Source: Fidelibacterota bacterium (GTDB lineage Bacteria; Fidelibacterota; Marinisomatia; Marinisomatales; TCS55). From it: a stretch of DNA of 47,379 bases. Positions 1 through 47,379 of the stretch are shown in pieces; position 1 is the first letter of the stretch; the number at the start of each line of letters is the position of its first letter. The stretch covers positions 1-47,379 of the forward strand of contig JBJKZU010000089.1 of NCBI GenBank assembly GCA_045569095.1. Direction: 5' to 3'. A program made the position numbers and the translations under genes. Below the pieces are notes generated by a model, which made no database searches, was not told the DNA's origin, and saw only the letters and a list, made by a program, of their open reading frames with translations.

Positions 1-473
1 TCGGTTTGTTTGCTGGTATTTATTACTGGTACCCAAAAATTACTGGTAGAAAAATGAGTGAGCTATTAGGTAAGTTACATTTTTGGCCTTCCTTGATATT
101 TATGAATGGTATATTTATGCCAATGTTCATTCAAGGGCTTGCTGGTGTATCACGACGACTTTGGGATGGTGGACTAGAGTATGCCCATGCTTCCGGTGTA
201 TTGCATTGGAATGAATTTATGTCAATTTCTGCATGGTTACTTGGCCTTGCTCAACTGCCATTTATTTTTAATGTTTTTTACAGTTTAAAACGCGGCGAAA
301 AGGTTAAGAATAACCCTTGGGACGCCACCACATTAGAATGGTCAGCGCCTTCGCCACCACTGCCTCACGTTAATTTCGAAAAGATACCGGAAGTGCACCG
401 GGTAGCTTATGAATATAGTTTGCCGGGTCGTAAAAGGGATTTCACACCGCAAACAGAACCTAAAAAAGGATAA
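1..473 (+). CDS. ctaD: cytochrome c oxidase subunit I, C-terminal part (5-prime end lies upstream of the window)
   Basis: The frame is open from nt 3 (GLFAGIYYWYPKITGR...). It carries CoxI C-terminal motifs, including GVSRR (GMPRR-equivalent) and NPWDATTLEW. The TTG at nt 6 in the ORF track is not a real start. Confidence 0.9.
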   Translation, partial: GLFAGIYYWYPKITGRKMSELLGKLHFWPSLIFMNGIFMPMFIQGLAGVSRRLWDGGLEYAHASGVLHWNEFMSISAWLLGLAQLPFIFNVFYSLKRGEKVKNNPWDATTLEWSAPSPPLPHVNFEKIPEVHRVAYEYSLPGRKRDFTPQTEPKKG

Positions 474-482
474 AGAAGAATC

Positions 483-1079
483 ATGGAAATTCCCTATACG
501 GTAGAAGAAAGGCCTGATACAGGGTTATTTAATGCGAAATTAGGTATTTGGCTATTCTTAGCATCTGAAGTAATGCTTTTTGGTGGTCTTTTTTCCGCTT
601 ATATATTTTTACGGTTTGGAGCACCAGTAGGTGCGTTTCACGAGTGGGGCCTGGAACTGAATATCCCCTTGGCCACATTTAATACCCTGATTTTGATTTC
701 ATCCAGTGTTACCATGATAATGTCCTGGGCTTCGCTTAAATTAAATGAGTTCAAAAAATACAAACTTTATATGGGGTTAACGTTATTATGTGCTTTGGGA
801 TTTCTGATAATAAAATATATAGAATATACTTCGAAGTTTGATCACCATATCTATCCAAGTACCAATACATTCTATGCAATCTACTTTGCGCTTACCGGAC
901 TCCATGGATTGCATATTATTGGGGGCATGATTGTTCTTTATTATTTTTGGATTCCAGGTAGTAAAATGTGGAATTCAAAACCAGAACAATTTACCAATCG
1001 GATTGAGATTGCGGGTCTGTACTGGCATTTTGTTGATTTAGTATGGATTTTCCTTTTTCCAATCCTTTACTTATTATAG
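483..1079 (+). CDS. ctaE: cytochrome c oxidase subunit III
   Basis: 198 aa, multi-TM, with CoxIII-type motifs (LGIWLFLASEVMLFGGLFSAY, LTGLHGLHIIGG, YWHFVDLVWIFLF). It starts 9 nt after coxI. Confidence 0.9.
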   Translation: MEIPYTVEERPDTGLFNAKLGIWLFLASEVMLFGGLFSAYIFLRFGAPVGAFHEWGLELNIPLATFNTLILISSSVTMIMSWASLKLNEFKKYKLYMGLTLLCALGFLIIKYIEYTSKFDHHIYPSTNTFYAIYFALTGLHGLHIIGGMIVLYYFWIPGSKMWNSKPEQFTNRIEIAGLYWHFVDLVWIFLFPILYLL

Positions 1080-1091
1080 GAGGCATGATTC

Positions 1092-1400
1092 ATGAGTAGT
1101 GACCACGATATTATAGATATTCAACGCCATATTAAAGTTTATATGACAATATTTGCCGCATTAGCAGTTTTAACTATAATAACCGTTGCAGCATCTTACC
1201 TGGATCTAAGTACAGGTGAAGCAATTCTTCTTGCCTTGACTATTGCTTCTGTTAAAGGATCATTGGTGGCTGGTTATTTCATGCATTTAATATCTGAGAA
1301 AGCATTAATTACTTGGATATTAATGCTTACCGCTGGGTTCTTTTTTGTACTAATGTTTATACCAATGGCATCATTTATTGATCAGGCTCAACTAGGATGA
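1092..1400 (+). CDS. small cytochrome c oxidase subunit IV (prokaryotic CoxIV/CtaF-like)
   Basis: 102 aa with 3 predicted TM helices, placed directly after coxIII. The VKGSLVAGYFMHL segment is typical of bacterial subunit IV proteins. Confidence 0.7.
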   Translation: MSSDHDIIDIQRHIKVYMTIFAALAVLTIITVAASYLDLSTGEAILLALTIASVKGSLVAGYFMHLISEKALITWILMLTAGFFFVLMFIPMASFIDQAQLG

Positions 1401-1594
1401 TATCCCTTAAAGCATTCCATTTATTTTTCATTGGATTAGCTATACTGCTAACTATTGGATATGGTATATTTGAATTAATTACACCTTCCCATCAAGGATC
1501 AGTATCAGTGATATTTTCTTTATTTTCTTTTATTTTTGGAGGTGTTTTAATTACCTATTTTTTTCGTATAATTCAGAAATTCAAAACCATATGA
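1397..1594 (+). CDS. 65-aa two-TM membrane protein, cox-operon associated
   Basis: ATGA start/stop overlap with coxIV (1397-1400). Two clear hydrophobic helices. No family recognised. Confidence 0.5.
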   Translation: MISLKAFHLFFIGLAILLTIGYGIFELITPSHQGSVSVIFSLFSFIFGGVLITYFFRIIQKFKTI

Positions 1595-1827
1595 TTAATT
1601 TTATTAGATTAATATTTCTAATTATAATTATTGGTTATCCAAATATTGTAACAGCATGTGCGACCTGTTATGGAGTCCCCGATGCCCCGGCTACGCAGGG
1701 GTTGAATATGGCCATTCTCGTTTTACTGGCGTTTACAGCGAGTATGTTATCACTTATTGTTTTCACAACTATATCATTTTACAAAAGGTCAAAAACGTAT
1801 CGCATAAAGGAAAAAAACATATTATAA
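1591..1827 (+). CDS. 78-aa two-TM membrane protein with an exposed CATC (CxxC) motif
   Basis: ATGA overlap with the 65-aa ORF (1591-1594). Layout is TM1, then CATCYGVPDAP, then TM2, then a basic tail. No family recognised. Confidence 0.55.
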   Translation: MINFIRLIFLIIIIGYPNIVTACATCYGVPDAPATQGLNMAILVLLAFTASMLSLIVFTTISFYKRSKTYRIKEKNIL

Positions 1828-1844
1828 TGGAGAATAGGTAAGCT

Positions 1845-2687
1845 ATGTTAAAATTTCTTCAGGATTATGGATTACCAATTAGTCTTTCAGAAGCTGGTCC
1901 AGGTATTGATGAAATTATTGTTTTATCACACTGGCTAATGTTAGCGTTATTTGTGGGTTGGGGTACCTTTTTTATTATATCACTAGTAAAGTTTAGGGCA
2001 TCAAAAAATCCTGATGCCGATTATATCGGTGTAAAGTCCCATCTATCTTCTGTTCTTGAAGTTGCTGTCGCTGTAATAGAAATTGTATTATTAATCGGTT
2101 TTGCTTTCCCAATATGGGCAAATCGTATAAATGATGTACCATCATCAAGTGATGGCGCAGTTCATTTTCGTGTTGTCGCGCAACAATATGCTTGGAATAT
2201 CCACTACCCTGGTCCAGATGGAATATTTGGTAATTCGGCACCAGAATTGGTGGATGAGGTCAATAATCCTATTGGGTTGGACCGTTCTAGTCCAGGTGCA
2301 GATGATGACTTTTATACAATTAATCAAATGCATATACCAGTCAATAAGAAAATCCGTATTGATCTTACAACTAAGGATGTAATACACAGTTTTAAACTTC
2401 CAGAGCTCCGGGTGGGCCAGGATGCTATTCCCGGCATGAGCATTCCCGTTCATTTTGAAGCAAATATGACCTCAGAAGATTTCTTGCAGAAAATGGTTGG
2501 AACACCCCGAGAAGGCAAAGGATTAGAAATAGCCTGTGCACAGTTGTGCGGTCTCGGGCATTATCGAATGCGGGGGTACCTAACCATAGATACAGAAGAT
2601 GATTATAATACCTGGTTAGAATTACAGGCTCAATATCTCGAAGAAGAAGGTGAAGAAGATGAGTGGGGCGATGAGGAAGACTGGTAA
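1845..2687 (+). CDS. ctaC: cytochrome c oxidase subunit II (CuA cupredoxin type, no fused cytochrome c)
   Basis: Two N-terminal TM helices and a cupredoxin domain. CuA ligand pattern is present: H in DVIHSF, then CAQLCGLGHYRM (C-x3-C-x3-H-x2-M). The C-terminus is an acidic tail, EEEGEEDEWGDEEDW. Confidence 0.85.
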   Translation: MLKFLQDYGLPISLSEAGPGIDEIIVLSHWLMLALFVGWGTFFIISLVKFRASKNPDADYIGVKSHLSSVLEVAVAVIEIVLLIGFAFPIWANRINDVPSSSDGAVHFRVVAQQYAWNIHYPGPDGIFGNSAPELVDEVNNPIGLDRSSPGADDDFYTINQMHIPVNKKIRIDLTTKDVIHSFKLPELRVGQDAIPGMSIPVHFEANMTSEDFLQKMVGTPREGKGLEIACAQLCGLGHYRMRGYLTIDTEDDYNTWLELQAQYLEEEGEEDEWGDEEDW

Positions 2688-2756
2688 ATAGTACTCTATT
2701 AATAGCATTTAATGCTAGTGCATTTTTCTATATAATAAAGACGACTATAATATTAA

Positions 2757-3758
2757 ATGGGGGAAATTAGTTACAGCAATAAATTTGCCACCATTTGGGT
2801 ACGTCGCTTATCCAAATTATTAGTGATTTCAACTCTGTTATTAATTTTTGCTGGTGCCTTGGTAAAAAGCCATGAGGTTGGTTTATCGGTACCAGATTGG
2901 CCCACATCCTATGGTTACCAGATGTTTTCTTTCCCTCTTAACGATATGATTGGTGGCATTTTTTACGAACATGGTCACCGTATGATAGCAACTGTTATCG
3001 GTCTTATGACCCTAATTTTAGCATTTGCTATATATCATACTGATGATAGACTTTGGTTAAAAAAGACAGCTTTTTTTGCCCTTGGTTTGGTTATCATACA
3101 AGGACTTTTTGGTGGATTGACCGTACTATTATTTTTACCGACACCTGTTTCTGTAATCCATGCTATCCTAGCCCAAATATTTCTAATTGTTACGGTTTTA
3201 ATTGCCTATGGATTATCAAAGGAAAGGGCAAATCGAAATCCAAATGACAGTATTGATCACAAAGGGCTGAGATTCCCGGCATACTTAGTTGCAGGTTTTG
3301 TATTTATACAATTAATTATTGGAGCGCTAATGCGGCACACGCAGTCTGGATTGGCAATTCCTGATTTTCCGTTATCTGGTGGATATATAATCCCAGCTTT
3401 TAATCAAGAAATGCTAAATTCAATTCAATCGATGCAATTTGAATCGGGATTACCATTTGTTACATTGAGTCAGATTATTATTCATTATTTACATCGCATG
3501 GGTGCGTTAGCTGTAGCTATTTCAATTGGGTGGCTAACATTGAAGATTATTCAATCAAAAATCAGTAATGAAAGATTATATCGATCAATAGGATTTTTAA
3601 TCACACTTCTAATTATTCAAATCATATTAGGTGCTTTTACAATATGGTCAATCAAGGAACCATTTATAACCAGTATCCATGTTGTCAACGGCGCAGTAAT
3701 TCTTGGCGTAAGTACTCTGTTGATTTTACGGGTGTCACCTGTAAAACTATCATGGTAG
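2757..3758 (+). CDS. ctaA: heme A synthase (COX15/CtaA family)
   Basis: 333 aa with about 8 TM helices. Conserved His-containing helices (EHGHRM, HAILAQ, MRHTQSG, IHVVNG) and cox-operon context. Confidence 0.85.
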   Translation: MGEISYSNKFATIWVRRLSKLLVISTLLLIFAGALVKSHEVGLSVPDWPTSYGYQMFSFPLNDMIGGIFYEHGHRMIATVIGLMTLILAFAIYHTDDRLWLKKTAFFALGLVIIQGLFGGLTVLLFLPTPVSVIHAILAQIFLIVTVLIAYGLSKERANRNPNDSIDHKGLRFPAYLVAGFVFIQLIIGALMRHTQSGLAIPDFPLSGGYIIPAFNQEMLNSIQSMQFESGLPFVTLSQIIIHYLHRMGALAVAISIGWLTLKIIQSKISNERLYRSIGFLITLLIIQIILGAFTIWSIKEPFITSIHVVNGAVILGVSTLLILRVSPVKLSW

Positions 3759-3768
3759 ATTTAATTTG

Positions 3769-4650
3769 ATGAATAAACGGTTTAACAATATTTTATTAAT
3801 AACTCGGGCCTATTTAGAGCTTCTAAAACCAAGTATTTTGATCATGGTACTCATAACCACTCTTTTAGGTTATTATCTGGGTAATGAGGGCGCAATATCA
3901 TGGATCAGGCTGACATGGACATTATTGGGAACTGGCTTATCAGCAGGGGGTGCGAGTGCGTTAAATCAATATTTGGAACGTGACCAAGATAAGCTTATGG
4001 AACGTACGTGTAAACGCCCCATACCGGCTGGCGTCTTACAGCCTCAGAGTGCATTATTTTATGGTATAACTGCTGTAATTATCGGAAGTATAATTTTAGT
4101 TATGAAGATAAATACCCTTACTGGCTTTTTATCATTATTAACCGCTTTTATGTATGTCTTAATCTACACTCCTATGAAAAAATTAACCTGGTTGAACACA
4201 TCATTAGGATCAATCCCGGGTGCATTACCTCCGCTAGGCGGCTGGGTGGCTGCGACGGGTAATGTTGATACAGGCGCGTGGATTTTATTTGCCATTCTCT
4301 ACTTATGGCAGCATCCACATTTTTTTGCGATCGCTTGGATGTGTAAAGATGAATATGAAAAAGCAGGTTTTAAAATGCTACCGGTAATTGAACCTAATGG
4401 TTCACGGACAATCCGTCAGATATTTTGGCATCTTACCCTTTTATTTCCAGTATGTTTGTTACCATTTATCATAGGTATGAGTGGTAACATTTATCTATTT
4501 GGTACAACAATATTAACACTGGGGTATTTTTTATCTGCAATTCCCATGTTGAAGGAAAAATCGTCCAAGAATGCTTCCCGAATACTTAAAGCGTCTGTTC
4601 TTTATCTACCATTATTGATAGTGATCATTATCATTGATAAAGGAATTTGA
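3769..4650 (+). CDS. ctaB: protoheme IX farnesyltransferase (heme O synthase)
   Basis: UbiA-family motif NQYLERDQDKLMERTCKRPIPAG, multi-TM. I prefer the ATG at 3769 over the TTG at 3766 given in the ORF track. Confidence 0.9.
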   Translation: MNKRFNNILLITRAYLELLKPSILIMVLITTLLGYYLGNEGAISWIRLTWTLLGTGLSAGGASALNQYLERDQDKLMERTCKRPIPAGVLQPQSALFYGITAVIIGSIILVMKINTLTGFLSLLTAFMYVLIYTPMKKLTWLNTSLGSIPGALPPLGGWVAATGNVDTGAWILFAILYLWQHPHFFAIAWMCKDEYEKAGFKMLPVIEPNGSRTIRQIFWHLTLLFPVCLLPFIIGMSGNIYLFGTTILTLGYFLSAIPMLKEKSSKNASRILKASVLYLPLLIVIIIIDKGI

Positions 4651-4652
4651 AT

Positions 4653-5234
4653 ATGTTTATTAGACCATGGGTTTATGTAATTGTTTTAGTGATAATAATA
4701 GCTTTAATAGCAGTTATGCAACCTGATGGTGTGGAAGAACAACTACCAATTATTAGTAAGATACCAGAATTTGATTTGGTTGACCAAAACAGTAAACAGT
4801 TTACTCTTGAAAATGTACAAGGCAATGTATGGTTAGCAGATTTTATTTTCACGACATGTTCTGGCCCTTGTCCAATTATGACAGAAAGAATGAGTATGGT
4901 CCAACATGATTTACTCGAAATTGATAAACTAAAATTTGTTTCCTTTACTGTTAACCCGGACTATGATACACCGGAAGTGCTAAAAAAATATGCGCAACGA
5001 TTCGATGTGGATGATAGTTCCTGGTCTTTTGTGACTGGTAAATATGACCAGATTCAGGAATTAATAGCAGATGGATTTAAAATGGGTGATACAGAAGAAA
5101 TTGTTTTTCATAGTACACGTTTTGCTTTGGTTGATCATGAAGGAAATCTTCGTGGTTATTATTCTGGAACAGAGCCGGCAGAACATGAAATTTTGATGCG
5201 TGATATTCAATCTTTAATAAATGATATACGTTAA
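4653..5234 (+). CDS. SCO1/SenC family copper chaperone / thiol-disulfide protein
   Basis: N-terminal TM anchor, a CxxxC motif (FTTCSGPCP) and a downstream conserved His (FHSTRFALVD). I prefer the ATG at 4653; the TTG at 4647 overlaps the ctaB stop. Confidence 0.85.
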   Translation: MFIRPWVYVIVLVIIIALIAVMQPDGVEEQLPIISKIPEFDLVDQNSKQFTLENVQGNVWLADFIFTTCSGPCPIMTERMSMVQHDLLEIDKLKFVSFTVNPDYDTPEVLKKYAQRFDVDDSSWSFVTGKYDQIQELIADGFKMGDTEEIVFHSTRFALVDHEGNLRGYYSGTEPAEHEILMRDIQSLINDIR

Positions 5235-5760
5235 TATGTTTGCCGCAAAAACTGATAATTTTTGGCTGAGAATAATTTATATAATTTCTGTTATAATATC
5301 AGGTGCAGTAGCGTTTTTAATTCTTGGTCCAAGACCAGCAGGAATTGAAGGATCTCTAGATGTTTCTGTTCTGCCCATTATAAATGCAACTCTAAATGGA
5401 ATAACTACTGTTCTATTAATTGTTGGATACATTTTAATTAGACTAAAGAAGCGGCAGCAGCATAAAAATGTTATGTTGTCAGCTTTCGGTACATCAACGG
5501 CATTTTTAATTAGTTACGTTATCTACCATTGGTTTAAAAGTGGCCCGAAGTTGTATACAGGTGATTGGACAACATTATATTACTTCATTTTAATATCCCA
5601 CATTCTGTTAGCTGCTATCATAGTGCCCTTAGCACTTATCACCTTATATCGCGGATGGAATAATCATATTGGTATACATAGAAAAATTGCCAGGATCACT
5701 TTACCACTATGGCTTTATGTCTCTGTGACCGGGGTGATAATTTATTTTATGTTATATTAG
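5221..5760 (+). CDS. DUF420 family membrane protein (commonly linked to heme-copper oxidase operons)
   Basis: About 175 aa with 4 TM helices, last gene of the cox cluster. An alternative start is the ATG at 5236, 1 nt after the SCO stop. Confidence 0.7.
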   Translation: MIYVNMFAAKTDNFWLRIIYIISVIISGAVAFLILGPRPAGIEGSLDVSVLPIINATLNGITTVLLIVGYILIRLKKRQQHKNVMLSAFGTSTAFLISYVIYHWFKSGPKLYTGDWTTLYYFILISHILLAAIIVPLALITLYRGWNNHIGIHRKIARITLPLWLYVSVTGVIIYFMLY

Positions 5761-8700
5761 TGAATTTACTTGAACATTCTGCTGGATATCTTTAACTAAC
5801 CCACCAAAATTTTTATCAATTATGAAACCGTGCTTATAGAAAAATTCTTCTTGGAAGAAACCAACTATAATGTAATGAACACCTTTGTTCCTTAACCTGC
5901 TCATTAGTTCATCCATAAGCCGGTTACTTAAATGTTTATTTCTATATTTTGAGCGAATAACAATCCACTCAAAATGAACAATATTAGTTTTTTCTGATTC
6001 TTTCCAGTAAACGCCTCCAACTAGTCGATCTTTCATGTCAAATATCAGCAAGAATTCATGATTTCCCTGAAATACAGGCTCAAGGTTTGATTTAATTAAT
6101 AAGGAATGGAAACGGGCGATCTCCTTAGGGTGAAAAGGGGGTCTTATTCTATAACCATTGCCGTCATTATCCTCACACAACATAACTAAATCAATACGGC
6201 CATGTTCTCCTTCATCCATTGTTACTAGCTCAATAAAATCTGCAGCTGCCAGATGCTTAAACACTAGGTGAGTAAGAAAATGTTGTTCTTCATCGTTTAC
6301 TTTTAAATTTTCATGGATATGATGAAGTCTATTCTGCAAATCATCTTCGGTTACTTTTCTGGCACGCAAATCGCGCAGTAATTCCCATAATAAATCCTTT
6401 AGTTCCTGGCGTGAATCCTTCAAGCAGGTCATAAGAAAAAATCTTACCCGAGTTTCAGGATATTCTAATAATAGGTCACCAAGGTTATAATCCTGGTACA
6501 ATTCCTGCAATATAGTTGTCCGTGCTTGTAATGTTGCATTTTGGTTTAGATCAAGCCACCGCTCGTATCGCAATGCGGCGAAAACCATTCGTTTGGTTAA
6601 CACTCCATCATTATTCACTTCATCGACAAAATCATCAATTCGATCAATACTTAAACCAAATTCCTTGGCTTTCTTGAGTTTAATCTTGTCTTTGTTTACC
6701 TCTTCTTTAAATTGTGCAATTATAGGTATTCCATATTTGACTTTTGCTACTTGCAATATCACTGAGAAAATTAATTCCCAATCAGCCATTCGTTTTAAAC
6801 CGGGGTATTGATTTTCTGTGTCTTCAATAAATTCACCATAGATACTAAAAAGTAGATTTGCAATTCCCGTTGTATTATTTCGATTAGAAATCGAAATCAA
6901 TCTCGTTCCGGATGCGTAATCATGTTCAGGAATAATCAAGTTTTTTGGAGAAGGATCACCAATTCTAACCTTTTTATCAGAACGCCACCAGAAATTGATG
7001 TAAGCAGCTGCACCACTCCATATAAAATGAAGCCAACGCATTTGCCAACGATCTGGAGCTAAATTTTCCTCAATTTCACTTCTATTTCTTTCGAGATATT
7101 GATGGAGTGTTTCACCGGGGATATATTCTTCGGTATATAAATTATATTCGGGCCAATAACCGCCAAATTCTTCAACAAAATTTTGTCCATGAATAGATGA
7201 TCCCATTATTACTAGCCATTTAATCTCTTCTTCCATGAATATTTTTTCATGCTCTTCATTTATATTAATGGCGAAGTTGTATGCTTCATCATGTTTGGTT
7301 TGAACCAAAATACGTAATACACTTTTTCCATGGTTTTTACCTAAAAAGGTAACCCATACACCATCTGGTTGAATATCGTCTAAATCTATTAAACTATGAT
7401 CATAGAAAAGAAATATCGATTCTCTGATAACAGCTGTATTGATTAGCGCTGATACTAACATTTCTCTTAGTTCAGGTTTTACTAGTTCGTCAAATACGAT
7501 TACATCATTCCAAGTATACTCAGTACCATTCTTCCGGTTAATGGCCAACTTTTGATTCGGTCCGATCCATGAGCGAAAACCATTCACTAGGTTATATTGT
7601 GCCTTTTGAGCGTATGAAATGATACTTTTTGGACAATCTGAAATTTGCCACCAATATAATTCTGCACGTGCCCAGATATATTTTGTCGGATGATTAATGC
7701 CATAGTTAGCAACAAGCGGTAGTAATATCTGAATAAATGAGAGTTGCTCTTTTGTGATCCTTTTAATATCCTTTCTAAATTGACCAAGTTTCGACAAAAT
7801 AGCCTCAAAATGATTGTCTTTTAATAATTTTACATTTACTGTAAATCCATTTTTTGATTTCTCTTCATAATATTGCTGATGGGTCTCAGATAACAATTCA
7901 AAAAATAGTTCTCCGGATAATTCTGGGATCATTGTCTCTATAGCTTTCATTCGAAAAGATGGATCAGTGAAATTTCTAAAGCTTATTAAAATGTTGAATG
8001 CAATTCGAGTGAGGTCACCATGATTAGATTCCAATAGATAGTTAAATGGAATAAAACCGTTTAATTGTCCAGCATATAATTGTCTGGTTGCTTTATGCAA
8101 ATTACCAAGATCAGGTAAACTGACAGAATCTTCAATATTTACCATATCTTTATCACTATGATCAGTAATTGTCGGAAACTCTAGCTGTAGAATTTTTATT
8201 GGTTCAAATTTTGTTAATTGAAATGCACTCTTACCGATAAATTTTGCGAACGTACTATTGCCTAACCATAATTCTGGACTCAGGAGTAATTCCTGGATAT
8301 CAAGACTGTCTTCCAGTGTATGATAAATAAAATCACCAATTACCAGTTTGGAATTATTCCACGATAACTTTAAACTGATCTTATTATTCTTAATGGATAT
8401 TTTTGAACCATTCCATTTTACATCATTTCTGCTGACTCCTTTTTCACGCAGGAGCCAATTTGGAATATGGATCTGATAATTATTGTATGATAAAGTGATA
8501 TGATTTTTCTCATACATGGGATTAATTATCTCATGGAAATTCTTCAAAATCTGTTTTCGTTTATATGTCCCCTTTTGTGTCAATTCGTCATCTGAATTAA
8601 AATCACGTTTAATAATTGCAAAATTGATCACGCGTTCAAATGGCGCAAGGAAACTATTCACCGATTGAACCAGAGAACTATAGTATTCACGGATTGTAAC

Positions 8701-10371
8701 TAAGCTTGCATTGGAAATATCCATTGGCAGACTATCCGGTTCTGAATAAATAAGTAAAGTATTGAATTCTAAACCATCTCCCACAAGGAATGCTGATTTT
8801 ATTCCATCAAAATCTTGGAACATGTTTTCAATTTTTTGGGGTGAAATAGTTTGACCACGACTATTTTTGTAAATTTCTTTTTTACGGTCAATTATATAAT
8901 AATGATCATATTTATTTTTAAATATATCCCCAGTATGAAACCAACCATCCACTAGAGTGGAACCGTAATTTTTACCAAAATATGATGAAGATACGTAGGG
9001 TCCATTTATAAGTAATTCTCCATCATCAGCTAAAGTAAGTTGTATTCCGGGTAATGGTACACCTACTGAATCAGGCTGGTATTCATTAATAGGTGTCATT
9101 GTAATTCCACCAGTTGCTTCGGTCATACCATAGCCACTTAATAGGTTAATTCCGTTACTCTGAAAAAAACGAAATACATCAGGGTCCAAATATCCAGCAG
9201 CTGAAAGCCCATATTTCAAATTTCCACCCGTTATTTTGTTTACAATATTTTTTATTTCTTTTTCTTTTCCATCACTAACGGGTTTGATTGAATCTGTGTG
9301 TTCCATCAATTGGATCCATCTTTTCGGTACACTGATAAAAATGGTAGGCTTAATTAGACGAAAGTCCTTTAAAAGTGATTTAAAATATGGAGATTCTGCG
9401 AATGTATAGGTTGCACCCCAAAAAATAGACCCCAATAATTCAAAGTATCTGCCAAATGTATGGTACAATGGTAGAAAGCAAAGGAATATATCGTCGCACG
9501 AAAAATCGGGAAGTGCCAATGCACGGGCAAAACGTTTGGTAACTATATTTTCTTGGGTGAATACAATTCCTTTTGGTTCATCAGTTGTTCCAGAGGTATA
9601 CATTACTGTGGCAAGATCATGCATAGAACACTGGTTGATACGTTTTAGCACATTTATATTAACAGAATCAACTGCTTGTGAAATAAAACTTTCCCATGGT
9701 TTGGCAAAGATAATTGCTTCTGCAGGGTCATCCAGGTGATAGATATCCAACGATTTTTGTTCAACTTTTGATTCTCTAAGAATAATTTGCACCGATTGTC
9801 CACCAATAAATAATTGTGTAATAGTTGAATTATCAATAATGAATGCTAGATGTTCTGGAGTAGTTGTAACTGGAATCGGTACTATTGTTATATGAAATGA
9901 AAGGCAAGCTAAGTCTATCAGCGCACCACGAATCGAATTCTCGGTAAATATGCCAATCGTGATATTTTTATCCGATATTGATTCAATAGCACAAAGCGCT
10001 TGACCAATTTGAATAATTTGGTCCCATATTTCTTGGTAAGTGAAATTGCGTATTTGATTTCCTTCAATTTCCTGAAAACATATTTTATCCCCATAATATT
10101 GTGCTCGGTGATTGATCAAATGTCCGACTGTTAATTTAGATTCAAGTATTAATTCATGAATTACCTCGAACCATTCTTCAATTTTATTTTCTTCGGAAAT
10201 AGTTTTATTTACGATCGATAAATGCCCTAATTCTAGAAAATCGTGTAGTTCCTTCTGATTAGGGTTTGAATCTTTTATCTGACTCGCTTTTGCAAAAAGA
10301 TCATTGGCTGTAGGTTGACTATCAAACAGGCTTTCAAGGTATTGAGAATGGGCTGATTTTTGGTTATTCAT
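5752..10371 (-). CDS. 1,539-aa multidomain protein: ANL-family acyl-AMP/CoA ligase + large unknown region with kinase-like core + C-terminal GNAT acyltransferase
   Basis: A single uninterrupted ORF. ANL motifs: MYTSGTTDEPKG, GYGMTEATGG, FHTGDI, IIDRKKEIYKNSRGQTISP. GNAT-like C-terminus: EWIVIRSKYRNKHLSNRLMDELM...FYKHGF. Confidence 0.85.
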   Translation of the reverse strand: MNNQKSAHSQYLESLFDSQPTANDLFAKASQIKDSNPNQKELHDFLELGHLSIVNKTISEENKIEEWFEVIHELILESKLTVGHLINHRAQYYGDKICFQEIEGNQIRNFTYQEIWDQIIQIGQALCAIESISDKNITIGIFTENSIRGALIDLACLSFHITIVPIPVTTTPEHLAFIIDNSTITQLFIGGQSVQIILRESKVEQKSLDIYHLDDPAEAIIFAKPWESFISQAVDSVNINVLKRINQCSMHDLATVMYTSGTTDEPKGIVFTQENIVTKRFARALALPDFSCDDIFLCFLPLYHTFGRYFELLGSIFWGATYTFAESPYFKSLLKDFRLIKPTIFISVPKRWIQLMEHTDSIKPVSDGKEKEIKNIVNKITGGNLKYGLSAAGYLDPDVFRFFQSNGINLLSGYGMTEATGGITMTPINEYQPDSVGVPLPGIQLTLADDGELLINGPYVSSSYFGKNYGSTLVDGWFHTGDIFKNKYDHYYIIDRKKEIYKNSRGQTISPQKIENMFQDFDGIKSAFLVGDGLEFNTLLIYSEPDSLPMDISNASLVTIREYYSSLVQSVNSFLAPFERVINFAIIKRDFNSDDELTQKGTYKRKQILKNFHEIINPMYEKNHITLSYNNYQIHIPNWLLREKGVSRNDVKWNGSKISIKNNKISLKLSWNNSKLVIGDFIYHTLEDSLDIQELLLSPELWLGNSTFAKFIGKSAFQLTKFEPIKILQLEFPTITDHSDKDMVNIEDSVSLPDLGNLHKATRQLYAGQLNGFIPFNYLLESNHGDLTRIAFNILISFRNFTDPSFRMKAIETMIPELSGELFFELLSETHQQYYEEKSKNGFTVNVKLLKDNHFEAILSKLGQFRKDIKRITKEQLSFIQILLPLVANYGINHPTKYIWARAELYWWQISDCPKSIISYAQKAQYNLVNGFRSWIGPNQKLAINRKNGTEYTWNDVIVFDELVKPELREMLVSALINTAVIRESIFLFYDHSLIDLDDIQPDGVWVTFLGKNHGKSVLRILVQTKHDEAYNFAININEEHEKIFMEEEIKWLVIMGSSIHGQNFVEEFGGYWPEYNLYTEEYIPGETLHQYLERNRSEIEENLAPDRWQMRWLHFIWSGAAAYINFWWRSDKKVRIGDPSPKNLIIPEHDYASGTRLISISNRNNTTGIANLLFSIYGEFIEDTENQYPGLKRMADWELIFSVILQVAKVKYGIPIIAQFKEEVNKDKIKLKKAKEFGLSIDRIDDFVDEVNNDGVLTKRMVFAALRYERWLDLNQNATLQARTTILQELYQDYNLGDLLLEYPETRVRFFLMTCLKDSRQELKDLLWELLRDLRARKVTEDDLQNRLHHIHENLKVNDEEQHFLTHLVFKHLAAADFIELVTMDEGEHGRIDLVMLCEDNDGNGYRIRPPFHPKEIARFHSLLIKSNLEPVFQGNHEFLLIFDMKDRLVGGVYWKESEKTNIVHFEWIVIRSKYRNKHLSNRLMDELMSRLRNKGVHYIIVGFFQEEFFYKHGFIIDKNFGGLVKDIQQNVQVNSLI
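5797..6159 (-). other. GNAT-like acyltransferase domain of the 1,539-aa protein (aa ~1405-1525)
   Basis: Beta-strand / motif-A-like segment VHFEWIVIRSKYRNKHLSNRLMDELMSRL, followed by IIVGFFQEEFFYKHGF. Boundaries are approximate. Confidence 0.6.
6772..7374 (-). other. protein-kinase-like / APH-like core, possibly catalytically degenerate (aa ~1000-1200)
   Basis: Motif order runs GKSVLRILVQTK, EEEIKWL, hinge-like YTEEYIPGETL, then catalytic-loop-like RIGDPSPKNLII. There is no His before the Asp and no DFG. Assigned by eye only. Confidence 0.35.
8512..10119 (-). other. AMP-binding (ANL) adenylation domain of the 1,539-aa protein (aa ~85-620)
   Basis: Full ordered set of ANL core motifs. It looks paralogous to the FAA1-type ligase at 28948-30777. 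Confidence 0.85.
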
Positions 10372-10399
10372 CTAGAGTATAATAATATGTTTTTTAAAT

Positions 10400-10428
10400 T
10401 AAAAAAAAAGGCCTTCTAATCGAAGGCC
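10400..10428 (-). terminator. rho-independent terminator ending the TonB-receptor / cargo / PorV-like operon
   Basis: On the minus strand: GGCCTTC-GATTA-GAAGGCC (stem halves at 10409-10415 and 10421-10427), followed by a 9-U tract (10400-10408). It lies 23 nt downstream of the PorV-like stop. Confidence 0.8.
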
Positions 10429-10450
10429 CTTTTGAAATAATAAAATATTA

Positions 10451-11548
10451 CTAAAGTCCGATCGAAAATGTTAGTCTATTGACTAACCCTAAGACACCCA
10501 TATCAGATACAGAATAATCTACACTAAAGTTGTAAGGTATAAAGGGAAACATTGCTGATGAAAGGCCAAAACCGAAGGCTGTTTTACTAGTATATCCATG
10601 AGCATTATCTTTATCAAGCATATCAGGTAGGTCATCAGAATCAATACTGTCATCTTCATCATCACTAAACTGAATAAATTTACTTTCTAGTCCAGCTCGC
10701 AGATAAAGACCACCCATTACTTTGACTTCAACGCCTCCAGCATAATATGGGTTATAATCTCTTGGGTCGTAATAGTCAATACTAACAGTGGCTTCAAGCG
10801 CATCATTTTTCATAATCGCATTTGGACCAACAGGTGTAATTGCGAACCCAGCACGAAAAGCCATGGGTAAGGCCCATTCTTCCGTTTGTAATTGTGCGAT
10901 TACATCTGGGTTAGCTTCTTGATCTGCATAGGGGTCCGTATCAATTTTTAAATCTGTACCCTTAAGCTGTAGTTTAGTTCCAAAATTTGTTATAGCCATT
11001 CCAATTATTAACCCAGAGAATCCTGTTTGGTATTGCGAACCCATATCAAAACCAAAAGCGGTGGCACTGGAAAAAGAAATGGATTCCTGGATTATTTTTC
11101 CATGAACACCAACTGTGAATCGATCCGAAATTTTTCGGCCGAACCCTAAACCCAGGGCCACATCAGAAGCACGGAAAACGACTTTACTATCCTGGTCAAA
11201 CTCAGTAGTCTTTTTCATTTCGCCCATATCCAAGTTATTAAGACTTATACCGATATTGCCGATTGTACCCACGGGTATAACCAGACCAAAATAACTGTGT
11301 TTCATATCAGCGATCCAATTGTATTGAGTTAGTAAAATCTGTATATCCGTGGCATGGGCAATGCCAGCAGGATTCCAGTGTAAGGCAGATGCATCGGTGA
11401 CGCTAGCTGTGTACGCACCACCAAGAGCCATGGCTCTGCTGCCTACACCAATCTTTAAAAAATTGGCAGCTGATGTACCTGTATTATCAAACTGCGCAAA
11501 CATAAAACAGTTAAAAGAGATTATAGCTATAATTATGTTTTTATTCAT
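10451..11548 (-). CDS. PorV/PorQ-family (FadL-like) outer-membrane beta-barrel
   Basis: Signal peptide, N-terminal signature FLKIGVGSRAMALGGAYTA...ALHWNPAGIA, alternating beta-strand pattern, and a C-terminal aromatic-rich strand. Confidence 0.7.
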   Translation of the reverse strand: MNKNIIIAIISFNCFMFAQFDNTGTSAANFLKIGVGSRAMALGGAYTASVTDASALHWNPAGIAHATDIQILLTQYNWIADMKHSYFGLVIPVGTIGNIGISLNNLDMGEMKKTTEFDQDSKVVFRASDVALGLGFGRKISDRFTVGVHGKIIQESISFSSATAFGFDMGSQYQTGFSGLIIGMAITNFGTKLQLKGTDLKIDTDPYADQEANPDVIAQLQTEEWALPMAFRAGFAITPVGPNAIMKNDALEATVSIDYYDPRDYNPYYAGGVEVKVMGGLYLRAGLESKFIQFSDDEDDSIDSDDLPDMLDKDNAHGYTSKTAFGFGLSSAMFPFIPYNFSVDYSVSDMGVLGLVNRLTFSIGL

Positions 11549-14500
11549 TTTATCACCGCTAGTTTTCCTGTGAATTCTTTGTCATTTGCAATAACGTGGA
11601 AGACATATACCCCAAACGATACTTCCTGATTATTATATGTACGTAGATCCCAGGCTTCAATACTAGGGCCTCTGTAACCTGGACTGTTCACATCATGTTT
11701 GATTACTTGTACTAATTCTCCGGCCGTATTGAAAATTCGAATTAAGCATTCTTCCGGTAGACCCATGAATTGAACCTCCCGTATGAATGCGATATGCTCA
11801 TAAACGGACGTAGCATTATATGGATTCGGCACAACGACAATTTCCTCTAAAATGCTATCGGTTACAGTATAAGCATTTGCAGTAGTTTCTATATGATAGA
11901 CATCATTGCCAGGCGATAAAGGATTTCTAAAATATATGTTATACACATCTCCTGGCTGAAAAAGAGTTTCATTCTTGTTGAATTGGAACATCCATCCAAT
12001 ATTGGTATTGGTATAGTAATCTGCCATGCCGACGCCTGTATAATCTTCATACACAGGCATTACAAAGAAATTTTTGATGAATTTGTAATGGCTTGGATTT
12101 TCAGCGTCCTCTTCGTAGATAGGCTTTGATCCAGCTGCCATATAAATAACAGCATTGATTTTTACGTTATCTTCAAGGGACCAGACCTCAAAAGGTATAT
12201 CTATTGTCTCTATGACACTTAGAGTTGCATTGAAATAAGTAGCAATAGAACCATCATTTGTAAATCTGAACTCAATATCCTTTTGTAGTAAATCACTATC
12301 AGGCCTATCTGATGGTTGAGGATCCAAGGGTGTATTTTCAACGAATCCAGCCCATGTACCATCATTCGAATTTGGATTAATGCCATTAAATAATATAGAG
12401 CCTGTTGTGTCCGAATTATTGGTTTGCTTTGCTGAGTCAAAACTGGTAACGGACCACGATCCTAAGGAAAACACGGGAATAAAACCATCCACGACATGTT
12501 TTAGTTGGCCAGATTCCACATCAGTATCATTTGATACAACAATGTCACCTGTCGATGTATTAACCATGTTCCATGAATTTACCGTTGCTGTATCACCAAC
12601 TATTGTTTGATTAAAGGTTACTTCATAGTTATAACCTTTACTTTCGAAATCTTGGGGCGATAATGAATCACCAAGGAAATCAAGGACAAAAGCGTCAGCT
12701 GGGACCAATTGTAAGATAGCATCAGACTTTCCTGATGTGTGGGTCGCCGTTTCAGGTATAGATCCTCCAGTGTATCCGGCTGCTTTTTTTTGTGCAACGA
12801 TTGCTATCGTATTATCATTATCACTGTAAAAAGCGTTCTTTGCTTTGGGATTCTCCATTGGGTCAACAGGCGCACCCGCCCAGTCATCAACGCCATCATA
12901 AGCTGATACAGCATACCAATATTCATAACCATTAATGATATTATTATCAACGTATGAATATTTTACCCCAGAATTAGAACCTAGATTATAATAAATGAGA
13001 GGATCCGTCATTACATGAGCCCCACTTTGATTATCATCATAATCATATATAGCTAACGGTTTATAGAAATCTGTAGGATCTCCATTTACATCAGTTATAA
13101 CCGTTCCCCATGTATTGCCTCTATCTGTACTTCGATAAACTCGATAACCTTGAAATGCATTATTCCCAGTAACGGGATCAATAGAAAATTCACTGCGATC
13201 ATCCCACATCAAAACAACTCTTCCTTCATCAACCGAAGATTGGACGACTGGTTGATCAGGTGGTTTTGGAGTAGCGCAGTTGTTATCATAAAGAGATTGA
13301 AACAGTTTTGCATTTCGAATTAAATCAGTTTCATTTATTCCAGCAAAATCTGCAAAGGTAAAAATTACTTGCTCTCCAGGAGCAACATCCATTGGCCCAC
13401 CTGCAATTGCCCAAGTAATATCGGGTCCATAACTATATGGTTTTTGAAAAATATCAAACTCATTAGGTTCAATATTTTGAGGGGTTTGAATTCCGTGGGT
13501 CATCTGCTCATTATATGCTTGCGCATCGCTTTGGGCATCTTGACTATACTCAAAGGTATAAAAGTTGGTTACACCATATGTGGTATCAGTGCCGTCGCTG
13601 TTATATTTTGTTAAATCAAGAAACTTAGCACCTATCCATCCAACACCAGATGTGAGGTAGCCTTGTACTGCATCATCACGATCATAAACAATAGCAAAAT
13701 TTTCTAAAAGATGAGCATCTGTTGTGTCTACTAATTTTTCAGCAATATGAGGATCATTTTCAGTAATAAATAGTGCCATATCATCTGTCCATTCCGCACC
13801 GCCCTGTTCCGGTGCGTCTGGATCTCCGGCAATACCCATATAGAGGTCTTTCAGTGTATCTTTACCAACATTCGTCATTTTTTGAATAAAGATCAATCCG
13901 TCATTCCCAAAGGTACTAGAGTAGTTCAATACCCAGACATCAAATCGTACGTTTAATGGCCCGACACCCTGATTGCTTTCAAACGTATTGCCTTCTTGAG
14001 GGTCGTTATCTGTTACTACAAAATAGGCTTCACGATCCGCCTGCACTCCCAATCCGCATGGTGCATCAGGAAAACCACCCGGCCCCAGCTCTGGCTCAAT
14101 GCCTGGGAAATACAACGTATCAGAGCTGCCATCAGCATTATAAACAACTGACTCAAAAGTACCGGTTGGATCTTTTTCCCGTGGCCATAAAGCAGGCCAT
14201 GATTCAGGTACGTCACTAAATGCAATACCAATATTTGCATCAGTATCCGCATAACCGGCATCATATCCAGGTAGGGGTTCAAATTCTTCTTCATGATCGC
14301 GTACACTGCCACGGACGCCAACGGATACGGATGGTAAGCCATTAATTAACGCTCCTACCATTGGCGATTGCGTCCAGTAATAAGTGCAACAACCAGATTT
14401 CGCCATACTGCCCGCCGGGAATTCATGATTCAGTCCCCAGCGATCGTAACCATAAATTGCTGCATTAGACATCCGCAAGACCATGTTGCCTTTATCTAGT

Positions 14501-14682
14501 ACGGATAGTTTACGGTCTGCGTAGCCCATGGATCTATTTAGGCGTTCTGGTATTCTACCTTTTGCTGGGGCTACGTAATAATCATAGTAATCAGCTTTTG
14601 TAATATTGGGAATACCCTCTGAATTAATACTAGAACAAAAAACGAAAGTAATAAATGTAATTAATTTTATCTTATTTATCAT
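11545..14682 (-). CDS. 1,045-aa secreted protein of unknown function with an FN3-like segment and a T9SS-like C-terminal domain
   Basis: Signal peptide MINKIKLITFITFVFCSSINS and an FN3-like segment (VVLMWDD...GYRVYRSTDRGNTW). No catalytic motif recognised. Its start overlaps the receptor stop (TAATG) and its stop overlaps the PorV-like start (ATGA). Confidence 0.75.
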   Translation of the reverse strand: MINKIKLITFITFVFCSSINSEGIPNITKADYYDYYVAPAKGRIPERLNRSMGYADRKLSVLDKGNMVLRMSNAAIYGYDRWGLNHEFPAGSMAKSGCCTYYWTQSPMVGALINGLPSVSVGVRGSVRDHEEEFEPLPGYDAGYADTDANIGIAFSDVPESWPALWPREKDPTGTFESVVYNADGSSDTLYFPGIEPELGPGGFPDAPCGLGVQADREAYFVVTDNDPQEGNTFESNQGVGPLNVRFDVWVLNYSSTFGNDGLIFIQKMTNVGKDTLKDLYMGIAGDPDAPEQGGAEWTDDMALFITENDPHIAEKLVDTTDAHLLENFAIVYDRDDAVQGYLTSGVGWIGAKFLDLTKYNSDGTDTTYGVTNFYTFEYSQDAQSDAQAYNEQMTHGIQTPQNIEPNEFDIFQKPYSYGPDITWAIAGGPMDVAPGEQVIFTFADFAGINETDLIRNAKLFQSLYDNNCATPKPPDQPVVQSSVDEGRVVLMWDDRSEFSIDPVTGNNAFQGYRVYRSTDRGNTWGTVITDVNGDPTDFYKPLAIYDYDDNQSGAHVMTDPLIYYNLGSNSGVKYSYVDNNIINGYEYWYAVSAYDGVDDWAGAPVDPMENPKAKNAFYSDNDNTIAIVAQKKAAGYTGGSIPETATHTSGKSDAILQLVPADAFVLDFLGDSLSPQDFESKGYNYEVTFNQTIVGDTATVNSWNMVNTSTGDIVVSNDTDVESGQLKHVVDGFIPVFSLGSWSVTSFDSAKQTNNSDTTGSILFNGINPNSNDGTWAGFVENTPLDPQPSDRPDSDLLQKDIEFRFTNDGSIATYFNATLSVIETIDIPFEVWSLEDNVKINAVIYMAAGSKPIYEEDAENPSHYKFIKNFFVMPVYEDYTGVGMADYYTNTNIGWMFQFNKNETLFQPGDVYNIYFRNPLSPGNDVYHIETTANAYTVTDSILEEIVVVPNPYNATSVYEHIAFIREVQFMGLPEECLIRIFNTAGELVQVIKHDVNSPGYRGPSIEAWDLRTYNNQEVSFGVYVFHVIANDKEFTGKLAVIK
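11548..11838 (-). other. C-terminal beta-sandwich resembling a T9SS sorting domain (last ~97 aa)
   Basis: VVVPNPY...LIRIFNTAGELVQVI...FGVYVFHVIANDKEFTGKLAVIK has the motif order of Por_Secre_tail-type CTDs, but the sequence is divergent. Confidence 0.5.
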
Positions 14683-17600
14683 TAGAGCCTCACCGTGATA
14701 CCAATTTCAATATGCCTTGGTGCCTTCCAAAAATAAGGACGGTACATCCACATTGGTGATGTATTTGGATTGGTAGATTCGGTTGGTGTTCCTGTATCAC
14801 TGAAAACATTATTGACATTTGAATTATCCAGTACATTGTCTATATCAGCGTAAAGCCTAAGGTTGGCTAATTTAAGTGGGATATCATAATAGGCCCGCAT
14901 ATTCACTATCGCAGTGCTAGGCATCCTTGCCGAATAGGGATCATCAATGGGACGACCTCTAGCATCTGTTGGAGTATATGGCAAACCACTTCCGTAATTA
15001 CCGATAATATTTAATCCGAATCCCTTTGGATGCCTATAATCAACGCCATAATTAATTACATGAGTTTGATCCCAGGACATAGTAAATGTACGGTTATAGT
15101 CATGCCAGCCATAGACCGAAGCCAAATAGGCCACGTCCCAATGGAAAGATTCATTTGGCGCACTACCTTCCGCCCTAGAAAGCGTGTAGTTCAAGTACCA
15201 GGCTAAATTATTTTTAAAACTCTGCCGTAGTTCCAGTTCAAATCCACGACTATTAGCATAATCATGGTTTTCGTAGAGAGCGTACTGGGAAGGGTTTGCA
15301 TCATATATCGTCGAGGCAATTAAATCGTAAATATCTTTGTAATAAATTGTAAGACTAAGAATGTAAGTTTCTACAAGATGAGCACGGAAACCAAATTCAT
15401 ACTGCACAGTTCGCTCCGGCTTTACATTTGGACTACCAATTGTTGGTATATAAAAATCAGCAGTGTTAACAGGGAATGGGGCATAAGTATTCCCAAAATT
15501 AAAGTTATCGATATTTATTCCTGTCAGGCCTGGGGCAAGTCCACCCCCTCCATTTGTATTAGTGTAGCTGTATGCGTTTGATAAATTAGGATAGTCGAAA
15601 AAGTGTCCGTAACTCGCGTGAAATGCAATATTATCTGTAATGGGGTAACCAAAACCTATCCGGGGACTCCATTTTTGCTTATGGCTAGCCTTTTTTGCAG
15701 CTTCAAAAATGTAATTACCGTCACTATCACGTTTTGGGTTTCCATCATCATCAAGCTCTGCGTAACCCCAATCAGCATCTTCCATCTGGTCTTGCGTAAG
15801 TTGACTTAGATCCGATGGTTCATAGGTCTGACCATCATATTCATATAATGGTGTTCTACTAGGTTCAGGATAGCGTGAATTGGGATTTAGGCCATCGAGT
15901 CGCAGGCCTACATTAATGATGAATTCTTTGTATTCCATTTTATCCTGGATATAAAAAGATGATTCCTCAGGCTTGAATTCATACATTATCCAGCTTGGAT
16001 CTGAAGTGTTGCCAAAAGGACCACCGCCAATTGACGATCCAGAGAAATTTGAAATCTCATGATTTTTCCGGTCAAAACCTGTTTTGATCTGGTGGACATC
16101 GTTCACCTGCCAGGTTAATTCGGCACCAAATTCGCTGTAACTTGTACCATACCACTGGTAATGATGATACGTTGAATAACCAGGTCTGATTGTATCGCCA
16201 TAAAAGTTTACAACGGGGTAACTACCATAAAATTCATAGTTTGACGTACCATCATAGGCATCGCCTTCTCTAAGTATAGGGTCAACACCCACACTATATT
16301 CGCCATTACCATCTACGTCTTCATAATCTTCTTGATCTGGTATACCATCATCATTTTCGTCGCGGAAAATTGTCCATAACCCATCTCCATCCCAATCATT
16401 ATAATATTCTCCATCATCCCAGGTACCATTATTATTACTATCTTTCCAGTATTCTGCGGAACCGAAAGGACTGTACTGTCCGTCACCATTGTAATCTGCA
16501 TATGGTTCAGCATAATAACTTAGCCAGTTCATATTATCCCCAGCCGTGACTGTTCCTGGAATATAGCCTTCCCAATCACTGGGTATTGACACTTCTTCGC
16601 CCCATAGTTCATGCTTTTTATTTAATAACGGTTTATATCCATTGTGGCTGTTCCTGGAATAATTTTGCCCTTTTAAGGTGAAAAACATATTTTCTGTTAT
16701 GGCGTAGTTCAGTTTGAAATGAGTTTGCTCTGTTGTACCATAGCTGGTGGAATAACGACCAGGTAATTGCCTATAACTCATACTAAAGCCTTTCCCTTTA
16801 GATTGATAGAGATTAGTGCCTAGCGTAAGTTTTGCATTTTTGATTGGTTTTATAACCAATTTACCTGTGATTCGCTGGTACTCATTAAAAGTGCCTGTCT
16901 CTTCCCAGGCTCCCTTTTTTAATTCAACCGAGTCTGAAATTCCATTTGAGGTTATATCAGCCATTGCATATGTATCTTCACCGGCATCATACATGCCATC
17001 ATTATCAACATCAACTGTTAACACATCTCGTGGCAACTGATTTTTCCAAAGGTTGCCCTTCGATTCGTTAAAATCTGCAGTAAAATTAAAGTTTGCTATG
17101 GAACCAATGCCTGGAAATACAGGCCCACTAACATTGATAATATTTCTGCTTGTACCCCAGTTATTACTATTACCACCAAATTGATCCGAAGCTGTCGTTA
17201 CGCCGGCATGATAATTAGGAGTGCCTTCCTTGGTTACAATATTTACAATACCGCTCATAGCTTTTCCATACTCTGCATTAAATGCACCAGTAATCAAGGA
17301 TAGTTCAGAAATCGCATCTTTGGCTATATCCATGCTCATCCCACCATATAAAGCGTTTTCAATAAGAAAACCATCTACCAGATATGAAATTTCACCACTA
17401 CGGCCGCCCCTTAGATGAATACCGCTATTGTCATTTTCATTTTCTACCACGCCGGCCATTGTATTTATTATTTCATCAAAGGAGTTCACGGGCATATTCA
17501 CAATATCATCATCTTCAATCGTGGTAGTACTGGCAGTTTGATCCCGTACAATTGCTGGTCTTTTTGCTTCCACGATAACTTCCTCTCCTTCAACAGCAGA

Positions 17601-17906
17601 GATTTCCATCTTGAAATTCACAGTGGTAGTGCGGTCGGCGTTAACGCGGATATCTGTAATTGTAATCGTTTTATAGCCAATATAAGATGCACTGATAGTA
17701 TATGACGCTGCTGGTACATTCAGAATGATGTAGTTACCTTCCATATCCGATGCGCTACCAATACTGCTGCCTTTTAAAAGGATATTGACACCAAATAATG
17801 CTTCGCCTGTCTCTGTATCGGTAATTTGGCCGACAATTTTACCGGTATCGCCGGCAAATAACATGGATACCCAAAGAAATGAGACAATAAATAGTTTTAT
17901 TTTCAT
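14682..17906 (-). CDS. TonB-dependent outer-membrane receptor with an N-terminal CarboxypepD_reg domain
   Basis: Signal peptide, CarboxypepD_reg-like beta-sandwich (GKIVGQITDTETGEALFGVNILLKGS...GNYIILNVPAASYTISASYIGY), plug motifs (IHLRGGRSGEISYLVDGF, ITGAFNAEYGKAMSGIVNIVTKEG) and a long beta-barrel. Confidence 0.85.
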   Translation of the reverse strand: MKIKLFIVSFLWVSMLFAGDTGKIVGQITDTETGEALFGVNILLKGSSIGSASDMEGNYIILNVPAASYTISASYIGYKTITITDIRVNADRTTTVNFKMEISAVEGEEVIVEAKRPAIVRDQTASTTTIEDDDIVNMPVNSFDEIINTMAGVVENENDNSGIHLRGGRSGEISYLVDGFLIENALYGGMSMDIAKDAISELSLITGAFNAEYGKAMSGIVNIVTKEGTPNYHAGVTTASDQFGGNSNNWGTSRNIINVSGPVFPGIGSIANFNFTADFNESKGNLWKNQLPRDVLTVDVDNDGMYDAGEDTYAMADITSNGISDSVELKKGAWEETGTFNEYQRITGKLVIKPIKNAKLTLGTNLYQSKGKGFSMSYRQLPGRYSTSYGTTEQTHFKLNYAITENMFFTLKGQNYSRNSHNGYKPLLNKKHELWGEEVSIPSDWEGYIPGTVTAGDNMNWLSYYAEPYADYNGDGQYSPFGSAEYWKDSNNNGTWDDGEYYNDWDGDGLWTIFRDENDDGIPDQEDYEDVDGNGEYSVGVDPILREGDAYDGTSNYEFYGSYPVVNFYGDTIRPGYSTYHHYQWYGTSYSEFGAELTWQVNDVHQIKTGFDRKNHEISNFSGSSIGGGPFGNTSDPSWIMYEFKPEESSFYIQDKMEYKEFIINVGLRLDGLNPNSRYPEPSRTPLYEYDGQTYEPSDLSQLTQDQMEDADWGYAELDDDGNPKRDSDGNYIFEAAKKASHKQKWSPRIGFGYPITDNIAFHASYGHFFDYPNLSNAYSYTNTNGGGGLAPGLTGINIDNFNFGNTYAPFPVNTADFYIPTIGSPNVKPERTVQYEFGFRAHLVETYILSLTIYYKDIYDLIASTIYDANPSQYALYENHDYANSRGFELELRQSFKNNLAWYLNYTLSRAEGSAPNESFHWDVAYLASVYGWHDYNRTFTMSWDQTHVINYGVDYRHPKGFGLNIIGNYGSGLPYTPTDARGRPIDDPYSARMPSTAIVNMRAYYDIPLKLANLRLYADIDNVLDNSNVNNVFSDTGTPTESTNPNTSPMWMYRPYFWKAPRHIEIGITVRL
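16272..16505 (-). other. cluster of EF-hand-like DxDxDG calcium-binding loops inserted in the receptor barrel (aa ~468-545)
   Basis: DYNGDGQYS, DSNNNGTWDDGE, DWDGDGLW, DENDDGIPDQED, DVDGNGEYS. One further loop, DVDNDGMYDAGE, lies at aa 299-310 (16971-17018). Confidence 0.6.
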
Positions 17907-18059
17907 GGTCGCGTTTCCTCCAGCTTTTAATTTTATAAATATTTATGATAATATAATAAATACACTCGTAACAAGATACACAGATTTAATAAACATTCAC
18001 ATTGAGGAAATGACACTCTTGATGTAAGTTTAACAAGAAATTCTTTTGGGGAGAAAACT

Positions 18060-19769
18060 ATGAGTAAGAAAAACGGAACAGGGAAACAACAATCAGTCCT
18101 ATTGTCGCAAGCGGAGATCAGTAAGTTGCTTGAAACAATACCATCTAATCTACGAGGTTATATTGATAGCTTACAAAATCAAATATCCAACATGTCTGCT
18201 ATTGGGCTAGCCCTTTCAAAAGAAAAGGATATGGATAAACTATTGGAAATGATCTTACTTGAAGCGAAACGTATTTCTAATGCTGATGGGGGCACCTTAT
18301 ACATGATGACTGATGATCAACGGTTAAAATTTTCCATTATGATTACTGATTCACTCAATATCCATATGGGTGGCACCTCTGGGAAAGAAATTCCTTTTTA
18401 CCCGGTAAAATTGTATATGGATGATGGCAAACCAAATAAGACCATGATTGCCGCAAATGCAGGTTTAACAGGATATACAATTAATATACCTGACGCCTAT
18501 AAGGCTAAGGGGTACGATTTTGCCGGTACAAAAGCTTTTGATGATAAAACTGGCTATCGGTCAAAATCATTTTTAACTGTACCGCTAAAAAATCACGAAG
18601 ATGAAATTATTGGTGTACTGCAATTATTGAATGCCCAAGATATTAAAACAAAAAAAGTGATACCTTTTTCAGAAGGTGTTCAAAAAAGTGTGGAAGCACT
18701 TTCCAGTCAGGCTGCAGTAGCGATCACTAATAAAAACCTAATCAAAGATCTTGAAGTATTATTCGAATCTTTCATCAAGTTGATTGCGTCGGCCATAGAT
18801 GCGAAATCACCCTATACAGGTGGTCATTGTTCTAGGGTTCCTGAAATAACTATGATGCTGGCAGAATCAGTAAATGAGATAAATGATGGTCCTTTTGCTG
18901 GTATACAGTTTACGGATAAGGAAATGTACGAATTGAAAATTGCGGCCTGGCTTCATGATTGTGGTAAAGTGGCTACACCAGAGGCTGTAGTTGACAAAGG
19001 AACAAAGCTGGAAACGATCTATGATCGTATACATACTGTAGCAACGAGATTTGAAGTACTAAAACGAGACGAGGAAATAAAATATTTGAAAAAGCAGCTT
19101 AAGATTCAAAAAGATGATTCCTTGATTGAAAATCAAAAGAAAGATGCCTTGAAAAAAGCAAGGACACTCTATCTGAAAAGAATCAAACAACAGGATGATG
19201 ATAAGGCGTTTATCGAGGAATCAAATGTTGGTGGTGAGTTCATGTCACAGGATCGTAAAGATAGGGTTAATAAGATAGCCTCATATCGTTGGAAGGATAA
19301 TGGTAGCCTAAAACCGTTTTTTTCCGAGGATGAGATATACAACCTTTGTATTAGCAGGGGAACGCTTACACCAGAAGAAAGAAAAATTATCAATGATCAC
19401 ATAGTTGTCACCATTGATATGCTGGAACAATTACCATATCCGAAGCATCTGCGCAATGTACCAGAATTTGCTGGTGGTCATCATGAAAAGCTGGATGGGA
19501 CTGGGTATCCAAAAGGGTTGAACCATTCTGAAATGTCTGTCCAGGCGAAAATTATGGCCATAGCCGATATTTTTGAAGCACTAACTGCCCGCGATAGACC
19601 ATATAAAAAAGGGAAAACTTTAAGTCAAGCAATGCGAATACTTGGTTTCATGAAAAATGATGCCCATATCGATACGGAATTATTTGAGGTATTTGTGAAG
19701 GAAAAAATATATCTGAAATACGCAGAAAGTTTTTTAGATCCTGAACAAATTGATAAAGTAGAATTATAA
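18060..19769 (+). CDS. GAF domain + HD-GYP domain protein (probable c-di-GMP phosphodiesterase)
   Basis: GAF-like N-terminal half, then HD motif WLHDCGK and GGHHEKLDGTGYPKGL. A GGGGAG Shine-Dalgarno lies 6 nt upstream of the ATG. Confidence 0.85.
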   Translation: MSKKNGTGKQQSVLLSQAEISKLLETIPSNLRGYIDSLQNQISNMSAIGLALSKEKDMDKLLEMILLEAKRISNADGGTLYMMTDDQRLKFSIMITDSLNIHMGGTSGKEIPFYPVKLYMDDGKPNKTMIAANAGLTGYTINIPDAYKAKGYDFAGTKAFDDKTGYRSKSFLTVPLKNHEDEIIGVLQLLNAQDIKTKKVIPFSEGVQKSVEALSSQAAVAITNKNLIKDLEVLFESFIKLIASAIDAKSPYTGGHCSRVPEITMMLAESVNEINDGPFAGIQFTDKEMYELKIAAWLHDCGKVATPEAVVDKGTKLETIYDRIHTVATRFEVLKRDEEIKYLKKQLKIQKDDSLIENQKKDALKKARTLYLKRIKQQDDDKAFIEESNVGGEFMSQDRKDRVNKIASYRWKDNGSLKPFFSEDEIYNLCISRGTLTPEERKIINDHIVVTIDMLEQLPYPKHLRNVPEFAGGHHEKLDGTGYPKGLNHSEMSVQAKIMAIADIFEALTARDRPYKKGKTLSQAMRILGFMKNDAHIDTELFEVFVKEKIYLKYAESFLDPEQIDKVEL

Positions 19770-19813
19770 TAATTATTTTGCTTTCCGCTTAAATATATCC
19801 AGGTGACATTATT

Positions 19814-21622
19814 ATGAGTATCGATATTATTATTGTACTATTTATCATTCTATTAGCCTTTATACTTTTTGTAAGTGAAGCATTGCCAATAGATGTAGTC
19901 GCTTTAACGGTACTCAGCATGCTTCTTATTACCGGTCAACTCACCCCTGGTGAAGGTATTTCTGGTTTCTCCAATCCAGCTGTAATTACTATTGCTATTC
20001 TCTTTGTATTAAGTCATGCTCTGCAAAAAACAGGAGTGCTGGAATACCTTGTGATAAAAATAAACCAGCTTGTAAGCAAATCACTTGTTATTGGACTGGC
20101 AGTTTATTTGATATGCATTGCCCTAGCATCCGCTTTAGTTAATAATACTGCCATTGTCGCTATTTTCATGCCGGTAACAATTCGGATGGCAGAAAAATAC
20201 CATATCAGCCCATCCAAAGTATTAATGCCGTTAAGTTATGCTGCTATTTTGGGTGGCACGCTTACATTGATTGGGACATCAACAAATTTGCTGGTGAATT
20301 CCATCTTTGTAAATAGTGGACCATATACGCCATTGGGAATGTTTGAATTTTCAAAATATGGAATTTTCCTTTTGGTGGTTGGTCTTACATATGTTTTGTT
20401 AATCGCCTACCGTATCTTGCCGTCTCGGACAGTAACTTCAAGTTTAACGAAAAGTTATCACATGGGTGGTTATTTAACTGAATTAAAAATTGGAGATGAT
20501 TCACCATTGGTGGGTGGTACTACCCTTGATCGCCAGATAAGCCAAAATTATGATGTTACTATATTAGGTATTCAGAGGAATAAAAAGATTTTCTCCACAA
20601 ATTTAAGAGAAACACCGTTAGAAGCAGGGGACATTATTTTGGTTCGCGGTTCAGTAGAAAATTTTTTCAGGATGAAGGAAGTTGAACAAGTATACATGCT
20701 CACAGATGAAAAATTAAACCAGGAAGAATTAACAAAAGAGGAAAATCTCTTGGTGGAGTGCCTGGTAACCAATCAATCAGACCTAGTGGGTCAATCTCTA
20801 AAAGCAGCAAATTTTCGTCGTCGTTTTGGCAGTTTTGTTCTGGCCATTAGGCGGGAGGGAGATATTCTACGCAAAAAAATAGCCCATGTTATCCTTCGCG
20901 CTTTTGATACACTTCTTGTATACGGTCCAAGCGAAAAAATAAGAGAGATGCGTGATTCCGGTGGATTTATTTTACTTACGGAAGTAGATAGATCATTACG
21001 AAAACACCGTTTTTGGTGGTTGAGTATAGTGGTTATAATAGGAGTAGTATTTTTAGCAGCGTTATCCCTTGTCCCCATTTTAAAAGGTGTAATAATTGGT
21101 ATGGCAATTTTACTTGTTGCCCGAGTAATTTCACCACTAGAGGCATATAATTCTATTAATTGGCAAATAATAGTTTTAATTGGATGCCTGATTCCTTTAG
21201 GTATTGCGATTCAGTCCAGTGGTACAGCAAAACTAATAGGAGATACAATGGTCAATCTTTTACGATTTGTACCTGACCATCAGCAAGCGATCTTTCTTCT
21301 AGCAATGGTATATTTAGTTGCAATGATTCTCACAGAAGTTTCTTCAAATGCAGCTACGGCCATCATCATGACCCCGATCACAATAGCAGCTTCAACAAAT
21401 CTTGGCCTAGATCCACGTCCATTTATTTTTGCAATATGTTTTGCAGCATCTGCATCCTTCATTACTCCCATTGGTTACCAAACCAATCTGATGGTTTATG
21501 GTCCTGGGGGGTACAAATTTTCTGACTACATTCGTGTGGGACTACCGTTATCAATCACTTTATGGGTAATGGCAGTGATACTTATACCTATACTGTGGCC
21601 ATTTACGCCTGCATCCTGGTAA
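19814..21622 (+). CDS. SLC13/DASS-family anion:sodium symporter with two central TrkA-C (RCK_C) domains
   Basis: 602 aa. Two multi-TM halves flank two TrkA-C-like repeats (ELKIGDDSPLVGGTTL... and VECLVTNQSDLVGQSL...). Confidence 0.8.
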   Translation: MSIDIIIVLFIILLAFILFVSEALPIDVVALTVLSMLLITGQLTPGEGISGFSNPAVITIAILFVLSHALQKTGVLEYLVIKINQLVSKSLVIGLAVYLICIALASALVNNTAIVAIFMPVTIRMAEKYHISPSKVLMPLSYAAILGGTLTLIGTSTNLLVNSIFVNSGPYTPLGMFEFSKYGIFLLVVGLTYVLLIAYRILPSRTVTSSLTKSYHMGGYLTELKIGDDSPLVGGTTLDRQISQNYDVTILGIQRNKKIFSTNLRETPLEAGDIILVRGSVENFFRMKEVEQVYMLTDEKLNQEELTKEENLLVECLVTNQSDLVGQSLKAANFRRRFGSFVLAIRREGDILRKKIAHVILRAFDTLLVYGPSEKIREMRDSGGFILLTEVDRSLRKHRFWWLSIVVIIGVVFLAALSLVPILKGVIIGMAILLVARVISPLEAYNSINWQIIVLIGCLIPLGIAIQSSGTAKLIGDTMVNLLRFVPDHQQAIFLLAMVYLVAMILTEVSSNAATAIIMTPITIAASTNLGLDPRPFIFAICFAASASFITPIGYQTNLMVYGPGGYKFSDYIRVGLPLSITLWVMAVILIPILWPFTPASW

Positions 21623-21676
21623 ATTTGTAGTCCTTTTTTATTCTATCATTTGAATAATAAGTCTTAATTAGTATTC

Positions 21677-23074
21677 GTGGATTCTGTGCAAAAAGAAGGT
21701 TCTCGCCTCAATAAATTTCTAAACAATCCATCAAAAGCGTTGTGGACATTGGCCATCCCTATCATGGCTGGTATGGGTATACAGACATTGTATAACATTG
21801 TAGATATGATATTCATTGGTCGCTTAGGTGGCGAAGCAATCGCAGGGATAGCTTTTAACATGCCTCTATTTTTTCTTGTTCTGGGTCTTACAATGGGCTT
21901 AGGAACTGGTGTAACAGCATCGATCGCTAGGTTTATTGGTAAGGATAATAAAGCTGGTGCAGATAATAGTGCGGAACACGCTGTGGCTATGGCTTTATTT
22001 TTTAGCGTATTGTTATCTTCGCTAGGTTTAGTATTTGGTAAACAGATCTTATCTTCATTTGGTGCCCAAGGAGAAATCCTTTTTCTCGGTTGGGATTATC
22101 TTCAGGTAATGTGTATAGGTATGCCTTTTATGATATTCTCTGGATTTTTTCGTTCCATATTGGCAGGTGAGGGCGATATGAAATTACCAATGATAGTGGC
22201 AGGTCTTGGTACAATACTAAATATTATACTAGATCCGATCTTTATATTCAATCTAGATAATTATGGTGGTATCGGTTTTGGAATGGGTGTTAAGGGAGCG
22301 GCTTTAGCGACTGTTATTAGTCAGAGTATAGTTTTTTGTGTATTCATATATATGTTATTTATTAAAGAACATGCGTACATCACATTCCGCTTAAAAGTTT
22401 TTTCACCATCCCGATTTATTTTACAGGATATTATTAAAGTAGGTTTACCAGCATCACTATCAATGGTTGTAATGGCGGTTGGCCAAGGTGTCTTTAATAA
22501 AATATTAATCCATTTTTCAGCTGACACTGTTGCGGCATACCAAGTGGCTGGACGAATAGATATGCTCGTATTTTTACCAATATTTTCAATCGCTGCAGCC
22601 CTAACAACTCTCGTAGGAATGTTTTTTGGTGCAAAGGAATACGATGAACTGCGCTATATAGTTCGATATGGTATTTCCTCAGCATTTGGAATAACCGTTA
22701 TTTTATCAGTGTTGCTTTATTTGTTTGCCCCTAATGTTATTGGCTTTTTCACTAATGATCAGGTAATTATATCTGTAGCTGTTACCTTTTTAAAGTTATT
22801 TGCATTTGTTTACCCTTTGATTGCGGTCGGTATTTCCACAGGCCGGGTCCTGCAGGGTTTGGGTAAAGGATTACCCGTATTAGTAATCACCATCATTCGT
22901 GTACTTGGTGTTTCAGCGCCCCTTGCTTTATTATTTGTCTTTCAAATGAATAAACCTGTTGAATGGGTCTGGTATGCGATGATGATTTCAACTGGAGTAG
23001 CATTTATTATTGCTTGTTACTGGCTTATAACAGCAATGAGAAATTTACCCAAAATGAAAAGGAGACCGACATGA
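21677..23074 (+). CDS. MATE family efflux transporter
   Basis: 465 aa, 12 TM helices, with the N-terminal signature ALWTLAIPIMAGMGIQTLYNIVDMIFIGRLG. GTG start. Confidence 0.85.
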   Translation: MDSVQKEGSRLNKFLNNPSKALWTLAIPIMAGMGIQTLYNIVDMIFIGRLGGEAIAGIAFNMPLFFLVLGLTMGLGTGVTASIARFIGKDNKAGADNSAEHAVAMALFFSVLLSSLGLVFGKQILSSFGAQGEILFLGWDYLQVMCIGMPFMIFSGFFRSILAGEGDMKLPMIVAGLGTILNIILDPIFIFNLDNYGGIGFGMGVKGAALATVISQSIVFCVFIYMLFIKEHAYITFRLKVFSPSRFILQDIIKVGLPASLSMVVMAVGQGVFNKILIHFSADTVAAYQVAGRIDMLVFLPIFSIAAALTTLVGMFFGAKEYDELRYIVRYGISSAFGITVILSVLLYLFAPNVIGFFTNDQVIISVAVTFLKLFAFVYPLIAVGISTGRVLQGLGKGLPVLVITIIRVLGVSAPLALLFVFQMNKPVEWVWYAMMISTGVAFIIACYWLITAMRNLPKMKRRPT

Positions 23075-23352
23075 GTCTTTTAAGTAATGAACAAATAAAT
23101 CATGAACTAATTGAATTAAATGGCTGGGTGTTTAAAGATGATGTGATTACCAAAACCTACAGTTTTGATACATATATGGATGGCATAGGATTTGTAATCC
23201 GGTTAGCAGAAAAAGCTGAAGAAGTTAATCATCATCCAGAGATCCAAGTTGGCTGGTGCACAGTATCTGTTTCTTTTACTTCGCATGATAAGGGGGGTGT
23301 AACTACAGCTTGTGTTAGTATGGCTCAAGCTACGGAGAAATTATCTCATTGA
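23071..23352 (+). CDS. pterin-4a-carbinolamine dehydratase (PCD/DCoH family)
   Basis: 93 aa with the family HHPE motif (EEVNHHPEIQVGW). The ATG at 23071 overlaps the MATE stop (ATGA). The longer N-terminus in the ORF track lies inside the MATE gene. Confidence 0.8.
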   Translation: MSLLSNEQINHELIELNGWVFKDDVITKTYSFDTYMDGIGFVIRLAEKAEEVNHHPEIQVGWCTVSVSFTSHDKGGVTTACVSMAQATEKLSH

Positions 23353-23455
23353 AATAAGTATAATTAGCTTGTAGAACCACTGTTTAACTTTCGCAGCTGA
23401 TAATTCAATTAATGAGAATAGATTTGTAAATTAATCCTTATTTCTAGATTAGCAT

Positions 23456-23905
23456 ATGTCGGGCGATAATATAATAAGACGTGAATATGAATCTGACTAT
23501 GAGGTCAGTTATGAAAAAGTTAAAGAATATGTGCGTGTATTGGATGATAATAATCCCTATTATACAGATCGTGAATTTGTAAAATCCCTTGATGGCGGGC
23601 ATCCATTTGCACCCCCTACATTTGCTGCGATTTATTGTCAGCCAGCGCTGGAACATCTTTATTTCGACCCTGAATTCTCAAAATTGGTACCCCGTTTAGT
23701 TCATGGTGAACAGGAATATCATTTTTATGAGCCTGTGCGTGCAGGAGATATAATTCATACAAATGCAGTTATAGATAAAAATTATACTAAAACTAACCAG
23801 GCCGGTAAAGTCCATCGAATATTCGAGATCAAGACCAAATCAATTAATCAAGATAATAAACTAGTTTGTACCGGTCTTTATACGTTATTAATTAGAGGGG
23901 AATGA
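23456..23905 (+). CDS. MaoC-like hot-dog protein, N-terminal-type (non-catalytic) hydratase subunit
   Basis: 149 aa with a hot-dog-fold pattern (VHGEQEYHFYEPVRAGD). It is paired with the following MaoC gene by an ATGA overlap. Confidence 0.65.
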   Translation: MSGDNIIRREYESDYEVSYEKVKEYVRVLDDNNPYYTDREFVKSLDGGHPFAPPTFAAIYCQPALEHLYFDPEFSKLVPRLVHGEQEYHFYEPVRAGDIIHTNAVIDKNYTKTNQAGKVHRIFEIKTKSINQDNKLVCTGLYTLLIRGE

Positions 23906-24255
23906 TGGCTAAGAAAAAACAATCAAAATCAATAATTGGAAAATATATGCCTTACTATTATGCTGGCGCCAGCCTGGATTTTAATCTTATCCATATCGAT
24001 CAGGATTATGCCAAGGCCAATGGATTGCCTGGTATAATACTACAGGGCATGTGTACCATGGCATTAACCGCTAAACATCTTATTGATAAGGGGGATCCTG
24101 CACAACTAGGCACAATTAAAGTGCGTTTTCTGAATCCCGTCATGCCCGAAGATGAGCTAGTCTTTGATAGTATTACCAATGGACCTGATGTTTCTGTAAT
24201 TGTGAAAAATCAAAATGGTGGTAGGGTGCTTAAAGGAAAAGCTACACTAAAATGA
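23902..24255 (+). CDS. MaoC-type (R)-specific enoyl-CoA hydratase catalytic subunit
   Basis: 117 aa with a hydratase-2-like motif (SLDFNLIHIDQDYAKANGLPGIILQG) retaining the Asp and His. A GAGGGG Shine-Dalgarno lies upstream. Confidence 0.7.
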   Translation: MMAKKKQSKSIIGKYMPYYYAGASLDFNLIHIDQDYAKANGLPGIILQGMCTMALTAKHLIDKGDPAQLGTIKVRFLNPVMPEDELVFDSITNGPDVSVIVKNQNGGRVLKGKATLK

Positions 24256-25181
24256 CTGATCTGTTGTCAGGATTAACCCAAGAGATAATTAGTGGTATTG
24301 CATTGGGCTCTATCTATGCGCTTATAGCTTTGGGTTTTACCATGATCTACAAGGCCACCGAAGTCGTCAACTTTGCTCAGGGTGAACTTATGATGGTGGG
24401 GGCCTATATGAATTTTTTCTTTGTGACTACATTTTTATCTGCTGCGGGAACACCTACTCCGTGGACATTCTTGGTGGCCTTAGGTGGTAGTATGATATTT
24501 TCTGTATTGTTTGGCTATATATTAGATTTTATCATTAATAAGCCATTAAAAGATGAACCGATATTTTCCATAATTATGGCTACTCTTAGTTTGGCAATAA
24601 TTATTCGCGCTTTAGTAGCAATAATTGCGGGACCCATCAGTCTAGTGCCATTTTCTCCATTTGGAGACAGCGCAATTTCGTTCGGTAACATTGTTGTATC
24701 TGTTCTTGATCTATTTATTATTGGCAGCGCTATTGGATTGGTCATCATTTTTTACTATATCTTTCATTATACACGGTGGGGAATAGCCATGCAGGCCACT
24801 TCGGAAGATCCGATAGCGGCACAGTTGATGGGTATCCCGATTAAGCGCGTCTATGCATCGGTTTGGATTTTCTCTGCTATAGTTGCTACACTCAGCGGTA
24901 TCCTGTTGGCACCAAGAATTGCGTTACTAGATACAACCATGGGCTTCCTAGGGTTGAAAGCATTCCCAGCAGCTGTTTTGGGTGGTTTTGGTTCGATTCC
25001 TGGAGCCATAGTTGGTGGTGTTATATTAGGAGTAATCGAGACAGTTAGCATGGGGACACTGTCGTTCCACTTTCAATGGATTAAAGAGATCAATGACATT
25101 ATTCCCTGGATCGTACTTATAGCTGTGTTAATGATTAAGCCTGATGGTCTTTTTGGTGTTGAGAAAGTGAAAAAGGTCTAA
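24252..25181 (+). CDS. livH: Liv-type ABC transporter permease (LivH family)
   Basis: 309 aa, multi-TM, with a LivH-type N-terminus (GIALGSIYALIALGFTMIYKATEVVNFAQGE). ATGA overlap with the MaoC gene. Confidence 0.85.
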   Translation: MTDLLSGLTQEIISGIALGSIYALIALGFTMIYKATEVVNFAQGELMMVGAYMNFFFVTTFLSAAGTPTPWTFLVALGGSMIFSVLFGYILDFIINKPLKDEPIFSIIMATLSLAIIIRALVAIIAGPISLVPFSPFGDSAISFGNIVVSVLDLFIIGSAIGLVIIFYYIFHYTRWGIAMQATSEDPIAAQLMGIPIKRVYASVWIFSAIVATLSGILLAPRIALLDTTMGFLGLKAFPAAVLGGFGSIPGAIVGGVILGVIETVSMGTLSFHFQWIKEINDIIPWIVLIAVLMIKPDGLFGVEKVKKV

Positions 25182-26212
25182 TGAAGGGTCGCTACGAAGA
25201 TGAAAACCTATACTGGATCCCAGTATTAATTATATTTGTGTTTTTACTACCCTTTATCTTAAAAGGGTTATCCTTTAGTTATAAATATTACCTGTTCGTG
25301 CTGAATATGGCTGGTATTTACATCATCCTTAATGTAGGATTAGATCTGTTAAGTGGTTTTACTGGATTGGTATCTTTGGGGCACGCTGCGTTTCTCGCTG
25401 TTGGTGCCTATACATCTGCTATACTGGTGGATCAATTTGGCGTACCATTTGCGTTTTCATTAATAATATCGCCGCTGATTGCTGGGTTATTTGGTTTTGT
25501 TATTGGTTTTCCTGCATTGCGAATTACAGGAATGTACTTAGGGCTCACAACTATGGGATTTGGATTCATTGTTAAGCGAATGATTATTTCTTTTCGCGAA
25601 TGGACACATGGTTCTGGAGGATTGGACGTATCATCCCCTATGCTATTCGGATACACTATTAAATCTGATTGGAATAATTACTTTTTAATTTACACATTTG
25701 TTGTAATTGCGGTAGTAGTGGGCCGCCGAATTGCTAAATCAAAAATTGGCCGCGCCTTCATGGCCATTCGTGATTCAGAACAAGCCGCAGAGGCCGCAGG
25801 AATCAATTTGGCCAAATACAAAATGCTGGCTTTCTTTATCTCAGGTATTTTTGCTGGATTTGCTGGTGTTCTATTTGCCCACACAAGCTCATTTATTTCA
25901 ACGGACCATTTTGATATTTTGTTATCAATATATTTTATAATCATGGTATTAGTGGGTGGTGCCAGTTCCATTTATGGTGCTGTATTGGGGACATTATTTA
26001 TTGTCCTGTTGGATAATCTATTTGTGCCTTTACTTGAAGACCAAATTCACTTTTGGTTCAATACACAAACAGGAGATATTCAATCACTCATTTTCGGACT
26101 TATTATGTTTTTGTTTATTATATTCCAGCCTATGGGATTATACGGTATGTGGCTGAAAATACGCATATATTGGAAGTTATTTCCCTTTAATCCGAGGCAA
26201 CGTTTTACATAA
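25181..26212 (+). CDS. livM: Liv-type ABC transporter permease (LivM family)
   Basis: 343 aa, multi-TM, with LivM-type motifs (GLVSLGHAAFLAVGAY, AIRDSEQAAEAAGIN). TAATG overlap with livH. Confidence 0.85.
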   Translation: MKGRYEDENLYWIPVLIIFVFLLPFILKGLSFSYKYYLFVLNMAGIYIILNVGLDLLSGFTGLVSLGHAAFLAVGAYTSAILVDQFGVPFAFSLIISPLIAGLFGFVIGFPALRITGMYLGLTTMGFGFIVKRMIISFREWTHGSGGLDVSSPMLFGYTIKSDWNNYFLIYTFVVIAVVVGRRIAKSKIGRAFMAIRDSEQAAEAAGINLAKYKMLAFFISGIFAGFAGVLFAHTSSFISTDHFDILLSIYFIIMVLVGGASSIYGAVLGTLFIVLLDNLFVPLLEDQIHFWFNTQTGDIQSLIFGLIMFLFIIFQPMGLYGMWLKIRIYWKLFPFNPRQRFT

Positions 26213-26233
26213 TAATAAAAGGGAGGAGGAATT

Positions 26234-27409
26234 ATGATGAAAAGAGCAATGGGTACTCTAATTATAATCGGTCTATTGTTGGTAGGTTGTGTTAAGCAGC
26301 CACCATCACCAGGCGTAACTGATACAGAGATTCTTATTGGAAATGTACAGGATCTCAGTGGTCCAATGAAGGAACTAGGTGCCGTTATTCCTAACGGTTC
26401 AAATATGTATTTTCAATACATTAATGATCAAGGTGGTGTGCACGGTCGTAGTATTAAAATGCTGATTGAAGACCACCAATACAATCCGCAAAAGGCAGTG
26501 GCTGCGACAAAAAAACTAGTGGAAAAGGACCAGGTATTTTGTCTCTATCAGATAATTGGTACTTCTCCATGTGAAGCAATCCGTCCCATATTGTCAGAAA
26601 CAGGCACGCCACTTATTGCGCCTGCAACCAATTCAGGCACTATGTCAGATCTATCCCGCGAAGCCGGGGATCTAATTTTTCATACGGATACAGGATATGA
26701 TAGACAGGCTGAAATTCTGGTGGGTTACATATTAAACCAAAACTCCGAAGCCAAAATTGGTGTCGTTTATCAAGATGATGATTATGGTGAGAATGTTCTG
26801 GAAGGTATTGCCAGGGCAGAATCGGAGCATGAAATTACAGTGCAAAAAGAATCGTATCAGCGTGGTGCTATCGATTTTAAAGGTCAAACAATGAACCTGT
26901 TAAAGGGTGGATGCACAGATGTGATAATCGCAGGAATTATTCGTGAACCAGTTACTGTTATGAAAACTGCAGAAGCTATGAAATATAAGCCAAATTTCTT
27001 TGGTACTGGTCCAACCACGGACGCGCGTGTTGGTAAATTGGCTGGTTCTGCTGGGGAAGGTTTTACTGCTACATATTGGGCCCATATGTGGAATTCCGAT
27101 GCACCTGGACCAAAATTATACCGCGAACTATGTGAAAAGTATGATATACCTGAACCGTACATAGGGTTATATCACTACTATGGATTTGCAACTGCCCAAC
27201 TTTTGGTAGAAGGCTTAGAACGTGCAGGGAGAAATCCTACCAGGAAGAGTTTGGTGAGAGGATTAGAAACACTTAAGGATTGGACTGGACCTCATGGATC
27301 ATTCCCACCTATTACCTATGGCCGTAATGACCATGCCGGTGTTGATAAAGTGCAACTTATTCAAATGCAAAATGGTGAACAGGTGGTAATTACTGATTGG
27401 CTTGAATAA
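26234..27409 (+). CDS. Liv/Leu-Ile-Val-binding-protein-family periplasmic substrate-binding lipoprotein
   Basis: Lipobox LLVGC and a type-I periplasmic binding fold pattern. A strong GGAGGAGGA Shine-Dalgarno lies upstream. Confidence 0.8.
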   Translation: MMKRAMGTLIIIGLLLVGCVKQPPSPGVTDTEILIGNVQDLSGPMKELGAVIPNGSNMYFQYINDQGGVHGRSIKMLIEDHQYNPQKAVAATKKLVEKDQVFCLYQIIGTSPCEAIRPILSETGTPLIAPATNSGTMSDLSREAGDLIFHTDTGYDRQAEILVGYILNQNSEAKIGVVYQDDDYGENVLEGIARAESEHEITVQKESYQRGAIDFKGQTMNLLKGGCTDVIIAGIIREPVTVMKTAEAMKYKPNFFGTGPTTDARVGKLAGSAGEGFTATYWAHMWNSDAPGPKLYRELCEKYDIPEPYIGLYHYYGFATAQLLVEGLERAGRNPTRKSLVRGLETLKDWTGPHGSFPPITYGRNDHAGVDKVQLIQMQNGEQVVITDWLE

Positions 27410-27426
27410 AGCTAAATAAATACATA

Positions 27427-27455
27427 GGGCTCCGATAATTATCGGAGCCCTTTTT
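27427..27455 (+). terminator. intra-operon stem-loop with a T-tract (partial terminator or mRNA-stabilising hairpin) after the binding-protein gene
   Basis: GGGCTCCGAT-AATT-ATCGGAGCCC is a perfect 10-bp stem, followed by TTTTT. It lies 18 nt after the SBP stop and just before the livG ATG at 27460. Confidence 0.7.
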
Positions 27456-27459
27456 GTTT

Positions 27460-28221
27460 ATGCCTGATCTGATTATTGAAAACCTAACAATGCGGTTTGC
27501 TGGTGTTCTTGCGCTGGATGACGTATCCTTTTCCGTAACAAACGGTGAAATATTTTCCCTGATCGGTCCCAATGGATCCGGAAAAACTACACTTTTTAAC
27601 TGTATAAATGGTTTCAACAAACCGCAGGGTGGAAAAATATATTTTAATGGTGATAACCTTTTGGAAAGACGGCCCCATAATATTATTGATTCGGGTATTT
27701 CAAGGACATTTCAAAATGTTCAAAATATCCCCTTCATGACTGTTTTGGATAATATCCTCCTGGGAGCACATAGTCGTATAGATACTAGGGAAACTGTACG
27801 ACGATGGCTTTCTCAGGATCAAAGAGAAATTGAAGAATCAATGGTACTGGACATAATGGATTTCTTGGGTATTGCTAATTACGAACAAAAATATATGCTT
27901 GGCCAGCCTTTTGGAATTCAGAAGCTTGCTGAGATAGCAAGGGCATTAGTCTCAAAACCAAAATTAATACTTTTGGATGAACCTGCGGCTGGTATGAATG
28001 ACCAAGAAACCCGAGAAATAGCTAATATTATTAGAGAAATTAAAGAAGATCTCGGAATCACAGTTTTACTGGTGGAACATGATATGAATTTAGTTATGAG
28101 TATATCGGATCGAATTTGTGTCCTAGATTCGGGACAGATAATAGCTCTTGGTGAACCTGAAGAGATAAAAAATCACCCAAAAGTAATCGAGATTTACCTG
28201 GGAGAAACGGCTGATGCTTAA
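27460..28221 (+). CDS. livG: Liv-type ABC transporter ATP-binding protein (LivG family)
   Basis: Walker A GPNGSGKTT, Walker B LILLDEPAAGM and H-loop VEHDM. I prefer the ATG at 27460 because the TTG at 27454 sits in the terminator T-tract. Confidence 0.85.
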   Translation: MPDLIIENLTMRFAGVLALDDVSFSVTNGEIFSLIGPNGSGKTTLFNCINGFNKPQGGKIYFNGDNLLERRPHNIIDSGISRTFQNVQNIPFMTVLDNILLGAHSRIDTRETVRRWLSQDQREIEESMVLDIMDFLGIANYEQKYMLGQPFGIQKLAEIARALVSKPKLILLDEPAAGMNDQETREIANIIREIKEDLGITVLLVEHDMNLVMSISDRICVLDSGQIIALGEPEEIKNHPKVIEIYLGETADA

Positions 28222-28951
28222 AATGGTCGGAGTAGAAACATTTTATGGAAAAGTAAAAGCTTTGCATGGTGTTTCTCTAGATGTAAAGGAAGGGCAACTT
28301 GTAACTATACTTGGCGCGAATGGCGCTGGTAAATCAACTATACTAAAAACCATTAGTGGATTGGTTGAACCAGAAAATGGGACTATTCATTTTAATGATA
28401 TTCGTATCGATCGGAAAAATCCTGAAGATATTGTAGCTATGGGCATTAGCCATGTACCTGAATGGCGCAGAATTTTCCCTGAACTTACTGTATATGAAAA
28501 TCTTATTATGGGCGGATTTTTATTAAAGGAAAAGGATTTGTTACATCGCAGAATGGAAGAAGCGTATATGCATTTTCCTGTCCTTCGTAATCGTCAAAAA
28601 CAACGTGCCGGAACTCTTAGTGGTGGGGAGCAGCAAATGTTAGCTATATCCCGCGCATTAATGATCAAACCAAAGCTTTTGTTGTTAGATGAACCTTCAT
28701 TAGGTCTCTCACCATTATTGGTTCAGGATATTTTTTCGACTATCAAAGAATTACATCAGTCAGGTGTGACAATATTGTTGGTAGAGCAAAACGTTAACCA
28801 TGCCTTAAAAATAGCAGACTATGGCTATGTAATTACTACCGGAAAAATATTTTTAAGTGGTACATATGAGGATCTTCTTGATGAAGAAAAAGTTCGTGAA
28901 CAGTATTTAGGAGAAGGTAAATACACGAGAAGAGATAAGCTTTGGGGATGA
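28214..28951 (+). CDS. livF: Liv-type ABC transporter ATP-binding protein (LivF family)
   Basis: Walker A GANGAGKST, signature LSGGEQQM and Walker B LLLLDEPSLGL. 8-nt overlap with livG. Confidence 0.85.
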   Translation: MLKMVGVETFYGKVKALHGVSLDVKEGQLVTILGANGAGKSTILKTISGLVEPENGTIHFNDIRIDRKNPEDIVAMGISHVPEWRRIFPELTVYENLIMGGFLLKEKDLLHRRMEEAYMHFPVLRNRQKQRAGTLSGGEQQMLAISRALMIKPKLLLLDEPSLGLSPLLVQDIFSTIKELHQSGVTILLVEQNVNHALKIADYGYVITTGKIFLSGTYEDLLDEEKVREQYLGEGKYTRRDKLWG

Positions 28952-30777
28952 TAATGGCAATACCGGATATAAACAACATAAAAACAGTTCCAAAACTTTT
29001 TTGGTACAATGTCGAAAATTATCGCGATGATGTTACCATGTGGCGCAAGCAAAGAGGTGTATGGGAATCTCATACTTGGGGTGATTATGGTAACTGGTCA
29101 CGAGATATAGGCCACGCTTTAATTGCAGAAGGTTTGAAGCCGGGCGATAAAATATCTATTCTAAGTGAGACACGAATGGAATGGGTCGTATTGGATATGG
29201 CAATAATGGGTATTGGTTGTATTACAGCTCCTGTATATCCATCCAATACAGAAGAACAGGTTAAATACATTGTGAAACATAGTGAAAGCAAAGTTGTATT
29301 TGCTGAAGATCAAGAACAATTAGATAAGATGCTGGTAATCTGGAAAGATTTACCAATGTTAAAGAAAATTGTAGTTATTGACAAATATTATCCGCGGAAT
29401 TTACCAAATGTAACTTCACTAGATGGCTATCGTGATTTAGGTCAATTGCATCGCGGTGAAAATACAGGAAAATTTGAAGAAAGGTTAAAATTGGTCAAAC
29501 CCAATGACATCATTAGCTTTACTTATACATCAGGGACCACGGGTAATCCTAAAGCAGGTATGTTTAATAGCCAAAACGTCATTACTGTGGCAAGGAATTT
29601 ACCCGATATGCTACCTACTTATAGGTCAGATTTGGGAATTTCCTATTTACCACTATCGCATATAGCAGAAAGGCTATTGGGCCATTTTATAAAGCTGTAT
29701 TCGGGTTATGTCACAGTTTTCGCGGATAGTTTAGAAGATATGCCTTATAACCTTCGGCAAAGCGGTCCAACTATTATGTTTGGCACTCCGCGAGTATTTG
29801 AAAAATTTTATGCTAGAATTTCTATAGCAATAAAAGATGCATCATTATTTCAAAAGACAATATACAACTGGGCATTGAGTGTTGGGAAAAATTATACAGA
29901 ATTGAAAGATCAAGGTAGAAAACCCAACCTCTGGCTTAAACTAAATAGAATATTAGCACATTTTCTTGTATATAGAAAAATAAAGGATATGTTTGGTGGT
30001 AACATACGGTTTTTGTTATCAGGCGCTGCGCCAATTTCGCCGAATATTATTCGATATTTCCATTGGATTGGACTTGATATTTACGAAGGCTATGGAATGA
30101 CTGAAACAACCGGAATAGTTACAGGAAATAAAATGGGAAAAGCAAAAATAGGTTCTGTTGGTCAAGCCTTAGCTGATACTGAAATAAGAATTGCTGAAGA
30201 TGGAGAAATATGTACCAGATGTCCACAGAACATTTCAGGATATTATAATAACGAAGAAGCCACTAATGAATTATTAATACCTGATGAAAAGGGTGATATA
30301 TGGTTGCACACGGGAGATATTGGGTATTTAGATGAAGAAGGCTATTTATTTATAACTGATAGAAAAAAAGATATTATCATTACAGCAGGTGGAAAAAATG
30401 TTGCCCCGCAAAATATTGAAAATTTACTTAAGACAAGTCCTTACATAAGTCTGGCAATGGTTTACGGTGATAAAAAACCATATCTTACTGCCCTGGTAAC
30501 TCTAGATGAAGATGAGATTGCCAAATTCGCTCGGGATAAGAAAATAATGTACCAAGATTTAGCTGACCTATCGAAGAAACAGGAAGTACTGGATCTATTA
30601 CATCATGAAATATCTGGTTTAAATCGCGATTTAGCCAGTTATGAAAGTGTTAAAAAATTTCGTATCCTTGAGGAAGAATTAGATCAGGATAAGGATGAAG
30701 TAACCCCGACTTTAAAAGTGAAACGAAAGGTTGTTATTGAGCATTATCAAGATCTGATAAAGGAAATGTATACTTAA
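28948..30777 (+). CDS. long-chain acyl-CoA synthetase (AMP-forming, FAA1/FadD-like)
   Basis: ANL motifs YTSGTTGNPKAG, GYGMTETTG, LHTGDIG, ITDRKKDIIITAGGKNVAPQ and TPTLKVKRK. The ATG at 28948 overlaps the livF stop (ATGA). Confidence 0.85.
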   Translation: MIMAIPDINNIKTVPKLFWYNVENYRDDVTMWRKQRGVWESHTWGDYGNWSRDIGHALIAEGLKPGDKISILSETRMEWVVLDMAIMGIGCITAPVYPSNTEEQVKYIVKHSESKVVFAEDQEQLDKMLVIWKDLPMLKKIVVIDKYYPRNLPNVTSLDGYRDLGQLHRGENTGKFEERLKLVKPNDIISFTYTSGTTGNPKAGMFNSQNVITVARNLPDMLPTYRSDLGISYLPLSHIAERLLGHFIKLYSGYVTVFADSLEDMPYNLRQSGPTIMFGTPRVFEKFYARISIAIKDASLFQKTIYNWALSVGKNYTELKDQGRKPNLWLKLNRILAHFLVYRKIKDMFGGNIRFLLSGAAPISPNIIRYFHWIGLDIYEGYGMTETTGIVTGNKMGKAKIGSVGQALADTEIRIAEDGEICTRCPQNISGYYNNEEATNELLIPDEKGDIWLHTGDIGYLDEEGYLFITDRKKDIIITAGGKNVAPQNIENLLKTSPYISLAMVYGDKKPYLTALVTLDEDEIAKFARDKKIMYQDLADLSKKQEVLDLLHHEISGLNRDLASYESVKKFRILEEELDQDKDEVTPTLKVKRKVVIEHYQDLIKEMYT

Positions 30778-30783
30778 AACATC

Positions 30784-31605
30784 CTATAAAAAGAAATCCG
30801 GCATTAATTCATTGTTATGTACTTGTGCATACTTGCTAAAGTCAGTGATTCCTTCTGATCTCAACAAATCTTCATCAACGAAGTAATTTCCCGTACAAGT
30901 TCTACTATCTTTACATAATATGGTATAAGCAGCATCACCCATAATTTCTGGAGAACGTGCTTTTTTCATTACTTCATCGCCCCCAAGAAGATTTTGTACT
31001 GCAGCTGTTTGAATTACTGTCTTTGGCCATAGAGCATTAACAGCGATACCTTGATTTTTTAGTTCACCGGCCATTCCTAAAACACACAAACTCATTCCAA
31101 ATTTGGACATAGTATAAGCTACATGAGGAGCGAACCATTTCGTTTCCATATTAAGTGGTGGAGATAAATTGAGAATGTGAGGGTTATCTGCTTGCTCTAA
31201 ATGTGGAATACAAAGTTTTGATGTCATGTAGGTACCACGGACATTAATCTGGTGCATAAGGTCGTATCTTTTCATTTCAGTTGCCACCGTTCCGGTAAGC
31301 TGAATAGCGCTAGCATTGTTTACTAAAACATCAATTCCACCAAAGGTTTCTACAGTTTCCTCGATAGCGGACTGTACCTGTTCTTCAAAGCGTATGTCCG
31401 TACAAATGGGAAGTCCTTTTCCGCCAGCTGCATCCATCTCTTCTGCAGCAGTATAAATTGTACCGGGTAATTTTGGATGGGGTTCAGTTGTTTTTGCAGC
31501 AATAACTATGTTTGCACCTTCGCTAGCAAGTTTCAATCCTATAGCTTTTCCAATTCCACGGCTTGCACCAGTGATAAATACTATTTTATTTTTTAATGTA
31601 CTCAT
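30784..31605 (-). CDS. short-chain dehydrogenase/reductase, HSDL2-like subfamily
   Basis: TGASRGIGKAI, AAKTTEPHPKLPGTIYTAAEE and YTMSKFGMS closely track the SDR domain of eukaryotic HSDL2 as I remember it. Confidence 0.85.
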   Translation of the reverse strand: MSTLKNKIVFITGASRGIGKAIGLKLASEGANIVIAAKTTEPHPKLPGTIYTAAEEMDAAGGKGLPICTDIRFEEQVQSAIEETVETFGGIDVLVNNASAIQLTGTVATEMKRYDLMHQINVRGTYMTSKLCIPHLEQADNPHILNLSPPLNMETKWFAPHVAYTMSKFGMSLCVLGMAGELKNQGIAVNALWPKTVIQTAAVQNLLGGDEVMKKARSPEIMGDAAYTILCKDSRTCTGNYFVDEDLLRSEGITDFSKYAQVHNNELMPDFFL

Positions 31606-31619
31606 TACTTTTCCTTTCT

Positions 31620-31758
31620 TTAAAATCTCATCTGTCGGCTGGTCAAATCCCCCATGATCTGTGTGCTGTCAAAATCAAGTTTCTTCCCATTCATCGGAGT
31701 AAGGCCTGATTTCATTTTCAACAAATTCCTGAACTGTTTTAAATAAGGCTTTGTCTAC
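31620..31758 (-). pseudogene. stub of an acyl-CoA dehydrogenase gene (N-terminal ~45 codons, frameshifted, remainder deleted)
   Basis: Minus-strand translation VDKALFKTVQEFVENEIRPYSDEWEET*, then after a +1 shift DFDSTQIMGDLTSRQMRF*. This matches the ACAD N-terminal helix pattern (..V.EF.E.EI.P...EW.E...F). It has no start codon, and the next gene starts 14 nt later. Confidence 0.55.
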
Positions 31759-31776
31759 TCAAATGATTACTTTCCT

Positions 31777-32580
31777 TCATACTGCCCATCCCGGTTTCCG
31801 CTTTTCAAGAAATGAAGCAATTCCTTCACGGCCTTCATCAGACAATACCCGTTCAGCAAAACTTTCTCCTGCTTTGGATACCATTTCTTCCCTTGGTATT
31901 TTTGCAATAAGTCCAATCAACCGTTTTGTTTCTGCAATTGCACCTGGTGCGCATTTTAATACCTGAGTTTTAATATTTTGTTCAAGATCCTCAAGTTCAG
32001 ATTTTGTATTACCAGCAATGTCAGCAAGGCCAATATTTACAGCTTCTTCTCCATTGATTTGGGCCGCTGTTAGCATTAGTTGTTTCCCTTTTGCAAAACC
32101 TAATCTTTGTATGACGAAGGGTGAAATCTGTGCCGGTGTCAATCCAATCATCGTTTCTGTTAAAGAAAATCGAGTATCCTTATGTGTAATAATAAAATCC
32201 CCACTACAAGCTAGACCAACACCCCCAGCCATAGCGGCTCCTTCAATAACCATCACAGTCACCTGTGGCAAAGTATTGATAGATTCAAAGAAATTTCCAG
32301 CTGCAATACTAAATCGAATAACATCTTCTTTTTTTGATTTTCTATCAAATTTGGATTTTATTGCTTTTAAATCAGCACCGGCGCAAAATACTCCTTCTTT
32401 ACCCCGGAAAGTAATTCCCCTTACCGATCCTTCATCGCGAACTGATTTAAAAACATTATTGAAGTCCTCAATCATCTCATTGGTGAGAGCATTACGTCTA
32501 TTGGGTCGATTTAACCAAATAGTGAGCCAGTCATTTGAGATTTCTAATTCTAGATTTTTTGTATGCGGTAGATTATTCAT
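31777..32580 (-). CDS. enoyl-CoA hydratase/isomerase (crotonase) family protein
   Basis: Crotonase motifs LNRPNRRNAL, FCAGADLK and GAAMAGGVGLA. I prefer the ATG at 32580, which is preceded by GAGGAG; the ORF-track extension to 32649 overlaps the upstream stub. Confidence 0.85.
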   Translation of the reverse strand: MNNLPHTKNLELEISNDWLTIWLNRPNRRNALTNEMIEDFNNVFKSVRDEGSVRGITFRGKEGVFCAGADLKAIKSKFDRKSKKEDVIRFSIAAGNFFESINTLPQVTVMVIEGAAMAGGVGLACSGDFIITHKDTRFSLTETMIGLTPAQISPFVIQRLGFAKGKQLMLTAAQINGEEAVNIGLADIAGNTKSELEDLEQNIKTQVLKCAPGAIAETKRLIGLIAKIPREEMVSKAGESFAERVLSDEGREGIASFLEKRKPGWAV

Positions 32581-32590
32581 GATATTCTCC

Positions 32591-32719
32591 TCACAGTAAA
32601 ATTCCATAAGATCCAAGAACAGCAAGTTTATGGGCCTTACATCTCCCAATGCCGCCTCCGGTTACGATAATATTTTTACATGAAATTAATTTCTTTTTGA
32701 AAATTCTGTTATTAGCCAT
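32591..32719 (-). pseudogene. 42-codon ORF that looks like the N-terminal Rossmann beta-alpha-beta of an SDR/NAD(P)-binding enzyme, truncated
   Basis: MANNRIFKKKLISCKNIIVTGGGIGRCKAHKLAVLGSYGILL*. The ATG is 2 nt after the atuA-like stop. The glycine motif is 1-2 residues short of TGxxxGxG, and the ORF stops just before the hydratase Shine-Dalgarno. Confidence 0.4.
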
Positions 32720-32721
32720 AA

Positions 32722-34515
32722 TTATTTTTTCGTTTCCTCAGCGATTTTATATGGAACTGGTATCATTATATCTAAAAGCTGTTGAGCATATGCTTTCCCT
32801 TGCGGGTCTATATTTAAACTGGCCATGCCACCACCACCCAGAGAATTCCTAAGTAAAAAATTTAATGCATCTATTCCTGGAACTTCCCAACGTTCTACTT
32901 CTCCTTTTACAACATGGGAAAAATATTTAGCCACTCTTTTTGGAGTAAGAGAATCCCTAATGTATGGTAGATATTCAGGTTTTCTTGCAATTACACCAAT
33001 ATTAGCATGATCACCTTTATCCCCACTTCGTGCATAAGCTAGATTAATCAAAGAAACCTCTGTATCTGGAGTATCAATATTATCAGACAAATCGGGTATA
33101 GTATTATTATAATCAACATTATTTGATTTTGTTTCCCAAATTTCTAATTCAAACTGTTTTTCATTGAAGTCTACAGTAGTGCGGATATTTTCTTTTGGTA
33201 ATAAAAAAGAAAATAAACGTATAGATGGTGACACAGAAGGTCTTCCGCCAAGCATATTTGTAAAACCAGGCGTCATTCCTGTCGATGCCTGCGCAATTTC
33301 TTGAGAGAGCAATATTAATGCTTCCTTCTGTTTATGTGTTGCAATAATTCGTAATAATACTTCCCGTGGCTTCAGGGTCTTTGCATTTTTACCGTAAGTC
33401 ACTTCAGTGCCAATGATCGATATGTTTGTATCTGTATAATTGGACCAATCATTATCGGAAAACATACGCTCAGTTTTTTTTATAATAGCATTAGCACTCA
33501 CCTGGGCCTTTTGCGCTGCTTTAATCCCAGCAATAATAACAGCTATGCTTATTCGATAGCCTTTTAAGTACGTTGCGGATACCTTATATGTGTCTGTTGG
33601 TGGAAGTCCCTTAGCTCCGCGAACTAATACACGATCTGATCCTAATTCTTCCATTGTAACATTAGTAAAATTGCAAATCACATCAGGCAGGATATAGGTT
33701 CTAGGATCTCCAATTTCATAAAGGAATTGTTCTGCTACAGAACCGAATGAAACAATACCACCTGTGCCATTAGGCTTGGTTACAATAAAATTGCCGTTTG
33801 ACTCAACTTCCACAATGGGAAACCCCATATCGTCAAAATTATCCACTAAGTGCCAATCTGTAAAATTTCCCCCAGTGCATTGTGCTCCGCACTCAATAAT
33901 GTGTCCTGCCAAGCTTCCAGCAGCAAGCAAATCATAATCATCTGCTTTCCAACCAAATTCATACATTAGTGGTCCGAGAACAACAGCGCTGTCCACACAC
34001 CTTCCTGTAATTACCATATCTGCGCCTTGCTCAAGTGCATGTTGAATTCCATGTGCACCAAGATATGCATTAATACTTGTAATACCATCAGGCATGGTTT
34101 GACCTGTTTCCAATTCAGTGACTGGCAATGCCTGCAATTGTTTCTTTTGATCAACTAGATTATCACCTTTGACTAGGGCGATATTTAATTCAACTCCCGC
34201 TTTTTTTGCTTCTTCCATAACAGCTGCACGACATGCTTCAGGGTTTATACCCCCAGCATTACTAATGACCTTGATCCCGCGTTTTTTCACTTCACTTAAA
34301 ATGGGTGACATATGTTTGACAAAATCAGTGGCGTAACCCATATCAGTATTTTTCAATTTTGCACCGGCTAGGATGGACATGGTTACCTCAGCTAGATAAT
34401 CAAATACAAGATAGTCTATTATGTTGGCACTATATACTAATTGTGGTGCAGCACTATTGGTATCGCCCCAAAAAGCAGAAGCGCAGCCAATTTTTATTAT
34501 TTTATTTTTTGCCAT
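32722..34515 (-). CDS. atuA: AtuA-family protein (DUF1446, acyclic terpene utilisation protein A-like), full-length fused form
   Basis: 597 aa with the N-terminal signature IKIGCASAFWGD, and a size matching Pseudomonas AtuA-type proteins. Confidence 0.75.
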   Translation of the reverse strand: MAKNKIIKIGCASAFWGDTNSAAPQLVYSANIIDYLVFDYLAEVTMSILAGAKLKNTDMGYATDFVKHMSPILSEVKKRGIKVISNAGGINPEACRAAVMEEAKKAGVELNIALVKGDNLVDQKKQLQALPVTELETGQTMPDGITSINAYLGAHGIQHALEQGADMVITGRCVDSAVVLGPLMYEFGWKADDYDLLAAGSLAGHIIECGAQCTGGNFTDWHLVDNFDDMGFPIVEVESNGNFIVTKPNGTGGIVSFGSVAEQFLYEIGDPRTYILPDVICNFTNVTMEELGSDRVLVRGAKGLPPTDTYKVSATYLKGYRISIAVIIAGIKAAQKAQVSANAIIKKTERMFSDNDWSNYTDTNISIIGTEVTYGKNAKTLKPREVLLRIIATHKQKEALILLSQEIAQASTGMTPGFTNMLGGRPSVSPSIRLFSFLLPKENIRTTVDFNEKQFELEIWETKSNNVDYNNTIPDLSDNIDTPDTEVSLINLAYARSGDKGDHANIGVIARKPEYLPYIRDSLTPKRVAKYFSHVVKGEVERWEVPGIDALNFLLRNSLGGGGMASLNIDPQGKAYAQQLLDIMIPVPYKIAEETKK

Positions 34516-34649
34516 TAACTAACAATGCCTTGGTCAAATAATATTTTTAATTCGGGTTCAGTAAAAACGATTTCCAATAATATTTCTTTTGAATGAGTTC
34601 CGGGCTGTACACCAATTATGCCTATAATCTGTTTCTGATAATGAAAATT
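34515..34649 (-). pseudogene. stub of a family III (CaiB/BaiF/AMACR-type) CoA-transferase gene (C-terminal ~32-44 codons only)
   Basis: Minus-strand translation ...GVQPGTHSKEILLEIVFTEPELKILFDQGIVS*. This matches the family C-terminal pattern (P.lGeHT.eiL.elGy...ei..L...GvI). It has no start codon, is bounded upstream by an in-frame TAA at 34650-34652, and its TAA overlaps the atuA ATG (TAATG). Confidence 0.55.
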
Positions 34650-34662
34650 TTACCGGATTACC

Positions 34663-34678
34663 ATTACGTTAACGTAAT
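34663..34678. promoter_or_regulatory. perfect 16-bp palindrome ATTACGTTAACGTAAT, candidate operator for a dimeric regulator
   Basis: Exact reverse-complement symmetry. It lies 148 nt upstream of the atuA-like ATG and 25 nt downstream of the SDR stop. No flanking T-tract, so it is not a terminator. Confidence 0.35.
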
Positions 34679-34702
34679 ATAAAAATGCAAGTTCTGGTTA
34701 TG

Positions 34703-35452
34703 TTATTTTTTATTAGGATAAAATGCGCGAACCAACGCATTTGGAAGTATACGAAAAATTGGAACAATAAATTTCCATTGCCAGGGTAATATTAATTTCC
34801 CTTTTTCAGCTTGTATGGCTTCAGCTATTATTATTGCAGCTTTATCAGAATCCATTAGGAACGCCATTTTGAATTCATGCTTAGCCGTCATTTCTGTAGC
34901 AATCCAGCCGGGAAAAATTGTGGTAATGGTTATATTATTTTTTGAAAGATTATGGTCCCAACTTTCTGCTAAATAACGTAATGCCGCCTTACTGGAAGAG
35001 TAACCTCCATGATCGGGCAAACCACGAAAGCTAGCAATGGAACTAATAATTCCAATTTTCCCAGATTTTTGTTTTTCCATAGCAGGTATAAATGGGACCA
35101 CAATATTGGTTACGCCAAGGATATTTATCTTTAGAATTTCATTTATAGCAGATGCATCCCCACTAATAATATTATCCTCGCCGCCGATTCCCGCATTAGC
35201 AATAACTATATCTATGCCACCAGTTTTTGAAATGAACTCTTGTGCGGCTGTTTTACATTTCTTTTGATCTGAGACATCCAGGTGATAAATGATTGGATTA
35301 CCACCCAGTTCTTTACATTTTCTAGCTACGGATTCTAGTTGGGTCAATCTCCTGGCAGCAATTCCAATGGTGGCCTGTCTTTGTGCATAATAATACGCTA
35401 GTGATTCCCCTATTCCGCTGCTGGCACCAGAAATAAAAATTTTCATAGGCAT
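34703..35452 (-). CDS. classical short-chain dehydrogenase/reductase
   Basis: SGASSGIG cofactor motif, NAG motif and catalytic YSSSK. 249 aa. Confidence 0.85.
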   Translation of the reverse strand: MPMKIFISGASSGIGESLAYYYAQRQATIGIAARRLTQLESVARKCKELGGNPIIYHLDVSDQKKCKTAAQEFISKTGGIDIVIANAGIGGEDNIISGDASAINEILKINILGVTNIVVPFIPAMEKQKSGKIGIISSIASFRGLPDHGGYSSSKAALRYLAESWDHNLSKNNITITTIFPGWIATEMTAKHEFKMAFLMDSDKAAIIIAEAIQAEKGKLILPWQWKFIVPIFRILPNALVRAFYPNKK

Positions 35453-35459
35453 AATTAAT

Positions 35460-36584
35460 CTAGATTTTAATGAATATTTTTTTTCGATAAAGCCAAAATA
35501 GAATCAACCACCAACCGAGTACATGGGTTAACGCAAATAGGAATGAGCCATTTATATCACCTGCAAATGGCTGAAAAACGGTCTTATAAAGATAACTGTA
35601 ACCTGAAATAATATCTCCATTATAATCAAATTTGACCTTTAAAATAGTTTTAACCCATAGGCCAGAGCCAATAAAGACAAAAATAGAATTGGTCCCAAAA
35701 ATCATGAATGGCCAAGACAATTTTTTATATCCACGAATATCAATCAACCATATGAAGGCAGCTAAAAAAAAGGATGCAAGTCCACCAGTATATAAGACAT
35801 AGGTGCTTGTCCAAAGTTGTTTGTTTATGGGAAAGATGAATCCCCAGAGCCATCCGACTGCAGCAATTCCAGCACCGCGGATCATTATACTTTGTACAAG
35901 GCTTATTTGGTTCGGATTTTCTTGTATAAGTTGCCCAATACTAAAGCCAATCAAAACTGTAACAATCGCAGGAATGGTGCTTAATAATCCTTCCGGATCA
36001 AATGGAATTCCAGTGCCTCGCCAGAGGTGATTTTCCCCTAGAATGGCAATGTCAATTGTACGGGCGATATTTGAACTGAGACCGAATGGATCGCTACCAC
36101 CAAAGAGTAATAGTATCAACCAGTATCCTATCAGGATAATACCGCAAGATATCCATAATTTCTTTTCACTTAGGTATAAACTGAGTATTGCAGCCAATCC
36201 ATAAGCCAAACCTATTCGTTGTAGAACTCCCATAATCCTTAAGCTGGTCCAATCCCAGTCCTGGCGTATAAAAGGGTATGTATTCAAAAGTAAACCAAAT
36301 GAGAAAATAGTGACTGTTCGCCAAAATATCTTTTTCAATAGGCCACTAGAAGGTTGGTAATTGTGCCGGGCAAAGGAAAAGCGCATTGCAACACCTACAA
36401 TAAAGAGAAAAAATGGAAAGACAAGATCTGTAGGTGTGCAGCCGTGCCAATCGGCGTGACGCAGAGGACCATAAACATAAGACCAGCTACCAGGGGTGTT
36501 AACAATGATCATGAAGGCAATGGTAAGCCCACGAAAGGCATCAAGAGCAAGTAACCTGTCTGATTTATTTTTCATCTGCCCCAA
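35460..36584 (-). CDS. HGSNAT-like transmembrane acyltransferase (DUF5009/DUF1624 family)
   Basis: N-terminal signature RLLALDAFRGLTIAFMIIVNTPGSW...LRHADWHGCTPTDLVFPFFLFIVG. About 10 TM helices. TTG start at 36584, or ATG at 36575. Confidence 0.7.
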   Translation of the reverse strand: MGQMKNKSDRLLALDAFRGLTIAFMIIVNTPGSWSYVYGPLRHADWHGCTPTDLVFPFFLFIVGVAMRFSFARHNYQPSSGLLKKIFWRTVTIFSFGLLLNTYPFIRQDWDWTSLRIMGVLQRIGLAYGLAAILSLYLSEKKLWISCGIILIGYWLILLLFGGSDPFGLSSNIARTIDIAILGENHLWRGTGIPFDPEGLLSTIPAIVTVLIGFSIGQLIQENPNQISLVQSIMIRGAGIAAVGWLWGFIFPINKQLWTSTYVLYTGGLASFFLAAFIWLIDIRGYKKLSWPFMIFGTNSIFVFIGSGLWVKTILKVKFDYNGDIISGYSYLYKTVFQPFAGDINGSFLFALTHVLGWWLILFWLYRKKIFIKI

Positions 36585-36594
36585 GAATTACCGA

Positions 36595-37788
36595 TTAATC
36601 ATGAATGTTATGTGTCGCTGCTATTCCGGCGCCCAATACTGGAGCGTGGTCTAATTGTGAGGTCATTATCAAATTTTGATTAATATTATTCCCATCTAGG
36701 TAATGATCTTTTGCCTCAAATGTTAATGAATCAGATCGTTCTATATTGTTATAAAGATTTTTTTTGAACGGATTCCATAGTAAGCCTGATTCGCGCGTTT
36801 TATCCAGCAATTTACCAAGACGTTGTCCAATTATAATCCGGTCTAATAATGTTTTTTGATATGGGTGATTGACTTCCAGATTACCATGATCAGGATCCAG
36901 GAATTCAAACCGGTTTTGCCAGCCACTGTAAATTGTTTCTAACCGTTCAAAAATTAATTTAGCCATAAAAGTACTTACATCAGCAAAAGTTAATAAAGCT
37001 GCTTCTTCATTATCTAAGGCTCTAGAGAAAATGATATCGCCATAAACTGAATCCTGTTGAAGTTTTCTCAATGGTATTTTTGCGTAATTACTATAGAGAG
37101 ATTGAATACCGCCTACCGATGCATAGGTCTCCAGAGAAATATTTTGATCATTTTTTATTTCCCAGGTTTTAGCAATCCATGATTTTGCGTCATCAAAAGG
37201 GATGAGGTTACCATTTAGCTTTAATCCATCTGCAGTACCAGTTCCACCACCTAAATAGTAGGCATTTTGTACATCCTTGAACATACCGCCATCACCGTAT
37301 TCTTCGCCAATTCCACAATAATCTGCATCACTACCCAGTTGCCTTATGGGATATTTCAGTTCAATATTTGCATCCTGAAGTAACTGCTCAAGATGAGCGC
37401 AAAATTTTGGCATTCTTGGCCCATTAGCCATGGCACCAATTCCACGTTTGTCAGGTGTCTTTAATCCAACCATACCAATGCCAATTAATACCGGACTACT
37501 GATATTTAAATCCAATATTACATCTCGAAATGAATTAATGATTGATTTTCCTTGTGCTATTTCTGCACTTGTAGGCTTGATTTTATTGGCCTTTAACTCG
37601 CGCAATTGTATGCTCATATTAATAGGTGAAAAACCAAAATCAAAATCAGGGTTTTCAAGGTAGTATCGATTTGAATAAGATTTATTAAGGCAGAATATAT
37701 CTTGCTGTTTTTCAATAATTCCTGCTGTTACTTTAGAACCCCCACCATCAACACCAATAATCACAGGCCACTTATTATAAAAATTCAT
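36595..37788 (-). CDS. BadF/BadG/BcrA/BcrD-type ATPase, N-acetylhexosamine (GlcNAc/MurNAc) kinase-like
   Basis: N-terminal phosphate-1 motif IIGVDGGGSKVTAG and a later YLGGGTGTADG motif. Context is amino-sugar genes. Confidence 0.6.
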   Translation of the reverse strand: MNFYNKWPVIIGVDGGGSKVTAGIIEKQQDIFCLNKSYSNRYYLENPDFDFGFSPINMSIQLRELKANKIKPTSAEIAQGKSIINSFRDVILDLNISSPVLIGIGMVGLKTPDKRGIGAMANGPRMPKFCAHLEQLLQDANIELKYPIRQLGSDADYCGIGEEYGDGGMFKDVQNAYYLGGGTGTADGLKLNGNLIPFDDAKSWIAKTWEIKNDQNISLETYASVGGIQSLYSNYAKIPLRKLQQDSVYGDIIFSRALDNEEAALLTFADVSTFMAKLIFERLETIYSGWQNRFEFLDPDHGNLEVNHPYQKTLLDRIIIGQRLGKLLDKTRESGLLWNPFKKNLYNNIERSDSLTFEAKDHYLDGNNINQNLIMTSQLDHAPVLGAGIAATHNIHD

Positions 37789-37916
37789 TTCATTTCTTCA
37801 TTCTATAAAAAGGATATTTGTTATTCGTCAAAGTAATCTATTTTTAGTCAAGAAGGTATACAAGGATTGATTTGGTTATAGATTGGTTGATCCATAGCGA
37901 TTAATTTCACGGCTTC

Positions 37917-40838
37917 ATGAAGCGTATTCGATTATCATCTTCCAAACATATCATTCACATCTTTTTGGCTACATTGCTAATGGTCATGGGTTGTCAAGGA
38001 TTCTTCACAAAACAAGAAAAACAGACAAAAGAACCATGGGAATTGCTTTCCCTGGAACAAAAAGTTGCCCAGATGATCATGTTTAGATTAAAAGGGGATT
38101 TAAATGATTTAGAGTCTAAACAGCGTGAAAAATTTCAACGCTGGATTAAAGAAGTAGGTGTTGGTGGTGTTGTCGTTTATGGCGGTGGGCTGAAAGAAAC
38201 ATTTGACCGAATTCAGACTGCTCAGAATTGGGCGGATACGCCATTATTTGTTGCTGCTGATTATGAACGAGGATTGGGACAGTGGTATGATGGTGCTACT
38301 CTTTTTCCCACGAATATGGCAGTAGCAGCAACTGGTAGAAATGTATTGGCATACGAACAGGGAAGAATTACTGCTATTGAAGCAAAAGCCTTTGGGGTAA
38401 ACATGATATTTGCACCTGTAGTTGATGTAAATAATAATCCTGATAATCCCATCATAAATTTTCGATCTTATGGTGATGACTCCCGACTAGTAAGTATATT
38501 TGGTAATTCATTTATTAGAGGAGTACAGGGACAAGGGATATATGCCTGTGTTAAACATTTTCCGGGGCATGGAAATACGGGAACGGATAGTCATACCAGA
38601 CTACCGATTATACCAGTAAGTAAAAAAGATTTTTCCAATATAGAATTACCGCCATTCAAGTCTACAGTTAAGCATGGTGTAAAAATGGTAATGACCGGAC
38701 ATGTGGTTGTACCAAGCATAGACCGTTCAAAAACACCAGCGACCATTTCACCCGTAATCACCAATGAATTATTAAGAAAACGATTGGGCTTTGAAGGCTT
38801 AATTGTTACGGATGCTATGGAAATGGGCGGTTTAAAAGATATTGATCCTGGTGAAGCTTGTGTGCGCGCTGTAGAAGCTGGTGCGGATCTTATTCTGTTA
38901 CCACATGATGTGGATACAACAATGAAGGCTATTATAAATGCGGTTGAAAATGAACGGATTACAGAAGAAAGGATCGATGAATCCGTGAAGCGTATCTGGT
39001 ATGCAAAGAAAGAATTAGGTCTTTTTAAGGATAGCGGTAAGAGGGAATGGAAAGTAGCAGAGGATGTAATTGGTAATTCAGGACATAAGAAAATTGCGGC
39101 AAGCATAGCCCAATTATCTATCACTGCTGTCAAGGACGAGAATAATCTATTGCAACATATATCCGATTTTAAACGGATTGCCCATGTCGTACTTACAATA
39201 GACGAGAATTCTCAAAAGTATTTACAGCCAATCAAGGCGAGGATTGATGCTAGTTATCCTGACCGAAAAGAAATTATCATTACTGAAAAGTTAAATAAAA
39301 AACAAATTGATGAAACTGCTGATAATCTCAAAGACGTTGACCTGGCAATTGTATCTATTTTGGTTAGAATTAGAATGGATAAAGGAATTGCAACAATTGA
39401 TCGCAGCCATGCCAGATTATTGAAAAAATTATCTAAAATTAAACTGCCCTATGTAGCAGTTAGTTTTGGCAGTCCCTACTTACCAGATTACGATTATATT
39501 GATACCTACCTTGCTGCATATGGCTATGGTAGTGTTTTAGTTGAAGCTGCCGCAAATGCATTGCTTACAGATGTGTCTATAACTGGTCGTTTACCAGTAG
39601 AATTAGATCGAAAGTTAACCAGGGGAACTCAAGTACTTGTACATCGGCAAGATCCGCTTAAAGATGATTTTGATTTTACCAATGCCTGGTCAATTCTTGA
39701 CAGCGCAATAGATGCAAAAGTTTTTCCTGGAGCGCAAGTGTACATTTCACGGTATGGTAGTACACTTTTTTCAAAGGGTTTTGGTTACCACTCCTATGAT
39801 AAATCAAGGAAAGTCTCACCAGAAACTATTTATGATCTTGCATCGGTGACGAAAGTGGTATCTGCAACACCTATTGTAATGAAATTGATCGATGATAAAC
39901 AGCTTTCCCTTGATCAGCCAATCAGTGATTTTTTTCCTGGCTTCAATAAAGGTAGCAAAGATTCAATTACTATCAGTCATTTATTATTGCATGAGTCAGG
40001 ACTCAGTGCCTATCATCGTTATTTTCTGGAAACCAAGTATAAAAATAGGGGCGATGTTGTTGACAATATAATTAATAGAAGACTTACCTATGAGCCAGGA
40101 ACTGAATACAAGTACAGTGATCTGGGCATGATATTGTTGGGAACAATTTTAGAAAAAATAGGTGGCAATAGCTTGCATGCCCTTGGAACACACTGGTTTT
40201 ATAAACCATTGGGTATGAATAATACATTTTATAATCCACCTGCCTCTTATAAATATAATATTCCACCAACAGAAAGAACGGTAATGCCGGTTGGTACCAG
40301 TAAAAATTCTTTAAAGAAAATAATTGCTGTATTTGTTGCAGAAATGTTTGGACCTTTGAAAGCATTATCATTTAATCTTTTCCCAAAAAAACCTGCTCAC
40401 GGTTACGTGCATGATGAAAACGCAAATCTGATCGGGGGTGTTTCTGCCCACGCAGGACTTTTCTCTAATGCAGAGGACCTTGGGAAATATGGAAAAATGT
40501 TGTTGAACCATGGCCTAGTAGAAGACAAAAAAATACTGGACCGTGAATTAATCAATCTTTTTACAACAAGACAAAGCACAGTGGATGAAGCGAATAGAGG
40601 TTACGGCTGGGATCGTCCTGATCGGGATGGGACTAGCAGTGCCGGGGACTATTTTTCAGATAAAGCTTTTGGGCATTTGGGCTACACAGGTACATCATTC
40701 TGGATTGACCCGGAGCAGCAATTGATTATTGTATTATTGACCAATAGAGTTCACCCAACTCGCGAAAAACCAGGTATAAAACAGGTACGTAGAAGGTTTC
40801 ACAATACCATTGTGAAATCAATTCTTAATTTCAATTGA
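37917..40838 (+). CDS. exported lipoprotein: GH3 beta-N-acetylhexosaminidase (NagZ-like) fused to a beta-lactamase-fold serine hydrolase domain
   Basis: Lipobox-like VMGC. GH3 motifs KHFPGHGNTGTDSH and LIVTDAMEMGG. C-terminal domain has SVTK (SxxK), YSD and GHLGYTGT (HxG). Confidence 0.85.
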   Translation: MKRIRLSSSKHIIHIFLATLLMVMGCQGFFTKQEKQTKEPWELLSLEQKVAQMIMFRLKGDLNDLESKQREKFQRWIKEVGVGGVVVYGGGLKETFDRIQTAQNWADTPLFVAADYERGLGQWYDGATLFPTNMAVAATGRNVLAYEQGRITAIEAKAFGVNMIFAPVVDVNNNPDNPIINFRSYGDDSRLVSIFGNSFIRGVQGQGIYACVKHFPGHGNTGTDSHTRLPIIPVSKKDFSNIELPPFKSTVKHGVKMVMTGHVVVPSIDRSKTPATISPVITNELLRKRLGFEGLIVTDAMEMGGLKDIDPGEACVRAVEAGADLILLPHDVDTTMKAIINAVENERITEERIDESVKRIWYAKKELGLFKDSGKREWKVAEDVIGNSGHKKIAASIAQLSITAVKDENNLLQHISDFKRIAHVVLTIDENSQKYLQPIKARIDASYPDRKEIIITEKLNKKQIDETADNLKDVDLAIVSILVRIRMDKGIATIDRSHARLLKKLSKIKLPYVAVSFGSPYLPDYDYIDTYLAAYGYGSVLVEAAANALLTDVSITGRLPVELDRKLTRGTQVLVHRQDPLKDDFDFTNAWSILDSAIDAKVFPGAQVYISRYGSTLFSKGFGYHSYDKSRKVSPETIYDLASVTKVVSATPIVMKLIDDKQLSLDQPISDFFPGFNKGSKDSITISHLLLHESGLSAYHRYFLETKYKNRGDVVDNIINRRLTYEPGTEYKYSDLGMILLGTILEKIGGNSLHALGTHWFYKPLGMNNTFYNPPASYKYNIPPTERTVMPVGTSKNSLKKIIAVFVAEMFGPLKALSFNLFPKKPAHGYVHDENANLIGGVSAHAGLFSNAEDLGKYGKMLLNHGLVEDKKILDRELINLFTTRQSTVDEANRGYGWDRPDRDGTSSAGDYFSDKAFGHLGYTGTSFWIDPEQQLIIVLLTNRVHPTREKPGIKQVRRRFHNTIVKSILNFN

Positions 40839-40845
40839 TATTTTG

Positions 40846-42687
40846 TTACTTTAAAAAGAGTAATCGCTTAGAACTCTTAACCTTGCCACCTATTTTTAGA
40901 TAAATTAAGTATACTCCAGAGGCCTGGTGATTCCCCACATCACTCTTACCATACCAATTTATTGTATGATTACCAGGTAGCAAAGGCTGATCAATAAGTG
41001 TCGCAATAATATTACCTCTTATATCCGTTATTGATAAGTTAACGTGACTGTAACCTGGAATTGCAAATGGAATAGTTGTCATCCCATTGAATGGGTTCGG
41101 GTAATTCTGTGAAATTTCATATTTATCTGGCATTGGTCCTGATGATGTATAAACTCGGTTAGATGGTTCCGATTCATTCCAGAATCTATCTGTCTGGGTT
41201 GCAAAATACTGGTAGACTAAACCAGTATCTGATAAATAATCCGTAAATGTTATTTCTTCAGATTTATATTGAATCGAAATTATGTTACCAATGTCTGGTG
41301 TTGCCATAGGGTCCAATGAGCGATATATAATAATCCACCCTGATTCATTTGTTGAAGAGGGATAAACTCTAAGTTCCATAGTCACCGAATCCACTGCATT
41401 AATAGCCAATAATGGTTTATTTGGTCTAATACTAAAATTGTTTGGCGTAGGATGGACTTTAGTTTTATCCTGAAAAAAGGATTGCCCAGCGGTATTAAAA
41501 TAATTGTTTTCATCCCAGAATCGGTAACTGAAGAATTGAAAACCCTTTGTCCAGTTAATACTACGTATGTTTGCAACGATATCGGGATGTCTGTACCAAA
41601 CATTGTTTTCATCCAATATATAGGATCCTGGACCCACCGTAAATGATCTTCCAGATTCTAATCCAGGTTCAACATAAATTCGCCAGCATTGGGGACAGTC
41701 ATCTTCTAGCATACCAGTAAATCCAGAAGCCGTTGTCCAATGATAGCTCATTGGCATTATGTGATCGATACTGCCCTCATTATACCATTTGGCACCATCT
41801 TGATAAACAGTGCCATAGCCTTGCCACCCCGACCAGTTATATTTTCCTAGTACCGCTGCCGAAAGTCGAACGTGTGGTTTAACCGATTGAATAGAATCAT
41901 GAAGTGTTTCTACAAATGTGGTGACGCACCAGCGCCACCACATTTCCCAAGAATCAAAACTATCGGGTATTCCACTTGAAAAAGGGTGGTTGTAATCATA
42001 CAAGTATCTTCCAGACAGATTGTTATTAAGGTTTTGAAGCTCTTGATTACTAATCATGCCATCTTTTCTTTGTAATTCCATAATTGGTTCTGCAATCTGT
42101 CTTGCTGTATTTGTATGTTCATTCCAACGAATGTAATCAAGGTGTAATCCATCAATATCGTAATTCCTTACAATTTCCATAGCCACATCAATAGTATAAT
42201 TTCTTACTTCCTCAAGACCAGGTGATACAGAACGATATGAAGTCATTGGAATACCGTTTTTGTCCCGGCAGATCCATTCAGGATGCCTTGCGGCTGGTGT
42301 CCCAGGGTATGTACTGGAAGTTTGGAAAACATTGAACCAGGCATGTAATTCGAGACCACGCTTATGAGCCTCTTCAATAGCATATTCTAATGGATCATAA
42401 CCAGGATACTGATACCCAGCATAATAACCCCAAGGTTCATAAGAAGATTGATAATACGCTGTTCCACTTTGTCGTACTTGAAAGATTACGGCATTCATGT
42501 TTGCAGCTTTGTGGTCTTCCATTATTTTGCGAATTTTTTCCATATTTTGACCTGGATTTTTATTTTGATTAATATGTTCCCAGGTAATGACCCATGTCGC
42601 ACGAAATTCATTATTAGCTTGTTCTGCAAGCATAATTGATACAATAGATGATTGCAAAATGAAAAAAATTATGGTTATTCGATTCAT
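40846..42687 (-). CDS. GHL10 (DUF187, YngK-like TIM-barrel glycoside-hydrolase-like) protein with a T9SS C-terminal sorting domain
   Basis: Signal peptide and family signature FRATWV...NAVIFQVRQSGTAYYQSSYEPWGYY...GYDPLEYAIEEAHKRGLELHAWFNVF. A CTD is present at the C-terminus. Confidence 0.8.
   Translation of the reverse strand: MNRITIIFFILQSSIVSIMLAEQANNEFRATWVITWEHINQNKNPGQNMEKIRKIMEDHKAANMNAVIFQVRQSGTAYYQSSYEPWGYYAGYQYPGYDPLEYAIEEAHKRGLELHAWFNVFQTSSTYPGTPAARHPEWICRDKNGIPMTSYRSVSPGLEEVRNYTIDVAMEIVRNYDIDGLHLDYIRWNEHTNTARQIAEPIMELQRKDGMISNQELQNLNNNLSGRYLYDYNHPFSSGIPDSFDSWEMWWRWCVTTFVETLHDSIQSVKPHVRLSAAVLGKYNWSGWQGYGTVYQDGAKWYNEGSIDHIMPMSYHWTTASGFTGMLEDDCPQCWRIYVEPGLESGRSFTVGPGSYILDENNVWYRHPDIVANIRSINWTKGFQFFSYRFWDENNYFNTAGQSFFQDKTKVHPTPNNFSIRPNKPLLAINAVDSVTMELRVYPSSTNESGWIIIYRSLDPMATPDIGNIISIQYKSEEITFTDYLSDTGLVYQYFATQTDRFWNESEPSNRVYTSSGPMPDKYEISQNYPNPFNGMTTIPFAIPGYSHVNLSITDIRGNIIATLIDQPLLPGNHTINWYGKSDVGNHQASGVYLIYLKIGGKVKSSKRLLFLK
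40849..41115 (-). other. T9SS type-A C-terminal sorting domain (Por_Secre_tail-like, last ~89 aa)
   Basis: SQNYPNPFNGMTTIPFAIP...VNLSITDIRGNIIATL...PGNHTINWYG...ASGVYLIYLKIGG...RLLFLK. Confidence 0.75.
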
Positions 42688-42845
42688 TATATTTTACTAG
42701 CAAATAAACTAATGACTACATGCATCTCATTATTAGCAAGGTTAAGAATAAAAATATCAATATTTTTACTGAAATTTGTATTATCAAAATGGTGAATTTA
42801 GATACCAAATAAATTATCTCAGGATTATAAAGTCCTTTACTTAAA

Positions 42846-43976
42846 ATGACAACCACAAGAAATCTTAAAGCTAAAAAAGTTATACGCACTGCCGGTCTCA
42901 TGACCGGGACATCCATGGATGGATTGGACATTTCTATAGCGGACATTGGTCTGAGTAATAATACTGCTAATTTTAATATGATAGGAACAACATCTATACC
43001 ATATCCAAGTGATTTACAATCTCAGATCCGTCAAGCGGTTTATGATACTAGAAAATATAGCAGTACATTAGACCGCGATCTTGGTAAATGGTACGCAGAA
43101 AAATTATTTAAATATTTACAGTCAGAATCCATCGATAATATTGAACTTATTGGCTCGCACGGCCAAACTATTCATCATGTTAGTGGGCAATCCACCTTGC
43201 AGATCGGTGATCCATCTTTTTTAGCGGGAAAATTTAACATACCAGTAATATCTGATTTTCGAACTGCTGATATTTGTGCAGGTGGTACGGGTGCACCCCT
43301 AATGCCCAGAGTAGATGAATGGTTATTTAGGAATACTGATACTGCCATAATAACGCTGAATCTTGGAGGTATTGCAAATGTAACTTTACTGCCATGCATC
43401 AATCATGGTGAGGTTATTGGTTTTGATACAGGACCAGGGATGGCGTTACTGGATGAGACCTTTATTGAAGAATTTAAGGAAGGCATAGATATAGGAGGAA
43501 AACTTGCACTAGAGGGTAATGCACATAAAGATTTGGTAAATAACTGGCTGAAAGAGGCATATTTCTTTGAACTGCCACCTAAATCTACAGGTCGTGATCA
43601 GTTTGGAATCAATTGGCTGGCCGATCATCGGCAAGAACTTGGTTCTCTTACCAGTGCAGATCAATTAGCAACCCTATCATTATTTACTACGCAGTCAGTA
43701 TTTTTAGCTTGTGAACAATTTATCAGAGATCATCCAGTGGATCGTGTGATTGTTAGTGGCGGGGGAACACACCATGGTTGTATTATAAAACAATTGGTAG
43801 AATGGTTTAATCCCATTGCAGTGACACCATCAAATGAACTAGGTGTATCTGTAGATGGCAAAGAAGCACTTGGTTTTGCCATATTAGCGGTTGCTCATGT
43901 AAAAGGTATTCCTGGGAATATTCCTTCAGTTACCGGTGCGAAAAAAGCATTAGTTCTGGGGAAAATGACCTTATGA
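42846..43976 (+). CDS. anmK: anhydro-N-acetylmuramic acid kinase
   Basis: N-terminal signature GLMTGTSMDGLDISI, GSHGQTIHH, a GGTGAPL-type motif and C-terminal VSGGG. Confidence 0.85.
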   Translation: MTTTRNLKAKKVIRTAGLMTGTSMDGLDISIADIGLSNNTANFNMIGTTSIPYPSDLQSQIRQAVYDTRKYSSTLDRDLGKWYAEKLFKYLQSESIDNIELIGSHGQTIHHVSGQSTLQIGDPSFLAGKFNIPVISDFRTADICAGGTGAPLMPRVDEWLFRNTDTAIITLNLGGIANVTLLPCINHGEVIGFDTGPGMALLDETFIEEFKEGIDIGGKLALEGNAHKDLVNNWLKEAYFFELPPKSTGRDQFGINWLADHRQELGSLTSADQLATLSLFTTQSVFLACEQFIRDHPVDRVIVSGGGTHHGCIIKQLVEWFNPIAVTPSNELGVSVDGKEALGFAILAVAHVKGIPGNIPSVTGAKKALVLGKMTL

Positions 43977-45157
43977 TCTTGATCCAGGATCCAGTTGCCA
44001 TTTTAGTCTATTTACTGACTTTAATTGGCTTGATTTACTGGCTAAATGAGCAAGCTGCGTTAGCAGGGCTCTTTAAATATCTGCCCACAGTTATTTGGAT
44101 CTATTTTTTACCCATGCTTTCCACCACATTAGGAATTCTACCAGAATCATCTGTTCTTTATGATTGGATCAAGACCTATTTATTACCACCGGCCCTAATA
44201 TTATTATTACTATCTGCTAATTTACCTACTTTGGCTAAGCTTGGTTCAAAGGCAATATTCATGATGTTGATAGGCACGATAGGAGTGGTAGTTGGTGGTG
44301 CAATTTCATTGGCTCTGTTTGGTCCTTGGTTGCCAGCAGATGCATGGCAGGGTATGGGCGCACTTTCTGGCAGTTGGATTGGTGGTAGTGCCAACATGGT
44401 TGCAGTAGGCACATCTATTGGTACACGGGATGATCTATTTGGTATAATGATCATCGTGGATACGGTTGTAGGATATGGTTGGCTGGGTATAGTGATATTT
44501 TTCTCTGCTTATCAGCAACGCCTTGATGATTGGAACGAGGTGAATACTGAATTAATTGATGAACTAAATATTCAGATGAATGAAGTAATGAATACTGGTC
44601 GCCGACCGATGGAGTTTAATGATTTGATAGCTATGTTAGCGTTGGGAATAGTTGGAGGCTTTATCGCTTTGAAATTTGGGCAATGGTTACCGGATCTAGG
44701 CAGGGTGATAACCAGTTTTGGCTGGACAATCATTATTGTTACCGCTTTGGGGATTATTTTATCTCTAACACCATTATCAGATTTGGAAAAAGCTGGAGCA
44801 TCCCACATTGGTAATGTTTTTCTATATTTGTTATTAGCTACAATTGGTGCCAAAGCAGATCTTAATGCTATTTTAGAAGCACCCCTATTTTTATTAGTTG
44901 GTGTGGTATGGATTATTATTCATGCTGTAATCTTGTTTATTGGCGGACGCCTTTTAAAAGCACCTATGTTTTTAATCGCTACCAGTAGTCAGGCTAATAT
45001 TGGCGGTGTAGTTAGTGCGCCAATAGTGGCATCAGTTTATCAAAAATCTCTTGCACCTGTGGGTTTATTAATGGGTGTTATGGGCAATGTTATTGGTATT
45101 TATTTTGGTTTATTTACCGCTTGGGTTTTATCCCTTATTGCAGGGATTTATTATTAA
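43973..45157 (+). CDS. DUF819-family polytopic membrane protein (putative transporter)
   Basis: 394 aa, 10 or more TM helices. GSWIGGSANMVA and a central hydrophilic loop are typical of DUF819 as I recall it. ATGA overlap with anmK. Confidence 0.6.
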   Translation: MILIQDPVAILVYLLTLIGLIYWLNEQAALAGLFKYLPTVIWIYFLPMLSTTLGILPESSVLYDWIKTYLLPPALILLLLSANLPTLAKLGSKAIFMMLIGTIGVVVGGAISLALFGPWLPADAWQGMGALSGSWIGGSANMVAVGTSIGTRDDLFGIMIIVDTVVGYGWLGIVIFFSAYQQRLDDWNEVNTELIDELNIQMNEVMNTGRRPMEFNDLIAMLALGIVGGFIALKFGQWLPDLGRVITSFGWTIIIVTALGIILSLTPLSDLEKAGASHIGNVFLYLLLATIGAKADLNAILEAPLFLLVGVVWIIIHAVILFIGGRLLKAPMFLIATSSQANIGGVVSAPIVASVYQKSLAPVGLLMGVMGNVIGIYFGLFTAWVLSLIAGIYY

Positions 45158-45204
45158 CATAATTCCCTTAGTAATCATTATTAAATTCAATGATAAAGGA
45201 CTGA

Positions 45205-46434
45205 ATGAGTATGCATATCTGTATTTATGAAGATTCTGGGTGTAATAACCTGCAGCCTATGGCCTATGTGCGCCCCGTTTATGATCTATTTTGTGGAATA
45301 GTATCACTACAGGAAAAATTGACCAGAAACTTCCCGCAAGCATCACTCACCCTGCATACAAGATCAGTTCTTGAAAAAGTAGTACGGGATCGCTACCCGG
45401 ATTGCTTAGTGAATGAATTTCCAGCTGGTCTGAAAGAGATTGTATTTATCAATGGACGAACTCTTTTAAACTCTAAAACTGAATTGAATAAATTAGGCGA
45501 GAACCAATCTTTCACAATAAATGACAAAGTAGTTGCAGCTAGGTTAAGCGGCGCTGGATTAGCGACGGTTATCGAGACAGTTCAAAATGGTATGACAATT
45601 GATTTAGATGAAATTGCAATTAAAAAACAAGAAATTGATGGTGTATTAGTTGAATATATCTGGGACCTTATCCAGGCCAATAGTGATCAAATAAGATCGG
45701 ACTTTGCGTTTGCTACTCAAGGAAGAGAATCGTCTTTCAATGATAACGCAACTGTAATCCATAATCAAAATGTTTTTATCGATAAGACTGCAAAAATTAT
45801 GCCGCAAGTGGTAGTTGATGGATCAAATGGTCCGGTTTTTATCGATCGTAATGTGGTGATCCAACCGCATGTGTTCATACAGGGTCCAGTCTATATTGGC
45901 CCAAATGTTATGATCAAAGCAGGTGCACAGATCTACAGTGGTAGTAGTATTGCTGAAGGATGTAAAATTGGTGGAGAAGTAAATAATTCTATAATTCTAC
46001 CCTGGTCAAATAAAGCGCATAGTGGATACCTGGGTAGTTCATATGTTGGGTCCTGGGTAAATATTGGTGCTGGAACAAACAATAGTAATCTGAAAAACAA
46101 TTATGGTGCAGTAAAAGTAACAGTCAATGGTGAAGTTATTGACACTGGTTTACAATTTATGGGTTTGATAATGGGTGATCATTCAAAATGTGGGATTAAT
46201 ACAACATTTAATACTGGTACCAACGTAGGAATTAACTGTAACCTTTTTGGATCAGCGATGCATGAAAAACATATTCCATCTTTTACCTGGGGTAGTGCCA
46301 ATGATGGTTATACCAACTATACACTTAAAAAAGCATTATCCGTTAATAAAATGGTTATGGCACGGAGAAAGAAATCCCTCACAAAAAATGATGAAGAGTT
46401 GTTAAAGAACATTTCTCAATTAATCATTGGTTAA
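45205..46434 (+). CDS. GlmU-like putative sugar-nucleotidyltransferase/acyltransferase with a left-handed beta-helix
   Basis: N-terminal pattern ICIYEDSGCNNLQPMAYVRPVYDLFCGIVSLQEKL. C-terminal hexapeptide repeats (IGPNVMIKAGAQI, IAEGCKIGGEV, VGSWVNIGAGT). Resembles the alternative bacterial GlmU family. Confidence 0.6.
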   Translation: MSMHICIYEDSGCNNLQPMAYVRPVYDLFCGIVSLQEKLTRNFPQASLTLHTRSVLEKVVRDRYPDCLVNEFPAGLKEIVFINGRTLLNSKTELNKLGENQSFTINDKVVAARLSGAGLATVIETVQNGMTIDLDEIAIKKQEIDGVLVEYIWDLIQANSDQIRSDFAFATQGRESSFNDNATVIHNQNVFIDKTAKIMPQVVVDGSNGPVFIDRNVVIQPHVFIQGPVYIGPNVMIKAGAQIYSGSSIAEGCKIGGEVNNSIILPWSNKAHSGYLGSSYVGSWVNIGAGTNNSNLKNNYGAVKVTVNGEVIDTGLQFMGLIMGDHSKCGINTTFNTGTNVGINCNLFGSAMHEKHIPSFTWGSANDGYTNYTLKKALSVNKMVMARRKKSLTKNDEELLKNISQLIIG

Positions 46435-46455
46435 TATTTAATATAAGATTTTATG

Positions 46456-47379
46456 TTAAGTGCTATTGAATGTGAAAATGTATTCCATTATCTGATTAGC
46501 AATTTCTATTGGACTTCCTGAATTTCGGTTAGTCAAGATCACAATACTCATTTTTTCATCTGGGAATCTCATGTAAACATTTCGAAACCCACGAGTGCTA
46601 CCAGTGTGGTATAATCGGATTCTATATAAATAAGAGTCCAGTAGCCAACCAAATCCATATCCTGTCTCACTACCATTATCCAATGTACCTGATACAAATG
46701 CTTCGTTCAAAATCGTAAATGGTACTAATTCTTCGGTATTGAGAATTTGATCCCATTTAAACATGTCATCTAATGAGGAATAAATACCTCCATCACCAAG
46801 CACAGCGCTCGTGATACTTTGGTCATCACGGATAAATTCACTATCAATTTGTGAATAGCCATATGCTCTATTTTCAACTGTTGAAATTCCATCCTCAAAA
46901 GCGATACTATTTGACATTCCCAGTGGAAAAAAAATTTCATCCTCAAGGAATTCAGCAAATTCTTTTCCGGACACATTTTTTACTATCATTGCAAGTAAAG
47001 CGTAGCCGGAGTTACTATAGCGGTATTCTGTCCCAGGAGGGAAAGAGGTGGTTGTTTGCGCCATCATAAGATTCAAAACATCTTGATCTTTTAATTGTTG
47101 TGAAACTGTGTCTGGTATCAAAGTAAAATAGTCTATAAGCCCTGATGTATGATGTAGAAGATGCCTGATGGTTATATTATTGCCATAATCAGGAAAATCA
47201 GGAAAAATATCAGTTAATGTTAGTTCATAGTCTAACTGTCCCCGACTGTTTAGGATCATGATGCACATTGCGGTGAATTGCTTTGTAAGTGATGCCAGTC
47301 TAAAATTTGTTGCAGATGTGATTGGAATGCTTTCTTGAAGGTTGGCTAATCCGTAACCTTTTGAATATATGATATTACC
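46456..47379 (-). CDS. beta-lactamase-fold serine hydrolase (class C / DD-peptidase / AmiE-like), 5-prime end beyond the window
   Basis: The frame stays open upstream of the ORF-track Met to the window edge (GNIIYSKGYGLANLQESIPITSATNFRLASLTKQFTA...). That extension supplies the SxxK motif (SLTK). YSN (YRYSNSGY) and HTG motifs lie downstream. Confidence 0.8.
   Translation of the reverse strand, partial: GNIIYSKGYGLANLQESIPITSATNFRLASLTKQFTAMCIMILNSRGQLDYELTLTDIFPDFPDYGNNITIRHLLHHTSGLIDYFTLIPDTVSQQLKDQDVLNLMMAQTTTSFPPGTEYRYSNSGYALLAMIVKNVSGKEFAEFLEDEIFFPLGMSNSIAFEDGISTVENRAYGYSQIDSEFIRDDQSITSAVLGDGGIYSSLDDMFKWDQILNTEELVPFTILNEAFVSGTLDNGSETGYGFGWLLDSYLYRIRLYHTGSTRGFRNVYMRFPDEKMSIVILTNRNSGSPIEIANQIMEYIFTFNST

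Follow-up and report, generated by a model that had tools for sequence, protein, structure and literature searches.

A conserved family of bacterial proteins fusing a predicted AMP-forming acyl-CoA ligase, a probable pseudokinase scaffold and a Gcn5-like domain: candidate self-supplying lysine acyltransferases

Acid activation followed by N-acylation is known from pairs of separate proteins such as ACSM2B and GLYAT, FadD33(MbtM)/MbtL and MbtK, or ACSS2 supplying lysine acetyltransferases (KATs), where an ANL ligase makes the activated acyl donor and a GNAT enzyme passes it on to an amine, in some cases with the help of a carrier protein. In eukaryotes, enzymes that produce acyl-CoA provide KATs with a local supply, as for example ACSS2 does for CBP/PCAF and alpha-KGDH for KAT2A. 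The type III KATs M. tuberculosis Rv0998 and M. smegmatis MSMEG_5458 consist of a cAMP-binding domain and a GNAT domain. Bacterial GNAT lysine acetyltransferases have been grouped into five types, and neither an AMP-forming ligase nor a kinase-like domain occurs in any of them (PMC11254643, PMC8556138). Types I and II (Pat/PatZ/PatA) are defined by an NDP-forming acyl-CoA synthetase-like domain of 700–900 aa adjoining the GNAT domain (PMC11254643, PMC8556138); in PatZ this domain, of the succinyl-CoA-synthetase/ATP-grasp type, is without catalytic activity and serves as an acetyl-CoA sensor (PMC8556138). Here we describe a 1,539-aa protein encoded in a 47,379-nt stretch of DNA from a Fidelibacterota bacterium (GCA_045569095.1 JBJKZU010000089.1:1-47379; hereafter the window), in which an ANL ligase domain, a long scaffold and a GNAT domain follow one another in a single chain. 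We found neither a characterised protein nor a published acetyltransferase type with this architecture, as the preliminary description of the locus had already surmised: it is missing from the reviews cited above, and database names for the family are generic only.

The protein is encoded by a complete ORF with an ATG start (5752..10371, −), and every motif quoted in the preliminary description was recovered at its position in the translation. Its account of a stand-alone gene likewise holds, as an intrinsic-terminator-like hairpin (10405..10433, −; 12-bp stem plus T run) ends the upstream PorV-like gene 33 nt upstream of the start codon, and the convergent DUF420 ORF (5221–5760) overlaps the 3’ end by the 9 nt it had given. 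Clustering of neighbours at 85 loci yielded no gene common beyond Marinimicrobia; for this reason the protein appears self-contained. The same architecture recurs at 1,470–1,710 aa: more than 300 clusters formed at 50% identity contain it, as do no fewer than 472 GTDB species genomes, mostly of Marinimicrobia, with further carriers in Calditrichota, KSB1, Zixibacteria, Gemmatimonadota, Acidobacteriota, Ignavibacteria and Bacteroidota. When the middle region alone served as query, only 310 clusters were retrieved among 1.84 billion representatives, and all complete matches were again 1,470–1,710 aa long with the middle at about residues 600–1450; the 25 shorter matches inspected all start within ANL sequence and so are fragments. 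AMP-binding, AMP-binding_C_3 and GNAT domains were present in 6/6 members tested at 19–33% identity. The fusion is obligatory in the family. More than 120 full-length homologues (46–94% identity) on independent contigs settle the earlier doubt about a chimeric assembly. An artefact in which mis-assembly or a read-through error fused separate ligase, unknown and GNAT genes can be regarded as refuted for practical purposes, since the uninterrupted architecture is carried by hundreds of independent contigs that stem from various studies and phyla, some of them spanning 0.4–4.5 Mb, and the AF2 model of aa 620–1539 is confident through the junctions (pLDDT 83.8). The protein is thus real, widely conserved and so far unstudied. 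Conservation counts given below refer to 56 family representatives with an overall identity of about 20% and, where indicated, to 30 from the Marinimicrobia clade. Mean pairwise identity is 41–47% in the ANL subdomains versus 22–33% elsewhere in the protein; the N-terminal extension of aa 1–84 (10120..10371, −) is poorly conserved (19%) and has no Pfam domain match.

Judged by its sequence, the segment of aa 85–623 is an adenylate-forming ligase of the ANL superfamily, as it had first been read, and belongs to the long-chain acyl-CoA synthetase/FadD11 type. The large N-terminal subdomain (8977..10110, −) is matched by Pfam AMP-binding at aa 88–465 (E 1.4e-55; PF00501, 189 bits versus a cutoff of 29.9), and the C-terminal subdomain of aa 471–623 (8503..8961, −), the best-conserved part of the protein with 47% mean pairwise identity, by AMP-binding_C_3 at aa 504–623 (E 4e-10; PF23562, 40.5 versus 20.8). 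ANL enzymes in the PDB match the ligase domain with E values down to 5e-22. The superfamily motifs A3, A5, A7 and A8 are present and conserved: MYTSGTTDEPKG at aa 257–268 with the A3 core TSGTTDEPKG, GYGMTEATGG (A5) at aa 413–422, FHTGDI with the A7 TGD at aa 478–483, and IIDRKKEIYKNSRGQTISP at aa 493–511 with A8 DRKKEIYKNSRG. Residues T259, G261 and K267 are each kept in 55/56 representatives, and E418, D482, R496, K502 and G506 in all 56, so that the domain looks catalytic. The closest NCBIfam models are long-chain-fatty-acid-CoA ligase and FadD11, with all NCBIfam scores far below the curated cutoffs, and we infer the acyl-chain specificity from this family-level similarity.

A peculiarity concerns the A10-like loop TQKGTYKRK (aa 598–606; 8554..8580, −). 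In a gapless stretch of a BLASTP alignment, the TPTLK lysine of the neighbouring ligase (28942–30777) falls on T602, and in the family this canonical column is occupied by Thr (33), Ser (22) or Asp (1) in the 56 representatives, never by Lys; the Thr suspected there by eye is thus a family-wide Thr/Ser. Two residues before it, K600 is kept in 55/56 representatives, and R605 of the same loop in 56/56. The family motif reads GELTPKG[TS][FY]xR, its lysine standing two residues upstream of the canonical column. This suggests that the adenylation lysine has probably been relocated to K600 rather than lost, and one idea is that adenylation competence hinges on K600 standing in for the canonical A10 lysine.

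No Pfam family covers aa 624–1411, the roughly 780 residues that had been described as unknown; they are nonetheless a structured chain in the AF2 model of aa 620–1539, where a beta domain is followed by an ARM/HEAT-like solenoid, then by a protein-kinase-like fold and lastly by a helical bundle. As modelled, aa 624–1380 is a rigid non-catalytic scaffold built from these four elements. The small beta-rich domain (aa 624–700; 8272..8502, −) belongs to no known family and carries conserved IPNW, G.F.Y and P.LWLGN motifs. The ARM/HEAT-like alpha-helical repeats (aa 755–945; 7537..8109, −) are indicated by AF2 helices and by a profile search in which designed armadillo proteins matched weakly (E 0.009–0.3), and a HEAT_2 match was found in the relative P0177. 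The helical bundle that follows the kinase-like C-lobe (aa 1191–1380; 6232..6801, −) contains conserved RYxRW and YPExR motifs.

Between the repeats and the bundle lies a bilobal protein-kinase-like domain (aa 1000–1190; 6802..7374, −). The kinase-like core that had been proposed stands by fold, but not by any sequence family, as neither Pfam nor a profile search against the PDB returned one. With the AF2 model of aa 950–1300 (pLDDT 90.9), Foldseek gave 789 PDB matches at E ≤ 0.001; the best 50 of these are all protein-kinase-like folds with modest TM values of 0.35–0.47, including Tyr kinases, PsiK, corramycin phosphotransferase and Bud32. The motif GKSVLRILVQTK is located at aa 1015–1026 and the catalytic-loop-like RIGDPSPKNLII at aa 1136–1147. 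The window protein does have the catalytic-loop Asp pointed out earlier, D1139, but this residue is unconserved (18/56 in the family, 7/30 in the Marinimicrobia clade); N1144 is found in 43/56 and D1151, merely seven residues past it, in 49/56 representatives. With strands mapped by AF2 secondary structure, there is no Lys on predicted beta3 (aa 1030–1038) and no Asp after predicted beta8. The domain is probably a pseudokinase, as had been suggested, since none of the beta3 Lys, the HRD-type Asp and the DFG Asp is conserved. With described pseudokinases it shares the bilobal PKL fold and, in the window protein, the x-D-x-x-P-x-N-L-I-I spacing of the catalytic loop; unlike bacterial and eukaryotic pseudokinases, it has a conserved set of its own (R1020, W1052, W1113, W1128, N1144, D1151), no sequence family and the low TM values given above.

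The C-terminal GNAT domain (aa 1395–1530; 5782..6189, −) had been recognised correctly, with Pfam models above their cutoffs at aa 1412–1517 (Acetyltransf_1 30.3 versus 20.7, Acetyltransf_10 29.1 versus 23.6, Acetyltransf_7 28.6 versus 27), FYKHGF at aa 1511–1516 and fold matches to the GNAT structures 2r7h and 3d8p (TMt 0.63–0.65). Searching the PDB with the family profile placed Tetrahymena GCN5 on top (E 1.3e-12), with KAT2A, PCAF and yeast Gcn5 also matching and the next non-KAT GNAT at E 4e-6, and in the fold search the first matches to the GNAT region were E. coli PatZ, M. smegmatis Pat and M. tuberculosis Rv0998. The domain thus stands closer to the catalytic domains of Gcn5, PCAF and Pat than to GNATs acting on small molecules; the N-acyl amino acid synthase/OlsB-type Pfam model Acetyltransf_5 (PF13444) gave no match even at E ≤ 1. 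The GG motif (1452–1453), beta4 and the P-loop register are common to this domain and Gcn5/PCAF (KAT2). Deviations from the latter are that the acidic residue on beta4, E1468 (D/E in 52/56 representatives and 30/30 of the Marinimicrobia clade), a candidate general base, lies at +1 from the catalytic Glu of Gcn5 when aligned by HMM and at +2 in the gapless register, that a bromodomain and a eukaryotic context are absent, and that H1480 replaces the P-loop Gly in the window lineage. The pyrophosphate loop R/Q-x-x-G-x-G/A reads R1477-N-K-H1480-L-S1482 in the window; its fourth-position Gly is kept in 49/55 representatives of other lineages versus 2/30 in the Marinimicrobia clade, where the position is hypervariable. 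This loss could weaken CoA binding in that clade.

How the protein relates to described systems can now be specified. Like the type I KATs (Salmonella Pat, E. coli PatZ/YfiQ), it is a large multidomain protein with an acyl-CoA-synthetase-related module followed by a C-terminal Gcn5-related domain; its GNAT model matches the PatZ structure 9it0, and both are stand-alone genes. Unlike PatZ, it has an AMP-forming ANL domain with intact motifs and an extra beta/ARM/pseudokinase/helical scaffold of ~780 aa. Membership in types I/II was rejected because an NDP-forming domain was detected neither by Pfam nor by fold search: CoA_binding, Succ_CoA_lig and ATP-grasp_5 have no Pfam match in the 1,539-aa protein, and the fold match to PatZ is confined to the GNAT region (166 columns). 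With type III KATs (fold matches 4ava, 4avc and 4onu) it shares an N-terminal non-GNAT module and a C-terminal Pat-type GNAT, but theirs is a ligand-binding module of 300–400 aa (PMC11254643), whereas here an enzyme and a pseudokinase scaffold precede the GNAT. ACSL/FadD11-type ligases such as that of the window (24% identity over 605 aligned positions, BLASTP) have the same AMP-binding and AMP-binding_C_3 domains and the motif order A3-A5-A7-A8-A10; differences are the TPT(L/M/F)K lysine, here Thr/Ser, the 84-aa extension at the N terminus and a further 916 residues at the C terminus. In logic, the protein resembles the two-enzyme pairs, except that here the two activities would reside in a covalent fusion devoid of a carrier domain.

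With a ligase joined via a dead-kinase scaffold to an acetyltransferase-like domain, the protein probably makes and uses its own acyl-CoA. The best reading, which we put forward tentatively and at somewhat below an even chance, is a self-supplying lysine acyltransferase that would couple the availability of free acids to protein acylation by two catalytic steps on one polypeptide. The ANL domain of this putative cytoplasmic enzyme would activate a free carboxylic acid, probably a fatty acid of medium or long chain length, by ATP-driven formation of the acyl-AMP and then the acyl-CoA, with the relocated K600 serving as adenylation lysine; the Gcn5-like GNAT would pass the acyl group of this locally made acyl-CoA to the epsilon-amine of a protein lysine, on client proteins or on the enzyme itself, while the ARM/pseudokinase scaffold might dock the client and/or relay an allosteric signal. 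As Pfam detects no carrier-protein domain, CoA is a plausible shuttle between the active sites.

Ranked below this reading, and on the whole unlikely, is the Pat-like self-regulation that had been proposed early on and remains a live rival, namely a ‘Rosetta-stone’ fusion of the Pat-Acs pair with the ANL ligase as business end. The GNAT would acylate a lysine in the ligase’s own C-terminal subdomain, candidate K600, with the product acyl-CoA, resulting in product-feedback inactivation, and the pseudokinase/ARM scaffold would position both domains or sense a metabolite. AMP-forming acyl-CoA synthetases are indeed the paradigm substrates of Pat-type GNATs, inactivated by acetylation of a conserved C-terminal lysine (PMC8556138). 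PatZ, MsPat and MtPat lead the GNAT-region fold matches, the K600-bearing subdomain is the best-conserved one, and a target in cis would account for the obligatory fusion and a gene without need of a partner as well as self-supply does; moreover, a separate conventional ACSL-type ligase (28942–30777) is at hand for bulk fatty-acid activation. Yet ~780 conserved scaffold residues far exceed the needs of a cis-regulator, given type III regulatory domains of 300–400 aa (PMC11254643), and the usual ...GK context is missing from the A10 loop, whose lysine is at a non-canonical position and followed by Gly. It would also be wasteful for an enzyme to inactivate itself permanently if none exists to reverse this, and no sirtuin/AcuC-type deacylase gene adjoins in the seven neighbourhoods read directly (including the window and loci L001–L005), nor does the 85-locus clustering offer a neighbour common beyond Marinimicrobia.

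Two further explanations depart from the self-supplying lysine acyltransferase at one end of the chain each. The GNAT might use the acyl-CoA made by the ANL domain to acylate a free amine, for instance that of an amino acid or polyamine, yielding a product of the N-acyl amino acid or aminolipid type, as had also been considered; ACSM2B plus GLYAT and FadD33/MbtL plus MbtK would be its two-enzyme analogues. Small amines are commonly acylated by GNATs, the ANL catalytic motifs are intact and of the fatty-acid-ligase type, and the degenerate P-loop Gly of the Marinimicrobia clade recalls GNAT-fold enzymes with unusual donors. This idea is weakened to an improbable rival by the specifically Gcn5/Pat-like GNAT profile (E 1.3e-12), the missing PF13444 match, the lack of a membrane segment in the protein and of lipid/biosynthetic neighbours or a conserved operon (window, loci L001–L005, 85-locus clustering), and by a large ARM/pseudokinase scaffold that suggests protein–protein recognition. 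Even less probable is a PatZ-like KAT whose ANL domain is merely a sensor, binding ATP/AMP, acid or acyl-CoA to gate a GNAT that draws on pool acetyl-CoA. The precedent is the inactive acyl-CoA-synthetase-related domain by which type I/II KATs sense acetyl-CoA (PMC8556138), and the absent canonical A10 Lys would be in line with it; the PatZ-type domain, however, is inactive through a missing catalytic His (PMC8556138), whereas here the tested ANL motif residues are kept in 55–56 of 56 representatives despite about 20% overall identity and an invariant A10-loop Lys remains, conservation expected of a working enzyme and not of a ligand sensor.

It is possible, though we consider it rather doubtful at present, that the family adds a sixth type, so far undescribed, to the bacterial lysine acyltransferases, in which a catalytically active AMP-forming acyl-CoA synthetase is wired via an ARM-pseudokinase scaffold to a Gcn5-like domain and K600 doubles as an auto-acylation switch. 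If true, the protein would locally turn free fatty or organic acids into (fatty-)acyl-lysine marks on proteins, and would be a single-chain bacterial counterpart of the local acyl-CoA supply to KATs in eukaryotes.

The ORF at 5752..10371 on the minus strand opens with an ATG and encodes 1,539 amino acids, as the preliminary description had it, and each of the motifs quoted there lies at exactly the residue numbers given. Its ligase part is covered by Pfam AMP-binding (aa 88–465, E 1.4e-55) and AMP-binding_C_3 (aa 504–623, E 4e-10), and its C-terminus by three GNAT models (aa 1412–1517), each exceeding its gathering score, so that the proposed acetyltransferase domain holds, also in view of its matches to GNAT folds. 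For the intervening residues (aa 624–1411), Pfam assigned no kinase, ARM or other family at E ≤ 1, the sole match being a sub-threshold AAA_22 (aa 1298–1358, E 0.19, 12.5 bits versus a cutoff of 27); an NCBIfam scan yielded no family for this middle region, and phmmer against PDB returned only ANL enzymes and no middle-region match. The nearest NCBIfam models for the ligase were long-chain-fatty-acid-CoA ligase and FadD11, with scores far below their curated cutoffs. The protein has the features of the ANL superfamily except at the A10 lysine position, and those of the GNAT superfamily except for the P-loop glycine in the window lineage; it has neither the Pat/PatZ architecture nor the conserved set of catalytic residues of a kinase.

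A full-length search retrieved more than 120 proteins of 1,519–1,546 aa with 46–94% identity, originating from independent marine metagenomes and from MAGs named Marinimicrobia, Neomarinimicrobiota or Fidelibacterota. The recurrence of the uninterrupted architecture in these full-length homologues from independent sources answers the earlier worry that the ORF could be an assembly join of separate genes. Searching with aa 620–1400 only gave 310 clusters among 1.84 billion representatives, and all complete clusters were 1,470–1,710 aa long with the middle region at residues ~600–1450; in six members of 19–33% identity, AMP-binding, C_3 and GNAT were found in six out of six. Variants lacking the ANL or the GNAT domain were considered and rejected: all 25 shorter matches inspected start within ANL sequence or are truncated, and are thus fragments, so that none of them represents a form without ligase or without GNAT. 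With a 20%-identical member as query, relatives appeared in MAGs of Gemmatimonadetes, Zixibacteria, KSB1, Acidobacteria, Kapaibacterium and Bacteroidales, and a GTDB genome scan with alignment A1 (30 sequences of the Marinimicrobia clade) detected a relative in at least 472 species genomes, including Calditrichota/Caldithrix, Cytophagia and Melioribacteraceae. A relative is near-universal among the Marinimicrobia (SAR406) matches retrieved. The database names are all generic ('GNAT family N-acetyltransferase', 'AMP-binding protein', 'long-chain acyl-CoA synthetase'), and the family, abundant in ocean bacteria, is entirely uncharacterised. Mean pairwise identity is highest in the two ANL subdomains (41% and 47%), followed by the GNAT (33%) and the scaffold (22–30%).

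Conservation was counted over 56 representatives sharing ~20% identity in the middle region. The A3 residues T259, G261 and K267 are each present in 55/56, and E418 of A5, D482 of A7 and R496, K502 and G506 of A8 in all 56; judged by its motifs, the ligase domain looks catalytic. The A10 loop deviates in a family-specific manner. The lysine in the TPTLK motif of the window's ACSL-type ligase (28942–30777) aligns with T602, in a stretch where BLASTP is gapless, confirming the suspicion that a Thr occupies the canonical A10 Lys position; the column holds T in 33, S in 22 and D in one representative, and never K, making Thr/Ser a family-wide trait. Two residues upstream, K600 is kept in 55/56, flanked by G601 (46/56) and, further on, R605 (56/56), within the family motif GELTPKG[TS][FY]xR. 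The simplest reading of this pattern is that K600 may have taken over as the adenylation lysine. The ACSL-type ligase used for comparison, a conventional enzyme with the canonical A10 sequence TPTLKVKRK, ends an operon in 23456–30777(+) that also carries five genes for a Liv-type ABC transporter and two ORFs of the hot-dog dehydratase type (FAS1_DH/MaoC), a composition that suggests an organic-acid uptake-plus-activation unit.

The GNAT belongs to the Gcn5/Pat type. A profile built from 12 diverse members (aa 624–1539) and searched against PDB sequences had its best GNAT match in Tetrahymena GCN5 (E 1.3e-12), followed by human KAT2A, PCAF and yeast Gcn5, the next unrelated GNAT appearing at E 4e-6; in Foldseek, the first fold matches of the GNAT region were PatZ (9it0), MsPat (4onu) and Rv0998 (4ava, 4avc). 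For PatZ, a cryo-EM study reports a homotetrameric assembly (PMC12184503). The N-acyl-amino-acid-synthase/OlsB-type Pfam model gave no match. An acidic residue on β4, E1468, is D or E in 52/56 representatives and E in 30/30 clade sequences, offset from the Gcn5 catalytic Glu by +1 residue in the HMM alignment or by +2 in a gapless register. The first glycine of the pyrophosphate loop (R/Q-x-x-G-x-G/A) is kept in 49/55 representatives from other phyla, and is G in 2/30 Marinimicrobia sequences and H1480 in the window. At this position of the loop (aa 1477–1482), 11 different residues occur among the 30 clade sequences, with the flanks and the putative catalytic Glu fixed.

An AlphaFold2 model of aa 620–1539, computed with 30 homologues as input (mean pLDDT 83.8), predicts a small β domain (aa 624–691), a low-confidence linker, a paired-helix stack (aa 755–936), a bilobal α/β domain (aa ~1000–1190), a helical bundle ending at aa ~1377 and, beyond a disordered linker, the GNAT (aa 1397–1528). 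Searched against PDB, the family profile left the middle region without a family match except for weak matches of the helical repeats to designed armadillo proteins (E 0.009–0.3), and one relative showed a sub-threshold match to HEAT_2. Foldseek against PDB related the central part of the model to tyrosine kinases and VPS34/PI3K. A second model of aa 950–1300 alone (pLDDT 90.9, pTM 0.87) gave 789 PDB matches at E ≤ 0.001; among the matches listed, all were protein-kinase-like folds (FGFR2, KIT, JAK2, APH-like PsiK, corramycin phosphotransferase, Bud32), with TM-scores of only 0.35–0.47. The kinase-like core suspected earlier is thus upheld by Foldseek on the AF2 models and finds no counterpart in the sequence profiles (Pfam, NCBIfam, phmmer, family profile), so that the kinase assignment is one of fold only.

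The catalytic loop of PKA reads RDLKPEN-LLID, and by the strand order in the models the β6-GDPSPKN-β7 (LIIP) segment of the window protein has the same spacing, which would make the label 'catalytic-loop-like' in the preliminary description an apt one. The catalytic-loop Asp, D1139, is present in merely 18/56 representatives and 7/30 clade sequences, N1144 in 43/56; there is no lysine on predicted β3 (aa 1030–1038) and no Asp after predicted β8. The domain has conserved residues of its own, namely R1020, W1052, W1113, W1128 and D1151. D1151 (PEHDY) was considered as the DFG-equivalent Asp and ruled out, since AF2 strand mapping places it in the β7–β8 loop; lying only seven residues beyond N1144, it is not a canonical DFG residue. 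With D1139 poorly kept and the β3 Lys and post-β8 Asp lacking, we conclude from the predicted strand mapping that the domain is probably a pseudokinase, as had been surmised, serving as a scaffold or ligand-binding module that transfers no phosphate.

The gene overlaps the convergent DUF420 gene by 9 nt at its 3' end, as described before; the latter is the last member of a CtaA-CtaB-SCO1-DUF420 cytochrome-oxidase assembly cluster. The terminator noted upstream of the start codon, behind the PorV-like gene, was likewise recovered, as a 12-bp stem at 10405–10433(-). It almost fills the intergenic stretch 10372–10450, in which no space for a sigma-70-type promoter is evident, and an Rfam scan of the entire window (1–47379) gave no family at gathering score, hence no recognisable riboswitch or leader. 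In 47/85 homologue loci, one of them at 33% identity, the order is that usual for Marinimicrobia: a divergent GAF-HD gene, the ANL-GNAT gene and convergent DUF420-CtaB-SCO1-CtaA. The divergent neighbour, a GAF + HD/HD_5 (HD-GYP-like) protein found in the window (18060–19769(+)), in loci L001 and L080 and in ~45 others, may work together with the ANL-GNAT protein or simply reflect synteny. Between it and the ANL-GNAT gene, the window carries a three-gene block (10451–17906(-)) that the syntenic locus L001 lacks; these outer-membrane genes, on the upstream side of the ANL-GNAT gene, encode a TonB-dependent receptor with a CarboxypepD_reg domain (14682–17906(-)), a 1,045-aa protein without Pfam match (11545–14682(-)) and the PorV-like β-barrel (10451–11548(-)). 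Neighbours in Zixibacteria, Gemmatimonadetes and other lineages are unlike those in Marinimicrobia and unlike one another. Beyond the Marinimicrobia synteny, no conserved deacylase, carrier protein or lipid-synthesis partner was found in the neighbourhoods read and the 85 loci, for which reason the protein looks functionally self-contained.

Elsewhere in the window, a 973-aa protein (37917–40838(+)) in which glycoside hydrolase family 3 (NagZ-like) is fused to a beta-lactamase-fold domain lies near the anhydro-MurNAc kinase AnmK (42846–43976(+)), in what looks like a peptidoglycan-recycling cluster. What appears to be an acyl-CoA/acyclic-terpene-type catabolic cluster (31777–37788(-)) comprises an AtuA-family protein (32722–34515), an enoyl-CoA hydratase, short-chain dehydrogenases and two ORFs without Pfam match (35460–36584 and 36595–37788).

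With domain identities, fixed order, conservation pattern and independence from adjoining genes established, we tentatively favor, at somewhat less than an even chance, a mechanism in which the ANL domain would turn a free (probably fatty) acid into acyl-CoA, the Gcn5-like domain would transfer the acyl group from this acyl-CoA to a protein lysine, and the ARM/pseudokinase scaffold would dock the client or gate the reaction. The main rival, which we regard as rather unlikely, has the protein perform the same chemistry on itself, the GNAT acylating the lysine in the ligase's own A10 loop as product feedback. This would make it a covalent version of the Pat–Acs pair, whose relationship is well established (PMC8556138). 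That the two activities form a small-molecule N-acylation pathway seems improbable to us, a reading weakened by the Gcn5-specific similarity and the absence of biosynthetic context. We consider it about as improbable that the protein is a PatZ-like enzyme whose ligase domain merely senses a ligand, because the synthetase-like domain of PatZ is catalytically dead, whereas the ANL domain here keeps every catalytic motif.

Bacterial GNAT lysine acetyltransferases are grouped into five types: those carrying a synthetase-like domain of the NDP-forming kind at either the N- or the C-terminus, those with small domains that bind effectors (cAMP, NADP, amino acids), and those with single or multiple GNATs (PMC11254643, PMC8556138). 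In none of the five is there a kinase-like domain or a ligase of the AMP-forming kind (PMC11254643, PMC8556138). A full-text literature search found no published description of an AMP-forming ligase–GNAT fusion or of the family, and together with these reviews bears out the earlier statement that no protein of such architecture has been characterised (PMC11254643, PMC8556138). Going by its domains, the protein is probably an acyltransferase of the multidomain, Gcn5-related sort to which an acyl-CoA-synthetase module is coupled; its individual parts, like the logic of two successive steps, are already known separately.

Current accounts of protein acylation in bacteria invoke five GNAT architectures and chemical acylation; to our knowledge, none of these couples acyl-donor synthesis to transfer. 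If true, the favored mechanism would tie protein acylation directly, through an enzyme, to the availability of free acids. It would also offer a bacterial route to long-chain lysine acylation, the writers of which are, as far as we know, essentially unknown. The ANL adenylation lysine is regarded as position-fixed, and its putative family-wide shift by two residues would amount to a natural experiment on this residue; with the kinase-like domain, the prokaryotic pseudokinase scaffolds would gain a new member. In the deep ocean, Marinimicrobia (SAR406) rank among the most abundant bacteria, and we know of no genetic system for them, so that a single biochemical characterisation would annotate thousands of genes.

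What the first reader, a model, noticed from the sequence alone, without database searches (positions are those of the whole stretch)
10451..17906. Translationally coupled trio: TonB-dependent receptor + T9SS-type cargo of unknown function + dedicated PorV-like barrel (SusD-less uptake module?)
Seen in sequence: three minus-strand genes are joined by stop/start overlaps (TAATG at 14680-14684, ATGA at 11545-11548) and closed by a strong terminator. They encode (a) a 1,074-aa CarboxypepD_reg TonB-dependent receptor with plug, (b) a 1,045-aa secreted protein with an FN3-like segment, no recognisable catalytic motif and a C-terminal beta-sandwich resembling T9SS sorting domains, and (c) a 365-aa PorV/PorQ-type FadL-like barrel. 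Established knowledge: SusC-like receptors normally pair with a SusD-like surface lipoprotein. PorV shuttles T9SS cargo, and in Flavobacterium PorP/SprF-like proteins are encoded next to the specific cargo they serve. Inference: the surface partner of this receptor may be a T9SS-delivered cargo rather than a lipoprotein, and it may bring its own PorV-like shuttle or anchor. There is no SusD homologue, and the cargo has no canonical lipobox (FVFC, with Phe at position -1). The substrate is unknown.
Basis: partly seen in the sequence, partly recalled or inferred. Interest (0 to 1): 0.65.

Follow-up and report, generated by a model that had tools for sequence, protein, structure and literature searches.

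The report
Conserved TonB receptor–T9SS cargo–PorV-like barrel cassette
Three overlapping outer-membrane genes in this marine Marinimicrobia window form an unannotated cassette (TonB-dependent receptor, large secreted protein with a type IX secretion tail, PorV/PorQ-like barrel) kept in the same order across several bacterial phyla, most likely a nutrient-uptake machine whose surface partner is delivered and anchored by type IX secretion parts instead of being a SusD-type lipoprotein.

Summary
Three minus-strand genes (14682-17906, 11545-14682, 10451-11548) are joined by TAATG and ATGA overlaps and end at a 12-bp-stem terminator. They encode a CarboxypepD_reg/plug/barrel TonB-dependent receptor, a 1045-aa secreted all-beta protein with no Pfam or NCBIfam family, and a PorV/PorQ-family barrel (157 bits, cutoff 90).

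The main result is conservation. In 78 genome loci from Marinimicrobia, KSB1, Kryptonia, Calditrichota, Zhuqueibacterota, Rhodothermales and other Bacteroidota, the three genes keep the same order and strand wherever the contig allows. Nothing else in the flanks is conserved. All 8 relatives sampled (one KSB1 ortholog, seven distant ones) from a superfamily of more than 1000 clusters show the same arrangement.

The C-terminal domain (CTD) of the middle protein is a type A T9SS CTD. It most resembles the retained CTDs of PorZ and PorU, and it is the best-conserved part of the protein.

Best model: the middle protein is a T9SS-delivered surface partner of the receptor, held on the dedicated PorQ-like barrel by an uncleaved CTD.

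The receptor is not SusC/RagA family, so the missing SusD is not itself an anomaly. T9SS core genes could not be checked. The substrate is unknown, and no paper describing the cassette was found.

The parts
17916..17974 (-). Upstream control region of the operon. It holds a sigma-70-like TTGTTA-18-TATCAT match (17974-17945) and a GGAGGA ribosome-binding site (17921-17916) 9 nt before the receptor ATG. It lies in the 153-bp gap to a divergent GAF/HD-domain gene.
   Evidence: These are consensus matches only, and the number of promoter-like sites in the region is not above the shuffled expectation.
14682..17906 (-). TonB-dependent receptor, 1074 aa. Signal peptide; CarboxypepD_reg-like N-terminal domain (res 24-112; 17571-17837); TonB-box-like GEEVIVEA (res 106-113; 17568-17591); plug (res 120-219; 17250-17549); beta-barrel (res 482-1025; 14832-16463). 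The loops carry Asp-rich DxDxDG-type insertions.
   Evidence: Pfam and NCBIfam. The TonB-box-like motif and the plug motifs are conserved in 59 orthologues. SusC/RagA model: 76 bits against a cutoff of 368.
11545..14682 (-). Middle protein, 1045 aa, in no known family. Sec signal peptide (res 1-~22); conserved N-terminal region with a galactose-mutarotase-like beta-supersandwich (res ~30-470; 13273-14595); FN3-like domain (res ~478-610; 12853-13251); variable beta-sandwich region (res ~641-945; 11848-12762); T9SS-type CTD (see the separate part).
   Evidence: No Pfam, NCBIfam or PDB sequence hit. AlphaFold models and Foldseek. Conservation profile.
11548..11841 (-). C-terminal domain of the middle protein (res 948-1045). 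It is a type A T9SS CTD-like beta-sandwich with VVPNPY, FGVY and GKxAVIK motifs, closest to the retained CTDs of PorZ and PorU.
   Evidence: It is the most conserved segment of the protein. Its divergence tracks that of the PorV-like barrel (partial Mantel r=0.32).
10451..11548 (-). PorV/PorQ-family outer-membrane beta-barrel, 365 aa, with a signal peptide. It is a distinct subfamily, neither PorV, PorQ nor PorV2 by the equivalog cutoffs.
   Evidence: NF033709 157 bits (cutoff 90); PorQ 109 (cutoff 220); PorV 63 (cutoff 250). 22 of 22 orthologues give the same pattern. The profile hits F. johnsoniae PorV 6h3i_F at 1e-16.
10405..10433 (-). Intrinsic-terminator-like hairpin (12-bp stem, 5 G-C pairs) followed by a T-run. 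It closes the three-gene unit 18 nt after the barrel's stop codon.

Best explanation
The three genes encode one outer-membrane machine.

(1) The receptor is a genuine TonB-energised importer with a conserved TonB box and plug.

(2) The 1045-aa protein is exported by Sec and crosses the outer membrane through the type IX secretion system by means of its type A CTD. It is then not released. It stays on the cell surface because its uncleaved CTD remains bound to the dedicated PorV/PorQ-family barrel encoded next to it, in the way PorZ is held by PorQ and PorU by PorV in Porphyromonas.

(3) Its conserved N-terminal beta-supersandwich and FN3 part acts as the surface-exposed ligand-capture or lid component of the receptor. 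That is the job done by SusD or BtuG lipoproteins in Bacteroidia, and by Slam-delivered lipoproteins and hemophores in Proteobacteria.

The ligand is unknown. A carbohydrate-type ligand is a weak guess from the fold.

What is shown: gene overlap; domain identities; strict co-conservation and co-divergence of the three genes across phyla; RNA contigs spanning both junctions. What is inferred: T9SS dependence, CTD retention, contact with the receptor, and the uptake function.
For: - Overlapping stop and start codons and a single terminator.
- The same order and strand (receptor, middle protein, PorV-like) in all 78 genome loci where the contig allows, from Marinimicrobia/Fidelibacterota, KSB1, Kryptonia, Zhuqueibacterota, Calditrichota, Rhodothermales (Roseithermus sacchariphilus) and other Bacteroidota.
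- No other flanking gene family is shared beyond subclades.
- The middle protein belongs to a superfamily with 6930 representatives of 50%-identity clusters (1043 at E<=1e-30). All 8 sampled members, 967-1592 aa long, sit between a CarboxypepD_reg receptor and a ~340-aa barrel with gaps under 135 nt. Six of those barrels carry a recorded PorV Pfam hit.
- One genome assembly carries two paralogous cassettes (L018 and L029).
- The CTD hits the PorZ C-terminus in 18/18 orthologues, the PorU C-terminus in 15/18 and TIGR04183 in 10/18. The best PDB hit is the PorU CTD.
- The CTD is the most conserved segment of the protein: mean pairwise distance 0.40, against 0.445 for the N-domain, 0.725 for the variable region, 0.55 for the receptor and 0.54 for the barrel.
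- Partial Mantel tests on 59 cassettes: N-domain with receptor r=0.57 (p=0.001); N-domain with barrel r=-0.12 (not significant); CTD with barrel r=0.32 (p=0.001); CTD with receptor r=0.16.
- The barrel is PorV/PorQ family in 22/22 orthologues, scoring PorQ > PorV2 > PorV, with no FadL hit.
- The TonB box and plug motifs are conserved in 59 orthologues.
- The N-terminal model (pLDDT 83.6, pTM 0.82) is a non-catalytic beta-supersandwich plus FN3.
- Retention of the PorZ and PorU CTDs on PorQ and PorV, and the idea that cognate PorV-like barrels protect a CTD from cleavage, are published (PMC10202324).
- Marine metatranscriptome contigs cover all three genes and span both junctions.
- Other T9SS-CTD proteins are encoded in the window (40846-42687, TIGR04183 23.3 bits) and in Marinimicrobia flanks (37.7 bits). 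SAR406 genome bins carry up to 24 such genes (PMC5596340).
Against: - No T9SS core gene (sprA/sov, porK/L/M/N, porU, porZ) could be looked for in the source genome.
- The window protein's own CTD is below the TIGR04183 and PF18962 cutoffs.
- No multimer prediction was available, so no contact is shown. Mirror-tree correlations are indirect and can reflect shared rate variation.
- No ligand, regulator or catabolic gene is consistently linked, so 'uptake' rests only on the receptor's family.
- The supersandwich matches are weak (TM <= 0.5, E 1e-3 to 1e-5).
- The RNA evidence comes from assembled contigs, which may include DNA.
- Start/stop overlap is found only in the window's own clade. Other clades have short gaps.
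Confidence: 0.55

Rival explanations
1. Shuttle only. The PorV-like barrel is a dedicated T9SS shuttle for this one cargo. The CTD is cleaved by PorU, and the middle protein is released or linked covalently to a surface glycolipid. There it binds or processes a polymer whose products the receptor imports, without a stable three-protein complex.
For: This is the canonical fate of type A CTD cargo. PorV is a shuttle in the published model (PMC10202324). TIGR04183-type motifs are present. The conserved synteny fits this model equally well.
Against: The CTD is the most conserved part of the protein across phyla, which is unexpected for a discarded signal. It matches the two known retained CTDs (PorZ, PorU) better than the generic model. 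A private barrel for each cassette, in thousands of paralogous families, is hard to explain if the general PorV can do the job. No catalytic domain was found.
Confidence: 0.15
2. T9SS-independent module. The PorV-like barrel is itself the dedicated translocon or insertase and the anchor for the neighbouring protein, and the CTD-like Ig domain is only its docking domain. This would work like Slam/type XI systems, which sit next to their surface substrate and a TonB-dependent receptor in Proteobacteria.
For: The cassette is self-contained with variable flanks. The strict one-barrel-per-cargo pairing resembles Slam-substrate-receptor clusters (PMC5449769, PMC8560813, PMC8406197). T9SS core genes were not verified.
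Against: All named hosts belong to FCB phyla, apart from one contig labelled Odinarchaeota that is probably mis-binned. That distribution fits dependence on a lineage-specific machine. PorV-family barrels are not known to translocate folded proteins. The same genomes encode ordinary T9SS-CTD proteins.
Confidence: 0.12
3. Not an uptake system. The trio would be a surface-assembly, adhesion or T9SS-accessory module in which the receptor-like barrel serves as a structural platform. A precedent is P. gingivalis PG0534, a TonB-dependent-receptor-like outer-membrane protein needed for T9SS function.
For: PG0534 is listed as a TonB-dependent-receptor-like protein essential for T9SS function (PMC5445135). 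No catabolic or regulatory genes are linked to the cassette. The middle protein consists of Ig/FN3-like domains typical of adhesins.
Against: The TonB box and plug motifs are conserved across phyla, which argues for real TonB-gated transport. The diversification into more than 1000 families, with several paralogues per genome, looks like substrate-specific uptake loci rather than a core machinery part.
Confidence: 0.08
4. The receptor works in export. Like Myxococcus Oar, a CarboxypepD_reg TonB-dependent protein required for secretion of PopC (cited from my own knowledge, not checked here), it would help move the middle protein outward, and the barrel would then anchor it.
For: The N-terminal CarboxypepD_reg architecture is the same, and there are weak hits to OMP_b-brl_4/OMP_b-brl_3-type barrels.
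Against: The middle protein carries its own T9SS-type signal. A 1045-aa multidomain protein is an unlikely passenger for a plugged 22-strand barrel.
Confidence: 0.03

Closest known systems
PorQ-PorZ and PorV-PorU pairs of the Porphyromonas gingivalis T9SS attachment complex
   Same: A PorV/PorQ-family barrel is paired with one specific T9SS protein whose CTD is kept and used as the membrane anchor (PMC10202324). The CTD here matches the PorZ and PorU C-termini best, and the barrel scores highest against PorQ among the equivalog models.
   Different: The barrel fails the PorQ (109 against 220) and PorV (63 against 250) equivalog cutoffs. The cargo has no PorZ beta-propellers and no PorU peptidase domain. 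The pair is encoded in an operon with a TonB-dependent receptor, and it exists in thousands of paralogous versions.
SusC/SusD (RagA/RagB) utilisomes and BtuB-BtuG of Bacteroidia
   Same: A TonB-dependent receptor with an N-terminal CarboxypepD_reg-like domain is co-encoded with a large surface-exposed, non-catalytic partner. The family has diversified into many paralogous loci per genome.
   Different: The receptor is not SusC/RagA family (76 bits against 368). The partner is not a lipoprotein and is unrelated to SusD or BtuG. It carries a T9SS CTD and needs a third gene, the PorV-like barrel.
Slam (type XI secretion, DUF560) + surface lipoprotein/hemophore + TonB-dependent receptor clusters of Proteobacteria
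   Same: The three-gene logic is the same: receptor, surface or secreted ligand-binding protein, and a dedicated outer-membrane barrel that places that protein on the surface (PMC5449769, PMC8560813, PMC8406197).
   Different: The barrel family is unrelated (PorV/FadL-like, not DUF560). The recognition element is a C-terminal Ig-like CTD, not a Slam-type C-terminal beta-barrel domain or a lipid anchor. The distribution is FCB phyla rather than Proteobacteria.
PorP/SprF-like barrels encoded next to type B CTD cargo (SprB and others) in Flavobacterium
   Same: A cargo-specific PorV-like barrel is encoded beside the T9SS cargo it serves (PMC10202324).
   Different: The CTD here is type A-like, with only 1 of 18 orthologues hitting the type B model. 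The barrel is PorV/PorQ family, not PorP/SprF. A receptor is part of the unit.

Membership tests
TonB-dependent transporter | N-terminal plug domain inside a 22-strand beta-barrel (Pfam PF07715 and PF00593 above cutoff) | tested here: met
   Plug 40.5 bits (cutoff 23.9) and barrel 91 bits (cutoff 27).
TonB-dependent transporter | TonB box upstream of the plug | tested here: met
   The motif (G)EEV[IV]V.A.RP lies between the CarboxypepD_reg domain and the plug. It is conserved in orthologues from all phyla sampled. This is motif-level evidence only.
SusC/RagA family (TIGR04056) | Full-length match to the SusC/RagA model above the cutoff of 368 bits | tested here: not met
   76 bits, covering residues 23-231 only.
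SusC/RagA family (TIGR04056) | Adjacent SusD/RagB-family lipoprotein gene | tested here: not met
   No SusD-family hit among the window ORFs scanned. None is called in the 8 related loci with gene and Pfam tables.
T9SS type A CTD cargo | C-terminal sorting domain matching TIGR04183 or PF18962 above cutoff | tested here: inconclusive
   The window protein scores 17.3 bits (cutoff 23) and PF18962 E=0.054. Among orthologous CTDs that are 51-78% identical, 10 of 18 hit TIGR04183 (best 2.9e-7) and 18 of 18 hit the PorZ CTD. NCBI names P0110 and P0113 as T9SS type A sorting domain proteins.
T9SS type A CTD cargo | N-terminal Sec signal peptide | tested here: met
   MINKIKLITFITFVFCSSINSEG has a basic n-region and a hydrophobic core. 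The Cys is not conserved in homologues. This was read from the sequence; no predictor was run.
T9SS type A CTD cargo | The host genome encodes the T9SS core (SprA/Sov, PorK/L/M/N or GldK/L/M/N, PorU, PorV) | not testable with these tools
   Only the 47-kb window is available and it holds no core gene. Indirect evidence: other CTD proteins in the window and in related loci, CTD-rich SAR406 genome bins (PMC5596340), and a published T9SS-CTD xylanase in Roseithermus (PMC6539836).
T9SS type A CTD cargo | Secretion depends on the T9SS, with the CTD either processed or retained | not testable with these tools
   This needs genetics and proteomics.
PorV/PorQ family (NF033709) | Match to the family model above the cutoff of 90 bits | tested here: met
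   157.4 bits over residues 25-354. 22 of 22 orthologues match. PF19572 scores 35.6 bits (cutoff 27). The profile hits the PorV structure 6h3i_F at 1e-16.
PorQ (NF033711) / PorV (NF033710) / PorV2 (NF052325) equivalogs | Score above the equivalog cutoff (220 / 250 / 325 bits) | tested here: not met
   109, 63 and 77 bits, each covering the N-terminal half only. It is therefore a separate subfamily.
FadL/Toluene_X transporters (PF03349) | Match to PF03349 | tested here: not met
   The window protein has no hit at E<=0.01. A few orthologues carry weak precomputed PF03349 hits alongside PorV.
Slam / type XI secretion (DUF560) | DUF560 barrel next to its substrate | tested here: not met
   No DUF560 hit on any of the three proteins. 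The resemblance is in organisation only.

The most novel reading that the evidence does not exclude
This is the founding example of a large, unrecognised class of outer-membrane nutrient-capture machines in non-Bacteroidia FCB phyla (Marinimicrobia, KSB1, Kryptonia, Calditrichota, Ignavibacteria-like and Rhodothermales lineages). In these machines a TonB-dependent transporter gets its surface-exposed ligand-binding lid from the type IX secretion system. The T9SS CTD has been repurposed as a permanent, non-covalent membrane anchor on a private PorQ-like barrel. This would be a third, independent solution to the problem solved by SusD-type lipoproteins in Bacteroidia and by Slam-delivered lipoproteins in Proteobacteria.
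Probability: 0.45. Interest if true: 0.85.

Novelty: new variant of a known kind. Interest (0 to 1): 0.72.

Why it matters
Marinimicrobia (SAR406) are among the most abundant heterotrophs of the dark ocean. They are rich in TonB-dependent receptors and in Por-CTD proteins (PMC5596340), yet how they capture substrates is unknown, and SusC/SusD-based locus prediction misses them.

A conserved receptor-cargo-barrel cassette with more than 1000 diverged families would provide several things:
- a genomic marker for uptake loci in FCB phyla outside Bacteroidia;
- a new role for the T9SS CTD as a permanent anchor rather than a cleaved signal;
- a function for the many unexplained PorV/PorQ paralogues;
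- a protein family of about 1000 aa, with no Pfam or NCBIfam model, to define.

The idea can be tested in culture, because Roseithermus sacchariphilus RA carries an orthologue.

Tried and rejected
- **Sequence searches of the middle protein.** Pfam, NCBIfam and a PDB profile search gave nothing over the full length.
- **First AlphaFold model.** The full-length model was mediocre (pLDDT 69.9) and its Foldseek hits were dominated by multi-Ig chains. I re-predicted the N-terminal 626 aa with a deeper alignment (pLDDT 83.6). This gave only weak supersandwich and FN3 matches and no catalytic fold.
- **Literature.** Searches combined PorV, T9SS, TonB-dependent, Marinimicrobia, PorV-like and SusD. 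None found a description of this cassette. One query was rejected for syntax.
- **T9SS core genes.** I tried to establish them for Marinimicrobia without success. There are none in the window and none in the sampled flanks. McBride & Zhu 2013 is not held in the library. No tool allowed a search of the rest of the genome.
- **Flanking genes as substrate clues.** Flanks are conserved only within subclades (AMP-binding/GNAT fusion, GAF-HD gene, PHB-depolymerase-like esterase, beta-galactosidase, amidohydrolase, other CTD proteins). They point to no common substrate.
- **Rejected readings.** Lipoprotein: the Cys is not conserved. FadL-type fatty-acid channel: no PF03349 hit, and 22/22 orthologues are PorV family. 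Chance adjacency: excluded.
- **Failed call.** One Pfam call exceeded the residue limit.

Full report
**1. Observation**

The window has low G+C (~37%). Reading the junctions shows ...CTC-TAATG-ATA (the stop of gene 1 shares one base with the start of gene 2) and ...AAA-ATGA-ATA (a 4-nt overlap between genes 2 and 3). Eighteen bases after the last stop there is a 12-bp-stem hairpin followed by a T-run (10433-10405). A GGAGGA ribosome-binding site and a weak sigma-70-like match precede gene 1, in a 153-bp gap to a divergent GAF/HD gene.

**2. The three proteins**

*Gene 1* is a TonB-dependent receptor with a CarboxypepD_reg-like N-terminal domain, a plug and a barrel. A TonB-box-like motif, GEEVIVEA, sits between the N-terminal domain and the plug. 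That motif and the plug motifs (RGGR, DG, FNAEYG, NIVTKEG) are conserved in 59 orthologues. It is not a SusC/RagA protein: TIGR04056 gives 76 bits against a cutoff of 368 and covers only the N-terminal ~210 residues. The only PDB sequence hit is an isolated SusC N-terminal domain.

*Gene 3* is a PorV/PorQ-family barrel. NF033709 gives 157 bits (cutoff 90) and PF19572 gives 35.6 bits (cutoff 27). It fails the equivalog cutoffs for PorQ (109 against 220), PorV2 (77 against 325) and PorV (63 against 250), and it has no FadL hit. Twenty-two orthologues from several phyla behave the same way. Their profile finds the solved Flavobacterium johnsoniae PorV (6h3i_F) at 1e-16.

*Gene 2* has no Pfam, NCBIfam or PDB sequence match. 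It begins with a Sec-type signal peptide. Its Cys16 is not conserved in homologues, so it is not a lipoprotein. A second AlphaFold model of residues 25-650, built on 66 sequences (pLDDT 83.6, pTM 0.82), shows a galactose-mutarotase-like beta-supersandwich. The nearest folds are the YidC P1 domain, aldose 1-epimerase and the N-terminal domains of GH94, GH149 and GH116 enzymes, all weak matches with TM <= 0.5. An FN3 domain follows. The full-length model adds further beta-sandwiches and a C-terminal sandwich. No catalytic fold was found.

**3. The C-terminal domain (CTD)**

Taken alone, the last ~100 residues of the window protein hit the C-termini of PorZ (2.8e-5) and PorU (3e-4). They hit TIGR04183 only below threshold (17.3 bits against 23). 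In 18 orthologous CTDs that are 51-78% identical to it, PorZ is hit in 18, PorU in 15 and TIGR04183 in 10 (best 2.9e-7). The best PDB hit of the CTD profile is the PorU CTD (6za2). NCBI already names two orthologues 'T9SS type A sorting domain-containing protein'. The motifs VVPNPY, FGVY and GK(F/L)AVIK correspond to the B, D and E motifs of type A CTDs.

Unusually for a secretion signal, the CTD is the best-conserved part of the protein. It is 50% identical between the window and KSB1-type orthologues, against 37% for the rest. Its mean pairwise distance is 0.40, against 0.445 for the N-domain and 0.725 for the variable region.

**4. Conservation as a unit**

Homologues of the middle protein come from Marinimicrobia/Fidelibacterota (the window's own lineage, up to 100% identity), from 'FCB group' bacteria and from KSB1. 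A scan of one genome per GTDB species returned 78 loci. They came from Marinimicrobia, KSB1, Kryptonia, Zhuqueibacterota, Calditrichota, Roseithermus sacchariphilus (a cultured Rhodothermales with a complete genome) and other Bacteroidota.

tblastn with the three window proteins shows the order receptor, middle protein, PorV-like on one strand in every locus. A member is missing only where the contig ends. Clustering all flanking ORFs shows that nothing else is shared beyond subclades. The downstream AMP-binding/GNAT fusion and the upstream GAF-HD gene are kept only in 15 Marinimicrobia loci. One genome assembly (SAT138) has two paralogous cassettes (L018, L029).

An exhaustive profile search found 6930 representatives of 50%-identity clusters (1043 at E<=1e-30). 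Most of them share only profile positions ~413-1036, that is the end of the supersandwich, the FN3 domain, the variable sandwiches and the CTD. I looked up the genomic context of eight members of 967-1592 aa (one KSB1 ortholog and seven distant relatives). All eight sit directly between a CarboxypepD_reg receptor and a ~340-aa barrel, with gaps of 2-131 nt, and six of those barrels carry a recorded PorV Pfam hit. All named relatives are annotated 'hypothetical protein'. The trio is therefore a general cassette of a large, undescribed family.

**5. Who touches whom (indirect evidence)**

Distance matrices from 59 complete cassettes are strongly congruent (r 0.82-0.93), so the cassette is inherited as a unit. 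In partial Mantel tests:
- the N-terminal domain tracks the receptor (r=0.57, p=0.001) but not the barrel (r=-0.12);
- the CTD tracks the barrel (r=0.32, p=0.001) more than the receptor (r=0.16).

This fits an N-domain-receptor contact and a CTD-barrel contact. It is a mirror-tree argument, not proof.

**6. Expression**

Contigs from marine metatranscriptomes cover all three genes at greater depth than the downstream gene. They span both junctions: 10458-11851 in run X5 and 14155-14850 in run X3. Contig depth is a poor measure of expression, and DNA carry-over cannot be excluded.

**7. Mechanism proposed**

The receptor is a real TonB-gated importer. The middle protein is exported by Sec and then passes the T9SS through its CTD. 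It stays bound by the uncleaved CTD to its private PorQ-like barrel, as PorZ is held on PorQ and PorU on PorV (review PMC10202324, which also suggests that cognate PorV-like barrels protect a CTD from cleavage). Its N-terminal supersandwich and FN3 part serves the receptor as a surface ligand-capture or lid element.

The domain identities, the synteny and the co-divergence are shown. T9SS dependence, CTD retention, the contacts and the uptake function are inferred. The substrate is unknown, and the carbohydrate-binding-like fold is only a weak hint.

**8. Rival explanations**

- (a) A dedicated shuttle with normal CTD cleavage.
- (b) A T9SS-independent, Slam-like translocon and anchor (PMC5449769, PMC8560813, PMC8406197).
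- (c) A surface-assembly or T9SS-accessory module in which the receptor-like barrel is structural. The precedent is P. gingivalis PG0534 (PMC5445135).
- (d) An Oar-like export role for the receptor.

The evidence for and against each is given in the Rival explanations section.

**9.

Calling the module 'SusD-less' implies a SusC-type receptor, and it is not one. The CTD call was right in kind but is sub-threshold for this particular sequence. 'Translational coupling' by overlap is specific to the window's clade; elsewhere there are short gaps.

- The barrel groups with PorV/PorQ: passed.
- The CTD is confirmed by profile search: passed at family level.
- The three genes are co-conserved: passed strongly.
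- The genome has a T9SS: not testable here. The evidence is only indirect. A GHL10 protein in the same window has a TIGR04183 CTD at 23.3 bits. Marinimicrobia flanks encode CTD proteins at 37-40 bits. SAR406 genome bins carry up to 24 Por-CTD genes (PMC5596340). Roseithermus has a published T9SS-CTD xylanase (PMC6539836).

**10. Novelty and verdict**

The parts are of known kinds. The architecture is what is new: a non-SusC TonB-dependent receptor, a family-less T9SS-CTD protein and a private PorV/PorQ-family barrel. So are its breadth and the strongly conserved PorZ/PorU-like CTD. None of these is described in Pfam, NCBIfam or the searchable literature.

I rate it a new variant of a known kind, with interest 0.72. 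Confidence that the three genes form one functional unit is about 0.9. Confidence in the full surface-partner and anchor model is about 0.55.

Noticed in passing
window 5752-10371 (-): A 1539-aa fusion protein with an AMP-binding (acyl/aryl-CoA ligase-like) N-terminal part, a ~800-aa middle part without family hits and a C-terminal GNAT acetyltransferase. It lies just downstream of the cassette terminator. It keeps that position in 15 Marinimicrobia loci (38-95% identity) but not in other phyla.
   Followed up: partly
window 35460-47268: A cluster that looks like amino-sugar/peptidoglycan-fragment salvage: a NagX-like transmembrane acetyltransferase, a 973-aa GH3 + beta-lactamase-fold fusion, a GHL10 protein with a T9SS type A CTD (TIGR04183 23.3 bits), AnmK anhydro-MurNAc kinase, DUF819, a nucleotidyltransferase/hexapeptide protein and a second beta-lactamase-fold protein. 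This is notable because the cultured Fidelibacter multiformis lives on exogenous muropeptides (PMC11652737 abstract).
   Followed up: partly
window 14682-17906 (-), receptor residues ~297-325, ~420-540 and ~700-740: Asp-rich loop insertions with repeated DxDxDG-like (calcium-binding-type) motifs, for example DVDNDGMYDAGED and DWDGDGLW...DENDDGIPDQEDYEDVDGNGEY. About half of the 13 aligned orthologues have residues here (longer receptors, 1067-1097 aa); the shorter KSB1/Kryptonia-type receptors (~870-950 aa) largely lack them.
   Followed up: partly
window 18060-19769 (+): A divergently transcribed GAF + HD (HD_5/HD-GYP-like) protein shares the 153-bp promoter region with the cassette. It is conserved in that position in 15 Marinimicrobia loci and could be a local regulator.
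   Followed up: no
window 11851-11920 and 14592-14681: Single metatranscriptome contigs skip 68 nt and 88 nt here. The second skip covers the signal-peptide codons of the middle protein. These are probably strain divergence or alignment artefacts rather than processing.
   Followed up: no
window 1-5760 and 23456-35452: aa3-type cytochrome oxidase genes with heme A/O synthases lie at the left end. Further along there is a branched-chain amino-acid ABC transporter next to acyl-CoA ligase, enoyl-CoA hydratase, SDR and AtuA genes. Together these indicate an aerobic heterotroph that uses amino acids and acyl compounds.
   Followed up: no
P0423: One orthologue of the middle protein is labelled 'Candidatus Odinarchaeota archaeon' in NCBI. 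This is almost certainly a mis-binned bacterial contig.
   Followed up: no
window 36595-37788 (-), 4647-5234 (+), 5221-5760 (+): Three ORFs of 397, 195 and 179 aa with no family hit. The first was scanned with Pfam and NCBIfam, the other two with NCBIfam only.
   Followed up: no
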